From a plasmid: a DNA stretch of 64,000 nucleotides. The stretch lies in the sequence record NZ_CP028352.1; one strand, given 5' to 3'. A program made the translations under genes and the position numbers. The number at the start of each line of letters is the position of its first letter. Position 1 is the stretch's first letter. The notes beneath the pieces are model-generated. The model did not search any database. It was not told where the DNA came from and worked only from the letters and a program-made list of their open reading frames with translations. Positions 1 through 64,000 of the stretch are shown here, one piece after another.

Positions 1-441
1 TCTGTCGGGTGGTGCCGATTGCCCGTGTACTGCCAGGGCATCACGTCAGGTAAGGGCTTTGCCGGCAGCGGCGGGCGCCCTTTGGCCAGCAGGTAGGCGC
101 TTTCATGCTGATACCCGACAAATGCCGATTTCGATGCGTAGGTTTTGGTAAACACAAGGTGCCCGACGACGCGGAAGCCCGCCGCTTTCCATGCCTGCAT
201 GAAGACGTCCACGCGGTTCCAGCCGTAGAAACTCACCGCCAGGCTGTTGTTTTTGAGCACGCGGAACATTTCACGGCTGGCCGGCAGCACCCACTCGTCG
301 CTCACGTCGTTGGCGATTGAACGGCCGGACCGGTCCTTAAAGCCGACAAGGTACGGGGGATCGGTCAGAATGAAGTCGATGCTGTTATCCGGAAAGCCGG
401 CCATGATCTCTACGCTGTCGCCACGCATGAATCGGGACATA
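1..441 (-). CDS. DNA N6-adenine/N4-cytosine methyltransferase, 3'-partial (C-terminus lies beyond the window start). Typical orphan methylase of plasmid leading regions.
   Basis: Reverse-strand translation from the ATG at 441 reads MSRFMRGDSVEIMAGFPDNSIDFILTDPPYLVGFKDRSGRS...; it contains the DPPY catalytic motif and runs off the window edge. Confidence 0.75.
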
Positions 442-511
442 GTTATGCTCCTAAGTGTCAGGGGGCACCCCTGTGGTGCCGTGACCACCACAAAGACGGG
501 CGTAAAGCGGA

Positions 512-660
512 GCAGGCAGGGGCGGACGCGCAAGCCGCACGCGCCGCCGGAGCGGACTAAATGTCCCGCGCACGGCGGGGAACGGGTGAGCAGGACGGCG
601 AAGCTTCCCTTGAATGCGAAGCGGCCCGGCTACCGTGAGGGCACGGCACTTTATCCCTGC
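512..660. repeat. Direct repeat copy 1 (~150 bp, GC-rich, hairpin-prone). Candidate ssDNA promoter / ssi (Frpo-like) element.
   Basis: Near-identical core CGCGCCGCCGGAGCGGACTRAATGTCCCGCGCACGGCGGGGAACGGGTGAG...GCGAAGCGGCCCGGCTAMCGTGARGGCACGGC is shared with copy 2, ~285 bp downstream. Confidence 0.55.
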
Positions 661-796
661 CGGTTTCCGGCCGCAGGACGGGAAGCGGCAAAAGGAGCGG
701 AGCGAAGCGACATCCTTATCGTTAATCTGAGAGATGCCGCCGGTCGGGGCGGCATCGGGTGAAAATATCAGGACCGGTAATCTTCCCACCGGCAGC

Positions 797-945
797 CGGC
801 AGGGGCGACACCGGAAGCCGTACGCGCCGCCGGAGCGGACTGAATGTCCCGCGCACGGCGGGGAACGGGTGAGGATGACGAGCGCCAGCGTCCCTTGCAG
901 GCGAAGCGGCCCGGCTAACGTGAAGGCACGGCGCTGCCCGACGGC
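797..945. repeat. Direct repeat copy 2 of the Frpo/ssi-like element.
   Basis: Same conserved core as 512-660. Only two copies and no spacer periodicity, so this is not a CRISPR array. Confidence 0.55.
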
Positions 946-1057
946 AAGGAGGGAGATATTTCGGAATTTGAATGGCTATAACAGCTGTCAGACGACGCAA
1001 ATTAATTACCTGCAAAACCGATAAAGAAAATCGGCGGCAAAAGGTGAGATTAGTGAG

Positions 1058-1080
1058 TATTTGAATTGAAAAAAGTGCAG
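1058..1080. promoter_or_regulatory. Inverted repeat AAAAGTGCA-N5-TGCACTTTT, a candidate operator upstream of the small HTH gene.
   Basis: Perfect 9-bp arms read directly from the sequence, ~50 bp upstream of the ATG at 1131. Confidence 0.4.
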
Positions 1081-1130
1081 TTTTTGCACTTTTCGCGAAT
1101 AATATTTTATCACTTAACGGAGGGAATTTA

Positions 1131-1385
1131 ATGACAGGCTGGCAGCTTAAACTCTGGCGCAGGAGTCTGCTTTGGAAGAGGGAACGTGCAGCAGCTGAAC
1201 TTGGCGTCAGCCTGCGTACTTACAAAGATTATGAAAATGCGGATACGGTAAAACGTTCTATAGCAATGGCAACCGTTACACTGTCACTAATTAACGTGTT
1301 GCCATCATTGCAAAGTCAGGAGATCAGCAGTGAAAGCATGGTGCATTTAATTAACCAGATGATCAGCACTGTAGACGAAAAATAA
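1131..1385 (+). CDS. Small helix-turn-helix (XRE-like) regulator, 84 aa.
   Basis: ORF MTGWQLKLWRRSLLWKRERAAAELGVSLRTYKDYE...; an HTH-like segment (ELGVSLRTY). It sits upstream of the umuDC-like operon, where impC lies in impCAB operons. Confidence 0.5.
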   Translation: MTGWQLKLWRRSLLWKRERAAAELGVSLRTYKDYENADTVKRSIAMATVTLSLINVLPSLQSQEISSESMVHLINQMISTVDEK

Positions 1386-1467
1386 AATTCCATTATTTTC
1401 ATGCACATGCTTAGCTAAAGCATGATAGCTGTTTCGCTTTGCTTGTCACATAAATTTACCTCCATAA

Positions 1468-1487
1468 TACTGTACAGATAAACAGTA
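1468..1487. promoter_or_regulatory. LexA (SOS) box TACTGTACAGATAAACAGTA.
   Basis: Matches the E. coli CTGT-N8-ACAG consensus exactly and lies ~80 bp upstream of the umuD-like start. Confidence 0.7.
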
Positions 1488-1567
1488 ATTAAAAGGAGGG
1501 AATTTTCTATGCATTATTTATTTAAACAGGTTCTGACCGCGTCTTATCACGTCAGGAATACGGGACT

Positions 1568-2017
1568 ATGAAACCGGCAATCTATGCTGAGGGCCTGACG
1601 GTTTTGTGGCCAGCCCTTTTTTCGCCGCCTGTGAAAATCCCTTTATATGGCGAATACTGCCCCGCAGGCTTCCCTTCCCCTGCCCAAGATTACGTTGAAA
1701 AAGAACTCGATCTCAATGAGCTCTGTATTCGCAGAAGGGCGTCGACCTTCTTCGTCCGTGCCAGTGGTAACAGCATGCAGGATCTTGGCCTCTATGATGG
1801 CGATGTCATGGTGGTTGATCGCGCCGAAGAGGCCTCTCACGGTGATATCGTTATCGCAGAGGTTAACGGTGAATTCACCGTTAAGCGGCTGCAGCTTCGC
1901 CCGCGCCTTGCGTTACTGCCCATGAATCCGGCTTACGCCGTTATCTATCCGGAGGAACTGCAGCTGCTCGGCGTCGTCACCTGGTTCTTCAGCAGTACGC
2001 GTGCACGCGGGAGGTAA
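1568..2017 (+). CDS. umuD: UmuD/MucA/ImpA-like SOS mutagenesis protein (S24 peptidase, LexA-like).
   Basis: ASGNSMQDLGLYDGDVMVVD (Ser nucleophile motif) and EFTVKRLQL (Lys general base) align with UmuD. The stop is 3 nt before the umuC-like start. Confidence 0.85.
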   Translation: MKPAIYAEGLTVLWPALFSPPVKIPLYGEYCPAGFPSPAQDYVEKELDLNELCIRRRASTFFVRASGNSMQDLGLYDGDVMVVDRAEEASHGDIVIAEVNGEFTVKRLQLRPRLALLPMNPAYAVIYPEELQLLGVVTWFFSSTRARGR

Positions 2018-2026
2018 TCCTTGCAC

Positions 2027-3301
2027 ATGTTCGGACTGGCCGACGTCAACTCGTTTTATGCGAGCTGCGAAGCACTATTCCGGCCCGATTTGCGTGGCAA
2101 GCCCGTCATCGTTCTCAGCAACAATGACGGCTGCGTTATTGCCCGCAGCGCCGGCGCCAAAAGACTTGGCATAAAAATGGGCGCGCCGTGGTTTCAGATA
2201 AAACATCAGGATTTTTCAGAGAGGATTTATGCCTTCAGTAGCAATTACGCCTTATATCATAGTCTTAGCCAGAGAGTTATGACGGCTCTGGAAGAAATGA
2301 CACCCCGCGTGGAGCAGTATTCAATCGACGAAATGTTCCTGGACCTGACCGGTATCGACGGCTGCGAAGACTTTGAACATTTTGGCCGGCGCCTGCGCAC
2401 GCATGTGCTGGCTACAACCGGTCTGACAGTCGGTGTGGGTATGGGGCCGACTAAAACGCTCGCAAAGAGTGCTCAGTGGGCGAGTAAGGAATGGCCACAG
2501 TTCCGTGGTGTGCTGGCGCTGACGCCGGGAAATATTCAGCGTACCGAAACACTTCTCTCAAAACAGCCTGTGGAGGAGGTCTGGGGAGTTGGCAGACGTA
2601 TCGGTAAACGGCTTAACCTGATGGGGATCAGTAATGCCCTGCAGCTGGCGCACGCGCATCCTGCCCTTATCAGGAAAAACTTCAGTGTTGTGCTTGAGCG
2701 GACTGTCCGTGAGCTGAACGGTGAATCCTGTATCCCACTTGAAGAGCTGCCGCCTGCTAAGCAGCAGATTTGCTGTTCAAGGTCTTTTGGTGAGCGCATC
2801 ACCTCAAAGATACTTATGCAGCAGGCGCTTTGTCAGTATGCGACACGGGCCGCTGAGAAACTAAGGGGGGAACGTCAGTTCTGCAGGCGCATCAGCGTTT
2901 TCATCCGGACATCGCCTCACGCAGAGAATGAGATTTTCTATGGTAACAGTGCCGGCGAGAAGCTCAGCCTGCCAACACAAGATACACGCGATATTATCGA
3001 GGCCGCTATGCGATCGCTTGACCGTATCTGGTTAGAAGACCGCCGGTACATGAAAGCCGGCATTATGCTCGATGACTTTACCCCAAATGGCGTCAGTCAG
3101 CTGAATCTTTTTGATGATGTGCAGCCGCGGGCTAACAGTGCGCAGCTGATGAAGGTACTGGACGGTATCAATCAGTCCGGGCTGGGAAATGTATGGTTTG
3201 CAGGACAGGGGGTTAGCACGGAGTGGAAGATGAAGCGGGACATGCTTTCGCCGGCGTGGACTACGCGCTGGGATGATATACCTGTTGCCCGCGTATTATA
3301 A
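2027..3301 (+). CDS. umuC: UmuC/MucB/ImpB-like Y-family DNA polymerase V catalytic subunit.
   Basis: MFGLADVNSFYASCEALFRPDLRGKPVIVLSNNDGCVIARS...; full length (~424 aa) and collinear with E. coli UmuC. Confidence 0.88.
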   Translation: MFGLADVNSFYASCEALFRPDLRGKPVIVLSNNDGCVIARSAGAKRLGIKMGAPWFQIKHQDFSERIYAFSSNYALYHSLSQRVMTALEEMTPRVEQYSIDEMFLDLTGIDGCEDFEHFGRRLRTHVLATTGLTVGVGMGPTKTLAKSAQWASKEWPQFRGVLALTPGNIQRTETLLSKQPVEEVWGVGRRIGKRLNLMGISNALQLAHAHPALIRKNFSVVLERTVRELNGESCIPLEELPPAKQQICCSRSFGERITSKILMQQALCQYATRAAEKLRGERQFCRRISVFIRTSPHAENEIFYGNSAGEKLSLPTQDTRDIIEAAMRSLDRIWLEDRRYMKAGIMLDDFTPNGVSQLNLFDDVQPRANSAQLMKVLDGINQSGLGNVWFAGQGVSTEWKMKRDMLSPAWTTRWDDIPVARVL

Positions 3302-3407
3302 AAAAGTAAGAGCACAGATTTCCGCTTGTTCGTAATATCCGGCATGCCTCTGCCGGATATCATTTTACTGTTAAAACTTCTGAGAATCAGCGGTAGGCCG
3401 CACTACA

Positions 3408-3425
3408 GATTTCGCATGCGAAATC
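3408..3425. promoter_or_regulatory. parS-like palindrome, copy A: GATTTCGCATGCGAAATC (18-bp perfect).
   Basis: Read directly from the sequence. It shares the TTTCGCATGCGAAA core with four other copies around parAB. Confidence 0.6.
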
Positions 3426-3756
3426 AGGCCTGTCGTTTCAGCAGGGCCTTCACTGTGTCAGTCAGGCAGTAATGTTGTTTTGACCAACGTCCACGGGAAA
3501 CGCTGCCCATTACAATAGTCTCGTTTTCCGGGACGCTATCGTCATAATATTGGATTTCAATGATGCCTGATTCCTTCAAAGCGGCGGCAACTGAACGGAT
3601 GTTTGTACGGATATAACCACTTTGTTTCTCGAACTCATCAAGATTCAGGCCAATTTGATTTTTATCAAGCCCATCAGCAAGCGCAAACACAAGCCGCGAA
3701 GCAAGTGACCGTCTTCCGGTATCAGCTAAAGCGTTATCAAGTTCAGTGAAAGTCAT
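3424..3756 (-). CDS. Hypothetical protein (110 aa), last gene of the par operon.
   Basis: ORF on the same strand as parAB, overlapping the upstream gene by 4 nt. A parS-like palindrome lies immediately downstream (3408-3425). Confidence 0.45.
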   Translation of the reverse strand: MTFTELDNALADTGRRSLASRLVFALADGLDKNQIGLNLDEFEKQSGYIRTNIRSVAAALKESGIIEIQYYDDSVPENETIVMGSVSRGRWSKQHYCLTDTVKALLKRQA

Positions 3757-4208
3757 TCTGGTTTCACAGCCATTTTCTTACGCACCCGGTAATGCTGGTC
3801 TTCCTCGATCGCTGCAGCTATCCAGCCCGAAGCAATATTCAGGTCGATATCCGCAGGCAGACTCTCTGACAGTCTGTCCAGATTTACACCAGGTGACAGC
3901 TTTAAGATGAGGGACGCAAAGCCGGCCCATTCCTCATTACTCACGGGGCGCCATCCTCGTCTGAGTATTAGGTCAAACGCGGCCAAAGCTGCCCACAAAG
4001 GAGGCTGTTTGCGTTTATTCCACTCACTAAGAGCAGCACCAGGTACAGCAAGTTCTCGCGAAATGATATTCAGATGTCGCGCATGTTCGGTCAATGTTCT
4101 GGCTGCTTCAGCTGCACTTTGATCTTCGTCTTTTGCCCATCTATGTACGATACTCCCGCGGAACTGGGCAGATAGCTGCTGAAAAGGTGTTAATGAGTAT
4201 GCTGGCAT
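3753..4208 (-). CDS. Hypothetical protein (151 aa) co-transcribed with parAB.
   Basis: ORF abutting the parB stop (ATGA-style overlap at 4208). No recognisable motif. Confidence 0.45.
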   Translation of the reverse strand: MPAYSLTPFQQLSAQFRGSIVHRWAKDEDQSAAEAARTLTEHARHLNIISRELAVPGAALSEWNKRKQPPLWAALAAFDLILRRGWRPVSNEEWAGFASLILKLSPGVNLDRLSESLPADIDLNIASGWIAAAIEEDQHYRVRKKMAVKPE

Positions 4209-5332
4209 TATTCAGACCTCAGGCCTAAGAACTCTACATCGCTGGCGCGCACGTATAGCTCACCTTCAGCGGTATTAAGCCATATAAAACCAAATTCATC
4301 GGGCATCTTATGAAGCAGGACAGTCACTTCAGTACCGTTGAACTTCACTACTGGAATTAAAGGGAGTGGTACATCAGCGGCCTGATACTGGTGTTTTTTA
4401 TTACTGGAAGAAGTACTACCAGATTCAGTAATGAGAGCTTTCGCATGCGAAATCTCAGTTTTATTATCTGGCTGCAGAACATCATCACCACTCTGAGATT
4501 TCGCATGCGAAACCTTAGTAGGTGCTTTACTCACATCACGCCCCTTCAACCGATCCAGTTCCTTTTTTACCTGTACCCGGGTCAAGGTGCTGCCAGCATT
4601 ATGCTTTTCTATCAGTCGGTCTGACGCACCTGAATCTATGTTGTCGATCTGAATCAGCGTGTAAGCAAGATCTACGTCAGAGATAGATTTGTTTTTCAGC
4701 AGGGCCTTTATCTTTTCAGGTGCAGAGCCAATACGGATATGTTTGCTGACAAAAGCTGTAGGCTTGCCGAGTGAGCGGGCGATTTCCTCTCCTGTCATAT
4801 TGAAGTCGGTTTTCAGCTGTTCAAAGGCCAGCGCGGTCGCCAAAGGCTTGAGCCCCGATTGCTGCAGGTTCTCGATAAGCTGCCCCATGATGCGCTGCTT
4901 TTCATCTTTCGGCGGCCGGCCGACGTAGATATCAATAAATTCATCACCGCGCTTTTTCATTGAGCGGATACGCGTAGCGCCAAACCATACGCGGTAGCCC
5001 TTACGGTCTTTCGGAAAACAGCGAGGCGGCGTCAGGTTCCCGAACTCACTGAACGACTCAACCATGCCGGAAATGACCTCCTCATCAAAGTCATCTTCCG
5101 GACGAACCTGCTCGACCTCATAAATCTCATCCGCTCTGACGCGCACGATCTGCCCCTCAGGCTCCAAACCGGGGCGGGCAATTTCTGCCCGAATCTTTGA
5201 CGCATCAGGCGTTCCGACTGGAGCTGGTGTATCACGGGCTGCGACACTGGCAGCAACTTCTGGCATTGCGCTTACGGACGGACCTGAAGTTTTAAGTGCG
5301 TTTAATTTCTTCTGGAATTTACTCGCAGCCAT
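4208..5332 (-). CDS. parB: ParB-family partition protein (centromere-binding, ParB/KorB-like).
   Basis: The ParB-like N-domain and HTH region (...FGATRIRSMKKRG...GEEIARSLGKPTAFVSKHIRIG) are translationally coupled to the upstream ParA gene. Confidence 0.8.
   Translation of the reverse strand: MAASKFQKKLNALKTSGPSVSAMPEVAASVAARDTPAPVGTPDASKIRAEIARPGLEPEGQIVRVRADEIYEVEQVRPEDDFDEEVISGMVESFSEFGNLTPPRCFPKDRKGYRVWFGATRIRSMKKRGDEFIDIYVGRPPKDEKQRIMGQLIENLQQSGLKPLATALAFEQLKTDFNMTGEEIARSLGKPTAFVSKHIRIGSAPEKIKALLKNKSISDVDLAYTLIQIDNIDSGASDRLIEKHNAGSTLTRVQVKKELDRLKGRDVSKAPTKVSHAKSQSGDDVLQPDNKTEISHAKALITESGSTSSSNKKHQYQAADVPLPLIPVVKFNGTEVTVLLHKMPDEFGFIWLNTAEGELYVRASDVEFLGLRSE
4439..4452. promoter_or_regulatory. 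parS-like palindrome, copy B (TTTCGCATGCGAAA), inside the parB coding sequence.
   Basis: 14-bp perfect core with matching flank on one side. Confidence 0.55.
4511..4526. promoter_or_regulatory. parS-like palindrome, copy C (GATTTCGCATGCGAAA), inside the parB coding sequence.
   Basis: 14-bp perfect core, 60 bp from copy B. Confidence 0.55.
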
Positions 5333-6192
5333 CAGTGACCTCCCTGCGTAAGTTCAACAATCTTGTTACTGAGTTCCTGATACTGCAGCGCCGGCTTGCT
5401 TGAAGGAGAATACTCTTTGATGGTCATGCCCAGCTCAATGGCTTCTTTGGCAAGATTTTTCACCCATGAAATATAAGCCAGAACCGTTTCCGGTCCGTAA
5501 TTCTTCTCGTGCAGAATGTCGAACAGACGCTGCAGGTTCTCTGTTTCTACAGCGGTCAGGTAGCCATCGAGGAGAGGCTGATTGTAGTTCTGAACATTCG
5601 CTTGGGTAATATAAGTACCCAGGTATTTAAGTTCGGGATTGTAATTTTTACGAATGCGTTGCATGTACGACAGCTGCTTCCCGACGCCAATACGTGATGA
5701 TTTCTCCAGAAGAGTTGGGATCAGCAGATAATCAGCAACAAGATGAGAGGCAATCAGAAGGTTGTTATATTCTGGCGCCGAGTCGATAAAGATGTAGTCG
5801 TAGTGCTTACGCAGCTCACTGATGCGCTCTTTAAAGTCGAAAATGCAGTCCTGAGGACGATAGTTAATTTCGTGCAGCTCGTTGGTCGATCCAATGATAT
5901 GTCGTCCGTCAGGCAGGACATGAGGTTTAACCTCCGTGTCAGGAAAGAATAACTGATAGGCATTGGCTTCGCCTGGAGAGAAGGTATTACCCAGTGGATC
6001 TTTATCAATGGAAAGCGGCAGAGCATCAGGAAAGGTCCTTTCCGTAAGCCCTGATGTGGTATCAAAATCAATCATGCAGGTCTGCATTCCCATGACCTGC
6101 AGATTATAAGTCAGCTCATTCGTTGACTGAGATTTGACGACGCCACCTTTTTGATTTCCAACAATGATGACAATTCCTGCTTTTGCTTCCAT
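5332..6192 (-). CDS. parA: ParA-family partition ATPase (deviant Walker A).
   Basis: MEAKAGIVIIVGNQKGGVVKS (KGGxxK[ST]). Start moved to the ATG at 6192 (GAGGA SD at -8). The ATG at 6216 lies inside the parS-like palindrome and is probably spurious. Confidence 0.85.
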   Translation of the reverse strand: MEAKAGIVIIVGNQKGGVVKSQSTNELTYNLQVMGMQTCMIDFDTTSGLTERTFPDALPLSIDKDPLGNTFSPGEANAYQLFFPDTEVKPHVLPDGRHIIGSTNELHEINYRPQDCIFDFKERISELRKHYDYIFIDSAPEYNNLLIASHLVADYLLIPTLLEKSSRIGVGKQLSYMQRIRKNYNPELKYLGTYITQANVQNYNQPLLDGYLTAVETENLQRLFDILHEKNYGPETVLAYISWVKNLAKEAIELGMTIKEYSPSSKPALQYQELSNKIVELTQGGH

Positions 6193-6207
6193 AGCTACAT
6201 CCTCAAG

Positions 6208-6223
6208 ATTTCGCATGCGAAAT
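6208..6223. promoter_or_regulatory. parS-like palindrome, copy D (ATTTCGCATGCGAAAT), immediately upstream of the parA start. Candidate centromere/operator.
   Basis: 16-bp perfect palindrome, 16 bp upstream of the ATG at 6192. Confidence 0.6.
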
Positions 6224-6283
6224 AATTGTGATGGCTCGTCGCTGACTGGAGTACTTCATTGGCTGAAGGGGATATGCTCCATT

Positions 6284-6386
6284 GAGTCTGGCGTTTCGCC
6301 GTAATGTCAGCCGGCTACCCGGTGACCAACTCAGTATGCCAGGCCTATGATAAAGAATCAATAATGATTCTTTATCATAGGCCTGG
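6284..6386. repeat. Left copy of a ~100-bp direct repeat, ending in a 48-bp palindrome (CCAGGCCTATGATAAAGAATCA-ATAA-TGATTCTTTATCATAGGCCTGG).
   Basis: Matching sequence GAGTCTGGC(G/T)TTTCGCC(G/T)TAATGT(C/T)A(G/T)CCGGCTA(C/A)CCGGT... occurs at 6284-6338 and 7441-7496. The palindrome arms are perfect 22-mers. Confidence 0.7.
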
Positions 6387-6477
6387 CATGTGACTTTTAA
6401 TCCATTACACCTACTGACTTCGGCTTTAAATGCTCACTGAATCGTGAACGTAGTTTACGAGATTCAGGGTACCTGAC

Positions 6478-6520
6478 ATAAAAAAACCCCCTGTCCGCTT
6501 TAACGAACAGGGGGTTTTAT
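6478..6520. terminator. Bidirectional intrinsic terminator (AAAAAAACCCCCTGT...ACAGGGGGTTTTAT).
   Basis: GC stem of 8 bp with an A-run on one side and a T-run on the other. Lies directly 3' of the mini-ORF at 6520-6600 (minus strand). Confidence 0.7.
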
Positions 6521-6600
6521 CAACGCATTACTTCAATCAAAAAGATAATCACGCTGAGGGCAACACGAATTGCCTTGAGTGTAGTGATTAACACTTCCAT
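6520..6600 (-). CDS. Candidate type I toxin-like small hydrophobic peptide (26 aa, MEVLITTLKAIRVALSVIIFLIEVMR).
   Basis: Strong SD AAGGAGGA 5 nt upstream of the ATG, a single predicted TM helix, and an intrinsic terminator immediately 3'. No larger ORF lies in this 1.3-kb noncoding region. Confidence 0.4.
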   Translation of the reverse strand: MEVLITTLKAIRVALSVIIFLIEVMR

Positions 6601-6632
6601 AACGTCCTCCTTTCATTCAAGGACATTGCAAG

Positions 6633-6668
6633 GCGCAGCCAGCCTGAGGTTTCCCGCTGCGCTTTTTT
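6633..6668 (+). terminator. Plus-strand intrinsic terminator (GCGCAGC-loop-GCTGCGC-TTTTTT).
   Basis: 7-bp GC stem followed by a T6 run, ~35 bp beyond the mini-ORF start. A possible end of an antisense RNA overlapping the mini-ORF 5' region. Confidence 0.55.
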
Positions 6669-7440
6669 CCGTGTTGCTGGTTTTACAGTGTACAGACAAC
6701 ACGTTCAGCTCTGTCCCGGTGAGGCTGCGTGCATCATGCCAGTGATGCGCCGGGTAATGTTTAATCTATGTGCTAATGCTATCAGTCCGCCTTGTAAGGA
6801 AGAGCCAGATTCGCTATTCTTTGCGACACAGTGTACAGACAACATGTTCAGTGAAGTCTGAGGAATGATGAAAGCGTTGCCACGCTTCTGTCATTCCGGA
6901 AAAAGGGATCAGCATGCCAGCTGGTCCTTTTTTTTTGCGTCAGCAGAACCTGACCTCATCCAACCTGCGAGCAATTACTACATGTAGTGGTTACTCGCAA
7001 AGCTAATCCACTACATGTGGATAGATATTAGTGATTTACGGCGAGTTGACAAGAGCAAAAAATGATGGGTGGAGGGGTTGTAATTCTTGCGAAATTTCTT
7101 AGCCCACGCCTTGTAAGGCCTGGCATCGTGTCAACCGGATCAAACTTTTTTTTCTTAATTTGATCGGGCGCGTGTTTTTTTTCAGGAATGGCCATCTAAG
7201 AGCCCCAAACGCATTGTGAGCGACGCATTTTTTTTACTGGTAGCTTCTCACTAAATTTCTTCGTTTAAACCCTTTAGGTGGCACTAAAGCGAAAATACGC
7301 GCAATGCCGAGCATTTTGGCTGAAGCTAAGCCCGCAGTTAGACCGGTAGCTATACGGTTTATTACGAATAAAGCTTATAAAAATTCTGCCCACACAAAGT
7401 CCCAAAACGTCAGACGTGACAATTTCATGGCATCCTGGTG

Positions 7441-7538
7441 AGTCTGGCTTTTCGCCTTAATGTTATCCGGCTAACCGGTAACACAGTGATCATGCCAGCC
7501 CGCATTAAGGAATCAATATTGATTCTTTAATGCGGGCT
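7441..7538. repeat. Right copy of the direct repeat, ending in a 42-bp palindrome (AGCCCGCATTAAGGAATCAAT|ATTGATTCTTTAATGCGGGCT, 1 mismatch).
   Basis: Same upstream repeat body. The palindromes share the core AAGAATCAATA(A/T)TGATTCTT. Confidence 0.7.
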
Positions 7539-7539
7539 A

Positions 7540-7555
7540 ATTTCGCATGCGAAAT
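7540..7555. promoter_or_regulatory. parS-like palindrome, copy E (ATTTCGCATGCGAAAT).
   Basis: 16-bp perfect palindrome abutting the right-hand long palindrome at 7497-7538. Confidence 0.55.
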
Positions 7556-7577
7556 GTTAAGTGTATAGCGACGAGAA

Positions 7578-8654
7578 TTAATCATCATCCCATGCCTCTC
7601 TGCTCCCGCCGCAGAAGTCACAGCCAAACGCAGCACTGAGGTCAGGAACTGATGAACTATTGTAGGTGCAATAATCGCATGTGCTCAGTGATTTATGCAG
7701 CGTCAGGCAGGCTGTACAGAGATAGTTTTTACCAAACTCACATACTGTATCGTATCCATCACAGTCTGCGCATCCAGCCGGGACAGGGCTAAATATGCTG
7801 TTCTTTGTGAAGGGTTCGGTACTTATAGCGTTATACCTATCCAGTTCGCATTTGCAGCGAGAGCAGCAAAATTCTTCACCGTCCGCATGCATGACGTTTA
7901 ATTGCTGACAGTTCGGACAAATGACTTCCATATGTGCCTCAGTGCGATCGCAGACACAACACTGTTCCTGATAGAACCGCATATCGGGAAGAGGCTGGCT
8001 GCGAATAACCGCATCCTGGCAACAGATTACACACCGAGTAACGGAACGATTAGCCTTAAGCTCTGCGGCGATCAGCGTCTGCACACTTTCATGGCGGAAC
8101 TTTGCCCCGGCATAAAACTCACTGCTGCGTAGCATTCTCGTTTCATCCGTCGCCAGCTTCGCTCGTAATTGCCAGCCAAACAGGGATGACCAGTCCTCGC
8201 GCATCAGCCGGTTCAGCGCGAACCATGCATCCGCCTGCTCTGTCAGTACTTGCCGTTGGTCTCCTTCGCTAAGCTCATTGTGATAAAAGTGGACGACACG
8301 GTTCCGATGATTTTTAACTTTATTAAAAAGGTCAGCTGTCTTTTTGCTTAGCGGCTTTTCCAACACGTCTCCCAGGCGAGCGCAGGCCTCGTCATAGGTC
8401 ACTGACTGGAAATCCCCTGCCAGATATTTCTTGCGCTCCATTTTTTTTCCTGAGCAGGCCAACGTCCAGTGCTCATGAACCAGAGGAACCTTCATCAGGA
8501 TCTCTACGGCAGTCCAGAAGCTGACAACAGAAAATTTAGCCTGCCGCGACTGAAGCTCCTCACGCGCCTTATTCAGAAAATCGAGCCCGTTGGTGATTAG
8601 CGCCTCCGTTTCGGCTGTGAGCTGCTGGCCTTGTTCATCAGATTCGTCGTGCAT
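7578..8654 (-). CDS. HEPN-motif protein with a C-terminal multi-CxxC zinc-ribbon region (358 aa). Candidate RNase / abortive-infection effector.
   Basis: KNHRNRVVHFYHN fits the HEPN R[N]xxxH (Rx4-6H) motif in a predicted helical N-domain. The C-terminal 160 aa carry >10 CxxC pairs (CVICCQ...CPNCQ...CSRCKC...CADCDG...CTAC...CDYC...CDFC). Confidence 0.5.
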   Translation of the reverse strand: MHDESDEQGQQLTAETEALITNGLDFLNKAREELQSRQAKFSVVSFWTAVEILMKVPLVHEHWTLACSGKKMERKKYLAGDFQSVTYDEACARLGDVLEKPLSKKTADLFNKVKNHRNRVVHFYHNELSEGDQRQVLTEQADAWFALNRLMREDWSSLFGWQLRAKLATDETRMLRSSEFYAGAKFRHESVQTLIAAELKANRSVTRCVICCQDAVIRSQPLPDMRFYQEQCCVCDRTEAHMEVICPNCQQLNVMHADGEEFCCSRCKCELDRYNAISTEPFTKNSIFSPVPAGCADCDGYDTVCEFGKNYLCTACLTLHKSLSTCDYCTYNSSSVPDLSAAFGCDFCGGSREAWDDD

Positions 8655-8758
8655 ATTTTTCCTTCACTTTATTTGCCCTAGCCAAGAGGGACGGCAGCGG
8701 AATTTAATCGATCCGGCCGGGCATTGTGATACCACGAAGCCCGCTGCCTTCCCTGAAC

Positions 8759-10018
8759 TTATTCCAGTTCTTTATCTATGTCCTGCTGCATCCTTTCAAG
8801 GATTTGCGCGTCAATATTCTGTGTGAATAGCTGAACCTGCTGGGCAAGCTCGGTTACTTCATTTTGCCCGGTGGGTAACAGCTCACCATCCTTGTTCCTG
8901 CCGTTACGATGCACGATGTCATGCCGGCGTTTAACTGCGGCGCCCAGTAAGGGCAGCGACGACGGCGGAAACTCCGTCAGTAGCGTTTTGCTGAATATGT
9001 TCTTAGCCGTGTCCATTTTATGGAGTGACATACCGTCAAGCGCATCTTTGATGTCCGTATCGATGCGTGAGAGCTGATCATACAAATCAGAAATGGTAAT
9101 TTTTTTATCTTTGAAGGGTTGATAGCTCTCAACAAACCGCTGTTTAACCGTAGGGCGTGAGAAAATTTCGCGCTTCAGGATGTCACCCAGGTAGGCCTCC
9201 ATGGCAGTAATGATGCTGGCATAGCACATACTCTGCAGTGAGTGATTTTTTGGCTGAGAAGATGACAGATCCAAGATATCCTGGATTGATGCGCGGCAAT
9301 TCTTATGCGGCCACGTTTCCATCTCCGATATCTCTGCAACATCTTCAAAATTATCTTCATCATCTTCATTCAACAGCTCAGCAACATTTAGTTCGCAGAG
9401 CGCGCCGTCAGGACATGACGCGAGAAAAGCCACCACAAACTGCTCCCAGTCAGGCCCTGGAAAATTAAATACTCCGGTTGAAGGATAGTTACTATAGGTA
9501 GGAACATAACTAAGCATTGCGTTGACCAGAGGATTCTCGCTGAGATCGCTCCACCACGGCCCGTCGGAGTAATGCTCTTTAGCAGAATTTTTCAGCTCTA
9601 CGGCTTCCGGAAAAGCGGCAATCCAGTCGCGTAATTCCGTCTCTTTTACCGCCTTTACAAACTTGCTATAAACACGCTTATGTAACCTAGCGCGACGATT
9701 TCCCGTACCGGCTACAGCATATTCATCAGATTGATCGTTCAGTCTGTCTATCTCATTCTGCATCGTGCTGAGCATCTTCATCAGGCTCAGATCAAAATAG
9801 CGGTCACATTCATCCAAATCGTAACCAGCATGTGCCATACGTTCACGAATTTTCGCAACAGTGGTACGAAATCCATAGAAAAGATTGTAGATATTGGCAG
9901 CCTCGCCGGGCTTGGACTCAATAATCCTGTCACACTTCCTGAAGAACCAGCGGTCATACCTAATAGTAAATTCATGCACTTCAACACCGGCAATTATGAT
10001 GCCTGTAAAAGATGACAT
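8759..10018 (-). CDS. Hypothetical protein with a C-terminal HEPN-like motif (419 aa).
   Basis: C-terminal LGAAVKRRHDIVHRNG (Rx4H) in a helical ~150-aa domain. Same strand as, and immediately upstream of, the 358-aa HEPN/zinc-ribbon gene. Confidence 0.45.
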   Translation of the reverse strand: MSSFTGIIIAGVEVHEFTIRYDRWFFRKCDRIIESKPGEAANIYNLFYGFRTTVAKIRERMAHAGYDLDECDRYFDLSLMKMLSTMQNEIDRLNDQSDEYAVAGTGNRRARLHKRVYSKFVKAVKETELRDWIAAFPEAVELKNSAKEHYSDGPWWSDLSENPLVNAMLSYVPTYSNYPSTGVFNFPGPDWEQFVVAFLASCPDGALCELNVAELLNEDDEDNFEDVAEISEMETWPHKNCRASIQDILDLSSSQPKNHSLQSMCYASIITAMEAYLGDILKREIFSRPTVKQRFVESYQPFKDKKITISDLYDQLSRIDTDIKDALDGMSLHKMDTAKNIFSKTLLTEFPPSSLPLLGAAVKRRHDIVHRNGRNKDGELLPTGQNEVTELAQQVQLFTQNIDAQILERMQQDIDKELE

Positions 10019-10039
10019 ACATTTAATCCTTTATATGGT

Positions 10040-10792
10040 TTAAGGCAGCATGCGCAGCAGTTGCAGAGACGCTTCGGTGTCCAGGCTGAAGCGAACCTGA
10101 TGACTGGCAGCCACGTCCAGGGCAAACACCTTCGTATAAACTTCGGTTGATTCAAACTTCTCATGCCCCAGCAGTGACTGCAGCACCTTCGGCGGCACGT
10201 GGTGATAGAGCATGTGCATCGCGAAACTGTGACGGAACGTATGGGGAGAGATTTCAATGCTGAACCGCACGCCGGCACGGGCAGCTGCATTGATGGCGCG
10301 GTTTATCCAGTTCCTCACCGTGCGATCGGAGACGGTCCAGACCGGCAGAGCGCGGCGCTCGCCGGTATCACTGTCGGTCTCAAATTCTTCCCTGACGCTG
10401 GCGAACAGCCGGCGCATCTCATCAACGTAAGCCGGATCGGAAAGCGGCACAACACGGTTGGGACTGGTTCCTCTTCTTGGACGTCCGCTGCCGGCGCGCC
10501 GCTGCTTAGCCGTGCGGATCACCACGTGCGGGATGGCGTCGTTCAGGCGAAAGTCACGCCGCCGCAGCGCCAGGACTTCATTGAGACGTCCGCCGGTGTT
10601 CCATAAAGTATTGACCAGCGCATGCTGGGTCCAGTCCGGTATATGGTGAAGCAGGCCGGTGATCTCAGGTGCCAGTAAGTAACGGGGCAGCTCGGTGTAT
10701 GCGGCGGCCATGGACCGCAGCGCGAGCGCACGACCAAAATCGGGCTGTGCAGCTGGCAGCGCGACCTGAGTATTGACGGATGGTAGCGACAT
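10040..10792 (-). CDS. resD: Tyrosine site-specific recombinase, ResD/XerD-like (plasmid multimer resolution).
   Basis: C-terminal catalytic residues HTFRHSFA...LLGHEKFESTEVYTKV (R-H-R-Y). 250 aa, typical for plasmid resolvases of the integrase family. Confidence 0.7.
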   Translation of the reverse strand: MSLPSVNTQVALPAAQPDFGRALALRSMAAAYTELPRYLLAPEITGLLHHIPDWTQHALVNTLWNTGGRLNEVLALRRRDFRLNDAIPHVVIRTAKQRRAGSGRPRRGTSPNRVVPLSDPAYVDEMRRLFASVREEFETDSDTGERRALPVWTVSDRTVRNWINRAINAAARAGVRFSIEISPHTFRHSFAMHMLYHHVPPKVLQSLLGHEKFESTEVYTKVFALDVAASHQVRFSLDTEASLQLLRMLP

Positions 10793-11265
10793 AAACCCTC
10801 TAAAAAAATGACAGCGCTATGCAAAATCTGGCGGGATTTACCCCTGCTGCTTTCTCAGATTTCACACAGCGACGTCAGCTCCTAATCTGCCCATTTTCCA
10901 CTGTCTGACGGGGCCAGACCACCGGAAAAATCCGCTGAGTGGTCCTGCTTCATTTTCCGACTTCCGGATATATACCATAAAACGGAACAAAACAGCAGGC
11001 GGGGGATGGGCAGGGCAGATCCTGAAAAGATCCGGTTATGCCTGGATAAGGGGACCAGTGTGGTGATCGGACACCGTATGTTGTGGTCCCGGCCCTGAAT
11101 CGCCTCCTGACGCGGGGTTTCCGGTTATTACAGAAAACGGAAAGCGTGAACCTGAGAAATGGAACGCAGGTGATCACTAAGATAATTCTTAACAGCTTAC
11201 TGCGATCTGAGTAAAAATTGCGCTACTATAGGGCAATACCGCTAATCAGGGATAAGGAGAGAAGA

Positions 11266-13467
11266 ATGGCTGTGCTTACTATCAGGGGTGTCAGGAGTTA
11301 CGGTGCCGACAGAGACGTCCAAATAGATCTCAGCAACAAAGTTACACTGATTTATGGTCAGAATGGGTCGGGAAAATCAACTATCTCAAATTATTTTTCT
11401 GGATATTATCCGGAAAAGTACCGCCAGTGCCGTTTTGAAAGTCAGGTAGAATTGTTTCCGCTTGTATTCAATCAGGATTATATCGAAAGAAAATTTAGTC
11501 TTGAGAACGTTCAGGCAGGAATTTTCACACTCAGCGAGCACAATAAAGATATTCAGGAACAGGTTGAGAGTCATAAAAAAAGAATCGCTCGAACAGATGC
11601 AAAGGTAAGCGAACTTAACATTGAAATCGCCGGGCGGGCGGAAATGGAGTTGACCCTAATAAATAACTGCGCAGCCAGAATGTTTAAAAGGACATCCGCT
11701 GACCGGACTCGATTCACGTCTTTTCTTACAGGAGCGAAGCAGCAGAGAAATTTCTATGAACGAATAAATGATATTCCCCTCACAGTCGCACAACTGAACA
11801 CGGAGGAACTATCTGCCCGTCTCGAAAACCTGCAGAAAAGCAAAGGAACAAGTTTACCTTATATCAACATTAGCCTCCCAACACAGCTAAATCCTGATGT
11901 GATCCGGCTAATTCGTTCACCGCTTCAGCCCGCGTCGGGGACGCTATTTGCCGGGTTTATTGCAAATCTGGGAAATGCCGACTGGGTCAGAGAGGGGGTT
12001 CGATTTATTCATGACGATGTCTGCCCTTTTTGTCAGAACTCATTTGATGCAGCCCATTTTGCCGAAGAAATAGCAAGGATGTATGACAAAAGTTACACCG
12101 ACGCGATCGAAGTAATAAAAAAGGCAGCGGTAGAAGTAGCGGAAAATATTGAATATCTCAATGATCTATCGGAGAGAGTTTTCAGACACCCCGCGGTAAA
12201 CGAAGGTGCAGAAGTTCTCAGCTCACTCAAGTTACTTATTCAGATAAATCAGTCAAACCTTCAGACAATATTCAAGAAAATCGAAAGACCTTCTGAGATA
12301 TACGATGTGGCTGAAATTTCTGAAGCACGCAACAGCCTCATCAGCAACATAGATAAGATAAACAATACCGTTTCTGCTAACAACCAGCTGGCCGATAACT
12401 ACGATGCCGAAATGGCGAAGTTAAAGGCTGATGTCGACACGTATCTGCGCCAGATTTGCGACGAGTATCTTGTGGCACTTACGACTGAACTTCAGGAAGT
12501 CAGGGCTCAGAAAATAAAAGCCGAGCAACAAGCCTCAGCTCTTTTGACTGAAAGAAGGCAGCTCGGGGAGCAAACGTCACGACTTATAGGGCAACTTTCA
12601 GTCATTCAACCTACCATTGATTCCATCAATAATAATTTGAAAGCATTGGGCGTAACGGACTTCCATATATGCTGCCATGACGAGAAGATGAAACTTTACC
12701 GGCTCAGACGTACAAGCGATCCAGGAGAACGGGATGTATTCAGAACGCTGAGTGAGGGTGAAAAAACCATCATTGCGCTGCTCTATTTTATCGAATCCTG
12801 CACCGGCAGTGTTACGCCTGATGCCGTCCACGATGGCCGGAAGATAATAATTATTGATGATCCGATATCCAGCCTCTCACATAATTACATTTATGAAGTA
12901 GCCTCGCTGATAAAAAGAAAAATTATTAAACATGACATAGCCCGCCATCTGATAATCCTTACTCATAACCTGTTTTTCTTTCAGGAAATTTTGCTGACGT
13001 CAGTTAGAAGGCTGGAGAGTAAACTTGATGCCCCTAAAGGCTGGTCACTGCTACGTATTATCAAAAATGAGCACAGCGACTGTATCCCTTTATCCATGCA
13101 CGAAATGCTTAACGAGTATCAGGCTCTCTGGCAGACGCTCAAAGACGTGCAGGACAACAAGAGTCAGGTTATTGTGCTGCCAAATACGATGAGGAATATT
13201 CTCGAATACTATTTCAGCTTTGCCTGTAAAGAAGAAAAGCTGGAAAAAACGCTTGCCGCTCTGGCTTCAGAGCACGCCGAGGGCTGTTATGATTCGTTCT
13301 ATCGGGCAATAAACAGACATTCTCATTCAGATGGCAGAAACATTCTTTCTACAGGCATTATGGATAAAAGCGAATATTTCAGGCTTTTCAGAAAGATATT
13401 TGAAGAAATGGGTGAACTGGCTCATTACTGCTCAATGATGGACGAAAAACTGGAGGAAGTGATTTAA
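11266..13467 (+). CDS. AAA_13/ABC-type ATPase with a CxxC 'zinc-hook' and coiled-coil, RloC/PrrC-like (candidate anticodon-nuclease defence protein).
   Basis: Walker A IYGQNGSGKSTIS, D-loop IIIIDDPISSL and H-loop ILTHN. CPFCQ lies before a long coiled-coil segment. The C-terminal region has MRNILEYYF (R-x3-E) followed by EH/RH residues, as in the PrrC/RloC nuclease triad. Start chosen at MAVLTIRG with an AAGGAGAG SD. Confidence 0.55.
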   Translation: MAVLTIRGVRSYGADRDVQIDLSNKVTLIYGQNGSGKSTISNYFSGYYPEKYRQCRFESQVELFPLVFNQDYIERKFSLENVQAGIFTLSEHNKDIQEQVESHKKRIARTDAKVSELNIEIAGRAEMELTLINNCAARMFKRTSADRTRFTSFLTGAKQQRNFYERINDIPLTVAQLNTEELSARLENLQKSKGTSLPYINISLPTQLNPDVIRLIRSPLQPASGTLFAGFIANLGNADWVREGVRFIHDDVCPFCQNSFDAAHFAEEIARMYDKSYTDAIEVIKKAAVEVAENIEYLNDLSERVFRHPAVNEGAEVLSSLKLLIQINQSNLQTIFKKIERPSEIYDVAEISEARNSLISNIDKINNTVSANNQLADNYDAEMAKLKADVDTYLRQICDEYLVALTTELQEVRAQKIKAEQQASALLTERRQLGEQTSRLIGQLSVIQPTIDSINNNLKALGVTDFHICCHDEKMKLYRLRRTSDPGERDVFRTLSEGEKTIIALLYFIESCTGSVTPDAVHDGRKIIIIDDPISSLSHNYIYEVASLIKRKIIKHDIARHLIILTHNLFFFQEILLTSVRRLESKLDAPKGWSLLRIIKNEHSDCIPLSMHEMLNEYQALWQTLKDVQDNKSQVIVLPNTMRNILEYYFSFACKEEKLEKTLAALASEHAEGCYDSFYRAINRHSHSDGRNILSTGIMDKSEYFRLFRKIFEEMGELAHYCSMMDEKLEEVI

Positions 13468-14156
13468 TTCTGACTTTGGTTTGAGGCATCATCACCTGCG
13501 GGCACCATTCACTTAACGATTCGGGAGCGAGCGCATGTGCTTACGCACATGTTCTACGCGCCCGAAACGAAAACGTGTATACCGGATAACCGGAACAATT
13601 TTCGGTTTCATGAGGCTTTCCTTTTACAAACCGGCTACTGCCGGAAGTCCCTGTACCCATTACAGGCTGGTAATGATCCAGAGGAGAACGCCCGAGGTGA
13701 CGATGTGACTATCATACAAAAAATGGCACCAGGTGTCATAATCTTCATGCATTTTTTACACCAAAAATCTCACAGAAGTTCGGCTAGTGCTGTTTTCAAG
13801 TTCCGACTTTGACGGAAAACGGAAAAGCGGATTTCTCTAAAGTGATAATGAATGAAAAAAAACCAATCGGGAAAAATTTCGGATGAGTCGTAGATAAGCA
13901 GGTTAGTATCAGCCTGAGGTTTAAAGATTATCTGCAGCCGGAGGCAGTATTAAGGATTTGATATCCAATTCTCACTCTGTTAGGTTATCAGGCACATCAC
14001 TACTCAGTGATGTTAGCTCATCTAGATAGACATTAATTCGTTTACACATGGGCATATTACTTTTTGTAGTACATTCTCAATTAATCATATACCATTAACA
14101 ATATTATGGCTTAAGTGTTTTGCCAATATTTAATCATACTAAAAAAGGAGTTACCG

Positions 14157-15317
14157 ATGCCAAACAATTGCAATTACTTATATTTAGAAGACGAAGTGTC
14201 AAATTGCCATTCCTTCATATTTCACATGGAAATTGCATCTTATTTATCTGTTACAGAATATGCTAGACAATCCGGAGGGAACATTGACGGGCAACGCCCT
14301 GTACTAAAATCACAAAGTGCTCGAATAATAAGAGACCAGATGACTGCCGACTTTAGAAACGGAGGGGTTTTACCTCCGGTAGTAATAGGCATGGTTGATC
14401 CTAATTTCAATTTAAGCTCCATAAAAACACCAGATGATATCTATAAATACATTGATACTAACAGAAAGGTACTTTGCATTATTGATGGAATGCAAAGAAC
14501 AGAAGCTATGATTAATGCAGGAGTTACTGCGCCCAGAAATGTTAGGGTCGAGCTTTGGTTGGTTGAATCATTAAATAAGTTGATTTATAGGATGCTCGTT
14601 TTAAATACAGGACAAGTACCCTGGACAATGCAAAAACAACTAGAAGTTGTAATGAATCCTGTCATAAAAACAATTCAAAGCAAAATACCAGGCATTGAAT
14701 TACCCACTACTGAAGATGCACAAAGAAGAACACAGGCAGGTAAGTACCAAGCAAGTAAAATCATTGAATCATTTTTAGTGTTTGGAGCGCGTTCAGAAAA
14801 AATAAATACCCGTGATTCGATCGCTGAAGAATATGCAAAGTTGGATTTTATAGAATCCTCATCAAAACAAGAACTATTAGACACTTATATTGATTTCCTT
14901 CGTAGAATTTATGAACTTGATGTCCAGCTTTGTAGAATTAATAAAGATAACTCAACTAGTGGAAAATTCAAAAAAGGTTCCGATATTTTAGGAAGCCAAC
15001 CTGCATTAATAGGGATTACAACAGCATTTGCTATAAAAATCCTTGGCCGGCCTAAATTGGACTTATCTGCAGAACAGCAAAACAAGAACAAGATAAGTAT
15101 ACTTTCAAATTTTGATCGATTTATTGTGCGTCTTGAATCAATGAATGAGCAAGAATTAACGGAATTCGTAAACTTAGAGGCGCTAAATTCAATGAGTCCA
15201 TCATCAGCTTCTACTAAGGTTGGTGACCAAGAAAGACAATTCTTTAAGGGGGCGTTTAATGTCTTGCTTGAGGATGAATTTAATGTTCCGAATATGGATG
15301 TATGTTGGGGTCACTAA
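14157..15317 (+). CDS. DGQHR-domain protein (DndB/ParB-nuclease-like superfamily), 386 aa, in AT-rich DNA.
   Basis: Motif VLCIIDGMQRTEAMI (DGxQR). AAGGAG SD 8 nt upstream of MPNNCNY. GC content is far below the flanking DNA, which indicates a foreign origin. Confidence 0.5.
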   Translation: MPNNCNYLYLEDEVSNCHSFIFHMEIASYLSVTEYARQSGGNIDGQRPVLKSQSARIIRDQMTADFRNGGVLPPVVIGMVDPNFNLSSIKTPDDIYKYIDTNRKVLCIIDGMQRTEAMINAGVTAPRNVRVELWLVESLNKLIYRMLVLNTGQVPWTMQKQLEVVMNPVIKTIQSKIPGIELPTTEDAQRRTQAGKYQASKIIESFLVFGARSEKINTRDSIAEEYAKLDFIESSSKQELLDTYIDFLRRIYELDVQLCRINKDNSTSGKFKKGSDILGSQPALIGITTAFAIKILGRPKLDLSAEQQNKNKISILSNFDRFIVRLESMNEQELTEFVNLEALNSMSPSSASTKVGDQERQFFKGAFNVLLEDEFNVPNMDVCWGH

Positions 15318-15318
15318 A

Positions 15319-16572
15319 ATGCATGAACATATTGAAGCATGTAGCTCTATAGCTAACTTACTAAATTTCAAACACTTTTACTCTGCTGAACAAGAAAGTA
15401 GAAGCATGACTAAAAGAAATCAAGTATTATTTGATAGTTTGAAAAACCTGTCTGAAGAAAACGGTTTTAACAAAAAGGAATATCCCTATCATGAAAAAAT
15501 ATGCATAGCAACAAATGATTCTGAAAAAGATTGGCTTAAAAATATCTCCTCCAGTGAAAAGGTATGTGCTGCTGATTTTGAAATAGTTAATGTTGGAAAT
15601 TGTTTTTCTGTATCCTACTTTTACTATTCCAGTGAAAAATACTTAATTGTTTCTGGCTTGAATGATGTATCCCTTGATGAGGGATTTGAATTTGAAGCGA
15701 TAAATTCAGGGGTTTTTACTTTATTTTCATCATTAAACTTAATCAAGTTTAAAAACATTAGCAATAATATAAGCAAAGTATATAACGAAATACTTAACAA
15801 AGATCCAGATTTAGCCGACCCTAAATTTGTGGATTTGAATAATATAATTAGTTATTTCGAGCCTACATATATATGCAAAATTAATAAAGAAGCTATATTC
15901 TATGAATTACAATTAGACCGTATAGCGGCTTATATTACAATGGCAATCACAAAAGATAACTACCCGACTGATATCCCTGTATTTAGTTTAATTAAAGATC
16001 TAATAATAACAGGAGAGCGTAGTATTAATTTCTCATATCTAGCTAAAGCAATATTTATTAAGGATGAGCCTTATTTGCTTTTTATGGAACTTTACAGAAT
16101 GCTGGAGAGAATATATGCAATTCCAACCATAAAAGCTCTTAAACATGAGTTGTGCATTGGAATGGATAGCCATTGGGAAATTATAAGCTCAATAGAAAAA
16201 ACCACTGGGTGGCGAAAGAAAGAGAACGAAGGGCTATATACACTACTATCACAATTAGAATACTCAATTCTTAATGACGCCTACAACACCTTGAATAAAA
16301 ACCATGGGGATTATTTCAACAATAGCTTAGTCATTAAAAAGCAAAAATTATTGCAAGATCTTGATATTAAGAGTGAATCTTATTCAAGTGCTTGCAGGGA
16401 GCTGGAAGAAGCTATAAAAGTTTGCCTTAGAGATTATATATATAAAACAAGAAATTCTTATGTGCATTATAGAGAGGCTTTAGAATCACAACTGGATCAG
16501 GGAAAAATACATTCTCTATGCGAGTCTTTATTAATGATAATTAATCCTATATATGTGAAGTTGGGAGTATGA
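15319..16572 (+). CDS. Hypothetical protein (417 aa) translationally coupled to the DGQHR gene; a possible C-terminal HEPN-like RNxxxH motif.
   Basis: The start is 2 nt after the upstream stop. IYKTRNSYVHYRE lies near the C-terminus. Very AT-rich. No other recognisable motif. Confidence 0.45.
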   Translation: MHEHIEACSSIANLLNFKHFYSAEQESRSMTKRNQVLFDSLKNLSEENGFNKKEYPYHEKICIATNDSEKDWLKNISSSEKVCAADFEIVNVGNCFSVSYFYYSSEKYLIVSGLNDVSLDEGFEFEAINSGVFTLFSSLNLIKFKNISNNISKVYNEILNKDPDLADPKFVDLNNIISYFEPTYICKINKEAIFYELQLDRIAAYITMAITKDNYPTDIPVFSLIKDLIITGERSINFSYLAKAIFIKDEPYLLFMELYRMLERIYAIPTIKALKHELCIGMDSHWEIISSIEKTTGWRKKENEGLYTLLSQLEYSILNDAYNTLNKNHGDYFNNSLVIKKQKLLQDLDIKSESYSSACRELEEAIKVCLRDYIYKTRNSYVHYREALESQLDQGKIHSLCESLLMIINPIYVKLGV

Positions 16573-16776
16573 TTTTAAAGCATATTTCATATATTGTGAT
16601 TATATCCCTGATTAAAACTAGCCTTTGTTAGTAACATTCGCATGTTGTACGTTTAAAACGTTTAGCGACTCCAGAAACAAAGGCCCCCCATGAGCGAGTT
16701 ATGTACTTTAACTTAAGGAATTTTCCGTTTAAATAGGTTGTCCGTGAAGCCCGCTTTGCATAAAAAGGAGATCAAC

Positions 16777-18105
16777 ATGGCCATGAAACTCATTAAAAAG
16801 AAGGCCCCGCGTGGTGCCCTGAAAAGCTGGTTATCTGAGGATGAAGAAGCTGCCGTTAAGAACTTCTTCGGTCGCAAGCAGGTATGCAATGCGCAGGAAC
16901 GTGCACTAGCGGAGAACGTGATTCATGAAATGCGCGAGAAGGAGCTCTGGCTGCATTGCAGCTGCGTGGGTGGCGATACGCCAGCACTGAACAATGCCAA
17001 ACTGAGATCTGAAACCCAAACGTTGTTTCTGTCCGGGTTTGGCCATAGCCACGACCCATCCTGTCCCATGCACAGGGTCTTTAAGGGTGACGAGGATACT
17101 ACCGGTTCAGGAACCCGTAAAAACGCTGGGAGCAAGCGATTAAACTATCGTGATTTTTTACCAAAAGATGAGTCAGAGACGACTATTAAGGCGCCAGGCA
17201 GCGCAGGATTTACTGGTCAGGATAGAACCAGGCGAAAACGCCGGCCACGAGTTGCACGTTTGCTTCTGACGCTGATTGAAGATGCCGGGCTGAATACTTT
17301 CAGCCCGATCAGCCCGCTGCCTAATCGGGCACCCAGAACATGGCTTGCCGCTCTCGCAGCCTCGGCAGATGCTCAGGAATTTGTGCGCGGGCGCAGGCTT
17401 TCGGAAATCGTACGGTTTCAGCCGACCATGGGCGAGTTTGCCCAGGAAAAATTAATGCTTGAACTGGAACGTACGGATGCCAACTGGCCGGCAGGAAAAG
17501 CCCGGGTGTTTTATCAGATATTTATGTCGGAGCTGGTCAGCCGTGAACATGTTACGTTCGCCTGGAAAGATGGGGAACGCAGGTTTTCTCCGGAGAAGGG
17601 TGTCAGCATCAATGGGGAATCACAGGAAGGCGTGAGGCCGCCTTACTGGGTCATACTGGCCTTCAAACGCTCAGCTGAAGGTAGCGTGATATGCAGCGAA
17701 GGGTATGCGCACGCACTATTCAGACGTAACTGCCCTGTCCCGGTAGACAGTGACCTTGAGAGGCAGACGATGGAAGGTATTGCTGAAGTGGCCAGCTGGC
17801 TTAAAGGCGGAGCAGACGTACTCACCCTCATAAAACCCCTGTTTGATATTGAGGTAGAGATGGAGGGGGAGAAAGGCTTTGTGCTGCCGGATTTTATTAT
17901 TCAGGCCAAATTGCCGGATGGCCGGGAACATGCCGTAGTGGTAGAGACGATGGGATATACCGATGATGAGTACTGCGAACGTAAAGCCGAACAGCATAAA
18001 GGGATGCGCACACTTGGAACCCTTCAGACGGATCCTCCGCGCTGGCCACATGAAGTCACTAAGCCTTTTACCAACCATTTGTATGGTGTAATCAAAAATC
18101 TATAA
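16777..18105 (+). CDS. Hypothetical Cys/His-cluster protein (442 aa) with a possible nuclease-like C-terminal domain.
   Basis: AAGGAG SD before MAMKLIKKK. HCSCVGG...HSHDPSCPMH metal-binding-like cluster. C-terminal GFVLPDFII...AVVVETMGYTDDEY resembles PD-(D/E)xK-type signatures, but this cannot be confirmed by eye. Confidence 0.4.
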   Translation: MAMKLIKKKAPRGALKSWLSEDEEAAVKNFFGRKQVCNAQERALAENVIHEMREKELWLHCSCVGGDTPALNNAKLRSETQTLFLSGFGHSHDPSCPMHRVFKGDEDTTGSGTRKNAGSKRLNYRDFLPKDESETTIKAPGSAGFTGQDRTRRKRRPRVARLLLTLIEDAGLNTFSPISPLPNRAPRTWLAALAASADAQEFVRGRRLSEIVRFQPTMGEFAQEKLMLELERTDANWPAGKARVFYQIFMSELVSREHVTFAWKDGERRFSPEKGVSINGESQEGVRPPYWVILAFKRSAEGSVICSEGYAHALFRRNCPVPVDSDLERQTMEGIAEVASWLKGGADVLTLIKPLFDIEVEMEGEKGFVLPDFIIQAKLPDGREHAVVVETMGYTDDEYCERKAEQHKGMRTLGTLQTDPPRWPHEVTKPFTNHLYGVIKNL

Positions 18106-18571
18106 AGATTACCGGATGCTCTTCTGGCGGCTGTAACAGGCCGCAACTGCCTTATAACGAGATTTGCTTATCGGCAAAAGTGCATGACCCATACGTACAT
18201 AGTCCCGCAACACACAGTATGACAATCACTATCACACCTGACGAGAACCCATTAAATCACTATTTTTTATCCAGCCAAAATGGCTGGGAGAAATTGCTAT
18301 AAAAATATCTATTTCAGTTTTCATATTTCTCTATCTCATCATTAAAATCGCTGGCATTATCGCACCCATAAATAAAGACTTCCGATATTACATCTGCATA
18401 GACATTTATAATGACTCTGTTCTTTTTTATCCCCCCCCGGCAGACATCCACAAAGAAACAGATAATTTATTTTTACTTGTTGCGTTTCATTTAACCAATC
18501 AAAAATAAAATCATTCGCTTTTATTCTTCCCTTACAAATAATATACTATACGCTTTCTTTTTCATTACATA

Positions 18572-20605
18572 GTGCGCTTCATGCCAAATAAAATCCTCAC
18601 AGATACCTATCGTAAAGACATTGATGGCCTCAGAGCATTAGCTGTCGTTCTTGTCATTCTTTTCCATGCCGGAATTAGTCAGATAGCATCCGGATTTATA
18701 GGGGTCGATATTTTCTTTGCGATTTCTGGTTTTTTGATAACAGGAATTATTGTAAAACAAAGAGAGAAGGGTATCTTCGGCCTGGCGAACTTCTTCGTGC
18801 ACCGTCTCTGGCGCATACAGCCTGCTTTTATCACGATGTCCCTGGCTACGCTTATAGCAACGTTCTATTTGTATCTGCCGGATGATTTTCTGGCATACCT
18901 GCACAGTAGTTACTACAACGCTTTACTGCTTTCAAATCAGTTCTTTGCACGTCAGAGTGCTGCGTATGCTTCTCCTGCAGCCGATCTGTTCCCTTTACTC
19001 CATACCTGGTCTCTGGCAATTGAGTGGCAGTGGTATCTTTTTCTCCCACTGGGCATTTTACTGTCAGGTGCCATCTTACGGCTTAAGTCGATTCAGAAGG
19101 TGATCAGTAACCCGGCGAATGCACTTGCTGCAGTGTGGTTTATCCTGACGCCGCTGGCAGCTGCTCTGGCGCTGATTATTGCCAGCCGAGAGGCCGATAC
19201 AGCCTATTACTCACTGCTTACCCGTATATTCGAATTCATGGTGGGGGGAGCTGCATTTTTTCTGACTCGCTATATTCGCTCGGTTCCTTCAGCTGTCTCT
19301 AACTGTACAGGCATTTTATCGCTTGCCGTGTTGCTTTATATCGCGATTCACCCTGACGTTATCGGGTTCTATCCAAATCTCTATGCATTGCTGGTCGTCA
19401 CTGCTTCAGCCTTACTCATGTTTACCGGAACGTACGGAAACAGCATCGCATCAAAGTTACTTAGCCTGACACCCATCGCATTCACGGGCAGGATATCTTA
19501 TTCGTTATATCTCTGGCACTGGCCCGTTCTGGCCATAACTCGTTACCTGGGTTACGACCTGACTGGCTTCACGCTTCTTTTGTGCCTGACTCTGACGGTC
19601 CTGCTGTCGCTGATTAGCTATTATCTTGTGGAACAGCCATGCAGACGGTTGCGCTGGCCTCTGAAATATACGATTCCCCTGCTGATCATCGTCCCGATCA
19701 TTATCTTCAACGCTGTGTTCAAATTTGCAGAGAACCGTGACGGCATGCCAGGACGATTCGGTGTTGAATATGACCGCATGGCTCACAATATCAGTGCTGG
19801 TTTAGCTCAGGCCGGACACCGTCCGGACTGTCTGGATGGATCTCAGAATGCGGACAAATGCATGTTCGGAGATCTTAAAGGTCAGAAAACAGCCCTGATG
19901 ATCGGAGATTCTCACTCAAACCATTTCTGGGGGTTCTTCGATGTGCTCGCTAAGGACGCTCAAATCCAGATGACTGCGTTGAGTACGGCGTTGTGTTTAG
20001 CGCTGCCGGATACATACCTTTATGACTGGTGGTCATTCCGGAACCAGACCTTTGATAAATGCCATGAAAATACGGCTAAGTATTATGACCTGATTGCTAA
20101 AAATCATTATGACTACGTTATTCTGGGCCAGGTCTGGGAATGGTACGTAAGTGGTCCTCATGTCATAAACCATCCAGGTGACGAGCGCTCTGATGCACTG
20201 ACTAAAGAACGTTTTAACGTCGCCATACGGCAGGCATTGAAAGCGATAATCGCATCAGGAGCACGGCCGGTGATAATAAGAACCGTAGCTCCTATGCCCG
20301 TTAATTATCAGTCATGTATCCGTCACCATGTCATTTTCAGAGAGCCTTATCGTCAGGATGAATGCGATAACCAAAACCCGAAAAGTCCTGAAAAAGAATG
20401 GACGCTGCCGCTGTTCGACCAGCTGCAGAAAGAATTTCCAACCCTGATTGTGATTGATCCTAAAAAAGTCCAATGCGAGAACAGCTATTGCATAACTGCA
20501 CTGGACGGGACCCCGCTCTATCGTGACGTTGGCCACCTGAATGATTTTGCATCCTATAAATTCGGGCAGGAATATTTGCGGAAATTTGGAAATCCGCTGA
20601 ATTAA
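18572..20605 (+). CDS. Acyltransferase-3 family membrane protein with a C-terminal SGNH domain (OafA/Oac-like O-acetyltransferase).
   Basis: The N-terminus (DGLRALAVVLVILFHAG...) matches the acyltransferase_3 signature. The C-terminal part carries LMIGDSHSNHFW (SGNH block I). AT-rich DNA upstream. Confidence 0.75.
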   Translation: MRFMPNKILTDTYRKDIDGLRALAVVLVILFHAGISQIASGFIGVDIFFAISGFLITGIIVKQREKGIFGLANFFVHRLWRIQPAFITMSLATLIATFYLYLPDDFLAYLHSSYYNALLLSNQFFARQSAAYASPAADLFPLLHTWSLAIEWQWYLFLPLGILLSGAILRLKSIQKVISNPANALAAVWFILTPLAAALALIIASREADTAYYSLLTRIFEFMVGGAAFFLTRYIRSVPSAVSNCTGILSLAVLLYIAIHPDVIGFYPNLYALLVVTASALLMFTGTYGNSIASKLLSLTPIAFTGRISYSLYLWHWPVLAITRYLGYDLTGFTLLLCLTLTVLLSLISYYLVEQPCRRLRWPLKYTIPLLIIVPIIIFNAVFKFAENRDGMPGRFGVEYDRMAHNISAGLAQAGHRPDCLDGSQNADKCMFGDLKGQKTALMIGDSHSNHFWGFFDVLAKDAQIQMTALSTALCLALPDTYLYDWWSFRNQTFDKCHENTAKYYDLIAKNHYDYVILGQVWEWYVSGPHVINHPGDERSDALTKERFNVAIRQALKAIIASGARPVIIRTVAPMPVNYQSCIRHHVIFREPYRQDECDNQNPKSPEKEWTLPLFDQLQKEFPTLIVIDPKKVQCENSYCITALDGTPLYRDVGHLNDFASYKFGQEYLRKFGNPLN

Positions 20606-20636
20606 AAAAAAGGGCCTCTCAGAGGCCCTTTTTATT
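20604..20636 (+). terminator. Intrinsic terminator after the acyltransferase gene (AGGGCCTCT-CAG-AGAGGCCCT-TTTTT).
   Basis: Perfect 9-bp stem followed by a T-run, preceded by an A-run (bidirectional). Confidence 0.75.
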
Positions 20637-20657
20637 ATCTCATCTGAGGAGATGTGA

Positions 20658-21690
20658 TCACTTAATAGATGGGATATCTTTCAGCCGCGTAGTGTAACGC
20701 GGTGACAACATTTCACGCTTCATCTGCCAGGCACTGTCACGTTCACCCTGACCGGCGAACCATACCTTTCCCTTACCTGAGCGGTTAATGGTGTCCAGTG
20801 CAGCCATCAGCGCATCAGCATTTGCACGCGGCTGCTGCTCGCTGAACATGTCGAATTGCGCGACCCCAGACTGATAAAAATCACCCAGCATGACGCCCGC
20901 TTTAGCGTACCGGTAGCCTTCAAGCCAGATAGTGCTGAGTCCGCGGAGCGCTGACTCAATAATGTCGCGCGTATCATTCGTCGGATAATCGCAGATGCGC
21001 GAGGCGGTATTCGAATACTGTGGCTCATCGCCATGCCGGCCCGTTGCGATGGATACACTGATATGACGGCAGCGCGAATTCTGCTCCCTAAGTTTTTCCG
21101 CCGCACGTGTGGCATACAGCACGATTGCCTGCTGCATATCTTCCAGTTTTGTGACTCTTTCGCCAAATGATCGCGAGTTTAGGATGTGCTGCTTTGGCGG
21201 CGGGGCATCTTCCAGTGCAATACAGGACTCACCATTAAGCTCGCGAGTAGTACGCTCAACGATAACGTCAAAATTTTTCCGTATCATGCTGATGTTGCTG
21301 TCAGCCAGCTGCAGAGCCGTGGTGATCCCAAGCTGGTACATGCGCTTAGTAATGCGCGGCCCAATACCCCAGATATCGCTGACGTCGGTCAGGTCCAGTA
21401 GTTTTCGCTGACGGGTTCGGCTGGACAGGTCTACCACACCCATTGTCTGGGTCCATTTCTTCGCGGCATGGTTAGCCAATTTGGCCAGCGTTTTCGTTGG
21501 GCCGAATCCTACGCCGATAATTAACCCGGTTTCCTTCCGGATGCGCTCTCGCATCTGCTGTCCGAAAGTTTCTAGAGGGATCAGGCTATCGATCCCTGTG
21601 ACGTCAAGAAACGACTCATCAATGGAGTAAACCTCCTGACCTGCGGCCATTTCGCCCAGTATGGCCATCATGCGCGCTGACATGTCGCCA
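20658..21690 (-). pseudogene. umuC: 3' fragment of a second umuC-like gene (lacks the first ~80 codons), cut at the left end of the inserted element.
   Basis: Translation ...GDMSARMMAILGEMAAGQEVYSIDESFLDVTG... aligns from UmuC residue ~80 to the C-terminus. The missing N-terminus is found at 32675-32904 on the same strand. Confidence 0.8.
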
Positions 21691-21933
21691 TTTATGTGGA
21701 ATGCAATTTAAACAAAAAAAATGAGCAACTATTCCTCATGGACTGAAATCCAGAGCCCCACTTATTCAGCCTTAAATTGCTGCAGTTTACCTCCGCTCAG
21801 AGCATAAAGAAGTGAACTGGTAAGACATAGCCGGAAAATCGATTTCCCTGAGAGGGGGTTATCTGCCACGCTTCTTCTGAAGCCCTTAAGCGGGCAATGA
21901 GTCTTATCCCTTACCACCCCCTATGCAGGAAAA

Positions 21934-22935
21934 ATGATGATAAAAAAATACAGGATCCCGGGACTGACCGCGGTGGCGCTTCTTCTCATCAGCACCCTCG
22001 CCGGTGCCGCAGAGGCGCGCTGGACGTTTGACGGCGATATCCACAACAATTCTCTTGCTGTCAGTCCCGATGAAAAAACGGCGGTGGCCTCCTACAGTGA
22101 GCGCCCTGACGTGGTGGTTTACGACCTGGTTAACGGCAAAGTCAGAAAGGTGCTGAAGGGATACGTCACGCCCCGCAATGCGCTTTTCTCCCCCGACGGG
22201 AAGGCTGTATATCTTTCAGACAGCAGCCTCGGCGTGGTCAGAAAAATCAGCACCGGGACGCTTGACGTGGAGACCACGCTGCCGCTGGGGGCCGGGGCAT
22301 TCGGTACAGCCATCAGCCGTGACGGTCAGCGTCTGTATGTGAATAACGAAGCCGCCAGCACACTCTCGGTGTATGACCTGACCCACAACCGGCCCGTTTC
22401 GGTTGTGACGGGTTTTGCTCAGCCCCGTCAGGGCATCAAAATCAGCCCGGACGGCAAAACCGTCTACGTCACCAACTTTAAGGGCGATAAAATCACCCTC
22501 GTTGACGCCGTAACGGGTGAGATTCGCGGCGAGATAACCGGCTTCAGCAAGCTGCGCGCCATTTCTGTCAGCGCCGACGGCCGCACGCTTTACGCGGCTA
22601 ACAGCGGGAGCAACACCATCGCAGTGGTTGACACGCAGAAGCGCGCCATTACGGCAACCATTCCCGTGGGGCAGGACCCTTACGGTGCCGCCCTGACACC
22701 GGATAACCGCTATGTTTACAGCGGCAACCTGGGTGACAACAGCCTCTCCGTTATTGATACCGCCGCCGGTAAGGTGGTCGCCACTGTTACCGGACTGGAT
22801 GCGCCCCGTCAGGCCATCGTTTTCAGTAAAGACAGTGCCCGCGCGTGGGTGCTGAATAAAGACCTCAGTATTTCGGTGGTTGACCTGAAACAGAACCGCG
22901 TCACGGCCACGATTAAAAGCCCGCCGAAGGCCTGA
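21934..22935 (+). CDS. Secreted YVTN-family beta-propeller repeat protein.
   Basis: Signal peptide MMIKKYRIPGLTAVALLLISTLAGAAEA and repeated ~40-aa units (LYVNNEAASTLSVYDL / VYVTNFKGDKITLVDA / LYAANSGSNTIAVVDT / VYSGNLGDNSLSVIDT). Confidence 0.7.
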   Translation: MMIKKYRIPGLTAVALLLISTLAGAAEARWTFDGDIHNNSLAVSPDEKTAVASYSERPDVVVYDLVNGKVRKVLKGYVTPRNALFSPDGKAVYLSDSSLGVVRKISTGTLDVETTLPLGAGAFGTAISRDGQRLYVNNEAASTLSVYDLTHNRPVSVVTGFAQPRQGIKISPDGKTVYVTNFKGDKITLVDAVTGEIRGEITGFSKLRAISVSADGRTLYAANSGSNTIAVVDTQKRAITATIPVGQDPYGAALTPDNRYVYSGNLGDNSLSVIDTAAGKVVATVTGLDAPRQAIVFSKDSARAWVLNKDLSISVVDLKQNRVTATIKSPPKA

Positions 22936-23087
22936 TTCAGTCCCTCCCTCACTCCGGTGCAGTAACAGTCTTTCGCAGGGTGAGGGAGGATAAACCACTT
23001 TTACAGATTTATTTTAGCTGAATAACCTGTTTTAAAGATTTACGTCTGCATGCCTATACTGTTTCTGTTTACACAGGAGATCCCGGC

Positions 23088-24248
23088 ATGAACGATAAAA
23101 TATTTACCCTGCATAACGGAGCACGCCCGCTGAGCGCGCTGAGCAGCCCGAAAGAGGCCATACGTCAGTTCACGCCAAACTGGTTCGCCGCCACCATGGG
23201 AACCGGTATCCTGTCGCTGTCTCTGGCGCAGTTCCCCTGGCCGGTTCCGGGATTGCGCCTCGTCGCGGAAGGGCTGTGGATGTTTAACATCCTGCTGTTC
23301 AGCGTTTTTGCCGTGATGTATCTGGCCCGCTGGGTCATGTACTTCGGTGAGGCAAAGCGCATCTTCGGCCATTCAACCGTGTCCATGTTCTTCGGCACCA
23401 TCCCGATGGGCATGGCGACCATCATCAACGGCCTGCTGGCGTTCGGTCTTCCCCGGTGGGGCGCAGACGTCATTCCGGTGGCGCACGCCCTGTGGTGGCT
23501 GGACGTGGCGATGTCGCTGCTGTGCGGCGTGTGTATTCCTTACATGATGTTTACCCGGCAGCAGCACAGCATTGACCAGATGACGGCCGTCTGGTTACTG
23601 CCGGTTGTGGCTGCCGAGGTCGCAGCGGTCAGCGGCGGCCTGCTGGCGCCGCACATTGCCGACACCCACGCGCAGCTCGGCATCATTATTACCAGCTACG
23701 TGCTGTGGGCTTACTCCGTACCGGTGGCGCTGAGCATCCTTGCCATCCTGCTGCTGCGTATGGCCCTGCACAAGCTGCCGCACGAAAGCATGGCAGCCTC
23801 AAGCTGGCTGGCCCTGGGGCCGATTGGCACCGGTTCGCTCGGTATGCTGGTCATCGGCGGCGATGCGCCCGGGGTGTTTGCCGCGGCGGGCATGCCGGAA
23901 ATCGCTCACATCGCGCAGGGCGTGGGGTTCGTTGCCGGCATTCTCTTCTGGGGCTGCGGCCTGTGGTGGATGCTGCTGGCCACGCTGATAACCGTGCGAT
24001 ACTTTCGTGAAGGCATTCCGTTCAACCTGGGATGGTGGGGCTTTACCTTCCCGCTGGGCGTGTACACCGTCGCCACGCTGAAGCTGTCCACCCTCGTTGA
24101 CCTGGCGTTCTTTAAAGGCTTCGGCGCGCTTCTTGTCGTCATGCTGGCCGCCATGTGGCTGCTTGTCGCTGTGAAGACGGTGCGCGGGGCATGGAGCGGG
24201 AAACTCTTTGTTTCCCCCTGCCTGGCAGGCCTGGACCGGAAGTCGTGA
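23088..24248 (+). CDS. TDT-family (TehA/SLAC1-like) anion channel/transporter.
   Basis: 10-TM protein beginning MNDKIF...FTPNWFAATMGTGILSLSL, the conserved TehA/Mae1 N-terminal signature. Confidence 0.65.
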   Translation: MNDKIFTLHNGARPLSALSSPKEAIRQFTPNWFAATMGTGILSLSLAQFPWPVPGLRLVAEGLWMFNILLFSVFAVMYLARWVMYFGEAKRIFGHSTVSMFFGTIPMGMATIINGLLAFGLPRWGADVIPVAHALWWLDVAMSLLCGVCIPYMMFTRQQHSIDQMTAVWLLPVVAAEVAAVSGGLLAPHIADTHAQLGIIITSYVLWAYSVPVALSILAILLLRMALHKLPHESMAASSWLALGPIGTGSLGMLVIGGDAPGVFAAAGMPEIAHIAQGVGFVAGILFWGCGLWWMLLATLITVRYFREGIPFNLGWWGFTFPLGVYTVATLKLSTLVDLAFFKGFGALLVVMLAAMWLLVAVKTVRGAWSGKLFVSPCLAGLDRKS

Positions 24249-24844
24249 GTGAAACCTGCACGTCGCTGCTGGACCCCTTTCTGCGCGAGGAGCGCCTCGC
24301 GGCGATTACCGCGCCGCACGTAGCCGCGCTGAATCGCTGGGTCAGCGGGCAGCGTCAGGCCGGCGTGGAACTGCCGTGGTTTGATCCGGCCGACGGCGGG
24401 ACCGGGGCCGGACTGCTTGTCCTGCTGCAGTCGCCGGCGCGCAGCAGCCCGTCACCCCGGTTCGTTTCGCGAGATAACCCGGGGCCGGCCCAGCAGAATC
24501 TGGGGCGGTTTCTGGCGGAGGCCGGTATTGCGCGCCGGGACAGCGTGCTGTGGAATACGGTGCCCTGGGTCAGTGACGGGCCGCAGAAACGGCCCTCAGC
24601 GGCGGACATCCGCAGCGGCTGCGCCTGGCTTGAGGGCGTGCTGGCGTATCTGCCCGCGCTGCGCGTGGTGGTGCTGGCCGGTGCCGTAGCGGCGCAGGCC
24701 CGCGGGACGGTCAGCTGCCTTCGCCCCGGCGTCACGGTGCTGACTATGCCTCACCCCAGCCCGCTGTCGCTTTGCACAAGCCCGGCAGTGCCGGAAAACA
24801 TCCGCCAGGTGCTCCGCGAGGCACGCACTGCGCTGGCGGGCTGA
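24245..24844 (+). CDS. Uracil-DNA-glycosylase-superfamily-like protein (GTG start overlapping the upstream stop).
   Basis: GTGA overlap with the TehA-like stop. The weak match to the UDG fold (LLVLLQSP...TVPWVSDGP...LPALRVVVLAG) is a tentative assignment. Confidence 0.35.
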   Translation: MSETCTSLLDPFLREERLAAITAPHVAALNRWVSGQRQAGVELPWFDPADGGTGAGLLVLLQSPARSSPSPRFVSRDNPGPAQQNLGRFLAEAGIARRDSVLWNTVPWVSDGPQKRPSAADIRSGCAWLEGVLAYLPALRVVVLAGAVAAQARGTVSCLRPGVTVLTMPHPSPLSLCTSPAVPENIRQVLREARTALAG

Positions 24845-24897
24845 GAGCGCCGCCGGAATAATACTGACAGGTTTTGCAACCGGCTCTATACTCACAG

Positions 24898-24960
24898 TAC
24901 AGGGTGATGGCGTTCCACCCTTCCCAACCGCTCCGTTCAGGAGCTGATGACGCCTGATGT
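24898..24960 (+). ncRNA. Fluoride riboswitch (crcB RNA motif) aptamer upstream of the pyrophosphatase-enolase-crcB operon.
   Basis: ACAGGGUGAUGGCGUUCCACCC...AACCGCUCCGUUCAGGAGCUGAUGACGCCUGAUG matches the conserved GGnGAUGGnnUUCnCC ... AACCGCC ... CUGAUGAUnCCUAC blocks, including the GGCG/CGCC pseudoknot pair. Preceded by TGACAG-N16-TATACT promoter-like hexamers. Confidence 0.7.
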
Positions 24961-25041
24961 GACTCTTGATTTTCAGGAGGTGCGTCAGGCCGTCCTTACT
25001 TTCCTCCCGGCCTGCGTACTTCCCTCTATGGGGAGAGACCT

Positions 25042-25950
25042 GTGATACACGTTTTTGGCCACATTAATCCTGACAGCGACGCCATCTGCACGACCGTCGT
25101 CACCGCACACTGGCTGACCGGGCGCGGAATGGATGCCCGCGCATGGCGTCTCGGCGAGGCTAACCGGGAAACCCGCTTTATCTTTGACGCCGCCGGCCTC
25201 ACGCTGCCGCCGCTGCTCGCTTTTCCGCTAAAGGATGAACGGGTCTGGCTGGTCGATTTCACCGAACCGGCACAGGGGCCTGACGACCTGCTCCGGAGCA
25301 ACGTCGTGGGCATCACTGACCACCACCGGCTGGGCGGGCTGATAACGCAACTGCCGCCGGAGGTACATATTCGCCCGGTTGGCAGCAGCGCCACGCTGCT
25401 CTGGCTGCTGATGGACGCAGAAGCGCGCCGCATGCTGCCCCCGACGCTCGCCGTGCTTCTGCTGGGCGCACTCCTGAGTGATACCGTGAATCTTCGCTCG
25501 CCGACCACCACCGAAGACGATATCCGTTCGGCGACCGAACTGGGCGCACTGTCTGGCGTAAACCGCAGAGCCTTCGCCCGTGACCTCCTCACCGCAAAAA
25601 CAGACGTCAGCGGCCTCAGCGCACAGCAGCTGCTGGACAGGGACCTCAAGGCCTTCGTCATTGCCGGCACCGACGTGCGCATAGCCCAGATTGAGGTCAG
25701 CTCACCGTCACAGGTTGCCCCCGTGATGAACGACCTGCTCGCAGCACTGGCGTATCTGGCAGACCAGTCGGGAGCTGGCCTGGCGGTGCTGATGCTGACC
25801 GACATTCGTACCGGGTTCTCAACGCTTTACTTCGCCGGGCGGGAGAGCGTTAACGTCGCCTCCTGCTCCGTACCGGGCATGCTCAGCCGCAAAAAGCAGC
25901 TTCTGCCGTGGCTTGAGTCCCGCCTTAACCAGAACGGAGGTTCATTATGA
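25042..25950 (+). CDS. ppaC: Family II (DHH/DHHA2) Mn-dependent inorganic pyrophosphatase.
   Basis: N-terminal VIHVFGHINPDSDAICTTVVTAHWL (DHH motif I/II). 302 aa. Confidence 0.75.
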   Translation: MIHVFGHINPDSDAICTTVVTAHWLTGRGMDARAWRLGEANRETRFIFDAAGLTLPPLLAFPLKDERVWLVDFTEPAQGPDDLLRSNVVGITDHHRLGGLITQLPPEVHIRPVGSSATLLWLLMDAEARRMLPPTLAVLLLGALLSDTVNLRSPTTTEDDIRSATELGALSGVNRRAFARDLLTAKTDVSGLSAQQLLDRDLKAFVIAGTDVRIAQIEVSSPSQVAPVMNDLLAALAYLADQSGAGLAVLMLTDIRTGFSTLYFAGRESVNVASCSVPGMLSRKKQLLPWLESRLNQNGGSL

Positions 25951-26372
25951 CCTGCTACACCCACGCACTGATACTTGTGAACGATAAAAACGACGGCACT
26001 CTTCTGCTGAAACGGGCGGTCGCGCTGGCGCAGCCGCTCGGCATGAAAATCACCCTGGCGCACATCAGCGACGACTACCGGGAGATGAACTACGTGTCTG
26101 ACAGCCTGATGGACGACGTCGTGTCGGAGGAGGTGCTGAAAGGCAAAGCGTTTATGAGTGAGCTGGCGGCCTCCGTGCCTGAGACGGTAGACACGCGGGA
26201 GCTGGTGACCATGCGCCGCGTTGAGGACGTGGAGAAGTGCATCGCGGAGCTGGGCGTGGACCTCGTGCTTGCCGGGCACCGAAACCGCTTTATGGGAATG
26301 CTCACCTCCCGCTCGGCGGACTACATCAACCACCTTACGGTGGATGTGCTTATCACTCACCTGACTGACTGA
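25947..26372 (+). CDS. Universal stress protein (UspA family).
   Basis: 141 aa. ATGA overlap with ppaC. C-terminal GxxG...GSVT-like ATP-binding region (VLAGHRNRFMGMLTSRSADYINHLTVDVLI). Confidence 0.6.
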   Translation: MTCYTHALILVNDKNDGTLLLKRAVALAQPLGMKITLAHISDDYREMNYVSDSLMDDVVSEEVLKGKAFMSELAASVPETVDTRELVTMRRVEDVEKCIAELGVDLVLAGHRNRFMGMLTSRSADYINHLTVDVLITHLTD

Positions 26373-26387
26373 ACCGGGAGAAACACC

Positions 26388-27677
26388 ATGCGCTTTACAC
26401 TGGATAACGTAACCGCCCGTGAAATTCTTGACTCGCGCGGCAACCCCACCGTTGAAGTTGAAGCCCGGACTACGGACGGGATGATGGCGCGCGCCTCGGT
26501 GCCTTCCGGGGCCAGTACCGGCTCGCGCGAGGCCGCAGAGCGCCGCGACGGTGACGCACACCGTTTTGGCGGTAAAGGCGTGCTGGATGCCGTCAGGGCG
26601 GTTAATACGGAAATCTGCCAGGCCGTGCGCGGCAGCGACGTGCGCGAACAGCGTCAGCTGGACAACATCATGCTGGCGCTGGACGGCACGGAGAACAAGA
26701 GTCGCCTGGGTGCCAATGCCATTCTGGGCGTGTCGCTGGCGGTGGCCCGGCTGGCGGCACAGGCCTCCCACGAGCCGCTGTGGCGCTACCTGGGTGGCCT
26801 GCAGGCGAACCTGCTGCCCGTGCCGTGCATGAACATTATCAACGGCGGCGTGCACGCCCGCGGTCAGGGCGCGGACTTTCAGGAGTTCATGATAGCCCCG
26901 CACGGCGCACCCACGCTGCGCGAGGCCGTACGTCAGGGCAGCGAGGTCTACCAGGCGCTGCGCCAGATCCTGCTGGACAACAACCTGTCGGCGGCAGTGG
27001 GCGACGAAGGCGGTTTTGCGCCCGCCGTGTCGTCAAACCGCGACCCGCTGGCGTTTATCGTACAGGCCATTGAGAAAGCCGGATACCGGCCCGGAGAAGA
27101 CATCAGCATCTGCATGGACCCTGCCTCAAGTGAGTTTTTCGCAGACGGCAAATATCATCTGCGCACCGAGGGCAGCGCGCTGAGCGCGGCGGAAATGACG
27201 GCATACTACGGCGAGCTGATGGACCAGTTTCCCGTCATCCTGCTGGAAGACGGCCTGGCCGAGGACGACTGGGCGGGCTGGAAGCATTTGCACCGGCAGC
27301 TTGCGGGCAGGGCCGAACTGGTTGGTGACGACCTGTTTGTCACCAACGTGAAGTATATCCAGCGCGGCATTGACGAAAACCTCGCCAGCGCCGCACTGAT
27401 TAAACTCAATCAGATAGGCTCGCTCAGCGAAACGCTGGACGCCGTGGCGCTCTGCCAGCGGCACGGCTGGGGCGCGTTCATGTCCCACCGCAGCGGGGAA
27501 ACCACGGACACGTTCCTTGCCGACCTGACGGTGGCCCTGCGCGCGGGACACCTGAAAACCGGCGCGCCGTGCCGCGGCGAACGCGTGGAAAAGTACAACC
27601 AGCTGATGCGCATTGAGCAGGCGCTGGGTGACGATGCGCACTACGCGGGGCTTCATGCGTTTGTGCGCCGCACGTAG
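26388..27677 (+). CDS. eno: Enolase (phosphopyruvate hydratase), an extra plasmid/island-borne copy.
   Basis: MRFTLDNVTAREILDSRGNPTVEVEARTTDG... and ...SHRSGETTDTFLADLTVAL (enolase signatures). Confidence 0.85.
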   Translation: MRFTLDNVTAREILDSRGNPTVEVEARTTDGMMARASVPSGASTGSREAAERRDGDAHRFGGKGVLDAVRAVNTEICQAVRGSDVREQRQLDNIMLALDGTENKSRLGANAILGVSLAVARLAAQASHEPLWRYLGGLQANLLPVPCMNIINGGVHARGQGADFQEFMIAPHGAPTLREAVRQGSEVYQALRQILLDNNLSAAVGDEGGFAPAVSSNRDPLAFIVQAIEKAGYRPGEDISICMDPASSEFFADGKYHLRTEGSALSAAEMTAYYGELMDQFPVILLEDGLAEDDWAGWKHLHRQLAGRAELVGDDLFVTNVKYIQRGIDENLASAALIKLNQIGSLSETLDAVALCQRHGWGAFMSHRSGETTDTFLADLTVALRAGHLKTGAPCRGERVEKYNQLMRIEQALGDDAHYAGLHAFVRRT

Positions 27678-27714
27678 CACATCCGCCGGACGGTCCCCGT
27701 CCGGCACAGAAGGA

Positions 27715-28428
27715 ATGCCTGTGGCCTCTGCAACGCTGATCCTTTTGCGTCACGGCGAAAGCCAGTGGAACCGGGAAAACCGTTTTACCGGATGGACAGA
27801 CGTGCCGCTGACGGTCAGGGGGCGGCAGGAGGCCGACCGGGCCGGTGACGCGTTGCGGGCAGCGGGCCTGATGCCCGACCGTGTCTTCACCTCGGTGATG
27901 ACACGCTGCGTTCACACGGTCTGGCGGGTGCTGGACCGTCTTGACCGCAGCTGGACGCCCGTGGAAAAGAGCTGGCGACTGAATGAGCGCCACTACGGGG
28001 CGCTGCAGGGGCTGAACAAGGACGACGCTGCCCGGATAATGGGGGAAGAGACTGTCCGGCTCTGGCGCAAAAGCTTCAGCGGCATTCCGCCCGCGGACGC
28101 GGAGGCTCCGGCGCAGCTGCGTCGGGATCTGCGCTACCGCCGCGTTGCGCTGGCCGACCTGCCTGCAACGGAAAGCCTGGAAATGACGCTGCGCCGCGTC
28201 ATGCCGTACTGGCAGCATGCTGTGGTACCGCAGTTACGCTGCGGAAGTTCCGTTCTGGTTGTGGCGCACGGCAACACGCTGCGCGCCCTGACCGCCTTCC
28301 TGGACGGCATGCCTTACGACAGCGTGGCACAGCTGCACATCCCGACCGGCGTGCCGGTCGTATATCAGATGGATGCGGCCGCCCAGGTCGTGTCCCGTGA
28401 TGTTCTGAATATTAAAAAAAAGGAGTGA
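27715..28428 (+). CDS. gpmA: 2,3-bisphosphoglycerate-dependent phosphoglycerate mutase (GpmA-like).
   Basis: LILLRHGESQWNRENRFTGWTDV...LNERHYGALQGLNK...VVAHGNTLRAL is collinear with E. coli GpmA. Start chosen at MPVASA with a GAAGGA SD. Confidence 0.8.
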   Translation: MPVASATLILLRHGESQWNRENRFTGWTDVPLTVRGRQEADRAGDALRAAGLMPDRVFTSVMTRCVHTVWRVLDRLDRSWTPVEKSWRLNERHYGALQGLNKDDAARIMGEETVRLWRKSFSGIPPADAEAPAQLRRDLRYRRVALADLPATESLEMTLRRVMPYWQHAVVPQLRCGSSVLVVAHGNTLRALTAFLDGMPYDSVAQLHIPTGVPVVYQMDAAAQVVSRDVLNIKKKE

Positions 28429-28805
28429 ACGTGAATCAGCTTTTTGCCGTCATCACCGGCGGTGCTTTAGGGTGTGTTATCCGCTGGCAGCTGGGCGCGC
28501 GCCTGAATGCGCTTTTTCCGGACCTGCCGCCGGGGACGCTGCTGGTCAACCTGCTGGGTGGATTTATCATCGGGGCGGCCCTGGCGTATTTTCTGCGCCA
28601 TCCCGGCCTCGATCCGGCCTGGCGGCTGCTCATTACCACCGGGCTGTGTGGAGGAATGACGACCTTCTCCACATTTTCAGCTGAGGTTTTTGCCCTGCTG
28701 CAGTCAGGCAGCTATGCCTGGGCAGCCGCCTCGGTGCTGATACACGTGCTGGGTTCGCTGGCCATGACGGCGGCCGGATTTTATATCATGACGCTGTGTG
28801 GTTAA
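28425..28805 (+). CDS. crcB: Fluoride ion channel CrcB/Fluc.
   Basis: 126-aa four-TM protein MNQLFAVITGGALGCVIRWQL...GFIIGAAL...GLCGGMTTFSTFS (Fluc signature). ATGA overlap with gpmA. Confidence 0.8.
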   Translation: MNVNQLFAVITGGALGCVIRWQLGARLNALFPDLPPGTLLVNLLGGFIIGAALAYFLRHPGLDPAWRLLITTGLCGGMTTFSTFSAEVFALLQSGSYAWAAASVLIHVLGSLAMTAAGFYIMTLCG

Positions 28806-28972
28806 CCCGGACCGTACGGCCTTTAATCCAGGCGAGACCTCAGTGCAGCGACCGCTGCACTGAGGTCAGACAGTTCAGTATATTGTTCAGAAGCGCTCTC
28901 TGCGGGCCTGACCCGACAGGGTTTACGCCTGTAATGCTTCTCGTAAATCCGGGGCACTGTCGTGACAGAGTT

Positions 28973-29386
28973 TCAGGTCTGTCTGTTCTGGTAAAGGTCC
29001 CAGCGATTGCCATAGATGTCCTCAAACACGACAACCATTCCGTATTCTTCCTCCCGCGGCTCCTGACAGAAGTGGACGCCTTTTGCCTTCATGGCATTGT
29101 AGTCGCGCCAGAAGTTGTCGGTCTGCAGGAACAGAAAAACCCGTCCGCCGCACTGATTGCCAATAAAGCTTTCCTGCCGATCGTTCGACGCGCGGGCAAG
29201 AAGAATAGCACAGTCGCTGTCAGGGTCCGGCGTCACCACGACCCAGCGCTTACCCGGCTGCGGCGTGTCCTCAATCAGGGTAAAGCCCAGCTTATCGGTG
29301 TAATACTCAATTGCACGATCGTAGTCATCGACCACAACAGCCACATACCCCATACATCGCTTCTGTTTTCTCATCTGCGGCTCCAT
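28973..29386 (-). CDS. VOC/glyoxalase-bleomycin-resistance family protein.
   Basis: 137 aa. GYVAVVVDDYDRAIEYYTDKLGF...EDIYGNRWDL has the typical paired beta-alpha-beta-beta-beta module. Confidence 0.65.
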   Translation of the reverse strand: MEPQMRKQKRCMGYVAVVVDDYDRAIEYYTDKLGFTLIEDTPQPGKRWVVVTPDPDSDCAILLARASNDRQESFIGNQCGGRVFLFLQTDNFWRDYNAMKAKGVHFCQEPREEEYGMVVVFEDIYGNRWDLYQNRQT

Positions 29387-29499
29387 CAGTTACGGCATCA
29401 CGCCCGCTATAATCAGATTTATATCAGATACGACGTTCGGTCGTCTGTACTGACTCTGCGCTGACACCCTCAGGCCGGACATTGTAAGCATCTGATCCG

Positions 29500-31617
29500 T
29501 CAGGATTGTGGATCCAGTCTTGTAAGAACCCGCTCAACCTTTTCAGCATCCTGCTCCAGTATGGATCTCTCATCGGGAGTGAGCGGAACCTCTTCGAGGT
29601 AACGCCGGATGGATGCTTTACTCTCCATTATCAGCCCGCGCGCGCTGTCTTTAAGCAGGTTAAAATCGCAGCCGATGCAGGCCATCCGGTGCTGACAGCT
29701 GCTCCAGAAAGGGTTCGTGCAGTATGAGTCACCCAGATCATAGTACGTCGCGGGTCCGGTCAGACTGGCGGCTTCCGGATCGTGGTCAATCAGCACGCTT
29801 ATCATATGAGAGACCCTGTCGGCTTTGACGAACGAAGCGGCCAGCTGAGTCGGACGTATACGAATATAATGCAGGGTTGACTGTGGGGATGAATGGCCGG
29901 ACCACTGCATCAGCTCATGTAAAGACATCCCCCCGGCAACACTGGCCAGTGCTGTAACGGCAGAAGCACGGCCGCGGTGGCTGGTAATGGGACCGCGTGA
30001 ATCTTCCACAGACATACCCGCTCTGGCGCAGAGAAGCGGAATGACAGTGAGATTTATTATGTTTCTTCCCACCGGTTTACCCCGGTTCTGAAACAGATAA
30101 CGAACTTTTTCACCGGTGCGTTCATCCGTAAATGCTGCCTGCTCCTGAGGACGCTCACTGAGCCAGATATCGACATATTTTTTCACAACAGACGAGACTG
30201 GCTTAACAAAAGCTTTAGACGTTTTGCCGGCTGGTACGCTGAGATAGCACAGAGTACCGGCCGGGACAGGGCTGCTGTTTTCCTGCAGAATGTCATCCAC
30301 CTGTGGGGTAACGCAGTTCATTGTCAGGCGCAACAGCTCGTTCTGTCGCAGCCCGGCATGCGTCCAGATAACCGCCATAGCCTGAAGCATAGACAGGGGA
30401 TAATGAATTTCGCTCAGCAAATCTTCCTGACGCAGGTTCAGACTCGCCCAGACCAGTCTGAGCCAGACCGGATCATCAATAACGCGGGGGCTCACGCCCT
30501 GACGAAACAGCGGTGTATCAGGCGTGGACAGATGGCGGGCCGGACTGAACTTTAATCGCCCCCATCCCCAGCTTTCATAATCAAGCATAAAACGGCGAAT
30601 GGCATAAACAAACCGGCTGCGGGAATGCGGCATCAGGGGTTCTCCTGAGCGTTTTGATTGTCTGCCCCCTTTCTTTGTATCCAGTGACAGCTCGTCTACT
30701 TTCAGTCTGCCGACCATTGCAATAAAGCTGGCGCAGGTTTCCATTGTCCAGTCAGAGGGCTCGCATATTTCCGGCTTTTCCCGGGCAAGCCACAGGCCAC
30801 AGCGGAGAATAAAACTGTACTGAGTTTCTCTGGAGCGGGGGCGGAGTACCGACGTTTCCCGCCACATCCGGCACCACCGCGCCCAGTCAGGTGCGATACC
30901 TTGTGTTGGCTTTTCATGCCATTCCTGATAGTTACGCATTCTCAGGGGGCTCTCTATAATTCCCATAGCAGCAAGCGCACAGGATATTTTCCCCGTAGCT
31001 CTTGCGATTCCCCGGTCGTGGCAGTTCTGCCCCCGCCACAGGAGGTCTGTCGTAAAAGTTCCAAGACGCGGGTCGTTGTTCATCAGCATCAGTACACCCA
31101 GCATACCGGACATATTGTGCTTCTGATTCTGCCCGGCATATCCCATTGAGATCAGAACGTCTGTCAGCCGGTTAATTTCATGACTGACAATACTCCGGCC
31201 ATATATAGCACTGGCGTACAACGACGGTGCGCCATGCACTGGCAGGCTGAGCGGAGAAGAAAACGGACCGAGATGAAAGGCAAAAGCAGCAAGCAGGGGC
31301 CTGCCGGAACAGTGTTGCTCACAGAGCGTTAACCATCTTTCCTGCGTCCACTGCCAGCAGGGCTGACCCGACCGGTGCGTTTCTGCAAGAACGGCAAGGA
31401 GGGTAATTCTGGCAAGTCTGACACTGATACTGCTTCGTGAGGCAATGTCCTGCAGAGGCAGCAGCAAATATGGCAGGGAATCTGGCCGATCGAGCGCAGC
31501 AGACCGCCGGTAGCCTGTACGTATCGCGTCTTTTTCCTCAGGACTCAGCGCATCGCTCAGCTGATAATCTGTGCGTTTGAAAGGTATATAAGTGACTGTG
31601 TTTTTTTTTCCACTCAT
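29500..31617 (-). CDS. Large tyrosine recombinase (705 aa), Tn554 TnpB-like, of the element.
   Basis: C-terminal catalytic region ...LMQWSGHSSPQSTLHYIRI... (H-x-x-R ... Y). ATGA overlap with the 335-aa recombinase gene. Confidence 0.65.
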   Translation of the reverse strand: MSGKKNTVTYIPFKRTDYQLSDALSPEEKDAIRTGYRRSAALDRPDSLPYLLLPLQDIASRSSISVRLARITLLAVLAETHRSGQPCWQWTQERWLTLCEQHCSGRPLLAAFAFHLGPFSSPLSLPVHGAPSLYASAIYGRSIVSHEINRLTDVLISMGYAGQNQKHNMSGMLGVLMLMNNDPRLGTFTTDLLWRGQNCHDRGIARATGKISCALAAMGIIESPLRMRNYQEWHEKPTQGIAPDWARWCRMWRETSVLRPRSRETQYSFILRCGLWLAREKPEICEPSDWTMETCASFIAMVGRLKVDELSLDTKKGGRQSKRSGEPLMPHSRSRFVYAIRRFMLDYESWGWGRLKFSPARHLSTPDTPLFRQGVSPRVIDDPVWLRLVWASLNLRQEDLLSEIHYPLSMLQAMAVIWTHAGLRQNELLRLTMNCVTPQVDDILQENSSPVPAGTLCYLSVPAGKTSKAFVKPVSSVVKKYVDIWLSERPQEQAAFTDERTGEKVRYLFQNRGKPVGRNIINLTVIPLLCARAGMSVEDSRGPITSHRGRASAVTALASVAGGMSLHELMQWSGHSSPQSTLHYIRIRPTQLAASFVKADRVSHMISVLIDHDPEAASLTGPATYYDLGDSYCTNPFWSSCQHRMACIGCDFNLLKDSARGLIMESKASIRRYLEEVPLTPDERSILEQDAEKVERVLTRLDPQS

Positions 31618-32624
31618 CAGTAAGCCCCCGCCTGAAAAATAAGGCCAGCGATTTTCCTGTCGGTTTCAGCTACGGCTGCGGTTATCCGGCCAGACAGATC
31701 GGACCCTGACAGATGGATATAAATCTGTGTGGTGCGCGGATCTCTGTGTCCAGCATAAGTCGCCAGCTCATGCAGCTTCCAGCCGGCCCGAGCCAGATGG
31801 GTCAGGCGAAGATGGCGAAAGGTGTGGGTTGTAATCTGTGGAAGCCCCGTATCCAGAGCCCATCTGCGCACGGTTTTACTCCAGCTCCACACAGAAAGAA
31901 GAGTGCCGTAATTACGATCAGAAAATGAACGGAACAACGCCCCCTGTGTCCGGCCAGCCCGCTTCAGCTGCCGGAAAAGGTTTGCCAGTACCGGCGTAAT
32001 GTCCGGACCATAGCACACAACCCTTTCACGCCGGCTTTTCGTTGTTTCCGGGCGGATACGGATCAGGCGATGAGCAGGGTCGATATCCTCAAGCGTCAGG
32101 GCTGTCACCTCTGCACGGCGGAGTGCACCAAAATAGGCCAGTGCGAGCATCAGCCGGTCCCGCAGGGAAGCAGCTGAAACATGTTTAAGAAATCTCAGCC
32201 ATTGTTCATTGTCAGGTATTACAGGTAAGCGGGTGATACGCGGGACAAGCCCCCGCCCGGTATAAATGGCACCCGGTAAACCCGCGCGGGGTAGCGGATT
32301 GAGACTGCATATATCCTGATAAACAAGAAAGTCATACCAGAGACGGATAGCAGACAGGCGCAGCTGGAGCGTGGCACTGGCCGCAGGGTAAGGCATGCCA
32401 GGCAGCTGAGGGCGGATGTAGGCGGCGAGGTCTTCAAACCGGGCTTTTTCAGGTTCAATTCCGTTCTCGCTGCAGAACGAAAAGTAATGATGAAGGGCGC
32501 TACGGTAGGCGGTGAGTGTGCCCTGCGCCCGCCCGAGATCGGATAACAGTTTCAGCCAGCGCTCTGCCAGCAATAGGCTTTGTTCATTCGGTGGGATCAG
32601 CATCGTGTTCTCCTCTGACAGCAA
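31617..32624 (-). CDS. Tyrosine recombinase (335 aa), XerC/Tn554 TnpA-like, of the element.
   Basis: N-terminal core-binding domain; C-terminal THTFRHLRLTHLARAGWKLHELATYAGHRDPRTTQIYIHLS (R-H-R-Y). Confidence 0.75.
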   Translation of the reverse strand: MLSEENTMLIPPNEQSLLLAERWLKLLSDLGRAQGTLTAYRSALHHYFSFCSENGIEPEKARFEDLAAYIRPQLPGMPYPAASATLQLRLSAIRLWYDFLVYQDICSLNPLPRAGLPGAIYTGRGLVPRITRLPVIPDNEQWLRFLKHVSAASLRDRLMLALAYFGALRRAEVTALTLEDIDPAHRLIRIRPETTKSRRERVVCYGPDITPVLANLFRQLKRAGRTQGALFRSFSDRNYGTLLSVWSWSKTVRRWALDTGLPQITTHTFRHLRLTHLARAGWKLHELATYAGHRDPRTTQIYIHLSGSDLSGRITAAVAETDRKIAGLIFQAGAY

Positions 32625-32674
32625 TATCGCTGCTCAAAGTTTACTCACTCAATGTTGCATTCCACTTAACTTAC

Positions 32675-32904
32675 TACAGCTCGTAATTCGAACTGAATAC
32701 ATGCACGCCGTTCTGCCTGAAAAATCGCTCATTCTGAAAAAGCGGCGCCGCCATTTTTATCCCCAGGCGCTTTGCTTCCGCCGATCGCGCAATCACGCAG
32801 CCGTCATTATTCGAAACGACAACAATTGGTTTGCCGCGCAGATCGGGCCTGAATACGGTTTCACATGAGGCATAAAAGTTGTTGGCATCGGCCAGCGCAA
32901 ACAT
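32675..32904 (-). pseudogene. umuC: 5' fragment of the disrupted umuC-like gene (codons 1 to ~77).
   Basis: MFALADANNFYASCETVFRPDLRGKPIVVVSNNDGCVIARSAEAKRLGIKMAAPLFQ...FSSNYEL, then cut by the element end. The in-frame stop is contributed by element DNA. Confidence 0.8.
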
Positions 32905-32906
32905 TC

Positions 32907-33284
32907 CTATTCTCCTGCCGGTCCGTTGAATCCCACTCCAGCTACATCGGTGAGGGCATAGGCAACTACTCCCCATACGGGAAGCATCTGGCTCACATCA
33001 AGCAGCGTTACAGTCTCGTCAGCATCCAGCGCCTGCAGGGCAGGAACCGGATTAAGCAGCAGGCGCCTTAATGTCAGCTCCCCGTCAAGTTCAGCCACGA
33101 TAAGCTGACCGTGTGCGGGTATCAGCGCGCGATCGATGGCCAGTACGGACCCTTTAACAATACCGGCGTCGGGAAAATTACTGTCGCTGCGCATCAGATA
33201 GGTCGAGTAAGGGGAAAGATGCACAAGATCACCCAGATTAAGGCGCGTTTCAGTGTAGTTCTGGGCCGGACTCTGAAAGGCCAT
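32907..33284 (-). CDS. umuD: UmuD-like protein, divergent (probably non-cleaving; catalytic Ser/Lys not conserved).
   Basis: Collinear with UmuD (FQSPAQNYTETRLNL..., GVVAYAL). But GDSM is replaced by SDSNF, and TVKKLQL by TLRRLLL (Lys to Arg). Confidence 0.6.
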   Translation of the reverse strand: MAFQSPAQNYTETRLNLGDLVHLSPYSTYLMRSDSNFPDAGIVKGSVLAIDRALIPAHGQLIVAELDGELTLRRLLLNPVPALQALDADETVTLLDVSQMLPVWGVVAYALTDVAGVGFNGPAGE

Positions 33285-33422
33285 GCAAATACTCCATTCT
33301 TTACAGCTTTTCAGCCTTGTAAGGTGAACCAGATAACGACCAGGTGTCCGTCGCGCGGGCGCATTTAATACTCCTGATATCAGTATACGTCGCTATCCTT
33401 ACATCAACAGCAGGAGGTAACT

Positions 33423-34103
33423 ATGTGTGGAAGATTTGCGCAGTACAGCAGCCGCGATGATTATTTTGATGCACTCAGCCTGACACCGGACGAAATCACA
33501 TTCGATCCGGAACCTCTCGGGCGCTTTAACGTAGCACCAGGCACTAAAGTACTCCTTCTGAACGAACAGGAAGATTCGCTGCGCCTCGATCCTGTGTACT
33601 GGGGCTACGGACCGGAATGGTGGGATAAGCAGCCACTTATCAACGCGCGCGGTGAGACGGCTGCGAGCGGCCGCATGTTTAAGCCTCTCTGGAATCATGG
33701 CCGCGCTATCGTGCCTGCTGACGGCTGGTTCGAATGGCAGAAAGAAAGTGGTGAGAAGCAGCCATTCTTCATTTTTCACAAAAAGAAGGAGCCTCTTTAT
33801 TTTGCCGCAATCGGCAGGCAGCCGTACGGGCAGGATCACGGCAAAGAGGGCTTCGTGATTGTCACCTCAGCCAGCAATCAGGGCATGGTGGATATACATG
33901 ACAGGCGGCCGCTGGTGATTACGCCTGATGCCGTTCGTGAGTGGCTCAGCAATGAAACGTCTCCAGCGCGTGCAGAAGAAATTGCTCATGACGCAGCCGT
34001 TCCGGAAAAAGCATTTACCTGGCATCCCGTCAGCAAAAAAGTAGGCAATATACATAACCAGGGAAAAGAACTGATTGAGGCTGTAGTGGACAGTGATGTT
34101 TAG
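33423..34103 (+). CDS. yedK: SOS-response-associated peptidase (SRAP/YedK) abasic-site DNA-protein crosslinking protein.
   Basis: MCGRFAQYSS... (invariant N-terminal Cys2), ...RPLVITPD..., 226 aa. Confidence 0.8.
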   Translation: MCGRFAQYSSRDDYFDALSLTPDEITFDPEPLGRFNVAPGTKVLLLNEQEDSLRLDPVYWGYGPEWWDKQPLINARGETAASGRMFKPLWNHGRAIVPADGWFEWQKESGEKQPFFIFHKKKEPLYFAAIGRQPYGQDHGKEGFVIVTSASNQGMVDIHDRRPLVITPDAVREWLSNETSPARAEEIAHDAAVPEKAFTWHPVSKKVGNIHNQGKELIEAVVDSDV

Positions 34104-34999
34104 TCGAAATGGTTTTCTTCTATACAGTCGTTCATTGTCCCTTCCAGAACGCGGCCTAAATCCGGAAATCCAGCCTTTAACAGAACAGTCGCAGCCCGTT
34201 CAGCCTTAGGGTCGTGCCGGTCTAACCACACCACATTCAGTCCTTTGTTTCCGCCCTGGTGATAGTGAAGGTTATCCGGCATTTCTGACAGTCCGAACGG
34301 ACACCTGTCACGTTCCATTGCATCCATGAATGTGGAATAAGCGGCAGAAAAGGGGATCAGAAAGAGGTGCCAGCGATGTCTGAGTAAAGTTACTCCGCGC
34401 TTACTGAGGATGTACCTGGACAGCCTGCCCTTAAGTGGCCAGTTAATTCCGAGCTGCAGTGCGATGTGACGTGCTGCGGACAAATGATGTGAGCCATCAT
34501 CATTGTTCCAGTAAAGGCCTCTGCCAGTCCAGGAAAAAGCGCTGAATGTCATATCATCAAGTTTAACTGAGGGATAAGTTATCATTTCTCTCATTCTGGA
34601 TTCAGTAACCGGCTTGATGTAATCAGGACAGAACATCTGAGCAAACGCCTCCATGTCTTTTGCGGAAGAAACGTTGTTACTCGATGAACTCATTCCGATC
34701 ACGTCGGTGAGATTGCATCTGTGGTTTACAAGCGTTTCTTCCTGAACAAGGCTGCTAACCTCCGCAATAGCCAGCTGGACTTTTTCCATACTTTCGGAAG
34801 ACTGAAAACGGAAATATTCAATGCAGCCAGTTTTACCGAAGTTGCTGATATCAAGCCATTCATCCCATCTGACCACTGACGTCAGGCAGGCTGAACGAGG
34901 GACGAGCACTAATGGCTGCGGAACAAGTTTTCCGTTCCAGATGGCCAGCTTTAGTGCGATGGGGCCGAAACCGATCCTCTTGATGATATTCCGTACCAA
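34100..34999 (-). CDS. Hypothetical protein (299 aa).
   Basis: Long ORF with normal codon usage and no recognisable motif. ATGA-type overlap with the yedK stop on the opposite strand. Confidence 0.4.
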   Translation of the reverse strand: MVRNIIKRIGFGPIALKLAIWNGKLVPQPLVLVPRSACLTSVVRWDEWLDISNFGKTGCIEYFRFQSSESMEKVQLAIAEVSSLVQEETLVNHRCNLTDVIGMSSSSNNVSSAKDMEAFAQMFCPDYIKPVTESRMREMITYPSVKLDDMTFSAFSWTGRGLYWNNDDGSHHLSAARHIALQLGINWPLKGRLSRYILSKRGVTLLRHRWHLFLIPFSAAYSTFMDAMERDRCPFGLSEMPDNLHYHQGGNKGLNVVWLDRHDPKAERAATVLLKAGFPDLGRVLEGTMNDCIEENHFD

Positions 35000-35726
35000 T
35001 TTGTAATCTCCGCACAGTTTTTAATGCGCGACAGCGCATGAAGGCGCCAGCTGATGTCAGTCAGGGCGAAGTGGCCACATGGCGCCGGTAGCCCGGCGAA
35101 GCCGGTTCCGGTTTGATAGGTTCTGCCTAACTATACCTTCGCCCTGCTAAGCCAAAACCGCTTTCAGTTGCACAGGAGCTATTTTGCGCTGTCGGAGTGG
35201 TCACGACAAGGCGTAGCCGTAGTCGGGGCGTATCTCCGCGTTAGCGGGCCGTCAGGGCCGCTTACGTGCGTGTTCTCCTTTCTTACAGCAATACTGCTAA
35301 CAGCAACTCCGATTCTAATTACAACATCCATACTAAAAGCGACTCCATCCCGGCCTTTGGCCGGGGCGGCGGCGCTTTTCAGGGTGGGTACCACTCGATA
35401 CCGAGATAAGCACAGCGATTTTGCTTCCACCTGATTAGTTTGTTGTAACTACGGACAATGCCCGGCGCTTGCGACGGGAGCTATTTCTGACGCGAAGCGT
35501 CTTATCCGAACCGGCGCGGACGTTAGTCCGCAGCAAGGGCGGGCATTATTTATCTGTCCACAGGATGGATGCCGAATAGGTTTTATCTTTAAAGGTAAGT
35601 AATAACTGTTGTTTAAAAGAAAGGAGATCGGGTTTTTAAAAGGATCATCGCGGTTTGTAAAAAAGACGGATAGCGGTTAACACGCAGTCCGGTCAGAAGA
35701 TAAATCACATACCCTCTCGCGGTTAT

Positions 35727-35735
35727 TGTGGATAA
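35727..35735. promoter_or_regulatory. DnaA box (TGTGGATAA) in the presumptive oriR, downstream of repA1.
   Basis: Perfect 9-mer ~260 bp from the repA1 stop, where IncFII oriR lies. Confidence 0.5.
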
Positions 35736-35995
35736 CTCAGAATTGCGGATTACGGATCTGCCCGCTGGTAAATTGTGTGCGCTGGCTCTCGTTTCTGAAT
35801 CAACAGTAAAGCACTGTTGTGATTAATATTTGTCCATCTGCCGTTGTGTAGGCGTGCTCGGGCCTCCGGCGCGAACCGGATAACGTGAAGGGTGGGCGGA
35901 AAGGCATAGGTGCCGGCATCTGAAGCCGGATTGCGGGCAGGGGTCATCCGGCGCGGGTACGCCAGCAGTCTAAGAGGGAATGCGTCAGAGACGCA

Positions 35996-36862
35996 TCAGG
36001 TTGTGACCAGCAGGTCGTCACCGAGTCGCGTGTAGTGTCCGCGTGAAAGCTTCATGCGCTCCGTGACGCGGCGCTCTATCTCCGTGCGGACTGCATCAAG
36101 GCTGCCAAAAAAGTCGCCATTACGAATTTCTTTCTGCAGCTGCAGTCGTACCAGCTGCTCGATGTCCTTACGGGTGCGCGGTGCGTCTTTGCGTGCACGG
36201 TGGCGCTTCATGCCGTGCTCACGCCGTGACTTCTGATACTCACGGAAGCGCTCACGTACAAATGACCAGGCGGCGCCAATGAGCTCACCGGCGTCAGCGC
36301 GCGGTAAGCCCTTCTTTTCACGCTGGCGGTTTTCCCACTCGATGCGGCTGCGGCGTGCGGCCGCAACGGCTTCCTCGGAGACGTCCAGCACCTGCCACAT
36401 CAGCGGCGTGAAGGTGATGTCCGTAGGGATATTGCAGCCAATTTCTTTATCGTATTCGGTGTTATAGGTGAGGAGCTTCAGCTGGGCCATAAACTGCACG
36501 GCACCGGTGAAACGGGTGATCGAGAGGCGTTTCTTCTCGGTGGCCAGCCCGCAGCGAATACTCATAGTGGTGAGTGAGGCGCCTACGCGATTGGCCAGCG
36601 GATTGAAATAATGGCAGAGAGCCTGTAGCGAGGCTTCCAGTGCACGCATACGCAGTTCCGGAGGACGGCGCTTACGCTCCCCCCGGGCTATAGACATGGC
36701 AACCAGTGACTGGAACTCCATGCGCTGGGTGAAGCCTGCCGCTTTCTCACGGATTTTTTCGCAGAACGGCAGGGTTTTCTTTCCGTTCTCTGGAATAAAT
36801 TCCGGATTAGGATTCTTTACCTGCCGGTAAAATGAGGTGTTTTCAGTAAGTTGCTTATTCAC
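35996..36862 (-). CDS. repA1: IncFII-type replication initiator RepA1 (GTG start).
   Basis: VNKQLTENTSFYRQVKNPNPEFIPENGKKTLPFCEKIREKAAGFT... is collinear with R100/R1 RepA1 (YRQVKNPNP...CEKL.EKA.GF...DPLANRV...). Confidence 0.85.
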   Translation of the reverse strand: MNKQLTENTSFYRQVKNPNPEFIPENGKKTLPFCEKIREKAAGFTQRMEFQSLVAMSIARGERKRRPPELRMRALEASLQALCHYFNPLANRVGASLTTMSIRCGLATEKKRLSITRFTGAVQFMAQLKLLTYNTEYDKEIGCNIPTDITFTPLMWQVLDVSEEAVAAARRSRIEWENRQREKKGLPRADAGELIGAAWSFVRERFREYQKSRREHGMKRHRARKDAPRTRKDIEQLVRLQLQKEIRNGDFFGSLDAVRTEIERRVTERMKLSRGHYTRLGDDLLVTT

Positions 36863-36926
36863 GCCTTCCTGCGCTTATGTTGCACAGAAGGAGTAAGCAC
36901 CGAGGGTATTGCAGTTTTTCGGGCAT
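36855..36926 (-). CDS. tap: Leader peptide Tap (24 codons) translationally coupled to repA1.
   Basis: MPEKLQYPRCLLLLCNISAGRRE*. Its stop TAA overlaps the repA1 GTG (cGTGAATAA), as in R1 tap-repA coupling. Confidence 0.6.
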   Translation of the reverse strand: MPEKLQYPRCLLLLCNISAGRRE

Positions 36927-36929
36927 GAA

Positions 36930-37030
36930 ACTATACTCCCCGCATAGAGCAACAGCTTCTATGCAGATTCAGTGAGCCCCGTTAGTCTTCTCCGTGTCGC
37001 CAAACTCAGGAAGATTATCGGGGTTTTCTT
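36930..37030 (+). ncRNA. copA: Probable CopA-type antisense RNA (copy-number control) in the repA1 leader region (approximate coordinates).
   Basis: The call rests on position alone: it lies between repA2/copB and tap, on the strand opposite repA1, as in IncFII replicons. The exact ends were not determined. Confidence 0.35.
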
Positions 37031-37161
37031 TTTTCTGGCCTTCACTAATCAGTCAGCACCAGACTTCTGCCACCTTTCGGCGTGGCAAACCAGGAACTTA
37101 ATTGCGAGCTAATGTATCACCACAGGTTTGCACAATCAATTTCCGTGAATAGTCACCTTCA

Positions 37162-37413
37162 TTAATCGCTACTTTTGTTGCCTTCAATTAATCGTTCAAT
37201 CGCTTCAGCCTGCGTCAACCCGGACTCTCTGCAGATTTCATCAAGCTTCTGCTTGGTGCTGTTATGAATAAACACGTTCAATGGAGAATGTGTTTCGCGC
37301 TTACGCGCAACTGAACGCATTTTACGCTCTCTGGGGCTCAGAGGCGCTGGGCGGGAAGGTTTTACCTCAGATTGAGTAGGACTTTCAGTCTGCGGCATAC
37401 GTGCCTCCAGCAT
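37162..37413 (-). CDS. repA2: RepA2/CopB transcriptional repressor of the repA1 promoter.
   Basis: 83 aa. ...RKMRSVARKRETH...EICRESGLTQAEAIERLIE... resembles R100 CopB (MAAVARKRLTH...GITQAQFVEKII). Confidence 0.7.
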   Translation of the reverse strand: MLEARMPQTESPTQSEVKPSRPAPLSPRERKMRSVARKRETHSPLNVFIHNSTKQKLDEICRESGLTQAEAIERLIEGNKSSD

Positions 37414-37537
37414 TTCTAAAACGAATTGGCTGAGAATACTACATATCCCCTAAATCAGCGACTTAACTTTAAAACGGCGGGAAGGCTGCGTTGGCGCGCA
37501 GCCAGTCGGGAACGGTGATGAATCGTGAGGGCGTGGA

Positions 37538-38071
37538 TCAGTATGAAGAGTGCCAGTCTGTTCCCCCTTCCCAGCGTGACTGCCAGTGCGCCAGATAAGT
37601 CTGCGCCAGTGCCGGAACTTCCCGCACGACCAGCGCATTCTCGGAATTTGATTCAGCTGCGCTGCGGGAATAGTTAAATGAGCCAAGCTCCACGTTCTGT
37701 CCGTCGGTGATGATCACTTTGTCGTGCATAATCTTGTACTGACCATTAGTGCGCAGAGGAATGCCGGCGTTAACTACCACGTTCATTGCCGCCTGGCTGG
37801 CTTTGCTGCGGTTGCCTTTTTCGTCAACAACAACCCTGACGTCCACGCCGCGGCGCTTTGCCGCAACGAGAGATTTCACCACTTCAGGGGAGGTAAAGCT
37901 GTAGCCCATCAGGCGGATGCTTTCACGGGCATCGTCCAATGTACGCAGGACCAACTGCTGCGCACTGCCTTCGGGCGAAAATCCGGCGTCAACGGAGGGT
38001 GCAGCAACGGCCGCGCCGGTGGAAAAGGTCAGCCATAATGCGGTGGCCACGATTCGCGGGTTCAATTTCAT
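37538..38071 (-). CDS. nuc: Phospholipase-D-family periplasmic endonuclease (Nuc-like).
   Basis: Signal peptide MKLNPRIVATALWLTFSTGAAVA and the HKD motif IMHDKVIITDGQNVELGSFNYS. Confidence 0.8.
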   Translation of the reverse strand: MKLNPRIVATALWLTFSTGAAVAAPSVDAGFSPEGSAQQLVLRTLDDARESIRLMGYSFTSPEVVKSLVAAKRRGVDVRVVVDEKGNRSKASQAAMNVVVNAGIPLRTNGQYKIMHDKVIITDGQNVELGSFNYSRSAAESNSENALVVREVPALAQTYLAHWQSRWEGGTDWHSSY

Positions 38072-38150
38072 TTCGGTTCCTTGGTTATTAATCCGGATTG
38101 ACATCCAGGTGTGAAAGCCATGATTTAGTGAGTTATGAGGGGTGAAGCTG

Positions 38151-38798
38151 TCAGTTGGTCAGCCATGCGCTGACGCTGAGGTGAGTGGGGTTTTCTGACG
38201 TTTCGCCTATAAGCACATCGCCGTATCCGCCATCAATTGAGACTGCATAACTGGCGACGTGTCTCGCTATATTCATTGCCGGCAGTATTGCCACCTGCCT
38301 GCCGGTGCTGAGCTCAGTAATCCTGAAGTGGCCATTTCCAGTAACCTTCTCCGGGACATAAACACATGCATCGATGGAGTCGCTCCGATGTGGTACGAGT
38401 TGATACCTGATACCCTCAAAGCAGATGCTGCCGGTGCAAATTTCGTCATCTTCTTCATCCTGCTGCTGCCAGGCACCTGACTCATAGTCCACGGCCCAGG
38501 TCCATTCACTCGCATCAATCTGCATGGCCAACTGCTCAACGCTGGCTGCTAACATGCCGTAGCTGATCTGCAGTGCCGGACGGATGCTGTATCCTGCACG
38601 GACAAATTCAATGCCGATGAATGCTATTTCATTACGTTCACTGTCTGTAAGATGGCCACGCACTCTCTGAGCCGCCGAAATAACCATCAGGCGCCCCTCC
38701 ATGTCAGACAGCGCATGAATGTGTCGCCAGCCTCTTATGCGCGTAGCATTTTCATTTAATGCCCGACTTATATCGCCGGAACCGAGTTCAGTTGCCAT
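38151..38798 (-). CDS. Hypothetical protein (215 aa).
   Basis: The ORF in the track starts at an alternative codon; a more likely start is the ATG giving MATELGSG. No motif recognised. Confidence 0.4.
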   Translation of the reverse strand: MATELGSGDISRALNENATRIRGWRHIHALSDMEGRLMVISAAQRVRGHLTDSERNEIAFIGIEFVRAGYSIRPALQISYGMLAASVEQLAMQIDASEWTWAVDYESGAWQQQDEEDDEICTGSICFEGIRYQLVPHRSDSIDACVYVPEKVTGNGHFRITELSTGRQVAILPAMNIARHVASYAVSIDGGYGDVLIGETSENPTHLSVSAWLTN

Positions 38799-38892
38799 TT
38801 TCTGTGCCTTACAGGATGGTGCGGCATGGAATAAACGCGCGCAGGAGTATTGGGACAAACCCGAACATGAGGTTGTTCTGAGAGGGGAAAAA

Positions 38893-38925
38893 AGAGGGCC
38901 CCTAAGGGGCCCTTCTAAAATATGC
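38893..38925 (-). terminator. Intrinsic terminator downstream of trbC (AAGGGCCCC-TTAG-GGGCCCTT + T-run on the minus strand).
   Basis: Perfect GC-rich hairpin followed by TCTTTTTT on the minus strand. Confidence 0.7.
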
Positions 38926-39009
38926 CGACTGACATATTTTGTGGGTCGGTTCAGTAAGTACCTTAGCGACTATGTTTTCTGGCATCAGCATGCCCGATTA
39001 TCTGGCTCT

Positions 39010-41196
39010 CTATGACGCCACCCTCACAGGTGCCAGGGTCACGTAGTTCTGTGCGGCTTTTTCAATCGCCTCACGACCCGCGCCCATTAGGCGAGGTTCA
39101 CGCAGGCGCACCTTATAGCCTCTTCCGCGTATAGGCAGGCTTTCATTGACCATCCGCCAGAGTACAGCAGAACGGACCGCCGCTGCAGGCGTACGCTTCC
39201 AGCTGTACTCACATTCAAGATCAAACTCACAGACTGCAGCCAGCGCCGGGTCGGTTAGTATCAGATGACAGGTATGCTGCGCGCCTGGTGGCGCGTCCAG
39301 TACCTGTAGGATGCGCTGCACCCGCTCGGCACGCACGTAACTGCGACGCCAGCGGTAAGGCATGACTGCCAGCAGCCTGGCTTCAGAAGGTGGACTGACC
39401 TCCATAAAACGGTTGATGCGCACAGCCTCATTCGTGAATTTGTCATTGTCAGAGATATAGAGCGAGCTGCCGCGGACCACCTGGCCCCTGAAAAGAGTAA
39501 CGTTTTCGCCCTCCTGCAGCGCCTGAACCTCTTCCACATCGACCTTTTTCTTTTCGCTCACCTGCAAGCGCGGATCATCCCTCAAACCGCTACCGAGGAT
39601 GCTGCCCTGCTGCACAATGGCGCTCATGTGCGCACGGTATTCCGTGCCGGCCATCAGCTGCAGGATTTCCAGAGTGTCCTTTGGATCCATAATTTTGCCG
39701 GTAATTCGCACACCCATGTTGGCGATCAGCGTCCATACTGCGTCGCCCGCCGCCGTTTTCAGGCGCTGCACCTCTTGCCCGGCCAGCAACAGGCAGTAGC
39801 CCAGCGAGCGGATTTGAGTAGCCAGCTCACCCACTTTTTCACTGTAGCCGGCGCCCACCTCGTCGATAATCCAGAGCAGCGGAAAGCGGTCCTTGAATTT
39901 CCGCACTTTCATATTGTCTTGTGGCCGCCCTTCGATCTTCTCACCGAGATCCTGACTTAAAATCATGGCCAGCTGAGACTGATAAAGACGGCCCAGAGTA
40001 CTGCTCTCCGTAGCGGAAAGCTCCAGCGCCGGTACCAGCACAATCAGGATACGATCGTTATGCACCACGTCCCGGAGGTCGATGTCACCCGCGTCGCGAG
40101 CAAACACGTGACCATAGGTGTCGTTGAACAGGCTTAGCATGCGAGTGTACTGCTGCATCAGGTAGCCGTGCTGGCGGTTCGCCTCGGGATCCCATTCTGA
40201 TGGCGTGGCCACTTTATCCAGGTCAAAGCCGGCAAGCGTACTGAGGTAGTTTTCGAGCGCCACACGGATTTCCTCGTGCCACTGTTCCTCAACCGCCTGA
40301 ACGTAGAGCCCGGCAATTTTTCGCAGCGGCAGGTGTGCCTGTATCGTGCGCTGCGACATCACCGTGCCTTCACGTCGACTCTTGTAGACCAGCGCTGTCA
40401 CCAGTGCCTGGTTCATGGAGCGCGCCTTCTCCTGCCAGTCGCCGCCGCTGCTGCCGGTTTTAGGCAGCATGGAGTCCATCAGGTTGATGGTGTAGGTTTC
40501 CTGTGCAATACCGAACACACTGGTGGTATTGGTCTGCGGTCGCCCCTTCGCGTCTTCAAGTAGCTCCTGCGCACGCGAGCGCCCGCCGGTAATGAAGTTC
40601 ATCAAGCGCAGGTCGTCTTCACGCCCGAAACGGCGGGCCATAGACATCATGGCGAGCGCCACGTCGTTTTGTGCCTTGTGATCAGAAAAAATAACGCCCT
40701 TGCCCCAGCACAGTGCGTTGAATACCCAGCCCAGCAGCGTCTCCGTTTTACCGGCCCCGGTGGTGCCGAACATCAGCACGTGACGCGTAAGGTCGTCCAT
40801 GGAAAGCCACAGTTCGCGCCCGGCGTCCCTGCCTCGCAGGTAACCAGCGTACAGTATGCCCGCCGCGCGGCTCGTATGAATGCGCACTGTGGCCACAGGC
40901 AGAAAGCCCAGCACCTTCGCCGGCACCTTACGATCGGTCGACGGGTCGTCACGGTTCATGTCGGTTGGCATGCGCATTGGCATCTTCCAGCGGCCGGCGG
41001 GCATCACGACCAGCGACCAGAACATCAGCACCGGTAGGCTCAGCACCAGCGTGGCCGGCCAGATAAAGCCCGCTCCAACGGCAGCCAACATTCCCCAAGC
41101 TAGCGTCCCGGTCTCACTCAGCACATCGATAAGCCATGAGCGGCCTGCGTGCCGGTGGACGCGAGTGCTGTCGAGCACTGAGTTACTGTCCGTCAT
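39010..41196 (-). CDS. trbC: Type IV coupling protein, TrbC/DotL-like (IncI-type T4BSS).
   Basis: N-terminal TM helices, then Walker A LMFGTTGAGKTETLLG and Walker B. 728 aa. Position and size match R64 TrbC. Confidence 0.6.
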   Translation of the reverse strand: MTDSNSVLDSTRVHRHAGRSWLIDVLSETGTLAWGMLAAVGAGFIWPATLVLSLPVLMFWSLVVMPAGRWKMPMRMPTDMNRDDPSTDRKVPAKVLGFLPVATVRIHTSRAAGILYAGYLRGRDAGRELWLSMDDLTRHVLMFGTTGAGKTETLLGWVFNALCWGKGVIFSDHKAQNDVALAMMSMARRFGREDDLRLMNFITGGRSRAQELLEDAKGRPQTNTTSVFGIAQETYTINLMDSMLPKTGSSGGDWQEKARSMNQALVTALVYKSRREGTVMSQRTIQAHLPLRKIAGLYVQAVEEQWHEEIRVALENYLSTLAGFDLDKVATPSEWDPEANRQHGYLMQQYTRMLSLFNDTYGHVFARDAGDIDLRDVVHNDRILIVLVPALELSATESSTLGRLYQSQLAMILSQDLGEKIEGRPQDNMKVRKFKDRFPLLWIIDEVGAGYSEKVGELATQIRSLGYCLLLAGQEVQRLKTAAGDAVWTLIANMGVRITGKIMDPKDTLEILQLMAGTEYRAHMSAIVQQGSILGSGLRDDPRLQVSEKKKVDVEEVQALQEGENVTLFRGQVVRGSSLYISDNDKFTNEAVRINRFMEVSPPSEARLLAVMPYRWRRSYVRAERVQRILQVLDAPPGAQHTCHLILTDPALAAVCEFDLECEYSWKRTPAAAVRSAVLWRMVNESLPIRGRGYKVRLREPRLMGAGREAIEKAAQNYVTLAPVRVAS

Positions 41197-42313
41197 GGCT
41201 GCCTCCGTTCAAAAACTCAGTGAGCGCCGCCGGTGAGCTGAGCACGCTCTGCGGCACGTAACGCCCGTCGTCGGAAATCGTCCACGGGGTGCCCGGCAGT
41301 CGGTAGGCGTGATACGCAACCTCATTGACGCCAATAGCGCCGCGGGCAAGTTCAGCGACATTTTCAGCAGGCACGGATGCCGCAGGCGCCTTGCCTGGAA
41401 CACTGACGCCTGCATCGGCGGAGAAAAGCCGTTTCCACGCATCGGCCCGCTGAACTTCAGGGAGTGCCATTACCGGCGTCAGCACCTGAAGTGACGATAC
41501 CCCACCGCGGATGGTGACGGGGAAAATTACCACGTTGACGACGTCTGAAGCCGCTTCAAGATGGCGCTCCATGCGCTGACACTCCGGGCAATTTGGGTCA
41601 GAAAACACATACACCGTACGTGCGTGACCAGCCGAAAGGGGGACGGTAAACAGACCGCGTGACGCAGCGTTTCTGAGCTTAGACGGCAGCTCAGCTCGCA
41701 CATTCAGCGGCAGGTCCCAGCCGTCAGCTGGCGCAGCGGCTGCTGATTGTTGAGTTTGCTGTTGCGGCGCACCATGGTCGATGTGTTCACCCTTGTCTTG
41801 AAGCTGCATCATGGACGGGGCCGCGGGTTCAGCAGGCGTATTGCGGGCAGGCCCCACTTTTGAGAGGAATTCCTGTCGCGAGTCCACTGTAGTAAGCATT
41901 GGGGTGTCATGAGCTGAAAGGAATTTGAAGCCGGTGATCGGTATTGCAAGCAAAAATCCTGCTGCAATCAAGGCTGCCGCGATATAACTGTACTTCCGCT
42001 GCCGCAGGCTGCGCAGGCGCATACTCTCTACAGTGGTCATCAGGTCATTAATACAGCGTAGAAGTAATGCTGCATCCTCACCTCGGTAAAGAGGTGTCAG
42101 CGCGTCGTGCGCGTTCTGTGCGTAGAGCCCGTCACTGTGCACCACAAACCACGGCATCTGACGGAGAGAACAAAAGAACAGCATACTAATGCCATTCCCT
42201 GTCAGCGATCCCGACTCCGGGCCCCATTTTTCTTCTGTCTGATAACGTTGGACACTCAGCAAGTCTCCGATAATTTTGGCCACAAACGGGCCTTCTCTGC
42301 GAGATAAGTTCAT
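41183..42313 (-). CDS. trbB: Periplasmic thioredoxin-fold protein TrbB-like (DsbC-like disulfide isomerase).
   Basis: C-terminal VFSDPNCPECQRMERHLE (CxxC thioredoxin motif) and an N-terminal TM/signal region. Confidence 0.55.
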   Translation of the reverse strand: MNLSRREGPFVAKIIGDLLSVQRYQTEEKWGPESGSLTGNGISMLFFCSLRQMPWFVVHSDGLYAQNAHDALTPLYRGEDAALLLRCINDLMTTVESMRLRSLRQRKYSYIAAALIAAGFLLAIPITGFKFLSAHDTPMLTTVDSRQEFLSKVGPARNTPAEPAAPSMMQLQDKGEHIDHGAPQQQTQQSAAAAPADGWDLPLNVRAELPSKLRNAASRGLFTVPLSAGHARTVYVFSDPNCPECQRMERHLEAASDVVNVVIFPVTIRGGVSSLQVLTPVMALPEVQRADAWKRLFSADAGVSVPGKAPAASVPAENVAELARGAIGVNEVAYHAYRLPGTPWTISDDGRYVPQSVLSSPAALTEFLNGGSHDGQ

Positions 42314-42327
42314 ATTGAGATCCTTGT

Positions 42328-43605
42328 TCAGCGCGCAACGGCGCTTTCAGAAAATTCGTCTTCGCCCGAGCCGGGAAGATAAAGTGCGTCAGGGAACGGA
42401 ACGTCGCGCTGCGGTTTAGCGCGCTTAGCCCGCACGTCGCGTGGGTAAACGAGAGCCAGCGTCTCGAGCTCAAGCTGCAGCCCGTCCACGGCCTCGCCAG
42501 TCATCAGCGGCGGACGCGGAAGCTTCAGCCGCGCCGCCATCTGCTCCGCGCGCGCCTGCGCAACAATGCCCGCGCCTTCTACGAATACTTTTGCGGTGTC
42601 GGCAGTGTGTAGTCCGTACCACAGAGTGCGATCACAGCCCTTAAGCCAGCGGAACCGGGCAGGCGGCAGGCGGAGGTCCCGGCCATAGAGTCCGGCCAGC
42701 GCGGATCGGACCGTACCGTGCGTCTCCAGCCACTCACTAACGCCGGGGTTTGCCAGCACGCGCGCCACGTGCTTTTCAGCAACCTGCCAGTCGGGCACGC
42801 TCCGGAACTCAGGGGGCCGAAACAGACGGCGGGTCATACACGAACGGTTCAGGTCATCCAGCAGCGTGGTGGCAGCCTTACGGTCATCTGCAAACACTTG
42901 CAGGCCAAAGACGGCCAGTAGCGCACGTTCGTGCGACTGCCACTGATCGGGCATGGTCATCGCCGGGCCAGTCTGCGCATCGAATAAGGCTGTTGCCGCG
43001 TCGCGGTCGAGCACCCGGCGCTTAATCAGCCCGTGCTGCTCCGCAAACTCCTCGGGCTTTAGTGCCCAGGCATTCTCCGGCGTAGTGTCGTTCATCAGGC
43101 CATCACCGCGGTGCCCGGACAGAACAGGAATAACTGACGGGGCAAAGGTGGCCATCACCCGGGGTAGCGAGTGAATGTCGATCGCGCGCCGGCTGCGAAA
43201 GCCCAGCGCAGGGTGACGCGCCAGCGCCCAGCTGGTCACGGCAACAAACGGCACCATGGGAATAAACAGGATGCCTGCTGTGTGGTTCATGACGTCACGC
43301 CATTCGCTGATACCTACTGACTCCGCCCCGTTACCGGTTGCGGCCAGCAGATTAATGCGTTCTGCGGCGTAACGATGAATGTGCGGGAAGTCAGCAAAGC
43401 GCCACATCCAGTAAAGGAACCAGCAGCTCCATCGAACAAAGTCTGCAAAAAAGAGCCAGCAAAGCAGGAGCACCACACAACAGGTGACCATCACCATAGC
43501 CGGCTCATTACTGCCGGTGGCGTTCGGGTTATAGGCTTGCATATGAAAGATTCCGGAAGAGGAGACAGGCTCAGACGACCCGCCAGACTGCAGATAAGAA
43601 AACAC
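42328..43605 (-). CDS. trbA: TrbA/DotM-like inner-membrane T4BSS protein.
   Basis: 425 aa with N-terminal TM helices. The call rests on gene order (excA-trbA-trbB-trbC) and size. Confidence 0.45.
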   Translation of the reverse strand: MFSYLQSGGSSEPVSSSGIFHMQAYNPNATGSNEPAMVMVTCCVVLLLCWLFFADFVRWSCWFLYWMWRFADFPHIHRYAAERINLLAATGNGAESVGISEWRDVMNHTAGILFIPMVPFVAVTSWALARHPALGFRSRRAIDIHSLPRVMATFAPSVIPVLSGHRGDGLMNDTTPENAWALKPEEFAEQHGLIKRRVLDRDAATALFDAQTGPAMTMPDQWQSHERALLAVFGLQVFADDRKAATTLLDDLNRSCMTRRLFRPPEFRSVPDWQVAEKHVARVLANPGVSEWLETHGTVRSALAGLYGRDLRLPPARFRWLKGCDRTLWYGLHTADTAKVFVEGAGIVAQARAEQMAARLKLPRPPLMTGEAVDGLQLELETLALVYPRDVRAKRAKPQRDVPFPDALYLPGSGEDEFSESAVAR

Positions 43606-43653
43606 CGGCGCGGGGCCGGTGTCAGAGGAAAAACTTCAGGATGTCAGGATGAA

Positions 43654-44337
43654 TCAGATAACCTGCGGGACCACCACGTTGTGTTCAAACTCAACAAAGC
43701 GGCTTTGAATGCCTACATGCAGTGGCCAGGGCTCTTTAGGAAACGATTCAACGTAGCTTTTATGGCTCATCGCACCCAGCGTACTGAACAGCTCTTTAGC
43801 CACGAGTGGATGAGCGTTGATGCTCAGCACAGGCACCTCAGGCTTCTTCGTATTAATGCGTAGCGTATTGCCTTCCAGCTCGCGCTCAGTCCAGTCGTTC
43901 ATAGTGAGACCGATTACATCAACTAGACCTTTTTTCACCAGATGGATGTACAGAATATTGCCGGATTTTATATCGACACCCAAATACTGACCACGACCTG
44001 CATCCATTACCTGATGCTGCCTGAGCGGGCTGAAACGCTCGTTACTCGTGAGCAACTTAACCATTTTTTCAAGCTGGCGTCGGCGGGACACTTTCCCATA
44101 GCGACGAAAAGCTAAGGGAACGATAAGAGCAATCCAGACTAAAATAAAAAAGCCAGCCATGGCGGGATCATCATGACCGCCCGGTTGTTTACCTAAATAG
44201 ATCATCAGGCTCGCTGCCGTGAAAAAAAACAGACACGGTAGTGCCATAAAATAATAGACAAACCTCACAACAACCCAAAAACTTTCAGCTTTAGAATCAT
44301 GTCTTTGCACTGATTTCATGGCAGCCTCCTGCGGCAA
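43654..44337 (-). CDS. excA: Entry-exclusion protein ExcA-like.
   Basis: 227-aa membrane protein between the traY-like and trbA-like genes, as in IncI plasmids. Confidence 0.4.
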   Translation of the reverse strand: MPQEAAMKSVQRHDSKAESFWVVVRFVYYFMALPCLFFFTAASLMIYLGKQPGGHDDPAMAGFFILVWIALIVPLAFRRYGKVSRRRQLEKMVKLLTSNERFSPLRQHQVMDAGRGQYLGVDIKSGNILYIHLVKKGLVDVIGLTMNDWTERELEGNTLRINTKKPEVPVLSINAHPLVAKELFSTLGAMSHKSYVESFPKEPWPLHVGIQSRFVEFEHNVVVPQVI

Positions 44338-44385
44338 TCCCTCTGATTAAATTATACGCACGGCTGTAAATAAAGCCAGGTGTAA

Positions 44386-46521
44386 TTACTTAATCCCATC
44401 TTCTTTTGGTGAACCGCTATTAGGTGATTTTTGCAGGCCTGGAACTCTGCGAGCGCCGCCACCTGCAGCCGCAAACATCCCCTTGACGTCATCAACCAGT
44501 CCGCCCATGATTCCTGCCATACCTGCACCGCCCAGGAAGGTAATCACATAATCCGCAAGCGTGGCCTGAAGGCCAAATACGCGCGTAACACCGAAAGTCG
44601 CTATACGTGCGTAAATCAGCAACCAGCCAATCATTTTCACTAATCCCATAATTGAATCAGCATTAGCATTTGCTAATCCAGTTCCGAACAGCAGGTTCAG
44701 GAGTGTTCCTCCTGCCATCGCCGCTACAGATGCAAAGAAGAACCCGAGTACCATTAGTGAGGGACGCAGCATCATGTCGATAAGAAAGATATAACCATAT
44801 GCGCTGCGGCTTCCCTTATCTTCCTCGGCCCCTAAATGTGTAGCCGACCACATCGGCCCTGCAGCACAACCCACCATGACGCTGACAATCCAGTTAAAGA
44901 CTCCGACCATCCAGTAAAGGAAAGGTACCGCAGGCAGGAAGACTGCAAGGGAAAACCCTACTGCAAAAAGAAGTAACATGACGAAGTAAAAAGGTGTCGA
45001 GAGTTCCGTCAGAACATCTTTAACAACAGCTCCCGGATTAACAAATAGTAACCCTCCAATTTTGCCTAACACTGAATTATCAGCAGTAGATGCCGCCGCA
45101 AGTGTCAATGTATAAGCAGCTAAGGCGGTCTCAGTGGCGCCCAGGGTAAAGTCACCGATAATTTGCATCTTGATTAGAGGATTAACCTGATGTGAGAAAT
45201 CCGCATCAGTCCCAAATTCATTTGTAGCTATTGCTGTTGTGATTTTCTGCATCGGACTTTTATAAAAGCTCACGAATACAGCGCTTGAGTCAGTTGCGTT
45301 TAGTGCAGCCCCATCATCTTTAGACGTCTGCGTACCCAGCGGAGCCGTATAAGTGCTGTTCTGCAACTGTGACCGATAGGCCGTAAACACCTGATGATAT
45401 AGGTCACCGGTTCCAGTCTCTCCTTGCAGACTCGCTCCAGAAGTTACCGGAGCTGCATTGGCCACTTCGTTCGTTTTGCTATTGGCCGTCGCAAACGTAT
45501 TGTACCAGGCACCCAGCGAAATCCAGCCGTAGGTTTTGAGCTGCGTTGTCAGCTGACTCTGCAGCGAATCCTTGTAGTTCAGCTGGTTCAGCGCATTATT
45601 CACCGTAGTCTCATACGCAGCCGCTGCGTTCTGAATACTTGTTTCAGGGTCAGCCAGCGTTCCGCTGTCCTGGTCACGCCGGCTTAAATAACTGGTGACA
45701 TAAGCTTGTGCGGCTGCATCGAGCGTGGACTGCATGGTATCCAGTGCCCCACGCGAAGCCGTAGTGACACTGGCTGTATTTACCGCTGATCCAAACAGGC
45801 TATCTATAACGCCGGTCGAAGGCTCCGGGATGCGGGCGCTGCCGCATAGCGCACTGCCGTTGCCAGTGGTGTAGTCGCCGTTCCCGCCCTTAGTCTGCAT
45901 GAGCGCCGTCCGCGCCTGACCGTCCTGATAGAGCGAGGACAGTTCACTGTTGGTTGCGTACTTGCACAGGTTCATCTCAAACACTGCGCGCGCCGCCGAT
46001 CGCGTGGAGGGCGCCGTGGGCTGCACGACCAGCGACATGCCGCTGCTTATCAAGTCGGCCGCCTTATCTGTAAACAGATTAGCGCTGCCAATGCCCATGG
46101 TCGATGCCGCCCACAACATGACCAGCTGCGACAATGACCAGCCCGAAGCGGTCGGAATGAGTGTAATAAAGCCAGCAAAACTCATCACCGGGTGCAGCAT
46201 TGAGCGACCGGCGCTGAAAACTTTACCGTCCTGCCCACCTTTAAATAATGTTTTTAGCGTTACGATGAGGAACCATACCAGTGCCACCGCGCACAGCACG
46301 CCGTTCAGTAACGCAAACAGCGAGCCAATAAGTGTGGCCTGTCCGGGCTGAAACGGTGTGAGCACCACATCGCCGAAAATCATCACCAGCGCCTGACGGG
46401 AAAGGTCACCTGTCTTGCTGGCGGCATCGCTGATGGTCTGGTAGTCCACGCCGTCGGCTAACGCTGGGCAGGACGCGGCGCACAGCAAAGCCGCCGCCTG
46501 AATTTTAGTCAAGAGCTTCAT
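44386..46521 (-). CDS. traY: TraY/DotA-like polytopic membrane protein of the T4BSS.
   Basis: Signal peptide, then multiple TM segments. 711 aa, immediately upstream of the exclusion gene. Confidence 0.5.
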   Translation of the reverse strand: MKLLTKIQAAALLCAASCPALADGVDYQTISDAASKTGDLSRQALVMIFGDVVLTPFQPGQATLIGSLFALLNGVLCAVALVWFLIVTLKTLFKGGQDGKVFSAGRSMLHPVMSFAGFITLIPTASGWSLSQLVMLWAASTMGIGSANLFTDKAADLISSGMSLVVQPTAPSTRSAARAVFEMNLCKYATNSELSSLYQDGQARTALMQTKGGNGDYTTGNGSALCGSARIPEPSTGVIDSLFGSAVNTASVTTASRGALDTMQSTLDAAAQAYVTSYLSRRDQDSGTLADPETSIQNAAAAYETTVNNALNQLNYKDSLQSQLTTQLKTYGWISLGAWYNTFATANSKTNEVANAAPVTSGASLQGETGTGDLYHQVFTAYRSQLQNSTYTAPLGTQTSKDDGAALNATDSSAVFVSFYKSPMQKITTAIATNEFGTDADFSHQVNPLIKMQIIGDFTLGATETALAAYTLTLAAASTADNSVLGKIGGLLFVNPGAVVKDVLTELSTPFYFVMLLLFAVGFSLAVFLPAVPFLYWMVGVFNWIVSVMVGCAAGPMWSATHLGAEEDKGSRSAYGYIFLIDMMLRPSLMVLGFFFASVAAMAGGTLLNLLFGTGLANANADSIMGLVKMIGWLLIYARIATFGVTRVFGLQATLADYVITFLGGAGMAGIMGGLVDDVKGMFAAAGGGARRVPGLQKSPNSGSPKEDGIK

Positions 46522-46595
46522 GATTTACCTGCGGGTCAGGTGCTGACCGGATAGGAAAGAGTGGATACCGCCTGAGCGGTCATATCAGGGGCGTA

Positions 46596-46889
46596 TCAGC
46601 GGCCGCAGGGGAGTGCAGCGACGTCTCGCAGGATAAGGTTCATATAGCGCTTAGATACGTCTGCCGTACTGCTAATCAGACAGATAACGATGACAACAAC
46701 AGTCGCCGGAAGCACTAGCGCGCATGCTGTCCCAATAAAGCCCAGATAACCCAAGATAACCCATCCCGAAGGGGGCAAGTCTCCTGTAAAAGCAGCCTCC
46801 AAAAGGGGCTGTGCCTGCGACCTGCATAAGAACATGACAAGCACTATAACGCCCACCCGGGCGATGAAGCTCAGTGCGTTTTTAAACAT
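46596..46889 (-). CDS. Small membrane protein of the tra operon (97 aa).
   Basis: Two predicted TM helices, in an operon with T4BSS genes. Confidence 0.4.
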   Translation of the reverse strand: MFKNALSFIARVGVIVLVMFLCRSQAQPLLEAAFTGDLPPSGWVILGYLGFIGTACALVLPATVVVIVICLISSTADVSKRYMNLILRDVAALPCGR

Positions 46890-47149
46890 GATATGTGTTC
46901 CTGATTATGCCAGCTGATTACCGGCTGAGGACGGCGTCAGAAAGGGTTACTTCACAAAATGCCACACGTGCTGCGGTACACGATCAAACAATTTACCCGT
47001 AGCGAGCTCCGCTTTACGGTGATCATATGCCTGTGTCATCACAAATATTTCGGCAGCATCTCCAGTGTAACTCACGTGTTCATAAACCTTTTCGAGCGTG
47101 TCCGAATTATGAATACGGCGGAATTTATACAACCATTCAGTTCGGGTCA

Positions 47150-47569
47150 TTAATCACCTCCGTTCGATACGCACCGCAGGGTGCAGATAAACCGGCTAAC
47201 CGCAGCTGGCTCAAACAGCAGCTGCCCTTCAGACCTGACAGGAATAGGCAGCGTAATACCACGCAGCCGCTTACCACTACAGACAGCCTGCCAGAGAGCC
47301 AGCGGCGCGATGTCTGCCTGTTTTGCAAAAGCATCGAGCGTCATTAGCGGTGCTCCAGAGGAATCGGCGTTGTTATCCGGTTCCCGATCGTGCCATCGCG
47401 CTGCAAAATCCATGGCCTCGGTCTGATCGAACATTACGGCTGCGCCGCGCACCTGTATGCGGACAGGCAGCCTCATGCCATCCAGCTCACCTGTCGTGCG
47501 TACAGCGTGAAGCAACTCTCCTGACCTTACTCTCAGCAGGTCGGCAAACACATCAAGTTGCATATACAT
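47150..47569 (-). CDS. tra-operon protein (139 aa).
   Basis: ORF in operon context; no motif recognised. Confidence 0.35.
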   Translation of the reverse strand: MYMQLDVFADLLRVRSGELLHAVRTTGELDGMRLPVRIQVRGAAVMFDQTEAMDFAARWHDREPDNNADSSGAPLMTLDAFAKQADIAPLALWQAVCSGKRLRGITLPIPVRSEGQLLFEPAAVSRFICTLRCVSNGGD

Positions 47570-47584
47570 TGCTTTACTCCTTTT

Positions 47585-47992
47585 TCAAAATCCCGGCAGT
47601 TGACCAGTAGATCGTACGAAGGCGACAGCTAATCCTGCAGCAAAGATCAGAAATAACAGCAAATACCGAAACTCCAGTGAACACACAATAAAATAAGCGT
47701 ACGAGTCTGCATCGGCTTCGTCCTGCACAGGAAGCAACATGACAACCGCATTATCAAGCACAGTGATCTCCTGCTCATTTGCGCCAGAGACCCGTAGGCT
47801 GTGACGCGCTTTGCGCAACTGGCCAAGAGCCTCAGTAGTGTGCTGTTGGGCGGTAAAGACTTCCCGTTCCCGGATGGCGCGTCGCGCACTGTGTAACAGG
47901 TTTAAAATAGTTTCCTTTCGCTCACCCAGACGGGCGTTATCCAGCAACGTTATCAACTGGATAAGAACCTGTTCACGCTTTTTACTTCTCAT
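47585..47992 (-). CDS. tra-operon protein (135 aa, C-terminal TM segment).
   Basis: ORF in operon context. Confidence 0.35.
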   Translation of the reverse strand: MRSKKREQVLIQLITLLDNARLGERKETILNLLHSARRAIREREVFTAQQHTTEALGQLRKARHSLRVSGANEQEITVLDNAVVMLLPVQDEADADSYAYFIVCSLEFRYLLLFLIFAAGLAVAFVRSTGQLPGF

Positions 47993-48578
47993 AGATTTTT
48001 ACTCCCGTAAGCAGGCCGCCGCTCAGCACCTGACGGCACCATCGCGTCTCCTGCAGGTAATCCTGAAAACTGCCTCTTTCTGACGTCGAAACCCGCCTCT
48101 CCGTGAGCTGCCACAGGCGATAGCTCACCGCCAGTGCCTGCACGAAGCCGGTCAGGGCGAGCAGCAGGAGCACGATCATCACGCACCCTACTCGCAGCCA
48201 GCCGGTGCCGCCGATGCTGCTGCCTGCGGCAATCAGCATCATCAGGAAACCCATGACCGGCAGGCCGGTCAGCCACATCATCCCCCACCAGATCCAGCGG
48301 CTAACGCGCAGGTTACGTGCAAGACGCACTGGTGTGAGACCGCTGTCTTCAACCGCCTGTGACCAGTCTGCGGGGCGATAATCTCCAGCACCACGGCCAG
48401 CTGTAACTTCCCGGATGCGCTGCCACAGGCGCGACACATTGCGCCCTGCATGACGCGTCACGCTCGATACCTCCCACGCCGGCAGAAAAATATTCAGCGC
48501 TATCCAGCCGGCGCGCTTCGGGGTCACGCGGGCTTTTTTTACATTCTCCACAGGGTTTCCTGAATCAGACGGTTTCAC
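47982..48578 (-). CDS. tra-operon membrane protein (198 aa), TraX-like by position.
   Basis: Two TM helices (MMWLTGLPVMGFLMMLIAAGSS...). Confidence 0.4.
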   Translation of the reverse strand: MKPSDSGNPVENVKKARVTPKRAGWIALNIFLPAWEVSSVTRHAGRNVSRLWQRIREVTAGRGAGDYRPADWSQAVEDSGLTPVRLARNLRVSRWIWWGMMWLTGLPVMGFLMMLIAAGSSIGGTGWLRVGCVMIVLLLLALTGFVQALAVSYRLWQLTERRVSTSERGSFQDYLQETRWCRQVLSGGLLTGVKIYEK

Positions 48579-49335
48579 TGGCGCCTCCTTCTTCAGCCCT
48601 GACAGGCTCTGCGAGCGAGAACGTGACGTTATGAAGCGACGCCATTGCCTGCAGCGCGCGCATCAGAAAGCCATACACCGACGTCAGCTCGTCGCTTTCC
48701 ATGCAGCGGATGTCCGGCGTCAGGAAGATGACCTGTCCCGGGCGCTGTCTCAGCGTGCTGAGGCGAAATCCGGGTGCGCCCGTGAACGTTTCTGCCACGT
48801 GCGGATGGTGAAAGATGGTCATGCGGTCAGAGATGGCCAGCACCGATTCGCTGGCCCCCTCAAGCGTTAGCAACCTGCGCGCTGACTGCAGTGAAGGATG
48901 ATACGGATACTGGCGGCTCCATCGTGCAATAGCCCCCCAGAGGTCATCAGCCCAGAGCTGGCCAGCCAGTGCACCGAGTCCGGAAGACTGACCGTTAAAA
49001 TGTCCCGTGTCTCCGGCAAAGGCCATGACGCAGGTCATGAGGTGGCGCGTCAGATCAGTGTGGGTCGCTGGCGGAAACAGCGCGGCAGCCAGCGCTGTGG
49101 CACCGTCCCCGGCGTGCACGTGTCGCAGCGCACCCAGCGCGTCCCAGACGTCGCCTTCCTGAGTCTGACCGGGTGCCAGCCGCCAGGCCTGCCACACGTT
49201 TTTCCGGTGCGGCGCGTGCCAGAAAGCTTCCCATAATGCGCCGCAGGGGTCATTTACCAGCACCGGACCGGCGCCCGCGTCCAGCAGGGAAAAAAGTGCG
49301 TCGGCGTCCGGCGCAAAGGTCTTGATCGTTGTCAT
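48565..49335 (-). CDS. tra-operon protein (256 aa).
   Basis: ORF overlapping its neighbours by 14 nt on each side (coupled translation). Confidence 0.4.
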   Translation of the reverse strand: MTTIKTFAPDADALFSLLDAGAGPVLVNDPCGALWEAFWHAPHRKNVWQAWRLAPGQTQEGDVWDALGALRHVHAGDGATALAAALFPPATHTDLTRHLMTCVMAFAGDTGHFNGQSSGLGALAGQLWADDLWGAIARWSRQYPYHPSLQSARRLLTLEGASESVLAISDRMTIFHHPHVAETFTGAPGFRLSTLRQRPGQVIFLTPDIRCMESDELTSVYGFLMRALQAMASLHNVTFSLAEPVRAEEGGASETV

Positions 49336-49351
49336 GTTCTCTCCGGAAGAA

Positions 49352-50575
49352 TTACTGTGCGCTGACGCCGGCGCTCATCTGCGTGGACAGGGCCTGCAGC
49401 TGCGGGGCGTACTCATTTTTTGCCGCCAGGGCCAGCTGCTGGCCACTTATGATGTTGGCTTGACGCAGCTCGTTTTTGATGCCGAGCGCCAGCCAGTTGG
49501 CCAGACTCTGCTGACGAGCCATTTCGCGTGCCAGGTTGTCGCCGTCCATAGCCTGCAGGTCAGTAACCCACGCGGTATTGGCATAGCGGCGCCCGACCTC
49601 GAACGCTTCAAACTCGCGCTCGCTCATGGTGCCTGTCTGTTTGGCCTGCGCGGATGCAGTCTGCTGAAAGTAACTTTCTGCTGACGGTGCCTGCCGCGCC
49701 TCGGTGAGTGCGGCCTGAGTGGCGTCCTGCGGCTGACTCGCCGCTACCATGTCGAGCTGCGGCTGCATCGCGGCACTCTGCATCGCCTTGTACTGCGTGA
49801 GCAGGCCCTGATACTCCTGACCGGTAGCGGTCTGGATTTCGCCCTTGCCCGGCGTGCGCCCCGCGTCAAGCTTCGCGGAGTTGCTTACATACGCCATTGC
49901 CGCGTCCGTCTGCGCCTGGGTAAAGGTTAGCTCCGGTGCTTTTCCCGCTTCGCCTGCGCCGTCATAGAGTGAGCGCGCCTCCGTATCGCCGCCCGGCAGG
50001 GCTGAGACACCCGGGCACAGGCCGGTGCCGCCGTAAAGCTTCGCTTCCTCCGCCGTACAGTAGGCAGCATGAATAAGCGCGCTACGGTAGCCGCCCTGCC
50101 GGGGTGCAACGGGCAGACTGGCCAGCGTTTCACGCACGGCCCTGCTCGAAACCCCGCCGCCACCGGCCAGCCTTGATGCCGACGCCCGGGTTGCCTGACT
50201 CACCTGCGCAGCCGTACCGGAGGCCGACTCGCTGCAGATGGCGTCCGGCACCGAGTAGGCCGACCGCGCCTTCTCCAACCGGTCCACCTGGCGGTTAAAG
50301 TTGTCCGCCTCGCGCTGTGTACGCGCTGCTTCTGTAATGGCTGTGGTGGTTTTGTCTGAGGACTGCACCACTGCCGTACCGGTTTCCTTCTCAGCCGACA
50401 GGATTTCAGCCAGCGTTGCCTGCATAGTCTGCAGCGCCGGCACGACCAGCGTCTCAGTCGGGACGCTGCTCAATTCCTCAGTGGGATAGGCCAGTGCGCA
50501 AGGGGAAAGCGCCGCCAGCACGCAGGCGGCAAGCCACCTGCGCCCCGCAGGGCGCCAATGTGTGGATGATTGCAT
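49352..50575 (-). CDS. T4BSS lipoprotein (TraW/TraV-like).
   Basis: Signal peptide with lipobox (LAALSPC). Ala/Gln-rich 407-aa periplasmic protein directly downstream of the traU-like ATPase. Confidence 0.45.
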   Translation of the reverse strand: MQSSTHWRPAGRRWLAACVLAALSPCALAYPTEELSSVPTETLVVPALQTMQATLAEILSAEKETGTAVVQSSDKTTTAITEAARTQREADNFNRQVDRLEKARSAYSVPDAICSESASGTAAQVSQATRASASRLAGGGGVSSRAVRETLASLPVAPRQGGYRSALIHAAYCTAEEAKLYGGTGLCPGVSALPGGDTEARSLYDGAGEAGKAPELTFTQAQTDAAMAYVSNSAKLDAGRTPGKGEIQTATGQEYQGLLTQYKAMQSAAMQPQLDMVAASQPQDATQAALTEARQAPSAESYFQQTASAQAKQTGTMSEREFEAFEVGRRYANTAWVTDLQAMDGDNLAREMARQQSLANWLALGIKNELRQANIISGQQLALAAKNEYAPQLQALSTQMSAGVSAQ

Positions 50576-50593
50576 GTCAGAACTCCAGAAGGG

Positions 50594-53500
50594 TCAGAGG
50601 TCGTAGCCCTGTTGATCGATAAGCTCGGTGGCAAGCGCGCGGATAACGCTCTCTCCGCCCGTTTCGCCAGCAGTGCGGCGGCGGTGCTCTATGAATTTTT
50701 CAGCACTGCCATTAGGGAAGAAGCGCCCGAGAATGCGGCGGGATGTTTCGGCGCCAACATCTTTCTCAAGTGTGCGGCGCAGCGACATATCTACCGGCGT
50801 GGTACTGTGGCCCCACAGCTCCTCCGGGCCTACTGTGTTTTTCATAATGTGGGCAATGGTGCTACCCCCTTTGATGCGGAAGATACCAAGGAATGGCACG
50901 CCGCTGCCGTCGGCTGCGGGACCGCTGCCAATGCGCTCAAAGCGGTCCAGCGTCACGTTCGGCACTTTAAAGCGCTCCTGCAGTAGCTTGCGATCTTCCG
51001 GGTCAACACCAACCATATAGACGTTGTTCGCAGACTGGCGAAGCGCATCGGGCATGTCTCGGAAGTACTGCGAGGACAGCACGGTACGCACACCAAACTT
51101 TCTCTCCTCGCGGTTGTCGGTCTCAAGCATAGGGAAGATAAAGGGCACACCTTTGGCGTTATGCAGTTCGTCGTATTGTTTGGTTTTGACCTCTTCATCA
51201 AGCTGTTGAACGCGGGCGCGGTGTATCGCATGCCAGCGTTCGTGCAACTCAGGGAAAAGCTCGTCCTGATACTGCGGCAGCACGAAGTCACCGCCAGCAA
51301 TATGTCCGGCGAACAGATACATCATGCCAGTCTGCAGGTAACCCGCCGGAGACTTGTCGCCAGCGACATACTGAATGTCGACCGTGATGACTCGAGCCTT
51401 CGGGCTTATCATGAAGCGCGTGCGTCCGGCAAACATGCGGTACTGCGCGCAGGCGTCACGCAGGCATCGGGCGATATATTCAATTAGCGGCTCGTTGCTG
51501 CCGTCGCGCTGAATATTGCCGTACATACTCCTGTAATCTTCGCTGAGCAGCCGGGGTGCCATGTCGGCAAGCTCCGGCACTGCCTGGAACTGCGCACGCT
51601 GCGACGCAACCGTGTGGCCGGCGTCCTGCAGCAGGTCACGCACTTCATACCAGGAGGCGTTATCGCGGTATTCCGGATGCGCCTCCCATATACCGGCATC
51701 ACTCAGCGCCGTATCAACCTCCGGCACAAGCCCTGGCTCGTAGCGCCGCGGATCCTCACGGCACGCCTTAAATGAATCGCTGACCAGACGACGCAGGATC
51801 ATTGGCGAATCGCGACCGTTGGGTGGTATGCCGGTTCCGGGGTCAATACAGAGCGCCGACAAGGCGTTCAGCATAAATGTTGACTCGTAACTCAGCGGCG
51901 CAGTCAGGCCCAGCTGGATATCAAACAGGTTTCGACAGTGCGTTGCATCGTTGCGCAGGATAATGCTGAGCACCTCATCATGACGCTCCGGCGGTAGCCC
52001 TGCATGCAGTATTGACACCATGCCCACGGAGCTGAACCCTTTATCGATGCCAGCATAGAAGGGAAGCTGCTTCTGGGCGGACATTGCGAGAATAATTGAC
52101 TGACGGTTGATCAGTACCGATTTTCCGCCGCCGGATTCGCCCGCCACGATAGTGGTTTTCTTGGTCTGATTAGACGCTGCGAGTGCCACTGGCATCAGCC
52201 TGCCGTCAGGCGAGATAAACATCGCGTTGCCTTCTTCACTCCATGCGGTAGTCGGACGGGTGAGTGGCATCAGGTTCAGAGCCTCGGACAGCGGCGGATA
52301 CATCAGGCACGGTCCGCTTGCCGCAGATGACGCTGTGAGTGTGGCCACCCATGCCTTTACCGGATCACCAAAGGTCTGGGTCACGCCACAGATCCCCCAT
52401 GAAGTCAGCGCCTGCTGTAGCAGCGTGAGGTTGCGCGTCACGGTCTCCGGCGAATCTCCCCAGGTTGCAGCGGTGATGGTCATTACGCATACCGGCTCGT
52501 GCATCTCGCGCTCGGCCAGCAGAGAAATCGACTGAAAAATCGGCTTCAGCCCCGGCACCCACTCAGTAAAGCTCAAGACTGCCTGTTTACCGCCCAGCCG
52601 GCGCATGCCGCCCGGCATCAGGTCCTGACGGATACGGAACGGAACGCTGCGCGGAATAAGTTCGCGAAGCTTTGCAAAACTTTGCGGATTCTGCGGCCCA
52701 AGATTCACTGCCACCGTACCGTGCCATACACCGTTAATTTTCAGCAGGTTATTGCGAATCTCGTCGACGTATGTACCCATCACCTGAAAGTTCAGCCAGG
52801 GTGCCAGTAGCGCTGTTGCATCTGCCCCCTGGCGCACCCCGCGGGGAATAATGCGGTCATCGGGAAGCAAAGGTTGCCAGGCAGCGCCAGTGCCCGGATC
52901 AATCTGCGTGCGCAGCACGCGACCTGCCTCATGGGCATCGATGCGGCGCATCAGCACACCCTTACCACTGTCGCCCAGCGCGCGTTCCACCTGCGAAAGA
53001 AAAGCGTCATGACGGATTTTAAGTCCCGCCAGTTCGGTAATCAGCGGGTTCTGCCCGAATGCAGCGGTGGGGCTTGCCTTCAAAAGGTCACTAAGACGTG
53101 CGTTTTCATCACGCAGTTCGTGCCCAGCCAGCACGCCGCGCCCGGTGTAGCACACAAGCCAGGTGCGTTCGCGGTTCACCCATGGCTTGAGCTTTTGCAC
53201 CTGTTCGTCGAGCAGATACTGCAGCTTCAGTCCGGTTCGCTTCAGAGACTGATACTGTGGCAGCAGCAGCCGCCTGACTTCGTCCGCGCCGCCGGCAGGA
53301 TCGCACTCGTGCACGATGCTGATACGGTGTCCTATGTAGCGATAGTGAGCGGTCAGCGTCTCGGTCATACGCTGCAGGCGACCCTGCCACGAGTCATCAT
53401 GCGAGGACGCCAGATTTTCGTCAGATTCACGGTAGCTGCCTGATATTTCAAACACCGAGAGGTAGTCGCCTTTGTGCGTAACCATGATGTACGGCGCGCT

Positions 53501-53644
53501 CAGCTCCGGGTGGCGGATGCGGTCGTCTTCGGTCAGGCGCACCACAGTTTCGAGGTCACCGTAATCAGGCAGATCGCGCGACACGGCAAAGCGCGTTGCA
53601 GCGGTGATGATTTCTTCAGTCCAGCGGATGAGGCGGTTTGGCAT
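50594..53644 (-). CDS. traU: TraU/DotO(IcmB)-like ~1016-aa T4BSS ATPase (VirB4 analogue).
   Basis: Walker A VAGESGGGKS; size matches R64 TraU/DotO. Start moved to MPNRLIRW (53644) to avoid overlapping the upstream gene. Confidence 0.6.
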   Translation of the reverse strand: MPNRLIRWTEEIITAATRFAVSRDLPDYGDLETVVRLTEDDRIRHPELSAPYIMVTHKGDYLSVFEISGSYRESDENLASSHDDSWQGRLQRMTETLTAHYRYIGHRISIVHECDPAGGADEVRRLLLPQYQSLKRTGLKLQYLLDEQVQKLKPWVNRERTWLVCYTGRGVLAGHELRDENARLSDLLKASPTAAFGQNPLITELAGLKIRHDAFLSQVERALGDSGKGVLMRRIDAHEAGRVLRTQIDPGTGAAWQPLLPDDRIIPRGVRQGADATALLAPWLNFQVMGTYVDEIRNNLLKINGVWHGTVAVNLGPQNPQSFAKLRELIPRSVPFRIRQDLMPGGMRRLGGKQAVLSFTEWVPGLKPIFQSISLLAEREMHEPVCVMTITAATWGDSPETVTRNLTLLQQALTSWGICGVTQTFGDPVKAWVATLTASSAASGPCLMYPPLSEALNLMPLTRPTTAWSEEGNAMFISPDGRLMPVALAASNQTKKTTIVAGESGGGKSVLINRQSIILAMSAQKQLPFYAGIDKGFSSVGMVSILHAGLPPERHDEVLSIILRNDATHCRNLFDIQLGLTAPLSYESTFMLNALSALCIDPGTGIPPNGRDSPMILRRLVSDSFKACREDPRRYEPGLVPEVDTALSDAGIWEAHPEYRDNASWYEVRDLLQDAGHTVASQRAQFQAVPELADMAPRLLSEDYRSMYGNIQRDGSNEPLIEYIARCLRDACAQYRMFAGRTRFMISPKARVITVDIQYVAGDKSPAGYLQTGMMYLFAGHIAGGDFVLPQYQDELFPELHERWHAIHRARVQQLDEEVKTKQYDELHNAKGVPFIFPMLETDNREERKFGVRTVLSSQYFRDMPDALRQSANNVYMVGVDPEDRKLLQERFKVPNVTLDRFERIGSGPAADGSGVPFLGIFRIKGGSTIAHIMKNTVGPEELWGHSTTPVDMSLRRTLEKDVGAETSRRILGRFFPNGSAEKFIEHRRRTAGETGGESVIRALATELIDQQGYDL

Positions 53645-54239
53645 ACAGGTCGCTCCGGGTATAGGTATTCCAGGCCGGGGTATGCACGGCGCTTTCAGCG
53701 GTGCGCCCCATCGGCAGCAGCAGGGTAATGTCGCTGAATACGTCAGCGGGCAATATAAGCACGCAGCCTTCAAGCCGCTGCTGCATGAGTTTTCGCTTCA
53801 GAGGGGGCAGCCGTGCAAAGGCTGCGGCAAACTCCGGCGCGCGGGATGTACCCCACTCGTTCTCTACCTCGCGTGCGTGGCGGGCGAGCCAGTTCCAGAC
53901 CTTCCGTGACTCTTTACGTACGGCTTTAATTTCGCTGCATAGTCCGATAAGTGCACGGCGCTGCAGGTTAATGAGGTCGGCCGGTTGCGCGTCGGGCAGC
54001 CAGGCAAGGTGTCCGTGTGCTGCTGTCGGGCTGTCCAAATTCAGGGTCAGCCAGCAGAGCGTGCAGAGCGGCTGCGCATCCGGTCCCTGCCAGAGACGCT
54101 GCGCGCGAGTTCCGCAACAGCGGCAGGAAGAGCCGGCGTTTGCAGGTATTGGCCTCGGTGGAGTTTCTTCGCCGCTGACGTCCGGAATGAGCGGCAGCAG
54201 TGAACCCGCCGCCGGGACCGGGGCGTGATTAGGATTCAT
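53616..54239 (-). CDS. tra-operon protein (207 aa), TraT-like by position.
   Basis: ORF ending 28 nt before the traU start. Confidence 0.35.
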   Translation of the reverse strand: MNPNHAPVPAAGSLLPLIPDVSGEETPPRPIPANAGSSCRCCGTRAQRLWQGPDAQPLCTLCWLTLNLDSPTAAHGHLAWLPDAQPADLINLQRRALIGLCSEIKAVRKESRKVWNWLARHAREVENEWGTSRAPEFAAAFARLPPLKRKLMQQRLEGCVLILPADVFSDITLLLPMGRTAESAVHTPAWNTYTRSDLYAKPPHPLD

Positions 54240-54351
54240 AGTGATACCCTGTCGGAAATGAAAAATTAGAGGGGGATAATGTCAGTCAGAAGAAATGGGT
54301 ACTGGTCAGCTAATCCACATCAATGCTGCCGCAGAAACCAGTGTAGTGTGC

Positions 54352-54690
54352 TTAACGGCGAAATGGACGGGAAAGAGCCGCCATACTCTCCCACTGTGGC
54401 CAGCCCGTTTTGGGCTGCACACTACAGTAGGACTCACTGCCGCCCACCATTGCCTCCGCTCCCTGACTGTAGGCTTTCCCCTCCAGCCAGCAGGTACCGG
54501 TTCCGGCGCTCTGGTTCAGCTTCTCCAGTACCTGCTGCAGGTGGCTGTCGATAACCTGCGCAGTGATGTTCAATTGGTCGAGCTTCCTGCTGACGTTAGC
54601 ATCGCTCACCGGCTGACTGGCAAATGCACTGGCACACAGCCCGGCAGTTAAAGCGAAGACTACGCCCCTGCGGAATAATCTTTTCATCAA
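54352..54690 (-). CDS. Small secreted tra-operon protein (112 aa).
   Basis: Signal peptide MMKRLFRRGVVFALTAGLCASAFA. Confidence 0.4.
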   Translation of the reverse strand: MMKRLFRRGVVFALTAGLCASAFASQPVSDANVSRKLDQLNITAQVIDSHLQQVLEKLNQSAGTGTCWLEGKAYSQGAEAMVGGSESYCSVQPKTGWPQWESMAALSRPFRR

Positions 54691-54754
54691 GGAACTCCGG
54701 AATGAATGAGAAGAGAAAAAGTGAAAGAGCCGCCCTGTGGGGCGGCCGGGGGAA

Positions 54755-55141
54755 TTAACTGACCGAAACTGGCGTAAGGCCCATCTGCGTCATGCCGCGT
54801 TTAATAATCTCAGTGATGCCAATAGCCAGTAACCCGCCACCGATGGCGAGTACGATCATCCAGGGCTTAATTTGCGGGTTGTTCTTCATGGCCTTAATGG
54901 AGAGAAGACCGCCAGCCACAGCAAAGAACCCTACGACCTGAATAATGGTGATCCCGCTGGTCTGAATTGACTTCGCACCTTCAGCTCCGCTTTTGGCCAT
55001 ATCCGCCAGATCTCCGTCGGCCATGGCCACAGGTGAGATTAGCGCGGCCCAGGCGTAAACGCCTCGCAAAGCGAGCTGACGCAGGCTTTCAGACAGCATA
55101 AGTGCGCGGGTAAAGGCCGCGCGGTAAAGGCGAGTAAGCAT
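54755..55141 (-). CDS. traR: TraR-like small membrane protein (128 aa after start correction).
   Basis: Start moved to MLTRLYRAAF to remove the overlap. Two TM helices. Confidence 0.4.
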   Translation of the reverse strand: MLTRLYRAAFTRALMLSESLRQLALRGVYAWAALISPVAMADGDLADMAKSGAEGAKSIQTSGITIIQVVGFFAVAGGLLSIKAMKNNPQIKPWMIVLAIGGGLLAIGITEIIKRGMTQMGLTPVSVS

Positions 55142-55214
55142 GGTATTTTCCTTTAAATGATGGCCGGATGGCCAGTTGAGTTCGTCCGTGTGGACGTAAG
55201 ACTGAACGGCTGCG

Positions 55215-55754
55215 TCAGAGCAGGCCGAGTGTTTTCTGTAAGGCGTCAAGCAGGTAGGGGTTACACACAAACATCACGCCGATAATAAATTTGACTGTGC
55301 CGCTACTGACGTCGTTGCCCGCAGTCAGGCCGGAATGGCCGTCTTTTCGGGAACGACGCCACATCAGAACGCCGGAGAGGACGAACCATACACCTACCAT
55401 TCGCAGCAGGCTCAGCAGGGCGTTGGCGGCGACTGCCCCCTGACCGAAGGTGCCCTGGTCAACATAACTGATGGCGTCAAATGAAACTTGCCACCCCACC
55501 TGACGCGCCCCCGCGCCAATAAGTTGATCAAGTCCTACCAGGCAGCCGCACAGCAGTATCCAGGCCACCACTGCGCCGCCGCTCGCCGACTGCCCGGGTG
55601 CTTTGCGGGCAAGCCAGGACTGACGGGCAAGAAACCCGCCTGCTCCCAGTACCCCGAACAACGATCCCAGCGTCAGGGCCAGGGAGATGAAAGTGCTCTG
55701 CAGCCCGGAGGCAAGGTTAGAAAGCATCTGGATGCCATCAAGAGAACTGCCCAT
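55215..55754 (-). CDS. traQ: TraQ/DotE-like membrane protein.
   Basis: 179 aa with four predicted TM helices. Size and order match R64 TraQ. Confidence 0.4.
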   Translation of the reverse strand: MGSSLDGIQMLSNLASGLQSTFISLALTLGSLFGVLGAGGFLARQSWLARKAPGQSASGGAVVAWILLCGCLVGLDQLIGAGARQVGWQVSFDAISYVDQGTFGQGAVAANALLSLLRMVGVWFVLSGVLMWRRSRKDGHSGLTAGNDVSSGTVKFIIGVMFVCNPYLLDALQKTLGLL

Positions 55755-55763
55755 GACGCCTCC

Positions 55764-56504
55764 TTAGCGAAGCACGCCAGCGCTGGTCATAACGCTGCGC
55801 TCCGCCGAGCTGATATCGCGCACTGTCACACCTCCCAGGCTGTCTCCCGGCTGCACGGCATAGGTTCTGCCCTGCCAGCTCACCCATGCCATGCCTTCCT
55901 GAAGACTTTCCAGCCGCATGCCGGCAAGCGCTGAGCGTGTTACTTTATGCCCTGTGGCAGGCCGGGAGGCATCTGCAGCAGGACGGACTGCCAGTACGGT
56001 GACAAGATTGCCCAGCCGCACGTTCTCCTGCGCCACTCCATCAAGCTGCTGCTGCAGCGCGGACAGTGCCTTAGTCTGTGCCCGCACTGTGTCAGACAGG
56101 CGTGTAATAGCTTCACGATTGGCCGCCTCAAACTCCCGCCCCTCACGAATAATTGAGACAAGGTCATCCGGCACGCTGCCGGCAGCAGGTGCCGTATTCA
56201 CAGTCGCGGGAACGCTGAGCCCGCCGGTCTGCAGCGGTACCGGTGCAGAGGCTGCAGGTGCCTGGACAGCTTCCAGCCCGGCGTCCTGACCAAACGCACG
56301 CTGGCTGGCCTCCTGTGAGGAAGAAGCGGGCCAGAACAGGTACCATGCCGTGCCGCCCAGCCCCAGAAAGATAACGATTATCCAGGGCAGCGAGTAGCCC
56401 AGAAGCACTGGGCGCGTCAGCAGACTCTGTTTTTTTGCAGCGAGCGGTGACGCGGCTGGAGCCACAGGTGCAGTTTCTGCCGGCTGCGGATCAAATTCAT
56501 TCAC
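55764..56504 (-). CDS. traP: TraP/DotF-like bitopic membrane protein.
   Basis: 246 aa with a single TM (LLGYSLPWIIVIFLGLGG). Confidence 0.4.
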   Translation of the reverse strand: MNEFDPQPAETAPVAPAASPLAAKKQSLLTRPVLLGYSLPWIIVIFLGLGGTAWYLFWPASSSQEASQRAFGQDAGLEAVQAPAASAPVPLQTGGLSVPATVNTAPAAGSVPDDLVSIIREGREFEAANREAITRLSDTVRAQTKALSALQQQLDGVAQENVRLGNLVTVLAVRPAADASRPATGHKVTRSALAGMRLESLQEGMAWVSWQGRTYAVQPGDSLGGVTVRDISSAERSVMTSAGVLR

Positions 56505-57804
56505 GGGCGTTTCCTCTCTGTTCAGCGGCGCGGATGCGCGCCTGCGTTTCCGCGCGAAGGTCTGCGGCGGTAGGTGTCGGATTGCTGCTTAATGAGTCAG
56601 ACGTTCTGAAGCTGCCAGATGAGGACATGACTCCCTGCGGTGATTCAGCATCGGTGCTGTACACGCCTCGCATAAACTGGATGGCCACCACTTCGCCATT
56701 TTTCACCGTTACGGTACGATCCGGCAGTCGCGCGGCATCGCTGGCCAGCACCTGTGCCGCCTGCTCCGCTGTACCACCTGCAATGACCCCGGCGACTGCT
56801 GTTCCATCCGGCGTGGAGGGACGTGTAGTAACGGTATTAAAGCCATTGCTCAGCAGCTGCGTATTGGCCTGCGCGTAAAGCTGACCTGTTGCGCCAATTC
56901 CCTTAAAGATTGCAGGCAGCACAATGCGTCGGACATAGTGATGCTCAACGTCAGTCGCGATGTTGGCTACGAGGGTGTCATCCTGCAGCGCGTAAGCATC
57001 TACTTTGTAGTTCTGTCCGTTCAGCGCCATTGTGGTGAAGTGAATAATCACGCCATCGCCGGACAGCTTCGCCCCCTCGGGTGCCTGCAGCACCGCGCCA
57101 GCGTACTGACCTGTGGTGATCCGGCCCAGCACCGGCGTGGTGCCGTTGTCAGAGTTAACCGCTGTGTAAATCTCACCCGGCCCGCGCCAGTATGGTGCCA
57201 CTACAACAGAGGCCGGCGGTGTGTTCTCGATGGCATGACGGCTGCGCGCGGCGGCCTGCTGTGTATAGCTGCCAGGCTGCGAATCACGCCAGCTTGCCCA
57301 GCTACTCTCTTTTTCTCCCAGCAGCTGAGCCGTCGGCAGCTCATCTGTTTTCGGCTCCATCTGCATCTTTGCAAGCAAAGCATTCAGCGACTTTGTACGA
57401 GTCTCAGCCAGCGATTTTTCCTGCTCCGGTGTTCGGCCGCCGGCCTGCTGTCGCGGTGGAGGCGTAGACGTCGCAGCAGGAGCCACAACTACAGCAGATT
57501 TAGGAGTCACCACATCCTGCTGCGCCGGAATGCTGGCAATGAAGCTCGTGTTCCGGGCAGCGGCGGCCTGCGCGCCCAGTGCGTTGCTTTCACGCAGCCG
57601 GTCCCGATAGTCAGGCTGCTCCTGTGCGCCCACCTGCGCGGTACTTGCAAGGCGGGTCAGATTGACATTTGAGGGCTCGATCGCCGGTGCGGCAAAGTAG
57701 CTCCACAGCCAGTAGCCGCCGCCTGCGAATATCACAATGCCACCCGCTATCAGACTTATCATCAGGCGGATGTTGCTGCCGCCGGTATTCTGTTGATCGC
57801 TCAT
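56497..57804 (-). CDS. traO: TraO/DotG-like protein with a VirB10/TrbI-like C-terminal domain.
   Basis: N-terminal TM, then a Pro/Ala-rich linker, then a C-terminal beta-rich domain (...GRITTGQYAGAVLQAPEGAKLSGDGVIIHF...). 435 aa. Confidence 0.5.
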   Translation of the reverse strand: MSDQQNTGGSNIRLMISLIAGGIVIFAGGGYWLWSYFAAPAIEPSNVNLTRLASTAQVGAQEQPDYRDRLRESNALGAQAAAARNTSFIASIPAQQDVVTPKSAVVVAPAATSTPPPRQQAGGRTPEQEKSLAETRTKSLNALLAKMQMEPKTDELPTAQLLGEKESSWASWRDSQPGSYTQQAAARSRHAIENTPPASVVVAPYWRGPGEIYTAVNSDNGTTPVLGRITTGQYAGAVLQAPEGAKLSGDGVIIHFTTMALNGQNYKVDAYALQDDTLVANIATDVEHHYVRRIVLPAIFKGIGATGQLYAQANTQLLSNGFNTVTTRPSTPDGTAVAGVIAGGTAEQAAQVLASDAARLPDRTVTVKNGEVVAIQFMRGVYSTDAESPQGVMSSSGSFRTSDSLSSNPTPTAADLRAETQARIRAAEQRGNARE

Positions 57805-57806
57805 GA

Positions 57807-58814
57807 TTACTCCAGGGCAATACTGAGGGCTTCGGTACGCCCATCAACGGAGAAGGCCACACGCGGCGTCAGCGGAAGCTTCCACAAATGCGTGCCGTCG
57901 GCGGAGGATAGCGTGGTGTCAAACTCGTCGCGGATGTCCGCGCGCGAACGAATGTAGAGATCGTCGCCCTGCTGCCACACCGCGGTGTCGGGCACGCTGC
58001 CGGTCACCTTCAGGCGCTTTGCGCCCGATGGCGGCACGCCGTCCAGAAACGCCTGCAGCACGTCGTCGTGCAGCCCGATACGTGACGGTCCCGGCGCGTC
58101 TGGAGCTGCACCTGGACCGCGGCGAGGGATCCGCAAGTCAAGGCGCGCATCCACCGTCCAGGTTTTTTTGGCGGTGTCAGCCTCGCCGCTCATCACGCTT
58201 ATCTGAATCGGCACCGGCAAGCCTTCCAGTCCTACAGTCACCAGCGTGTTCACGAAATCGCGCTTTGCAGTGATGACCATAAAGGACATACCCGGTATCC
58301 ACTTCACTTCAATCTCAGCGGAGCCAGAGACCGGTTCACCTAAGATTTTCCAGGGCGCGCCCGTACTGTCAATAAAGCTCACCGTGGCGGGCCAGTTTAC
58401 GGCGGTACGCACCAGCGGTAGGCTCGCGCCCGGCTGCAGACTCACAGTCTGTGCGCTGATGCGTGGCACCGCTGTGATACCCGGCGTAGCCAGCGCCCGG
58501 TTCTGTTCGGTCTGCTGCGCGCGCAGTTGGCGGATTTCATCCGGCGTCAGAGGAGATATGGTCGCCTGCGCCTGGTCGTACGCGGCCGATGTAGGCGGCG
58601 GCAGCGCCTGTCCGGGCAGCGGCCCAGACTGCAGGGCCGAGGCGCCCACCGCCTGCCCTGATGCAGTCTGACTGGCGGTCGGCGCGGCGCCGGGCGTTGC
58701 GGTGGTGCGCCAGTTGCCGTCGCTCCCGGCAGCCGGGGGGGTTCCCGCTGAGGTGGCGGCGCCCGCGCTACCGCACAGCGCCAGCCACAGGGCCAGCATG
58801 CGAAAGTTGCTCAT
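57807..58814 (-). CDS. traN: TraN/DotH-like outer-membrane component.
   Basis: Signal peptide MSNFRMLALWLALCGSAGAA. ~335 aa after start correction. Confidence 0.5.
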   Translation of the reverse strand: MSNFRMLALWLALCGSAGAATSAGTPPAAGSDGNWRTTATPGAAPTASQTASGQAVGASALQSGPLPGQALPPPTSAAYDQAQATISPLTPDEIRQLRAQQTEQNRALATPGITAVPRISAQTVSLQPGASLPLVRTAVNWPATVSFIDSTGAPWKILGEPVSGSAEIEVKWIPGMSFMVITAKRDFVNTLVTVGLEGLPVPIQISVMSGEADTAKKTWTVDARLDLRIPRRGPGAAPDAPGPSRIGLHDDVLQAFLDGVPPSGAKRLKVTGSVPDTAVWQQGDDLYIRSRADIRDEFDTTLSSADGTHLWKLPLTPRVAFSVDGRTEALSIALE

Positions 58815-58818
58815 AGCA

Positions 58819-59511
58819 TTATCCTGCGTTGTTAGTAATGGTCTGCGTAACCTCAAGACCGCGTTTTTTAAGGCGCGTGTCAGCCTGCTGGATGCGGAGC
58901 GTGAAGATGTAGCGCAGCGGCGGAGTACTGCTGTTCTGGCCCTGCAGTCGCATGGTCACGGGGTACTGGAACTCCCACGTGTAGCGGCCGCTGATAACTC
59001 CACGGCGCGTAATGACGCCGGGTTCTACGGAGTTGGTCAGGTTCATACGCTTATCCCGGACCAGCGCCAGAATGTTTGATCCGGTGGTCAGCGCCTGGTT
59101 GTAACCAACAAAACCTTCCTCGGAGAAATTCGGCGACACAGCGGTCATCTGGTCACGGTAGTGCACGAAGTCCAGCGTGAACGCCTGACTGATGGTGTCA
59201 GCGCCGAACTGGCGCACGTCGCTTTCACTCCAGACTGGCTTGTCCGTCGCGTAGACGGTCGTGATACGTCCGCCCTCAGTGGCGATGTACTCCCGCGGCA
59301 CGTTGATATACATGAAGATCAGAACGCCGATGCTAATGGCCTGTAAGACGTTGAGGATAAGGCTCCAGCCAAGCTTCTTCAGGCAGTTACGTGCAAAGTC
59401 TGCGCCCAGAGACCGCTCATGCTGTGCCTGCACCGCGTGTTCGTAGGCATTAGCATCTGTTATAGCCACGACCGCCGCCTCTGGTGGCGCGGCGGGTTGA
59501 GGGTTTTGCAT
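58819..59511 (-). CDS. traM: TraM/DotI-like bitopic inner-membrane protein (230 aa).
   Basis: Single TM (LILNVLQAISIGVLIFMYI) and a periplasmic C-domain. The length equals R64 TraM. Confidence 0.5.
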   Translation of the reverse strand: MQNPQPAAPPEAAVVAITDANAYEHAVQAQHERSLGADFARNCLKKLGWSLILNVLQAISIGVLIFMYINVPREYIATEGGRITTVYATDKPVWSESDVRQFGADTISQAFTLDFVHYRDQMTAVSPNFSEEGFVGYNQALTTGSNILALVRDKRMNLTNSVEPGVITRRGVISGRYTWEFQYPVTMRLQGQNSSTPPLRYIFTLRIQQADTRLKKRGLEVTQTITNNAG

Positions 59512-59521
59512 GGGGGGCTCC

Positions 59522-59872
59522 TTACAGGCCGTATGACTGCCATGGGTCGATGCTGGTCGGCAGATTGCTGTTGATTTTGTCCGTCAGCGCCCCGCAGACC
59601 TTCTCTGACGCCTGGTTCATGATGTCCTGCAGACTTGGCAGATTAGGCAAGCTGATGGAGATATTGCGGATACCGGATAGACAGTTCTGCAACTGATCCG
59701 AGGTCTGGCTCTCACGTGCAGACCATGCATCATTCGCCTTTTTCGCGGCGTTGTATCCTGCTTCACTGCCGGCCTGCGCGGCAGTTCCGGCACGGCAGGT
59801 CGCGGCATCAGCACCAAAAATTGTGCAGCATAAAAAGACCGCCACGAGGGCGGTCGATGTGTTCAGTTTCAT
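59522..59872 (-). CDS. traL: TraL-like small secreted protein (116 aa).
   Basis: Signal peptide MKLNTSTALVAVFLCCTIFGADA. First gene after the primase. Confidence 0.45.
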   Translation of the reverse strand: MKLNTSTALVAVFLCCTIFGADAATCRAGTAAQAGSEAGYNAAKKANDAWSARESQTSDQLQNCLSGIRNISISLPNLPSLQDIMNQASEKVCGALTDKINSNLPTSIDPWQSYGL

Positions 59873-59894
59873 GTGAAATCTCCGGTTGGATCGA

Positions 59895-62800
59895 TTACTG
59901 GGCCGGCCGCGGCGGCGTAGCCGGTACTGCCTGTGGTGCTGCTGCCGGCTGCTCCTTTACCCAGCCGGACTCTGCCTTATAGCGTTCGTCATAGCCGAGG
60001 CGGGCGTGGAGCGCGGCGGGCACATCCGCTGGCGAATCCAGCTTTGCGATGCGCTGCTGCGTGTCGCCGGTGAACCTTACTACCACGTGCTCACGCGGAA
60101 CCGGCTGACCGTTTGAACGGTTAATACCATTGCCGCTGCCGATAGGCTGTGCCCCTTCCGGCGTTAGCAGATTCACCACCATCGGCGGAGCCTCCGTGCT
60201 ACCTGGAAGACTGACCAGCACGTGCTGATAGGTGCCGTTCTGCCGCACCACCCCCTGTAAGTAATCACCGTCTCCCTGCACCAGAAGCAGATCCGGGCGG
60301 CCGTCTTCACCCCATGAGGACATGACTGGTACACCAGCACGGTCGTTATGGGCAGGACGTGGTGCCGACAGTGGATCACCGGGCTGACTGCTCCCCTGTC
60401 CGTCCGGCCGGAACCAGTACAGCCCATCTGCGGGCTTTGGTGGCGCATCAATATTGATGTCGAGACGACTTACCAGCGTATGCTGGATCTGTGTGTACCG
60501 ATTTACATCTACGGCTGCCAGCGGCACTAAATCATCAGCACCGGTCTGAACGCGTGAGCCGCCAGCTGGCGACAGAGACCACCGATTTCGGTGAGTGTTC
60601 TCGTTTTCATAATGGGTGACGACACCCTCTTCATTTTTCCTGGGTACCTTAATGGTGACTGGTTGCTTACCCTGCCACTGGAGCGTGACCATACGGCCGG
60701 TCTTCAGATTTGTCTCGCGCAGCAGGCCAGCAAGCTCTTTGCCCCAGAACGTTTGCGGGCCCTCTTTTGTGCGCAGGGTGATAAAGGTACTTTCGCTGGC
60801 ATCAGGTTCAAAGCGGAACGGAGCCTGTCCGAAGGCAGTAACTTTACCGGTGACCGGCTCGCGGGCTTTTTCCGCAGGGGTGTGAACCGCCGGTGAGATT
60901 TTCGGCGCAGCAGGCTCAGAGGCGGGTACAGAATTCTGCTGCTGTGAGCCTGTCATGGGCGCGGAGTTTTTCACAGGCACATCGGCATGCGCCGCCGGAC
61001 CATGCTGAGTGATCGGCGGTGCCTCATAAGTGCGTGGTACCTGTTGGTCGCCGCGTACCGCATCTGCCGGAGCGGCAGGACTCACGGGCTGACCCGCTGC
61101 ACGTCGTGCTGCATCCAGTTCTGCCTGCTGACTGGCATTCTTCATGCTCACGTCCAGCTTGTTGGCCACGATGACGTCGATCGCAAATGCTTTGAACTCG
61201 TCGCTGCCAGTGAGCTCTATGCGACCGTGGTATTGGTGCGCAGCTGTAAGAAGCGCGGCCAGCACTTTTTCCTCATGCGAACTGGTGCCTTCGGCCATCA
61301 CCAGGCGATTGCCGTGGTCGATAAACGCGGGCTCGCCATCCAGCTTGTACAGGACGCTTTTGCCGTCCGGGTGTTTCTCGTGAGTGACGCGGCTCAGCAG
61401 CTTATCGGCATCGATACGTGCCGACTTCGACCCGGAAGAGGCGGGCGCATCTTCATCCTGAGCCGCCACGCGAGGCGCGCCGACCAGGATGGCATTTTCT
61501 GCGCCAAAACCGGAGGTTAGTGGGTTGCCCGGCGAGGCGTCAGGCTGCGGAGCATCCTCTGCAGCCGCCTGCGCCACTTCTTCATGTGCAAGTTCTGGCG
61601 TGCGGGCGGCGCGTTCAGGTCTGGCATCAGCCTCTGCCGTTTGAGAAGAGACGTCCGATACAGCAGAAGCAACAGGGGCTGAAACCGATGGAGCTTGTGT
61701 CGCCTGCTCAGATGCTATGGCGGATACCACTGGCATTTCGGATGCCGTTGCAGCTATCGCTGCATTAGGCTGCGGGTCCGTCACATTTGCTTTTATCATC
61801 GATGTCACCGGCTCAGTCCCGATGGCCATGGATGGTGTGACGACGGCGGACGGGGCCGGCACTGCCTCAGGCTCCGGAGATAGCGCGTCAGAGGATGTGA
61901 CCGTTACTGAAAGCGGTGCCGGTGAGGCCGCGTCGGATGGGGCTGGTAGTGCGCCCAGGTTCGCAAAGGCCCCCTCTGCTGCAGATAGTGCAGCCGGAGT
62001 GACTTTGCCGATCTCTGACAGCCGCACTACCTCATTGCGCAGCACCACCAGGTTGTCCTCAAACTGTGCGCGTGAGACATCACCGCGAACGAGAAGGCTG
62101 AGCTGCGCCTCAATGCGTGCTGGGACGGTAGCAACATCGAGCGAGGCGGCCCCGGGATTGCGGGTTAAATAGTCTCCACGGGGAACCGGTGCGTCCGGCG
62201 AGGGCATACCCGCGAGTCCGTCCTGCGTTACGCGATCAAACGCACCCTGTACTTCTTCAAGGTGGCTGCTGGCATAGACGCCCTGCGCCTTTGCATCATC
62301 GAGCTGTGCCTGAAGCCGCGCCACGTTTTCCGTCAGAGCCGGCGCCGCCGTTTCACCGCGTGCCAGCGACACAAACTCATCACGCAGGGCCATCTGGATA
62401 CGAACAAGCGCTGTAGCGTTCGGGTCAGCAGCAGACGCTGGCGGCAGCTGCGCCGCTATAACCGCCGCGGTTGCCGAATACTGAGCGGCACGCTCAGGGC
62501 TCTCCAGTGAAGCCATGCGCTCAAAGACCGCGCGTGTTTCCTCCTGACGGCCCGGCTTAAAGCGTTGCGGGTCGGCGCGGGTAAACTCGCCGTAAAGCAT
62601 CCGCACCTCACGATCAAATTGCGCACGTGTCACGTCCCCTCGCGCCAGTAGCGCATACTGCTGAGCTACCCTGTCTGGCACGGTGTTAACGTCAAGCGTG
62701 CCCCCGGTCGGGTGAAGTGAGCTCCAGGTGTCGCGCTGGCCAAGAAGGCCACGCAGGCGGCTTAAACCGCCCGTTTCCATGACGTTAGCACCTGCCATTC

Positions 62801-64000
62801 CACCCTGCGTCACGCGGTCAAAGATCTGCTGCATTTCCTTTACGTGTTCACGGGTGTACACGCCGGCTATCAACGCGCTCTCCACGCGTGAACGCAGCGT
62901 GCTGATGTCCTGTAGCAGCGTCGCCGGTGAGATCTGACCGCTGGCCAGCGCGGCCAGCCTGTCACGTAGCTCGGCGCCAGTGCCGTAGAGACCAGTGAAT
63001 CCGTTATAAGCGGCGGCGGACGGTGGCGGCATCACCGGTGATGCAGGTGATGTCAAAACCTCCGCCTGCGTAACAGCCGGGGCTAACGCTGAAGGTGCAG
63101 CCACCGTTGCAGTGACAGGTTGAGCTTCGGCAGTCGATGCCATGCCAGTCGCAGGCGCCGGGATGTCAGAGTCGCTGACGTTGACGCCAGGCGCCTCTGC
63201 AGCCGCAGACGTCTCTGCCGGAGTGGCCGGTTCGCTCACATTGGAAGCAGGTATGGTGCTGTCCGTTGCTGGCGCATCTGTCTGCTGCGCTTTCAGAATG
63301 CGGTACACGCTGGTCTGCCCGATGCCAAGCTGTTCAGCAATCTGTGCGGGCTTCAGGCCTTGATCGCGCAGCTTAAGAATCTCATCCGTTTTTTCCTTTG
63401 CCGCGCCGGGGCGGCGGGCGGGCATGACTTCTGGTGCGTCCGGGGACACAGCGGGATGATTATCCGGCGCAGGTTGTGCGTCATCAGGTGTGGCCATTGG
63501 GGCATCCTTATAATTGAGCTGCTCAAGAGCCTGAGCAATATCGGGAAGCAGCGTTTCGCGCAGGCGCTCAGCGCCACGGAAAAGGTGCAAATCGTTGAAG
63601 TCTGTAAAGCCGCGTTCGATTTCGGCGGCCGTCAGGTCTGGCAGCAGAACCACGCCTCCGGTGGCGGCTGCAGCTCGGTTTGCCGACAGTACGCCTTTGT
63701 TTTTTTCTTTTGCATGATCAACATCGGCCATAAACAGGTGAGGGCTGTCGGGATACCGAACTTTAAGCACGTTGGCCACTGCCTCCATGTTCCCGGCATC
63801 GATAGTCATCACAACTGGCCGGCCGGTAACCATATAAAGGCTGCGCGCTGTGGCGTAACCTTCGGCGTACAGAATGGGTTCACCGTTGCGCAGTTCGCCG
63901 CCCTCCACGCGAAAATGTCCGGCTTTGGGTGCGTCCTTAAACAGATATTTTTCGCCGTCAGGCGGAATGTACTGCAGCGTCCGGAAAGTACCGTCAGCAT
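59895..64000 (-). CDS. sog: Sog-like conjugative DNA primase (N-terminal Toprim domain), 5'-partial; the ORF continues beyond the window end.
   Basis: The reading frame stays open to position 64000. The Toprim region (...ILYAEGYATARSLYMVTGRPVVMTIDAGNME...FMADVDHAKE) has EG and DxD motifs. >1340 aa with a long low-complexity Ala/Pro/Thr-rich middle, as in IncI Sog. Confidence 0.55.
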   Translation of the reverse strand, partial: ADGTFRTLQYIPPDGEKYLFKDAPKAGHFRVEGGELRNGEPILYAEGYATARSLYMVTGRPVVMTIDAGNMEAVANVLKVRYPDSPHLFMADVDHAKEKNKGVLSANRAAAATGGVVLLPDLTAAEIERGFTDFNDLHLFRGAERLRETLLPDIAQALEQLNYKDAPMATPDDAQPAPDNHPAVSPDAPEVMPARRPGAAKEKTDEILKLRDQGLKPAQIAEQLGIGQTSVYRILKAQQTDAPATDSTIPASNVSEPATPAETSAAAEAPGVNVSDSDIPAPATGMASTAEAQPVTATVAAPSALAPAVTQAEVLTSPASPVMPPPSAAAYNGFTGLYGTGAELRDRLAALASGQISPATLLQDISTLRSRVESALIAGVYTREHVKEMQQIFDRVTQGGMAGANVMETGGLSRLRGLLGQRDTWSSLHPTGGTLDVNTVPDRVAQQYALLARGDVTRAQFDREVRMLYGEFTRADPQRFKPGRQEETRAVFERMASLESPERAAQYSATAAVIAAQLPPASAADPNATALVRIQMALRDEFVSLARGETAAPALTENVARLQAQLDDAKAQGVYASSHLEEVQGAFDRVTQDGLAGMPSPDAPVPRGDYLTRNPGAASLDVATVPARIEAQLSLLVRGDVSRAQFEDNLVVLRNEVVRLSEIGKVTPAALSAAEGAFANLGALPAPSDAASPAPLSVTVTSSDALSPEPEAVPAPSAVVTPSMAIGTEPVTSMIKANVTDPQPNAAIAATASEMPVVSAIASEQATQAPSVSAPVASAVSDVSSQTAEADARPERAARTPELAHEEVAQAAAEDAPQPDASPGNPLTSGFGAENAILVGAPRVAAQDEDAPASSGSKSARIDADKLLSRVTHEKHPDGKSVLYKLDGEPAFIDHGNRLVMAEGTSSHEEKVLAALLTAAHQYHGRIELTGSDEFKAFAIDVIVANKLDVSMKNASQQAELDAARRAAGQPVSPAAPADAVRGDQQVPRTYEAPPITQHGPAAHADVPVKNSAPMTGSQQQNSVPASEPAAPKISPAVHTPAEKAREPVTGKVTAFGQAPFRFEPDASESTFITLRTKEGPQTFWGKELAGLLRETNLKTGRMVTLQWQGKQPVTIKVPRKNEEGVVTHYENENTHRNRWSLSPAGGSRVQTGADDLVPLAAVDVNRYTQIQHTLVSRLDINIDAPPKPADGLYWFRPDGQGSSQPGDPLSAPRPAHNDRAGVPVMSSWGEDGRPDLLLVQGDGDYLQGVVRQNGTYQHVLVSLPGSTEAPPMVVNLLTPEGAQPIGSGNGINRSNGQPVPREHVVVRFTGDTQQRIAKLDSPADVPAALHARLGYDERYKAESGWVKEQPAAAPQAVPATPPRPAQ

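Follow-up and report, generated by a model that had tools for sequence, protein, structure and literature searches.

A putative plasmid-borne type I toxin-antitoxin module of the divergent, non-overlapping sRNA class in the maintenance region of Erwiniaceae plasmids

The mini-ORF and its surroundings

No long ORF is found from the end of parA (about 6192-6216) to position 7578 of the 64-kb stretch of plasmid DNA analyzed here (the window). This interval contains a 26-codon ORF on the minus strand, a putative sRNA gene read divergently from it, two direct copies of a 24-mer and a conserved non-coding block (Table 1). The partition operon that the first-pass annotation had placed alongside was confirmed by Pfam matches of ParA and ParB. 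Related loci were gathered from Pantoea and Erwinia plasmids and from metagenomes, 18 of them with enough sequence for analysis, and gene order is kept across plasmids as umuC, ParB, ParA, module, (defence slot) and tyrosine recombinase. Plasmid-bearing strains include P. agglomerans CFBP8774 (NZ_CP143409) and E. amylovora ATCC 49946 (pEA72). The locus is single-copy and carried by conjugative Erwiniaceae plasmids, on which it sits beside the variable defence slot and a defence island encoding HEC-08-like, HEPN/Toprim, PDC-S06 and Dazbog proteins. A tblastn search of PLSDB with the peptide returned only two near-identical Pantoea plasmids, and homologs were absent from 5,426 complete E. coli genomes and from IMG/VR. 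[quoted passage not shown] A role of the module as a replication origin or control region was considered and rejected, given that the IncFII-like repA genes of pEA72 lie about 4 kb away and that the ORF is clearly coding.

Table 1. Coordinates of features at the locus (window positions)
Feature	Position	Strand	Basis
Intrinsic terminator of toxin mRNA, 16-pair stem then T-run	6518..6483	minus	Terminator scan
Putative type I toxin ORF, 26 codons, MEVLITTLKAIRVALSVIIFLIEVMR	6520-6600	minus	ORF list and homolog alignment
Local 9-bp hairpin holding the SD, AAUGUCCUU/GAGGACGUU	6601..6627	minus	Sequence and fold
SD AAAGGAGGA	6605-6613	minus	4 nt before ATG, read from sequence
Conserved leader hairpin GCGCAGC...GCUGCGC	6633..6668	minus	Alignment of subfamilies
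Repeat copy 1, predicted sRNA target in toxin 5′ UTR	6685-6708	minus	85-108 nt upstream of ATG
Putative sRNA promoter, −35 TTGTAA (6792-6797), 17-nt spacer, −10 TATTCT (6815-6820)	6792..6820	plus	Sigma-70 match
Toxin promoter candidate (i), TTGTCT (6842..6837), 15-nt spacer, AAGAAT (6821..6816)	6816..6842	minus	Weak PWM match
Repeat copy 2, 5′ seed of putative sRNA	6828-6851	plus	Sequence match and promoter position
Putative antitoxin sRNA, about 105 nt	6828..6936	plus	Promoter, fold, covariation, terminator
Conserved non-coding block accompanying the gene pair	6937..7200		Alignment
Candidate (ii), toxin or third-RNA promoter, TTGTCA (7052..7047), 16-nt spacer, TAATAT (7030..7025)	7025..7052	minus	Sigma-70 match

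The mini-ORF, its strong SD and the terminator that follows it are all present as the first-pass annotation had described them, and the combination is rare. When we scanned for ATG ORFs of 15-50 codons preceded by an AGGAG-type SD and followed by a hairpin plus T-run, this ORF was the only one in the window and 0 were found in 20 shuffles. The ORF is intact in 18 of 18 related loci with enough sequence, which represent 15 distinct nucleotide sequences and five subfamilies. Its alignment has 0 gap columns while the flanks carry many gaps, its variable columns number 15, 10 and 25 out of 25 at codon positions 1, 2 and 3, and pN/pS between subfamilies is 0.3-0.6, pS itself being 0.6-0.9 with synonymous sites near saturation. 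Eight residues of the peptide are invariant (M1, L8, R12, V17, I19, I22, E23 and R26). Intactness in 18 loci, the lack of indels, third-position variability and the eight invariant residues together indicate, from comparative sequence evidence, that the 26-codon ORF is a genuine conserved gene.

In a helical projection of the peptide, polar residues are confined to one 120-degree face (GRAVY 1.64, muH 0.32), and the charged positions K/R9, R12, E23 and R26, which are the most conserved of the peptide, fall on the same face. No family in Pfam-A or NCBIfam matched the peptide at E up to 10, the profiles of the TisB, ShoB, Ibs, Ldr, Hok and Fst families included. The resemblance to ZorO, ShoB and TisB noted at first reading holds for architecture and physico-chemistry and does not extend to sequence. 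The predicted product is what a type I toxin is expected to be, i.e. a small (<~60 aa) hydrophobic/membrane peptide from a genuine gene.

The terminator directly adjoins the stop codon of the mini-ORF. Every homolog has a hairpin plus T-run 3′ of the stop except L004, which has the hairpin without the T-run, and the stems differ compensatorily between homologs (CCCCCTG/CAGGGGG, CCTCCTG/CAGGAGG, CCTGTCAGC/GCTGACAGG and CCCCGCC/GGCGGGG). On the 5′ side, the strong SD is confined to the subfamily of the window, being weaker in L002, L004, L009 and L003. A local hairpin sequesters the SD in both the minimum-free-energy and the centroid fold of the 331-nt putative toxin mRNA, and translation of the primary toxin transcript of this subfamily is therefore probably poor; in the putative mRNA fold, the sequence complementary to the sRNA 5′ end is placed in a hairpin loop. 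No mok-like second conserved ORF overlaps the leader, every alternative frame being broken by indels.

The putative sRNA gene and the paired 24-mers

The promoter assigned to the sRNA gene, of the form TTGnnA-17/18-TATTCT, outscores every other plus-strand sigma-70 match in 7/7 subfamily representatives, always at one and the same aligned position. Downstream of it, the predicted RNA consists of the 5′ seed, three stem-loops, an A-rich linker, a terminator hairpin (6905-6927) and U9. Its single-sequence fold has an energy of −41.3 kcal/mol (z = −4.7). The consensus structure has 95.9% of its cells paired and 5 pairs with both sides changed, compensatory changes being located in stem-loop 2 and in the terminator, and the covariation score was reached by 0/500 shuffles. 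Several of the G-U pairs are specific to the plus strand. An Rfam scan of positions 5000-9000 at E up to 10 gave no match to the known type I antitoxin RNAs IstR, OhsC, OrzO, Sok, Sib and Rdl. The matches at this threshold comprised a 17-bit ctRNA_p42d match on the sRNA terminator hairpin (E = 5.4), terminator-like matches at 6480-6530 and palindrome artefacts, the mir-4659 matches corresponding to the parS-like palindrome.

The two repeats that the first-pass annotation mentioned briefly, as 23-mers ~140 bp apart, were confirmed as 24-mers 143 bp apart, and they are the sole two matches in 64 kb at ≤3 mismatches (0 expected). Their spacing varies among loci (about 140 or 216 bp), whereas copy 1 keeps a conserved distance of 75-85 nt from the start codon. 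With 83-92% identity versus 59-64% for the mini-ORF DNA, they are the best-conserved 24 nt of the module. Since both copies are on the same DNA strand, the only possible partner of an RNA carrying copy 2 is a transcript of the minus strand over copy 1, the strand of the ORF.

The duplex predicted between the sRNA and the leader is 24-25 bp long, and the first 8 nt of the seed are predicted to be single-stranded. Seed positions 2-20 pair in 8/8 distinct sequence combinations, and positions 6 and 7 vary jointly on both copies across subfamilies (GT, AC, AT). The copies differ by four transitions, three of which permit G-U pairing in the predicted orientation and not in the other. In the predicted orientation, one difference between the copies of L003 gives a C-A mismatch; the complementarity of L003 also reaches into flanking sequence unlike that of the other subfamilies. 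Energies of the seed duplex, computed with a 30-nt seed (full-length RNAs gave inflated, uninformative values), range from −39 to −50 kcal/mol for cognate pairs versus −16.9 ± 2.5 kcal/mol for a shuffled seed. An adjacent sRNA gene with extended complementarity to the toxin mRNA, the second hallmark of type I TA loci, is thus found at the level of sequence. On this evidence the 24-mers are the putative antitoxin determinant, copy 2 as the sRNA seed and copy 1 as its predicted target in the toxin 5′ UTR. The concerted change of direct-repeat copies could in principle result from gene conversion or from a DNA-binding protein instead of RNA pairing.

A proposed type I module, its alternatives and its relatives

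We propose that the locus is a plasmid-borne type I TA module of the non-overlapping divergent-sRNA class and belongs to an undescribed family, a reading to which we assign a probability of roughly 0.65. This class groups TisB/IstR-1, ShoB/OhsC, Zor/Orz and DinQ/AgrB, in which the antisense gene lies 5′ of the toxin on the opposite strand without overlapping the ORF, and pairing occurs via a short repeat in a long 5′ UTR (PMC8594479). The arrangement found here is the same, the sRNA running rightwards from about 6828 and the ORF from 6600 to 6520, with the target 85-108 nt upstream. Under the proposed mechanism, a minus-strand mRNA of roughly 330 nt (longer if it starts at 7018), ending at 6518-6483, would encode a 26-residue amphipathic membrane peptide, which we infer to be toxic. 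The strong conserved promoter at 6792-6820 would produce the sRNA of roughly 105 nt, the 5′ 24-25 nt of which would pair with the toxin leader far upstream of the AUG and repress the toxin. By analogy with IstR-1/tisB and OrzO/zorO, pairing may prompt RNase III cleavage, stop translation (a ribosome standby site being one conceivable point of action), or do both. Should the sRNA decay faster than the structured mRNA, plasmid-free cells would make the peptide and die or arrest. Such a post-segregational killing model fits the fixed place of the module between the partition genes and the resolvase.

The two least probable readings concern the reality of the ORF and the geometry first envisaged. 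That the mini-ORF is a chance ORF within a non-coding regulatory or origin-like region, as its mere 81 nt and the lack of a protein family match might suggest, is scarcely credible given that frame, length and residue pattern are kept over five subfamilies at about 60% DNA identity with no gaps, that substitutions follow codon position, and that shuffled sequence contains 0 such ORFs. Very improbable as well is the geometry first envisaged, according to which a short plus-strand antisense RNA from within or beside the ORF would end at the 6633-6668 hairpin, 35 bp upstream, running convergently to the toxin leader and overlapping it in cis. In the window subfamily the hairpin is indeed followed by T6 on the plus strand, and a sequence weakly resembling a plus-strand promoter (TTAACA-17-TTTCAT) has its end near 6616. 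However, this site is confined to the window subfamily and no conserved plus-strand promoter lies upstream, the T-run is lost or broken in 4/5 subfamilies (TTTCTCG in L002, TTTATCG in L004, TTTTCC in L013 and L019, absent in L003), and the RNA would be about 45 nt long, leaving the SD uncovered. The terminator scan makes no call at this hairpin owing to its loop of about 15 nt, and consensus folding favours the minus strand. The hairpin is thus more probably part of the folded leader of the toxin mRNA; its stem is invariant in four of the five subfamilies, and L003 has a different hairpin instead. The initial proposal of a type I TA locus next to the partition genes has thus gained comparative support for the peptide and for an antitoxin of RNA type, and has lost its overlapping antisense geometry.

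The remaining alternatives concern the nature of the 24-mers and the function of the peptide. The 24-mers might be DNA sites for a plasmid protein (an operator, iteron or recombinase accessory site) with incidental RNA complementarity, since they are direct repeats with internal dyads (TGTACA, AACAYGTT) in a region rich in other protein-site-like repeats, such as parS-like palindromes and ACTACATGT boxes, and since one co-evolving protein would also be expected to impose concerted change on both copies. We find this improbable: copy 2 begins exactly at the start predicted for an RNA with a conserved promoter, covarying structure and terminator, copy 1 is always in the ORF leader at its fixed distance, differences between copies are biased to G-U-compatible changes in one orientation, complementarity in L003 extends into flanks that differ from those of other subfamilies, and there are only two copies in 64 kb, at variable spacing. 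It is unlikely, in our view, that the ORF encodes a small membrane protein tuned by the sRNA that is no addiction toxin and has a physiological or defence role, for example as an abortive-infection effector, a membrane-complex modulator or an exclusion factor. All sequence evidence on the gene pair fits such a protein equally well, many small hydrophobic proteins are non-toxins, and the variable defence slot and defence island are next to the module. Yet the set of features taken together is that of known type I toxins, with an amphipathic helix of 26 residues bearing a charged stripe, a long structured leader, a sequestered SD, a strong, constitutive-looking sRNA promoter and a site in the plasmid maintenance backbone (PMC2887945). 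Moreover, a decayed copy of the ORF without the sRNA carries an in-frame stop, as expected were the unrepressed ORF harmful.

Among known type I systems, zorO-orzO (z3289/z3290 with sRNA-1/2 in E. coli O157) also encodes a small hydrophobic peptide (29 aa, 26 aa here), with a leader of about 174-180 nt; a transcription start near 6810 would make the leader here about 210 nt long. The sRNA is upstream, divergent and non-overlapping in the two systems alike, with perfect complementarity to the leader over about 20 nt of its 5′ region. However, no peptide or RNA sequence similarity to zorO-orzO was detected with Pfam, NCBIfam or Rfam, and it occurs as chromosomal tandem duplicates in E. coli, unlike the single-copy, plasmid-borne locus. 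In the tisB-istR-1 pair, too, the sRNA is divergent and non-overlapping and its target in the 5′ UTR is well upstream of the SD. TisB is, like the peptide, a short amphipathic helix with a single polar/charged stripe, and the two are nearly equal in GRAVY, hydrophobic moment and net charge; the pair differs in that our locus is plasmid-borne, without a LexA box or a match to TisB or IstR models. ShoB shares its length of 26 aa with the peptide, but neither shoB-ohsC nor dinQ-agrB has a sequence relationship to the locus, and dinQ is LexA-regulated with two sRNA paralogues compared to one sRNA and no LexA box here. As for hok/sok of plasmid R1, pnd, srnB and flm, they too are plasmid-borne and situated in maintenance regions, and hok/sok and the locus have in common a presumed role in post-segregational killing, with a membrane peptide and a stable structured mRNA checked by a small RNA. 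In contrast, Sok is a cis-overlapping RNA of the hok/mok leader that works by way of the overlapping mok frame, whereas the sRNA gene here is clear of its target site, and Hok is about 50 aa long and belongs to Pfam Hok_Gef. The locus has no Hok_Gef match in its 26-aa peptide, no overlapping reading frame and no Rfam match to Sok.

Type I TA loci of the divergent, non-overlapping kind are difficult to predict, and comparative support is unusually clean in the present case, combining coding constraint on the ORF with covariation of the sRNA structure and of seed and target. If the proposed module is genuine, it would constitute a new family of the divergent-sRNA class on conjugative plasmids of plant-associated Erwiniaceae. 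In a 2010 survey, reports of divergent non-overlapping sRNA type I loci were limited to E. coli and its close relatives, and lineage-specific duplication, not horizontal transfer, was inferred to be how type I systems spread (PMC2887945). The module would also account for a 1.3-kb “empty” stretch of the maintenance region, which is useful to annotators of such plasmids, and its 26-aa peptide, 24-bp duplex and natural seed variants provide a ready experimental system.

Candidate toxin promoters and the right-hand block

Two candidates were considered for the toxin promoter. Candidate (i) has its −10 region in common with the sRNA promoter and a predicted start near 6810, and a partly covarying hairpin would sit at the 5′ end predicted from it. 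This weak PWM match occurs at the same position in most of the seven representatives, but its conservation is forced by the overlapping sRNA elements and provides no independent evidence. Candidate (ii) occupies one aligned position in 7/7 representatives and ranks first or nearly first among their minus-strand sigma-70 matches. A toxin mRNA started from it at 7018 would also overlap the sRNA in cis, and the transcript would run through the sRNA terminator from its reverse side, where no more than 4-6 U follow the hairpin. The seven representatives have no sigma-70 promoter at a conserved position in the interval from copy 1 to the sRNA promoter. No CTG-N10-CAG site is present in 6300-7300, which argues that the module is not SOS-controlled. 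The only strong LexA box of the window lies at 1468, upstream of umuD, with 17/20 matches to the consensus.

These promoters allow a bolder and rather doubtful extension, namely that the locus is the first horizontally mobile plasmid-backbone member of the non-overlapping type I TA class, known to date from chromosomes of the E. coli group, combined with a bidirectional promoter sharing its −10 and with a third, convergent RNA in a three-RNA maintenance cassette of about 750 bp that would always move as a unit. The TATTCT/AAGAAT element (6815-6821) might then fire both genes, with polymerase direction setting the toxin:antitoxin ratio, and a third promoter at 7052..7025 might send a convergent transcript into the sRNA terminator, as an anti-antitoxin or a long alternative toxin mRNA.

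Two ACTACATGT boxes, at 6976-6989 and at 7009-7020, lie in the block to the right of the sRNA gene, in which conserved motifs continue to about 7200. Since 1-nt indels separate the subfamilies, we regard the block as non-coding, and the small ORFs in it (plus-strand 7062-7163, minus-strand 7028-7195 and the annotated CDS of L002) were rejected on account of an unconserved frame. An RNA hairpin between the two boxes was likewise rejected, as it is weakened in L001, and for this reason the boxes look more like DNA sites.

A short minus-strand gene and its relatives

No long ORF crosses positions 6200-7580, directly upstream of parA-parB, both of which are on the minus strand. The short minus-strand ORF with a strong Shine-Dalgarno sequence (SD) and adjoining terminator described in the first-pass annotation is present as reported, and a scan of 15-50-codon ORFs across the 64-kb window returned this mini-ORF as the sole match with both signals, with none in 20 shuffles. 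The plus-strand hairpin with T6 and both 24-mer repeats were also recovered at the reported positions.

Features of the mini-ORF region and its surroundings
Feature	Position	Strand	Remark
LexA box, near consensus, TACTGTACAGATAAACAGTA	1468-1487		upstream of umuD
parB	4208-5332	-	Pfam KorB/HTH_ParB
parA	5332-6216	-	Pfam AAA_31/CbiA
Direct repeats flanking the module	6208-6390, 7439-7555		include a 16-bp perfect palindrome (ATTTCGCATGCGAAAT) and a 63-nt repeat at 79% identity
Long palindromes in these repeats	6336-6389, 7497-7538		first one perfect, 25+25
Mini-ORF encoding MEVLITTLKAIRVALSVIIFLIEVMR	ATG 6600, stop 6520	-	
SD AAAGGAGGA	4 nt 5' of the ATG	-	
Intrinsic terminator	immediately 3' of the stop codon	-	16-pair
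Hairpin GCGCAGC...GCTGCGC + T6	6633-6668	+ as first described	
Copy 1	6685-6708		24-mer, predicted target
Toxin promoter candidate (i), TTGTCT-15-AAGAAT	start near 6810	-	weak; -10 region common with sRNA promoter
Copy 2	6828-6851		24-mer, predicted sRNA 5' seed
sRNA terminator	6905-6936	+	hairpin + U8-9
Conserved block	6937-7200		non-coding
Two ACTACATGT boxes	6976-6989, 7009-7020		within the conserved block
Toxin promoter candidate (ii), TTGTYA-16-TAnnAT	7052..7025	-	strong; conserved in all subfamilies
Variable slot	7578-10018		between module and recombinase
Tyrosine recombinase	10040-10792		
Further defence-type genes	11218-16572		

Megablast against PLSDB retrieved only two Pantoea agglomerans plasmids (92-95% identity), in both of which the region is unannotated. 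Sensitive blastn added P. agglomerans p33.1_2 and Erwinia amylovora pEA72, with the match confined to the right of the ORF. Read from the sequence, both loci carry a minus-strand mini-ORF and terminator at the equivalent place, in DNA too diverged for blastn. Repeat pattern scans yielded four further genomes (P. anthophila, P. brenneri, Ca. P. alvi and Enterobacterales CwR94) and twelve metagenome contigs, every one a true homolog. The family was found neither in 5,426 complete E. coli genomes nor in IMG/VR.

The 26-codon frame is kept in all 18 loci with enough sequence, the length range of 26-28 codons being set by the choice of start in two of them (L009 and L003, the latter pEA72). Fifteen distinct nucleotide sequences form five subfamilies (MEVLITTLKAIRVALSVIIFLIEVMR, MNMLLVVLKAVRSAISVVIIIIELTR, MDAFLCVLKGLRTALSVVIFLIEITR, MDTVLNGLRALRMVISVIIFMIEMTR and close variants). 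Over the 25 internal codons, variable sites number 15, 10 and 25 at first, second and third positions, and pN is about 0.3 between subfamilies against a pS of 0.6-0.9. The mini-ORF DNA is 59-64% identical yet aligns with 0 gap columns, in flanks rich in indels, and the terminator hairpins, one per homolog, have stems that differ in a compensatory manner. Judged by this sequence comparison, the mini-ORF is a gene. Residues M1, L8, R12, V17, I19, I22, E23 and R26 of the peptide are invariant, and on a helical wheel the polar residues E2, K9, R12, S16, E23 and R26 all lie inside a 120-degree arc.

A predicted divergent small RNA gene starting at copy 2

Each subfamily carries, just ahead of copy 2, TTG(T/A)(A/C)A, a 17-18-nt spacer and a TATTCT -10 element that ends 7-8 nt short of the repeat. 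This is the highest-scoring plus-strand sigma-70 match, at a common aligned position, in 7/7 representatives. The predicted RNA of about 105 nt runs from this promoter to the hairpin and U8-9, and would fold into an unpaired 8-nt 5' tail, three stem-loops and an A-rich linker (z = -4.7). Across 11 distinct sequences, the consensus structure is paired in 95.9% of cells; five pairs, in stem-loop 2 and the terminator, are changed on both sides. The covariation score was reached by none of 500 shuffles, pairing collapses when partners are slid, and several of the pairs are G-U ones that only the plus strand can form. Copy 1 lacks a promoter of this type and in every case sits in the ORF leader, with 75-85 nt separating it from the start codon.

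The 24-mer occurs only twice in 64 kb, with no further copy even at 3 mismatches. Because both copies share one DNA strand, an RNA from copy 2 would be complementary to minus-strand RNA crossing copy 1, the same strand as the mini-ORF. The window duplex spans 24-25 bp (17 Watson-Crick pairs, a G-U, 6 Watson-Crick pairs and a G-U); positions 2-20 pair in all 8 distinct combinations. Positions 6-7 are GT, AC or AT, both copies of any plasmid being identical there, and the pEA72 duplex reaches into flanks unlike those of other subfamilies. Of four transitions between copies, three are G-U when read in the predicted orientation but would be C-A in the other; the fourth, in pEA72, shows the reverse. 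The seed duplexes have energies between -39 and -50 kcal/mol, whereas a shuffled seed gives -16.9 +/- 2.5. In the predicted mRNA fold, a hairpin loop would hold the complement of the free sRNA 5' end, and a 9-bp hairpin would sequester the SD.

This arrangement differs from the antisense model first proposed, in which the GCGCAGC hairpin was a plus-strand terminator ending an RNA near the mini-ORF. The hairpin is conserved but the plus-strand T-run is not: three subfamilies have TTTCTCG, TTTATCG or TTTTCC, and pEA72 has none. No plus-strand promoter upstream is conserved among subfamilies, and the energies from consensus folding are more favourable for the minus strand all along the hairpin and leader region (-29.8 vs -22.8 kcal/mol for the leader). 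We regard that model as unsupported; the hairpin is most plausibly a structural element of the putative toxin mRNA leader.

Toxin promoter candidates and the conserved block

No sigma-70 site is positionally conserved in the stretch from copy 1 to the sRNA promoter. Candidate (i) would place a partly covarying hairpin at the transcript 5' end; its conservation is forced by overlapping sRNA elements. A transcript from candidate (ii) would run first into the sRNA terminator from its reverse side, where the hairpin has only 4-6 U behind it. The product may therefore be a third short RNA, a long toxin mRNA formed by read-through, or both. The non-coding block always accompanies the toxin/sRNA pair, and its boxes resemble DNA sites more than they do an RNA hairpin. 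Promoter, boxes and block might serve to transcribe the toxin or a third RNA, or as a recombination site for the tyrosine recombinase close by. In L002 (NZ_CP083810), a 'hypothetical protein' CDS annotated inside this block (3384-3608) is probably a false gene call because its frame is not conserved among other subfamilies.

Kinship, function and neighbourhood

The finding beside the partition operon, first read as a possible type I toxin-antitoxin locus, is real and better supported than could be known from the window sequence, with its architecture corrected. The locus would work like TisB/IstR-1, ShoB/OhsC and ZorO/OrzO yet form a separate family, since no Pfam, NCBIfam or Rfam match places it among them. 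With a GRAVY of 1.64, a hydrophobic moment of 0.32 and a net charge of +1, the peptide lies near TisB; the proposed likeness to TisB-class peptides does not extend to a match among Pfam or NCBIfam models. Full-text literature searches returned no description of the locus. A survey of Erwinia toxin-antitoxin systems covers types II and IV only. The locus appears to be a new family within an already known kind of system, with toxin and repression putative. Maintenance through post-segregational killing is the most economical reading, although the peptide module may instead have a defence or other membrane role.

Close relatives keep the order umuC, orf151, ParB, ParA, module, variable defence slot and tyrosine recombinase; distant ones keep umuC, module and recombinase. 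The module was ruled out as a replicon because the IncFII-like rep genes of pEA72 lie about 4 kb away. No LexA box was found in the module, the box upstream of umuD being the only strong one in the window. The flanking repeats and palindromes probably serve the ParAB system as centromere or operator sites; Rfam 'mir-4659' matches correspond to a flanking palindrome. A decayed mini-ORF remnant occurs in 38-kb mobilizable P. agglomerans plasmids (NZ_CP143422, NZ_CP099733; 2501-2593 of locus L024), at a distance of about 1.3 kb from a tyrosine recombinase gene; it has the terminator and an in-frame stop but neither the sRNA gene nor the repeats.

Two proteins are encoded in the variable slot: a Cys-rich one of 358 aa, which matches PADLOC candidate HEC-08 (E = 3.9e-143), and a HEPN/Toprim-N one of 419 aa. 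These two are 36-90% identical or missing in backbones whose ParA, for example, is 96-98% identical, and the slot looks like a defence-gene exchange hotspot. The further defence-type genes include a 749-aa AAA_13 / PDC-S06 protein (E = 8.8e-233) and a Dazbog-like DzbA/DzbB pair.

Follow-up and report, generated by a model that had tools for sequence, protein, structure and literature searches.

Two adjacent genes of a conjugative Pantoea-like plasmid, here termed geneA and geneB, encode HEPN proteins that probably act as two autonomous, single-protein defence genes of the abortive-infection type, stacked in a variable cargo slot anchored by resD. We give this reading a probability of about 0.6. 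The window analysed is the whole stretch of 64,000 nucleotides from sequence record NZ_CP028352.1; its relevant features are compiled in Table 1.

Both genes are located on one strand with 104 nt between the ORFs, and their limits are consistent with the RefSeq annotation of homologous plasmids. The initial annotation had placed a same-strand pair directly downstream of resD in a cluster with other defence-like genes. ORF analysis and a Phage_integrase match confirm the arrangement: the 250-aa recombinase, with XerD/XerC as best NCBIfam matches, ends 22 nt upstream of geneA. The cluster likewise contains a PDC-S06 AAA_13 ATPase (11218–13467) and Dazbog-like DzbA/DzbB (14115–16572). The only close DNA match in PLSDB is a Pantoea sp. 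JZ29 plasmid (82% over geneA and resD); the plasmid studied here is thus absent from that database. An Rfam scan of positions 1–24000 gave zero hits. A scan of 7200–11300 for consensus promoters and terminators left the minus strand empty, even upstream of resD, and is therefore uninformative on co-transcription. A 455-aa gene in the window is a plasmid backbone gene which adjoins repE in annotated relatives. A kinship with the 446-aa gene that precedes solo geneA copies in ICEs was considered and rejected, as the two are unrelated.

Table 1. Features of the geneA–geneB locus (positions in the window).
Feature	Position	Strand	Description	Source
geneA	8759..10018	(-)	419 aa; HEPN/Toprim-NTD1 domain, then RiboL-PSP (MAE_18760-type) HEPN domain	ORF list, Pfam
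geneA NTD1 (aa 1-235)	9314..10018	(-)	alpha+beta; presumed sensor or regulatory module	
geneA C-terminal HEPN domain	8759..9286	(-)	aa ~245-419	
geneA catalytic-type motif R365-x4-H370	8909..8926	(-)	within RHDIVHRNG	
geneB	7578..8654	(-)	358 aa; HEC-08 family member: DUF3644/EC042_2821 HEPN + four zinc ribbons	ORF list, PADLOC
geneB N-terminal HEPN domain	8175..8618	(-)	aa ~13-160	
geneB catalytic-type motif R117-x4-H122	8289..8306	(-)	invariant in homologues	
geneB C-terminal zinc-ribbon array	7611..8033	(-)	8 CxxC pairs, 4 ribbons, aa 208-348	
ResD-like tyrosine recombinase	10040..10792	(-)	conserved anchor immediately upstream, context only	Pfam Phage_integrase, E 4.5e-18
A-B intergenic spacer	8655..8758	(-)	imperfect long hairpin + geneB ribosome-binding site	
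16-nt palindrome ATTTCGCATGCGAAAT	7540..7555	.	distal edge of variable slot	

Domain architecture of the two HEPN proteins

On profile evidence, geneB can clearly be assigned to the HEC-08 family. The PADLOC model HEC-08 (PDLC04162) matches residues 1–357 on model positions 1–357 of 358 (E = 3.9e-143), and BLASTP gave 45% identity over the full length with the tested ECOR52 protein WP_001313577.1 (E = 2e-111). In addition, geneB matches phrog_37794 (E = 3e-127). The initial annotation had regarded the architecture as belonging to no named system, which is wrong for geneB. HEC-08 (Hma-embedded candidate 08) defends E. coli against phages as a single gene, and defence is lost upon mutation of H128 (Payne et al., bioRxiv 10.1101/2024.01.29.577857). 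GeneB has the same length and architecture, with zinc ribbons C-terminal to a DUF3644-type HEPN domain, and has kept the Rx4H motif, its H122 being aligned to H128 of ECOR52 HEC-08. By analogy with this homologue, geneB would be expected to confer phage resistance that depends on the motif histidine. The genes differ in their setting: HEC-08 belongs to a chromosomal Hma system/island, whereas geneB is plasmid-borne and shares its resD-anchored slot with a second HEPN gene. NCBI lists HEC-08 homologues under the product name ‘hsdR’, which is misleading and worth correcting.

The HRNRVVHF stretch of the 358-aa protein, proposed earlier as an Rx4H motif of the HEPN type, withstood comparison with 40 homologues, in which H116, R117, N118, R119, V121 and H122 are invariant. 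HEPN folds are the top structural matches of the geneB model. The zinc-ribbon tail consists, as proposed, of several ribbons; eight CxxC pairs were counted (positions 208, 232, 246, 264, 295, 313, 326 and 345) in place of ‘at least ten’. All 16 cysteines of the eight motifs are invariant, which argues for four zinc ribbons, and the model contains beta-hairpin ribbons over residues 205–343.

GeneA combines two Pfam domains. PF18871 covers residues 1–232 (profile positions 1–221 of 223; 44.9 bits, GA 25), and PF18735 covers residues 248–406 (35.6 bits, GA 28.4). This is the exact two-domain architecture, with a conserved Rx4H motif, of a family of HEPN/Toprim-NTD1 plus MAE_18760-type HEPN (‘RiboL-PSP-HEPN’) proteins that was catalogued in 2013 by comparative genomics only, and in which the fusion partners of NTD1 vary between HEPN, Toprim and Mrr nucleases (Anantharaman et al. 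2013, PMC3710099). NCBI names the homologues ‘HEPN/Toprim-associated domain-containing protein’. NTD1 is found in only 25 representative clusters among 1.84 billion proteins, nearly all of 400–430 aa. In the AlphaFold model (pLDDT 86), NTD1 has four strands and long helices, and the C-terminal domain adopts the four-helix HEPN fold, HEPN folds being the top structural matches. When the geneA model was compared with the PDB by Foldseek, nothing came below E = 0.3; NTD1 is therefore without a solved structural relative. Sequence searches of the PDB with the family profiles of both genes gave no significant relatives.

Four Rx4-6H matches occur in geneA, and R365/H370 is the only invariant pair among them. 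It lies in the RRHDIVH sequence of the 419-aa protein (residues 364–370) to which the initial annotation had pointed, and in 39 homologues, the most distant at 29% identity, R365, H366, I368, V369, H370, R371, N372 and G373 do not vary. On this conservation, the Rx4H motifs of both proteins are more than chance occurrences. Comparison with Pfam and with structures, the check suggested earlier, revealed HEPN similarity for both proteins; a suggested PADLOC search of the DNA was positive for geneB (HEC-08), with no hit for geneA. A putative defence role of geneA is suggested by domain logic and genomic association.

The resD slot and its cargo

The pair was found at 27 loci of enterobacterial plasmids, in both gene orders. 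All 24 loci with an upstream flank have resD immediately upstream on the same strand. Among the loci sampled, which are partly redundant as related plasmids, the pair was seen only behind resD, and the paired form was confined to plasmids, where it lies in the maintenance region that extends from resD to par/rep. ResD itself is present on at least 5000 plasmids (PLSDB). The slot also exists in resD-A-only, resD-B-only and IS26-truncated variants. In Salmonella pR17.4942_71k, IS26 directly follows geneB. The idea that large Klebsiella/Citrobacter plasmids carry a natural ‘NTD1-only’ protein as partner to HEC-08 was considered and rejected: in K. michiganensis p1, the one such plasmid inspected, geneA is cut by IS26.

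The cargo is far more divergent than its anchor. ResD remains 92–97% identical while A and B alleles fall to 42–90%, and pairwise identity averages 74% for ResD and 45–46% for A and B. Identities of the two cargo genes are uncoupled, as illustrated by one locus with 75% for A and 42% for B (L001) and another with 62% and 90% (L037). Pairwise identities correlate with r = 0.51 between A and B, and with 0.30 and 0.08 between A and B, respectively, and ResD. The alleles of the two genes appear, on these comparisons, to reassort independently.

Upstream, the slot is delimited by resD, the gene of the multimer-resolution recombinase, and downstream by the conserved 16-nt palindrome beside the par locus. 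The palindrome is located 3' of the second gene, whichever gene this is, in the window and in L013, L037, L039, L040, L041, L043, L047 and L053; a second copy is found at the start of parA (6208–6223). The A–B spacer folds with −40.6 kcal/mol (z = −1.95). Its hairpin is not conserved at the other loci, while a AATAAAGGAAAA-like ribosome-binding region before geneB is common to them. Integron-like cassette exchange was rejected, the hairpin being marginal and not kept between loci. The same applies to an identity of the recombinase with IntI: the protein is Xer/ResD-like and scores far under the cut-offs of the integron-integrase models. In its conserved flanks (ResD and the distal palindrome), its divergent, reassorting cargo and the use of one site by alternative cargo, the resD slot resembles the defence hotspots of conjugative elements. 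Among the papers searched, in a search not dedicated to this question, none was met that describes such a resD-anchored slot for IncF-like or Pantoea plasmids.

Autonomous or joint action

Outside the slot, each gene occurs without the other. At the species level, 20 of 22 geneB loci lack geneA. Chromosomal geneB homologues are mostly solo; the validated HEC-08 lies on the chromosome of 342 out of 5426 complete E. coli genomes, and in Nissle 1917, the one context inspected, it has no geneA neighbour. Solo geneA was found at about 40 loci. GeneA relatives below about 31% identity are without geneB, as are those from Vibrio, Obesumbacterium, Aeromonas and Pectobacterium. Solo copies are located in ICEs and in chromosomal defence hotspots. 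Two colinear ICEs carry either solo A (L031) or solo B (L004) at one and the same traU–traC site, and the two genes are interchangeable at this hotspot. In addition, A, and separately B, are found after a Gabija-like pair of OLD-ATPase and UvrD genes.

Comparison of the A and B profiles by hhalign gave a probability of 0.14, with overlap at the Rx4H motif only. An origin as diverged paralogues was rejected on this result, and the two HEPN domains are from families unrelated at the profile level. HEPN active sites are as a rule built by homodimers. The initial annotation had proposed a two-component heterodimeric HEPN pair. This finds no support: HEC-08 is sufficient singly, solo loci are common, one gene can substitute for the other in ICEs and the HEPN families are unrelated. 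Co-occurrence across independent contexts with only rare solo copies, as expected of an obligate pair, was not observed, and an obligate heterodimeric A:B pair is not supported.

A looser, cooperative two-gene system, selected as a unit on plasmids and acting through a heteromer or cross-regulation (e.g. sensor and back-up), is unlikely, though the least improbable of the alternatives. The genes stay adjacent in 27 loci, over a fall in A identity from 86% to 31% and whichever gene comes first; they lie on one strand with gaps of 58–160 nt; and of the 40 geneB plasmid hits that rank best, at least 33 lie beside a geneA match, full or truncated. Within the slot, about six solo loci, several of them frameshifted or IS-disrupted, compare with the 27 paired ones. 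Such an excess of pairing, maintained through allele replacement and order reversal, could reflect selection for both genes and hence some functional interplay, to which the A–B identity correlation would also fit. The arrangements resD-A-B and resD-B-A may then, with similarly low probability, be kept by selection for a plasmid-specific dual-HEPN cooperation, either as guard or back-up against phage- or plasmid-encoded inhibitors or in joint action against other replicons. Against cooperation stand the sufficiency of HEC-08 alone (bioRxiv 10.1101/2024.01.29.577857), the wide solo occurrence of each gene, the occurrence of the pair only in the resD slot among the loci sampled, mutual replacement at one ICE hotspot, the independent reassortment of alleles, and unrelated HEPN families whose active sites would normally be homodimeric.

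We therefore favour two genes acting independently. A and B would each homodimerise to form a composite Rx4H active site of their own. The non-catalytic module (zinc ribbons in B, NTD1 in A) is predicted to sense a cue of infection, before which each protein would be inactive. The triggered RNase would then cleave RNA and block growth of the phage and possibly of the cell.

The HEPN RNases might instead destabilise rival replicons, as a weapon of inter-plasmid competition or exclusion serving the plasmid rather than the host. We consider this improbable. Its precedent is Ishtar, whose HEPN proteins with an N-terminal DUF3644 or DUF4145 HEPN domain cause loss of RP4 (bioRxiv 10.64898/2026.07.06.735840), and the restriction of the paired form to the maintenance region of plasmids would suit it. 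Ishtar, which is monogenic, resembles geneB in its type of N-terminal domain, and this is joined to a C-terminal domain of unknown function. However, on comparison by description and accession look-up, the C-terminal part of Ishtar is described as beta sheets and three helices in contrast to the zinc ribbons of geneB, and none of five HEC-08-family accessions checked is contained in the Ishtar homologue Table S3. Moreover, the closest tested relative, HEC-08, acts against phages, and the solo copies reside in ICEs and chromosomal defence hotspots.

Least probable is a toxin–antitoxin-like addiction module for post-segregational killing, in the resD-adjacent place that ccdAB occupies in F: HEPN proteins are the toxins of HEPN-MNT systems, SO_3166 ranks high in the structural matches and the cassette lies amid maintenance genes (resD and parAB; relBE and a zeta toxin in related plasmids), but neither an MNT-type nor another small antitoxin gene is present, HEC-08 could be expressed by itself and assayed for defence (bioRxiv 10.1101/2024.01.29.577857), and both genes occur solo on chromosomes and ICEs. 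The sole gap, that between A and B, contains no ORF, and ORF lists and Pfam analysis of large neighbouring ORFs revealed no adjacent MNT nucleotidyltransferase gene. Both proteins are large, multidomain and of Abi type (360–420 aa), unlike the minimal toxins of about 130 aa in the HEPN-MNT system of Shewanella (SO_3166/SO_3165, PDB 5YEP).

Implications for plasmid-borne defence

The apparent novelty of the locus is removed with respect to geneB, since this gene is a member of HEC-08, a single-gene defence already tested. The rare geneA family, NTD1 plus RiboL-PSP HEPN, gains strong guilt by association. As geneA and a validated defence gene take each other's place at an ICE hotspot, and as geneA adjoins Gabija-like genes and has no PADLOC model, it is a cheap candidate for plaque assays. 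If the pair were indeed a selected dual-HEPN module, the NTD1 plus HEPN family of geneA would be a new defence family. On enterobacterial conjugative plasmids, the interval from resD to the par-side palindrome behaves as a fast-turnover slot for defence cargo behind a highly conserved anchor, and could be mined for more plasmid-borne defence genes.

HEPN motifs and family membership of the two proteins

The tandem genes downstream of resD, the gene of a ResD-like tyrosine recombinase, are best explained as two HEPN RNase defence genes, each acting through a single protein and independently of the other, that lie stacked in a variable slot anchored by resD on a conjugative plasmid. Both open reading frames of the initial annotation, here geneA and geneB, are present and 104 nt apart; resD ends 22 nt upstream of geneA, and the top NCBIfam models for its product are XerD/XerC.

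Features of the plasmid stretch (positions along the whole stretch)
Feature	Position	Strand	Length	Remarks
umuD/umuC pair	1568-3301	+		intact
ParA and ParB genes	4208-6216	-
~130-nt unit, first copy	6208-6389			large palindrome with 25-nt arms, 6336-6389
~130-nt unit, second copy	7439-7555			large palindrome with 21-nt arms, 7497-7538
geneB	7578-8654	-	358 aa
A-B spacer	8655-8758			long imperfect hairpin
geneA	8759-10018	-	419 aa
resD	10040-10792	-	250 aa	Pfam Phage_integrase, E 4.5e-18
AAA_13 ATPase gene	11218-13467	+	749 aa	PADLOC candidate PDC-S06, full length, E 8.8e-233
Dazbog-like pair	14115-16572	+		DzbA E 1.7e-51; weak DzbB E 8e-7
~455-aa protein gene	16738-18105	+	~455 aa
Second umuC-like gene	20658-21683	-		truncated
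Tyrosine recombinase gene, then another large ORF	29500-32624	-	705 aa (recombinase)
DotM_C-domain protein gene	42328-43605	-		type IVB/MPF_I conjugation
LPD7 'large polyvalent protein' gene	59895-63908	-	1337 aa

Rx4-6H patterns were matched four times in geneA and twice, overlapping, in geneB; on its own the motif therefore carries little weight, a caution already given in the initial annotation. In an alignment of 40 geneB homologues (44–90% identical), H116, R117, N118, R119, V121 and H122 are invariant, as are all sixteen cysteines of the CxxC pairs, of which we counted eight (residues 208–348) in place of the 'at least ten' noted before. Among 39 geneA homologues (29–87% identical), R365, H366, I368, V369, H370, R371, N372 and G373 are invariant and the remaining Rx4-6H matches are not. 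HEPN-fold comparison of geneB gave scores of 11.3 (2hsb), 10.4 (1ufb), 9.4 (5yep_B) and 9.0 (Csm6). As the fold is present and the motif conserved for either protein, the motifs first noticed are meaningful and both are genuine HEPN proteins. The two HEPN domains are unrelated at profile level (hhalign probability 0.14); the sole alignment between them superposes the two Rx4H motifs.

The initial annotation did not recognise the architecture as a named system. However, geneB matches the PADLOC HEC-08 model end to end (1–357 of 358, E 3.9e-143), and the DUF3644 model fits its N-terminal part (E 1.2e-62). HEC-08, which Payne et al. (bioRxiv 10.1101/2024.01.29.577857) list among their 'Hma-embedded candidates', is a single gene of E. 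coli ECOR52 whose product has a DUF3644 HEPN domain and, at the C-terminus, zinc-ribbon-like domains. The gene lowered plaquing of several coliphages, and its activity was abolished by mutating the Rx4-6H histidine H128. Compared with the reference sequence from Table S2 of that study, geneB is 45% identical over the whole length (E 2e-111) and its H122 aligns with H128. It therefore belongs to a named, tested, single-gene system and is a new member of a known family, sharing the DUF3644-type HEPN N-terminus. Earlier, Anantharaman et al. (2013, PMC3710099) had assigned DUF3644 to the HEPN superfamily as the EC042_2821 family, with zinc ribbons as one of several fusion partners. Most HEC-08-family proteins carry the NCBI/RefSeq label 'hsdR' and lack similarity to type I restriction R subunits; the label is a misleading, propagated misannotation.

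geneA combines HEPN_Toprim_N (PF18871, residues 1–232; NTD1) with HEPN_RiboL-PSP (PF18735, residues 248–406), both over the Pfam gathering threshold. This is the HEPN/Toprim-NTD1 plus MAE_18760-type HEPN architecture of Anantharaman et al. (2013, PMC3710099), who recorded either of two HEPN families, Toprim or an Mrr nuclease as the fusion partner of NTD1. Judged by these alternative fusions, NTD1 has the pattern of a putative sensor or regulatory module with swappable effectors. Its sub-family is small: 1.84 billion proteins yielded 25 representative clusters, with a length of 400–430 residues in nearly all of them. No PADLOC match for geneA, no solved structural relative of NTD1 and, in a literature search, no experimental work on geneA were found; geneA is a member of a family catalogued by comparative genomics.

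Solo occurrence and the resD-anchored slot

We fetched 22 species-representative genome loci of geneB relatives and 80 metagenome loci of geneA relatives, a partly redundant sample, and scanned them with HMMs made from the two alignments. In the genome loci, biased to closer relatives by the strict peptide seeds of the scan (VSFWTAVE, HRNRVVHF), geneB stands alone in 20 of 22; the solo hosts are Proteus, three Pectobacterium, K. grimontii, Citrobacter, Dryocola, Huaxiibacter and distant MAG homologues. Of 5426 complete E. coli genomes, 342 have the validated HEC-08 on the chromosome; in Nissle 1917 no geneA-like gene lies next to it. All geneA relatives below about 31% identity are solo, as are the geneA-type proteins looked up in Vibrio, Obesumbacterium, Aeromonas and Pectobacterium. 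A Gabija-like OLD-ATPase and UvrD pair precedes both solo geneA in Vibrio and solo geneB in Proteus. Other slots hold resD with only one of the two genes, in some cases alongside frameshifts or IS elements: on K. michiganensis p1 geneA is cut short by IS26, and on a Salmonella IncFIB plasmid that lacks geneA an IS26 directly follows geneB. A solo geneA (Obesumbacterium ICE, L031) and a solo geneB (Pectobacterium ICE, L004) occupy the same traU–traC site in colinear backbones with 60–75% protein identity on both flanks. The two-component heterodimer proposed initially is disfavoured, since the genes are often solo and are interchangeable at this ICE site, and since HEC-08 defends as a single gene.

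Directly before the solo geneA homologues of the Obesumbacterium ICE (L031–L033, 4220–5560) and of one metagenome contig (L051, 3162–4706) lies the gene of a 446-aa protein without Pfam match, unrelated to the ~455-aa protein of the window; the gene may be mere cargo of the ICE or may encode a partner for that clade of geneA. On a group of PLSDB plasmids of ~280–425 kb, from Citrobacter, Salmonella, Enterobacter and E. coli, all that is left of geneB is an unannotated N-terminal relic (aa 12–127, 70% identity). The relic at 224793–225140 of NZ_CP016764.1, the one record cross-checked, is directly downstream of resD (225211–225969), suggesting that the slot was once occupied and has since decayed.

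Adjacent genes are found on many PLSDB plasmids of Enterobacter, Klebsiella, Citrobacter, Kosakonia and Pantoea; among the 40 best hits for geneB, at least 33 have a geneA match beside them. geneA comes first in the window, Pantoea JZ29 and Kosakonia, geneB first in P. stewartii, E. ludwigii and others. Both genes were present in 27 of the fetched loci. A ResD-like recombinase lies directly upstream on the same strand in all 24 paired loci with an upstream flank, whichever gene is first, and in loci of the Pantoea/Erwinia clade the second gene, A or B alike, is followed by the 16-nt palindrome ATTTCGCATGCGAAAT; the pair thus occupies a slot with conserved boundaries.

Mean pairwise identity over the paired loci is 74% for ResD, 45% for A and 46% for B. 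Where ResD is 92–97% identical to that of the window, the A alleles range from 45 to 75% and the B alleles from 42 to 90%, with no coupling between the two (A 75%, B 42% in L001; A 62%, B 90% in L037); in L047 (ResD 94%) the order is reversed. At least 5000 plasmids carry a ResD homologue, about 200 have geneB and roughly 20–40 full-length geneA, so resD is backbone and the two genes are accessory cargo. That they work as a cooperative pair is unlikely; we retain this alternative because in the slot paired loci far outnumber solo ones, even as alleles were replaced and the order was reversed, and because their identities correlate modestly (r = 0.51).

Palindromes and neighbouring genes

The spacer hairpin between geneA and geneB, GGGAAGGCAGCGG...CCGCTGCCGTCCC (-40.6 kcal/mol, z = -1.95), is without a T-run and is not kept in the other loci compared. 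The two ~130-nt units flank an ORF-poor stretch of 1.36 kb that runs from the start of parA to the stop of geneB, each unit with one large palindrome (core TAAAGAATCAAT/ATTGATTCTTTA) and one copy of ATTTCGCATGCGAAAT, one of which overlaps the parA start codon. The units are probably partition or operator sites that also serve as distal boundary of the cargo slot. Cassettes of the Enterobacter/Kosakonia clade (L026, L027, L052, L054, L058–L060, L065, L066) are AT-rich between and after the two genes, with many repeated TACA(N2-4)TGTA-type palindromes, e.g. ATTACATATGTAAT and AATACATATGTATT, absent from the window's version; these look like candidate operator sites for a regulator.

The AAA_13 ATPase gene, divergent from resD, also gives weaker matches to PrrC and LmuB and is one more candidate for a role in defence. 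The Dazbog-like ORFs overlap by about 100 nt in a low-GC block (32–38% GC) that looks like a recently acquired defence insert. The ~455-aa protein has no Pfam or PADLOC match; homologues (31–38% identity) are encoded just downstream of the A/B pair in L026 (3537–4895), L027 (7052–8419), L052, L059, L063 and L066, followed by repE in L026 and L027, the two plasmids with annotation. The PDC-S06 and Dazbog genes separate the window's copy from resD, which suggests their insertion into the plasmid backbone. The second umuC-like gene is without about 75 N-terminal residues, and the two umuC-type copies suggest past rearrangement or duplication. The 705-aa recombinase region, DotM_C and LPD7 genes are in keeping with a conjugative plasmid such as Pantoea pJZ29-03 (MPF_I, MOBP).

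Proposed function

By analogy with known HEPN proteins, each protein would homodimerise to form a composite Rx4H site, would stay inactive until infection is sensed by its accessory module (NTD1 in A, zinc ribbons in B), and would then cleave RNA. Less probable than the cooperative pair is a role in plasmid competition, which would parallel the DUF3644/DUF4145 HEPN 'Ishtar' proteins that cure RP4 (bioRxiv 10.64898/2026.07.06.735840). An addiction module is likewise less probable, as no antitoxin-like gene is present. As autonomous defence genes, geneA and geneB would share a small defence islet with the PDC-S06 ATPase and the Dazbog-like pair. Specialists in defence islands would find the slot anchored by resD and the interchangeability of geneA and geneB useful yet unsurprising.

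Follow-up and report, generated by a model that had tools for sequence, protein, structure and literature searches.

A divergent two-gene cassette in a cargo slot of a Pantoea plasmid probably encodes a Dazbog-family anti-phage system

In a 64,000-nucleotide stretch of plasmid DNA (sequence record NZ_CP028352.1; the whole stretch is called the window here) we found an AT-rich two-gene cassette which, judged by its sequence, very probably belongs to the Dazbog family of anti-phage systems, with dzbA followed by dzbB. The assignment follows from the PADLOC matches of both products and from the conserved partner gene: DzbA matches the DzbA model (PDLC03835) with an E value of 1.5e-51 and 174 bits over positions 8-382 of 393, and DzbB matches the DzbB model (PDLC03836) with 5.8e-07 and 27 bits in its C-terminal half only. 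The PADLOC evidence thus consists of matches to single DzbA and DzbB models, and the direct DzbB score is weak. The cassette, which the original prediction had not recognised as any named system, is a divergent copy of an already named one and not a new system. As a discovery it carries little weight, Dazbog having been named in 2022 and already catalogued in several species; published lists place it in genomes of E. coli, Erwinia amylovora and Stenotrophomonas maltophilia. By analogy with Bacillus Dazbog, we infer that the window cassette would also act against phages. Its features are as follows.

13826..14156, + strand: AT-rich upstream spacer (GC 0.34), presumed to bear the promoter
14145-14150, 6 nt upstream of the dzbA ATG: ribosome-binding site AAGGAG, read from the sequence
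14157..15317, + strand: dzbA (gene 1), 386 aa, ATG at 14157 and TAA at 15315-15317; product predicted to combine a ParB/Srx-fold, DUF262-like domain at the N-terminus (about residues 1-160) with a helical domain at the C-terminus
14484..14498, + strand: DGMQR motif (D110-R114) of DzbA, confirmed by translation
15315..15321, + strand: dzbA/dzbB stop-start junction TAAAATG, one base between the genes, read from the sequence
15319..16572, + strand: dzbB (gene 2), 417 aa (long form), ATG at 15319 and TGA at 16570-16572; product of two domains, an alpha/beta one at the N-terminus (about residues 30-190) and an all-alpha one at the C-terminus (about 199-415)
16078..16116, + strand: LFMELYRMLERIY helix of DzbB, with invariant Y259 and E263, confirmed by translation
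16450..16467, + strand: RNSYVH (R378-N379-x3-H383) of DzbB, putative HEPN Rx4H active-site motif, confirmed by translation

Composition and plasmid setting of the cassette

The description of the locus as an AT-rich two-gene cassette was borne out. GC content is 31-36% in the cassette (0.346 at 14-15 kb and 0.317 at 15-16 kb; 0.36 for dzbA and 0.31 for dzbB), compared with about 0.43-0.66 in most of the remaining window. The fall in GC had been placed at 13.5-16.6 kb; the low GC is there, but the left edge of the cassette lies near 13826 and not at 13.5 kb, as judged by homology to related plasmids. Similarity to enterobacterial and Pantoea plasmids and to P. septica stops at about 13825-13833, and 13826-14165 could not be aligned to the P. 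septica allele. The analysis supports the proposed horizontal acquisition of a two-gene defence module; no convincing direct or inverted repeats or tRNA were seen flanking the cassette as marks of mobility.

Both ORFs are real genes, because dN/dS relative to the Pantoea septica alleles is 0.07 for dzbA and 0.14 for dzbB and many homologues exist of gene 1 and of the gene 2 profile. Antisense and overlapping ORFs inside the cassette were all of 69 aa or less and had no support. Gene 2 had rightly been said to start 2 nt past the stop codon of gene 1, and the TAAAATG junction is compatible with translational coupling of dzbA and dzbB. Translation also returned both of the predicted peptides, IIDGMQRTEAM from dzbA (14478-14510) and IYKTRNSYVHY from dzbB (16438-16470). 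A consensus scan of the + strand upstream of dzbA gave no promoter, promoter-like sites being rarer than in shuffled sequence; terminator-like sites occurred at the frequency expected from shuffling, none of them flanking the dzbAB operon, and Rfam gave no match over 13400-17000.

The neighbours of the cassette, as classified with Pfam, PADLOC and NCBIfam, are a PDC-S06/PrrC-like ATPase, an integrase, a HEPN/Toprim protein, a 442-aa ORF and an acyltransferase; the first three count as further genes of defence type. The predicted lack of accompanying dnd, ssp or pgl genes was confirmed for the neighbours scanned, 10 ORFs with Pfam and 6 of those also with PADLOC and NCBIfam. For the remaining window, annotation transfer alone gives matches to genes of Pantoea plasmid cargo and of conjugation; in a sister plasmid the slot is taken up by other cargo. 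The site is a variable, integrase-associated defence/cargo slot of a conjugative plasmid of the Pantoea agglomerans group. The locus illustrates how such a slot holds old, divergent Dazbog alleles between near-identical flanks, which bears on plasmid-borne phage resistance in plant-associated bacteria.

Conserved pairing and comparison with Bacillus Dazbog

DzbA has at least 1,887 homologues, and a search for DzbA in phage genomes gave no match. In 80 related loci dzbA is followed by a partner ORF that adjoins its end or overlaps with it; where enough downstream sequence was available, an abutting ORF on the same strand was present in 72 of 76, and 71 of these 72 matched the gene 2 profile. 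Pairwise identities of the A and B proteins are correlated with r = 0.91, a value that none of 2000 Mantel permutations reached. Synteny and co-evolution thus show that DzbA and DzbB form an obligate pair. Three DzbA copies (L008, L010 and L025) were considered as having alternative effectors, but the genes downstream of them encode unrelated products (RhuM, UvrA and a metallo-beta-lactamase-fold protein), so these copies are orphans.

The pair is syntenic across phyla and recurs in settings that are unrelated, among them a plasmid of Pantoea and an integrase island of Vibrio. The original prediction had staked itself on a DGQHR/ParB-nuclease profile match of gene 1 and on synteny of the pair elsewhere; the DGQHR match fails, the ParB/Srx kinship of gene 1 is supported and the synteny holds, and on neither count is the prediction fully refuted. 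Homologous pairs lie mostly on large contigs or complete chromosomes, in defence-like contexts. Among 72,556 PLSDB plasmids, 11 carry a DzbA relative and none a DzbB of the window type. The window copy falls in a large Gram-negative and cyanobacterial clade, with about 23% DzbA identity to the tested Bacillus clade. C5-cytosine methylases recur in the neighbourhood.

The first description of Dazbog is that of Millman et al. 2022; the systems of Bacillus cereus and B. mycoides are treated there and by Stokar-Avihail et al. 2022. The window cassette has the same two-gene, same-strand architecture and a DzbA of about 390 aa, whereas its DzbB is the 417-aa long form and its host a Pantoea plasmid. 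The canonical pair of a B. cereus plasmid gave PADLOC values of 5.3e-120 for DzbA and 3.8e-48 for DzbB. Window and B. cereus DzbA share QR, DGMQRT, RVE, YRMxxLNxGQxP and a C-terminal CW. For DzbB, the family was compared by hhalign with the canonical protein of B. cereus; the probability was 86.8% (E 4.3e-06) and both LY..E and RNxxVH fell into register, so that Y259 and E263 of the window protein have counterparts in Bacillus.

According to the Bacillus reports, Dazbog acts by abortive infection, cultures collapsing or ceasing to grow when the multiplicity of infection is high; expression of the SPR phage cytosine methylase alone renders it toxic, escaper phages have lost CCGG methylation, and removal of the DUF262 gene abolishes defence. 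A modified-DNA sensor joined to an effector has already been proposed for Dazbog in the same literature, where papers up to 2026 still call the mechanism unclear.

Fold and conserved residues of DzbA and DzbB

Gene 1 had been described as a DGQHR/ParB-nuclease-like protein. Its place in the ParB/Srx superfamily is supported, and the protein would be of the kind that senses modified DNA; the DGQHR/DndB part of the description does not hold, the motif being DGMQR. DzbA is predicted to adopt a ParB/Srx fold and has a motif of the DGQQR type; in structure it comes nearest to BrxU, ParB and sulfiredoxin, with BrxU, a type IV enzyme, as the closest neighbour. Across 20 diverse DzbA homologues D110, G111, M112, Q113, R114 and T115 never vary, and DGMQR corresponds to DGQQR in GmrSD/BrxU and to DGQHR in DndB. 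In other DUF262 proteins, published accounts hold the equivalent motif to be required for nucleotide hydrolysis and defence. The window DzbA had no match to Pfam DUF262/GmrSD_N (PF03235) at E <= 0.1; the same model matches 16 of 20 relatives (best E 5.7e-07), and many homologues bear a precomputed PF03235 annotation. Through its relatives and fold, the family leans to DUF262. Searched by sequence for relatives of solved structure, DzbA gave a single match, to SusD (E 0.07), which was rejected as spurious.

DzbA has the modified-DNA sensing role proposed for it in common with GmrSD, BrxU and SspE, the modification-dependent nucleases that combine DUF262 with DUF1524. Unlike these, Dazbog has no DUF1524/HNH (Pfam found no DUF1524 in DzbA, DzbB or their relatives), and it is a second protein, bearing a HEPN-like motif, that would supply the partner activity; further differences from GmrSD/BrxU are the DGMQR form of their DGQQR motif and a DzbA that lies below PF03235 detection. 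Menshen and PD-T4-2 are other defence systems without DUF1524 in which, as in Dazbog, a DUF262-type protein goes with a separate effector gene. Their PADLOC models gave no match to the window proteins, which matched the DzbA and DzbB models only.

A word-indexed homologue search with the DzbB alignment found nothing past 9 close clusters, and an exhaustive profile search was required; for this, a profile of 9 close DzbB relatives was used and yielded 373 cluster representatives. In 49 diverse members, with a mean column identity of 22%, only Y259, E263, R378, N379 and H383 are invariant. The HEPN-like motif ascribed to gene 2 proved to be a family-wide conserved Rx4H: of the 72 partners encoded downstream of DzbA homologues, about 60 have RNxx[V/A]H, and betaproteobacterial variants have RHxxxH. 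In the window DzbB about 35 additional residues are inserted before the Rx4H helix, so that E302 and R378 are 75 residues apart vs. about 41 in the common 350-aa form.

The R378-N379-x3-H383 motif agrees with the HEPN Rx4-6H pattern and DzbB looks HEPN-like in sequence. In HEPN RNase toxins from abortive-infection and toxin-antitoxin systems (ApeA-like, RiboL-PSP-HEPN, PrrC/RloC and Cas13) R-[N/H]-x3-H lies near the C-terminus of an all-alpha domain, as it does in DzbB; yet no DzbB match attains a curated threshold, and RNase activity of DzbB is only putative. At such thresholds the protein has, as had been stated, no recognisable domain: its sole Pfam match is a sub-threshold one to HEPN_Apea at residues 355-408 (17.9 bits against a cut-off of 24.4). 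Among the 49 members HEPN_Apea matches 8 (best E 3.5e-04), RiboL-PSP-HEPN 1 and the Cas13a models 1, and no rival family recurs. The AF2 model of DzbB had a pLDDT of 80.6, and a HEPN fold found no confirmation in fold searches.

Comparative work of 2013 describes HEPN genes in operons with ParB-like genes. The equation of DzbB with the 'MAE_28990' HEPN family of that year, known from a ParB and methylase operon, is unsupported, because no DzbB member among the 49 matched Pfam HEPN_MAE_28990 at E <= 0.01. A relationship of the DzbB family to the neighbouring RiboL-PSP-HEPN protein was likewise rejected (profile comparison probability 0.1%), and the single sequence match of DzbB to a solved structure, RbcX with E 1.4, was spurious. 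The accessible parts of the Dazbog literature do not connect DzbB with HEPN.

Proposed mechanism and competing readings

We consider the following explanation, which combines the Dazbog identity, the plasmid slot and a mechanism of four steps, to be likely as a whole. One operon would yield DzbA and DzbB, acting as the obligate pair that synteny and co-evolution show. The ParB/Srx-fold, DUF262-like domain of DzbA, with DGMQRT, would then recognise phage DNA with a modified base, e.g. 5-methylcytosine, and would probably bind or hydrolyse an NTP in doing so, as suggested by the Bacillus Dazbog experiments and by GmrSD, BrxU and SspE. Recognition would free the activity of DzbB, whose C-terminal helical domain combines Y...E with an R-N-x3-H typical of HEPN ribonucleases; motif conservation and weak profile matches point to this step. 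RNA cleavage would finally lead to growth arrest and aborted infection, the abortive phenotype being that of the Bacillus homologue only and RNA the presumed target. For the HEPN-RNase effector step of DzbB we put the chances at about even. Against the explanation stand the missing direct DUF262, DndB or DGQHR match of the window DzbA at E <= 0.1, the weak (27 bits) and partial PADLOC match of DzbB, and the fact that all experiments were done on Bacillus homologues with about 23% DzbA identity.

Taken one step further, and with slightly less than even confidence, DzbB may be a divergent HEPN RNase with its site at Y259/E263/R378/N379/H383, and Dazbog a modification-sensing, RNA-targeting abortive infection system; the long-form DzbB of the window clade may differ from Bacillus in trigger specificity. 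If this is true, a DUF262 NTPase reading methylated DNA would control an RNase, and the recurring C5-cytosine methylase neighbourhood would indicate a specificity tuned against self-triggering. The five invariant DzbB residues and the DGMQRT of DzbA are precise targets for mutagenesis of the Dazbog mechanism.

The genes psyrA, shosA and rmrA are antitoxin genes. Millman et al. 2022 failed to transform ΔdzbB, 'possibly due to toxicity', and list it with ΔpsyrA, ΔshosA and ΔrmrA, the 'A' genes of two-gene toxin-antitoxin systems. This points to DzbA being harmful without DzbB, unlike a simple sensor-to-effector scheme. The sensor and effector logic of the original prediction stands as the literature's proposal for Dazbog, while the polarity with DzbB as the effector is not established. 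The published result favours a reading which we regard as rather unlikely, though the strongest of the competitors: the cassette is Dazbog, but DzbA, ParB/Srx-like and with NTPase/nuclease potential, would be the toxic protein, and DzbB would restrain or regulate it like an antitoxin, its R-N-x3-H serving nucleic-acid binding or a second activity. ParB-like domains are called DNases in comparative analyses, and the fold searches with DzbB give no RNase evidence. Yet the DUF262 part of the characterised proteins GmrSD, BrxU and SspE is an NTPase and sensor while a separate domain cuts DNA, the invariant Y/E/R/N/H set of DzbB looks catalytic and would be unusual for a pure antitoxin, and toxicity as the cause of the failed transformation is the authors' conjecture. 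The ΔdzbB result conflicts with the intuitive sensor-to-effector model.

That BrxU is the closest structural neighbour of DzbA, that DNA methylation triggers Bacillus Dazbog and that a review places Dazbog among restriction-modification-related systems would also suit a type IV restriction-like complex, in which DzbAB cleaves or nicks modified phage DNA like GmrSD, BrxU and SspE, with neither abortive infection nor RNA cleavage. We find this improbable, as neither DzbA nor DzbB has DUF1524/HNH or another recognisable DNase domain, and the culture collapse or growth arrest and the methylase-only toxicity reported for Bacillus are abortive-infection behaviour.

A role in plasmid maintenance or addiction instead of phage defence, as a ParB-like partition accessory or a plasmid-stabilising toxin-antitoxin pair, is very unlikely. 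The cassette does share a plasmid with parAB, which lies some 8 kb away, and a pair that is toxic if unbalanced, as the ΔdzbB result would have it, could stabilise a plasmid; but a genuine ParA/ParB-KorB pair exists at 4208-6216, Pfam finds neither HTH_ParB nor KorB in DzbA, the place of most homologous pairs on large contigs or complete chromosomes in defence-like contexts and the rarity of DzbA relatives in PLSDB do not fit, and phage defence is reported as demonstrated for the Bacillus homologue.

Least credible of all is an origin of gene 1 as an orphan DGQHR/DndB-type protein of a Dnd/Ssp phosphorothioation system, newly paired with an effector: like DndB/DGQHR proteins (TIGR03187, PF14072), DzbA belongs to the ParB/Srx superfamily with D-G-x-x-R at the equivalent place, weak matches to TIGR03187 (6 of 20 relatives, best 4.3e-05) and DndB (5 of 20, best 1.8e-04) occur and the UniRef entry of one homologue is named 'DGQHR domain protein', but the window protein matched none of TIGR03187, TIGR03233 and Pfam DndB at E <= 0.1, the His of DGQHR is replaced in a motif invariant as DGMQR, dnd/ssp genes are missing nearby, the conserved partner is another one, GmrSD_N matches are commoner and stronger among the relatives, and the full-length PADLOC DzbA match covers the whole protein.

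The dzbAB cassette and its Dazbog affiliation

The two-gene cassette, with its two motifs and the drop in GC content, was confirmed as real and well past chance. It comprises the following features.

Features of the dzbAB cassette (positions in the window)
14145-14150, + strand: ribosome-binding site AAGGAG of gene 1, 6 nt ahead of the ATG
14157 (ATG) to 15315-15317 (TAA), + strand: gene 1 (dzbA), 386 aa
14478-14510, + strand: IIDGMQRTEAM of gene 1 (translation)
15319 (ATG) to 16570-16572 (TGA), + strand: gene 2 (dzbB), 417 aa
16438-16470, + strand: IYKTRNSYVHY of gene 2 (translation)

Both motifs lie where the original prediction had placed them, and gene 2 follows gene 1 almost without a gap, as predicted; the stop/start junction reads TAAAATG, with a spacing of 1 base. 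The expected fall in GC content was also seen: the 14-15 kb stretch has a GC of 0.35 and the 15-16 kb stretch one of 0.32, against mostly 0.45-0.65 elsewhere in the window (per gene, 0.36 for dzbA and 0.31 for dzbB). Comparison with the Pantoea septica alleles gave dN/dS ratios of 0.07 for dzbA and 0.14 for dzbB, indicative of purifying selection on both ORFs, and homologues are numerous for both genes.

The DzbA model of the PADLOC phage-defence library matches gene 1 with 174 bits (E 1.5e-51), from position 8 to position 382 of its 393, and the match takes in nearly the full protein. The cassette is very probably a divergent representative of Dazbog, a family already known. It had been proposed as an unnamed system, which no longer applies, since Dazbog was first described, and named, by Millman et al. 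(2022). The assignment of gene 1 as a DGQHR/DndB protein had to be abandoned as well: searches against Pfam and NCBIfam, including the TIGR03187 and Pfam DndB profiles proposed as a check, returned no DndB, DGQHR (TIGR03187), DUF262 or ParBc match at E ≤ 0.1, and the motif reads DGMQR, in contrast to DGQHR in DndB and DGQQR in GmrSD.

The word-indexed search put the wider DzbA family at 1,887 members or more. Pfam GmrSD_N (DUF262) matched 16 of 20 diverse relatives (best E 5.7e-07), whereas DndB matched 5 and TIGR03187 6 of the same 20. These scores, modest yet consistent in direction, point to a ParB/Srx fold, and the family probably belongs in the ParB/Srx superfamily, closer to DUF262 than to DndB. 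DUF262 was also reported in the first gene of Bacillus Dazbog, as in GmrSD and SspE (Stokar-Avihail et al.). Residues D110, G111, M112, Q113, R114 and T115 are invariant in 20 diverse DzbA homologues, together with G45-Q46-R47, R130, E132 and Y144-W156 except T151 and V154. As DGMQRT is invariant and occurs also in the canonical Bacillus cereus DzbA, DGMQR can be regarded as a hallmark of the family.

The DzbB partner and its HEPN-like motif

A search of 5.8 billion proteins gave gene 2 only 9 close clusters, every one annotated as hypothetical; the profile made from them recovered 373 cluster representatives in an exhaustive search (E ≤ 1e-3). Its match to the PADLOC DzbB model is weak and covers the C-terminal half only (E 5.8e-07, 27 bits). 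For synteny we sampled 80 loci with DzbA relatives from 80 species of Cyanobacteria, Bacteroidota, Bacillota, Actinomycetota, Proteobacteria and others. A same-strand ORF abuts dzbA in 72 of the 76 loci with enough downstream sequence, and 71 of these 72 ORFs match the gene 2 profile, mostly at E < 1e-10, so the neighbourhood check proposed earlier upheld the pairing. The exceptions are ORFs that run into a contig edge or are broken up by frameshifts, and three loci where DzbA is an orphan. The B. cereus plasmid pair is recognized by both PADLOC models (DzbA 5.3e-120, DzbB 3.8e-48), and hhalign of a 49-member DzbB alignment against the B. cereus DzbB brought the two conserved motifs into line (probability 86.8%, E 4.3e-06). 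Over 66 loci, pairwise DzbA identity correlates with pairwise DzbB identity (r = 0.91, reached in 0 of 2000 Mantel permutations), with DzbB evolving much faster (mean identity 25% vs. 43% for DzbA). Synteny, comparison with the canonical pair and co-evolution identify gene 2 as the DzbB partner. By the E302-to-R378 distance (75 residues vs. ~41 in the common 350-aa form) its product is a long form of DzbB.

The main yield of the analysis is a precise prediction of catalytic residues in DzbB. In 49 sequences with a mean column identity of 22%, the sole invariant residues are Y259, E263, R378, N379 and H383; W298, E302, Y375, V382 and R385 are near-invariant. The RNxxxH/RHxxxH arrangement agrees with the Rx4-6H signature of HEPN RNases (Anantharaman et al. 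2013). The predicted model (pLDDT 80.6) has an alpha/beta domain (~30-190) and an all-alpha C-terminal domain (199-415), in which a long helix ends at R378/N379 and H383 falls in a low-confidence break. HEPN_Apea matched 8 of the 49 members, with the window protein at 17.9 bits vs. a cut-off of 24.4; RiboL-PSP-HEPN and Cas13a models matched 1 of 49 each, and no family other than HEPN-type recurred among the profile matches of these members. The predicted HEPN-like motif stands as an invariant feature of these 49 sequences, and the profiles lend weak support, all in one direction, to a HEPN nature of DzbB. A betaproteobacterial subgroup (loci L051, L055, L061, L063 and L071) carries RH[S/A]L[V/I/A/T]HQ instead of RNxxVH; N is replaced by H at unchanged Rx4H spacing, and the gene 2 profile match is weak.

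Mechanism and polarity of the pair

Bacillus Dazbog acts by abortive infection, turns toxic upon expression of the SPR phage cytosine methylase, and is escaped by phages that have lost CCGG methylation (Stokar-Avihail et al.). Loss of the DUF262 gene removes defence, according to reviews, and reviews call the molecular mechanism unclear. In the best-supported model, which is only partly shown, DzbA would sense modified DNA and the HEPN-like DzbB would then arrest the cell. The sensor-plus-effector logic of the original prediction is essentially this published working hypothesis; against its simple polarity speaks the ΔdzbB construct, for which transformation failed, 'possibly due to toxicity', and which was listed alongside ΔpsyrA, ΔshosA and ΔrmrA, genes of systems described in the same paper as toxin-antitoxin (Millman et al. 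2022). Because of this observation we retain, as a less likely alternative, a polarity reversed relative to DzbA as sensor and DzbB as effector. The genes psyrA, shosA and rmrA are the antitoxin genes of their systems. Orphan dzbA genes occur at three loci (L008, L010 and L025; neighbours RhuM, UvrA and a metallo-beta-lactamase-fold gene), and dzbB is frameshifted or truncated in several (L009, L014, L054, L058, L073 and L079), so partner decay does happen, which sits oddly with the reported ΔdzbB toxicity. The question of which Dazbog partner is toxic is, beside the residue predictions for DzbB, the most useful outcome of the analysis.

A C5-cytosine DNA methyltransferase gene lies ≤ 6 kb from dzbA in 8/80 loci as a raw count (L011, L039, L046, L054, L057, L067, L070 and L078), noteworthy since Dazbog is reportedly triggered by cytosine methylation. 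Outside the 80, C5 methylase genes were also found at the Vibrio vulnificus and canonical B. cereus loci (L086 6063-7721; L088 1-461). The B. cereus plasmid locus has dcm and an NgoPII-type endonuclease near dzbA; the V. vulnificus pair, the closest outside Pantoea, lies in an integrase island immediately 3′ of an MvaI/BcnI-type endonuclease and C5 methylase.

A variable cargo slot on Pantoea plasmids

Judging from its matches, the window comes from a conjugative plasmid of the Pantoea agglomerans group. The 18 kb at its right-hand end (46-64 kb) match P. agglomerans plasmids of MPF_I mating-pair type at 97%, the adjoining stretch from ~29.5 kb matches such plasmids at 92%, and the cargo at 21.7-34 kb matches other Pantoea plasmids at 99%.

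Genes around the cassette
1568-3301, + strand: umuDC, intact umuD-umuC pair, upstream of the cassette
4208-6216: parB/korB and parA, upstream of the cassette
7578-8654, - strand: 358-aa ORF between parA and the HEPN/Toprim gene, no Pfam match
8759-10018, - strand: 419-aa protein, HEPN/Toprim N-terminal domain 1 and RiboL-PSP-HEPN domain (C-terminal RRHDIVHRNG)
10040-10792, - strand: tyrosine recombinase, 250 aa, directly adjoining the HEPN/Toprim gene
11218-13467, + strand: AAA_13 ABC-type ATPase, 749 aa, PADLOC candidate PDC-S06 (E 8.8e-233)
16738-18105, + strand: ORF of ~442 aa right after dzbB, probable start ATG 16777, normal GC (0.53)
downstream of the ~442-aa ORF: acyltransferase
20658-21683, - strand: second umuC copy, 5′-truncated (without ~74 first codons; IMS domain from profile position 75)

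P. septica plasmid contigs share the left flank at 93% identity and the dzbAB genes at 78.5% only, with no alignment over the 340 bp upstream of dzbA. Against the P. septica locus (L082), dS is 0.83-1.2 in dzbAB, 0.064 in the adjacent AAA_13 gene and 0.72 in the integrase. The shared flank and the high dzbAB dS argue that the two plasmids carry, at one and the same slot, Dazbog alleles that diverged long ago, and the mosaic divergence over 10052-16899 points to whole genes having been exchanged between plasmids by allelic replacement or recombination. The sister P. agglomerans plasmid of CFBP8774 (L087) carries a wholly different parAB-to-acyltransferase cargo (integrase, RES-domain protein, IS630, kinase and restriction endonuclease) where the window has the HEPN/Toprim, PDC-S06 and Dazbog genes. 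By these comparisons, the parAB-to-acyltransferase/umuC interval (~6300-18500) is a slot whose cargo varies among related Pantoea plasmids. Flanking repeats, a tRNA and an Rfam element were looked for as markers of the cassette and none was found.

The HEPN/Toprim protein, which has no PADLOC model, may represent a further defence or toxin gene; its pair with the recombinase is present also in P. septica and Pantoea sp. JZ29 plasmids, and P. septica has a 351-aa gene at the position of the 358-aa ORF. The ATPase resembles RloC/PrrC-type anticodon nucleases: residues 510-739 in its C-terminal part match PrrC (E 8e-16), a CPFC motif (DDVCPFCQ) lies inside the ATPase region and RHSHSDGRN close to the C-terminus. 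Its gene and ~360 bp downstream are ~90% identical on Enterobacter, Salmonella, E. coli and Pantoea ananatis plasmids. The ~442-aa ORF gave only faint, C-terminal matches to DUF790 and the BPTD_3080 restriction-endonuclease model; P. septica keeps only its first ~120 bases (the alignment ends at 16899), which argues that it is not part of Dazbog. The truncated second umuC suggests that the variable region was remodelled at its edge.
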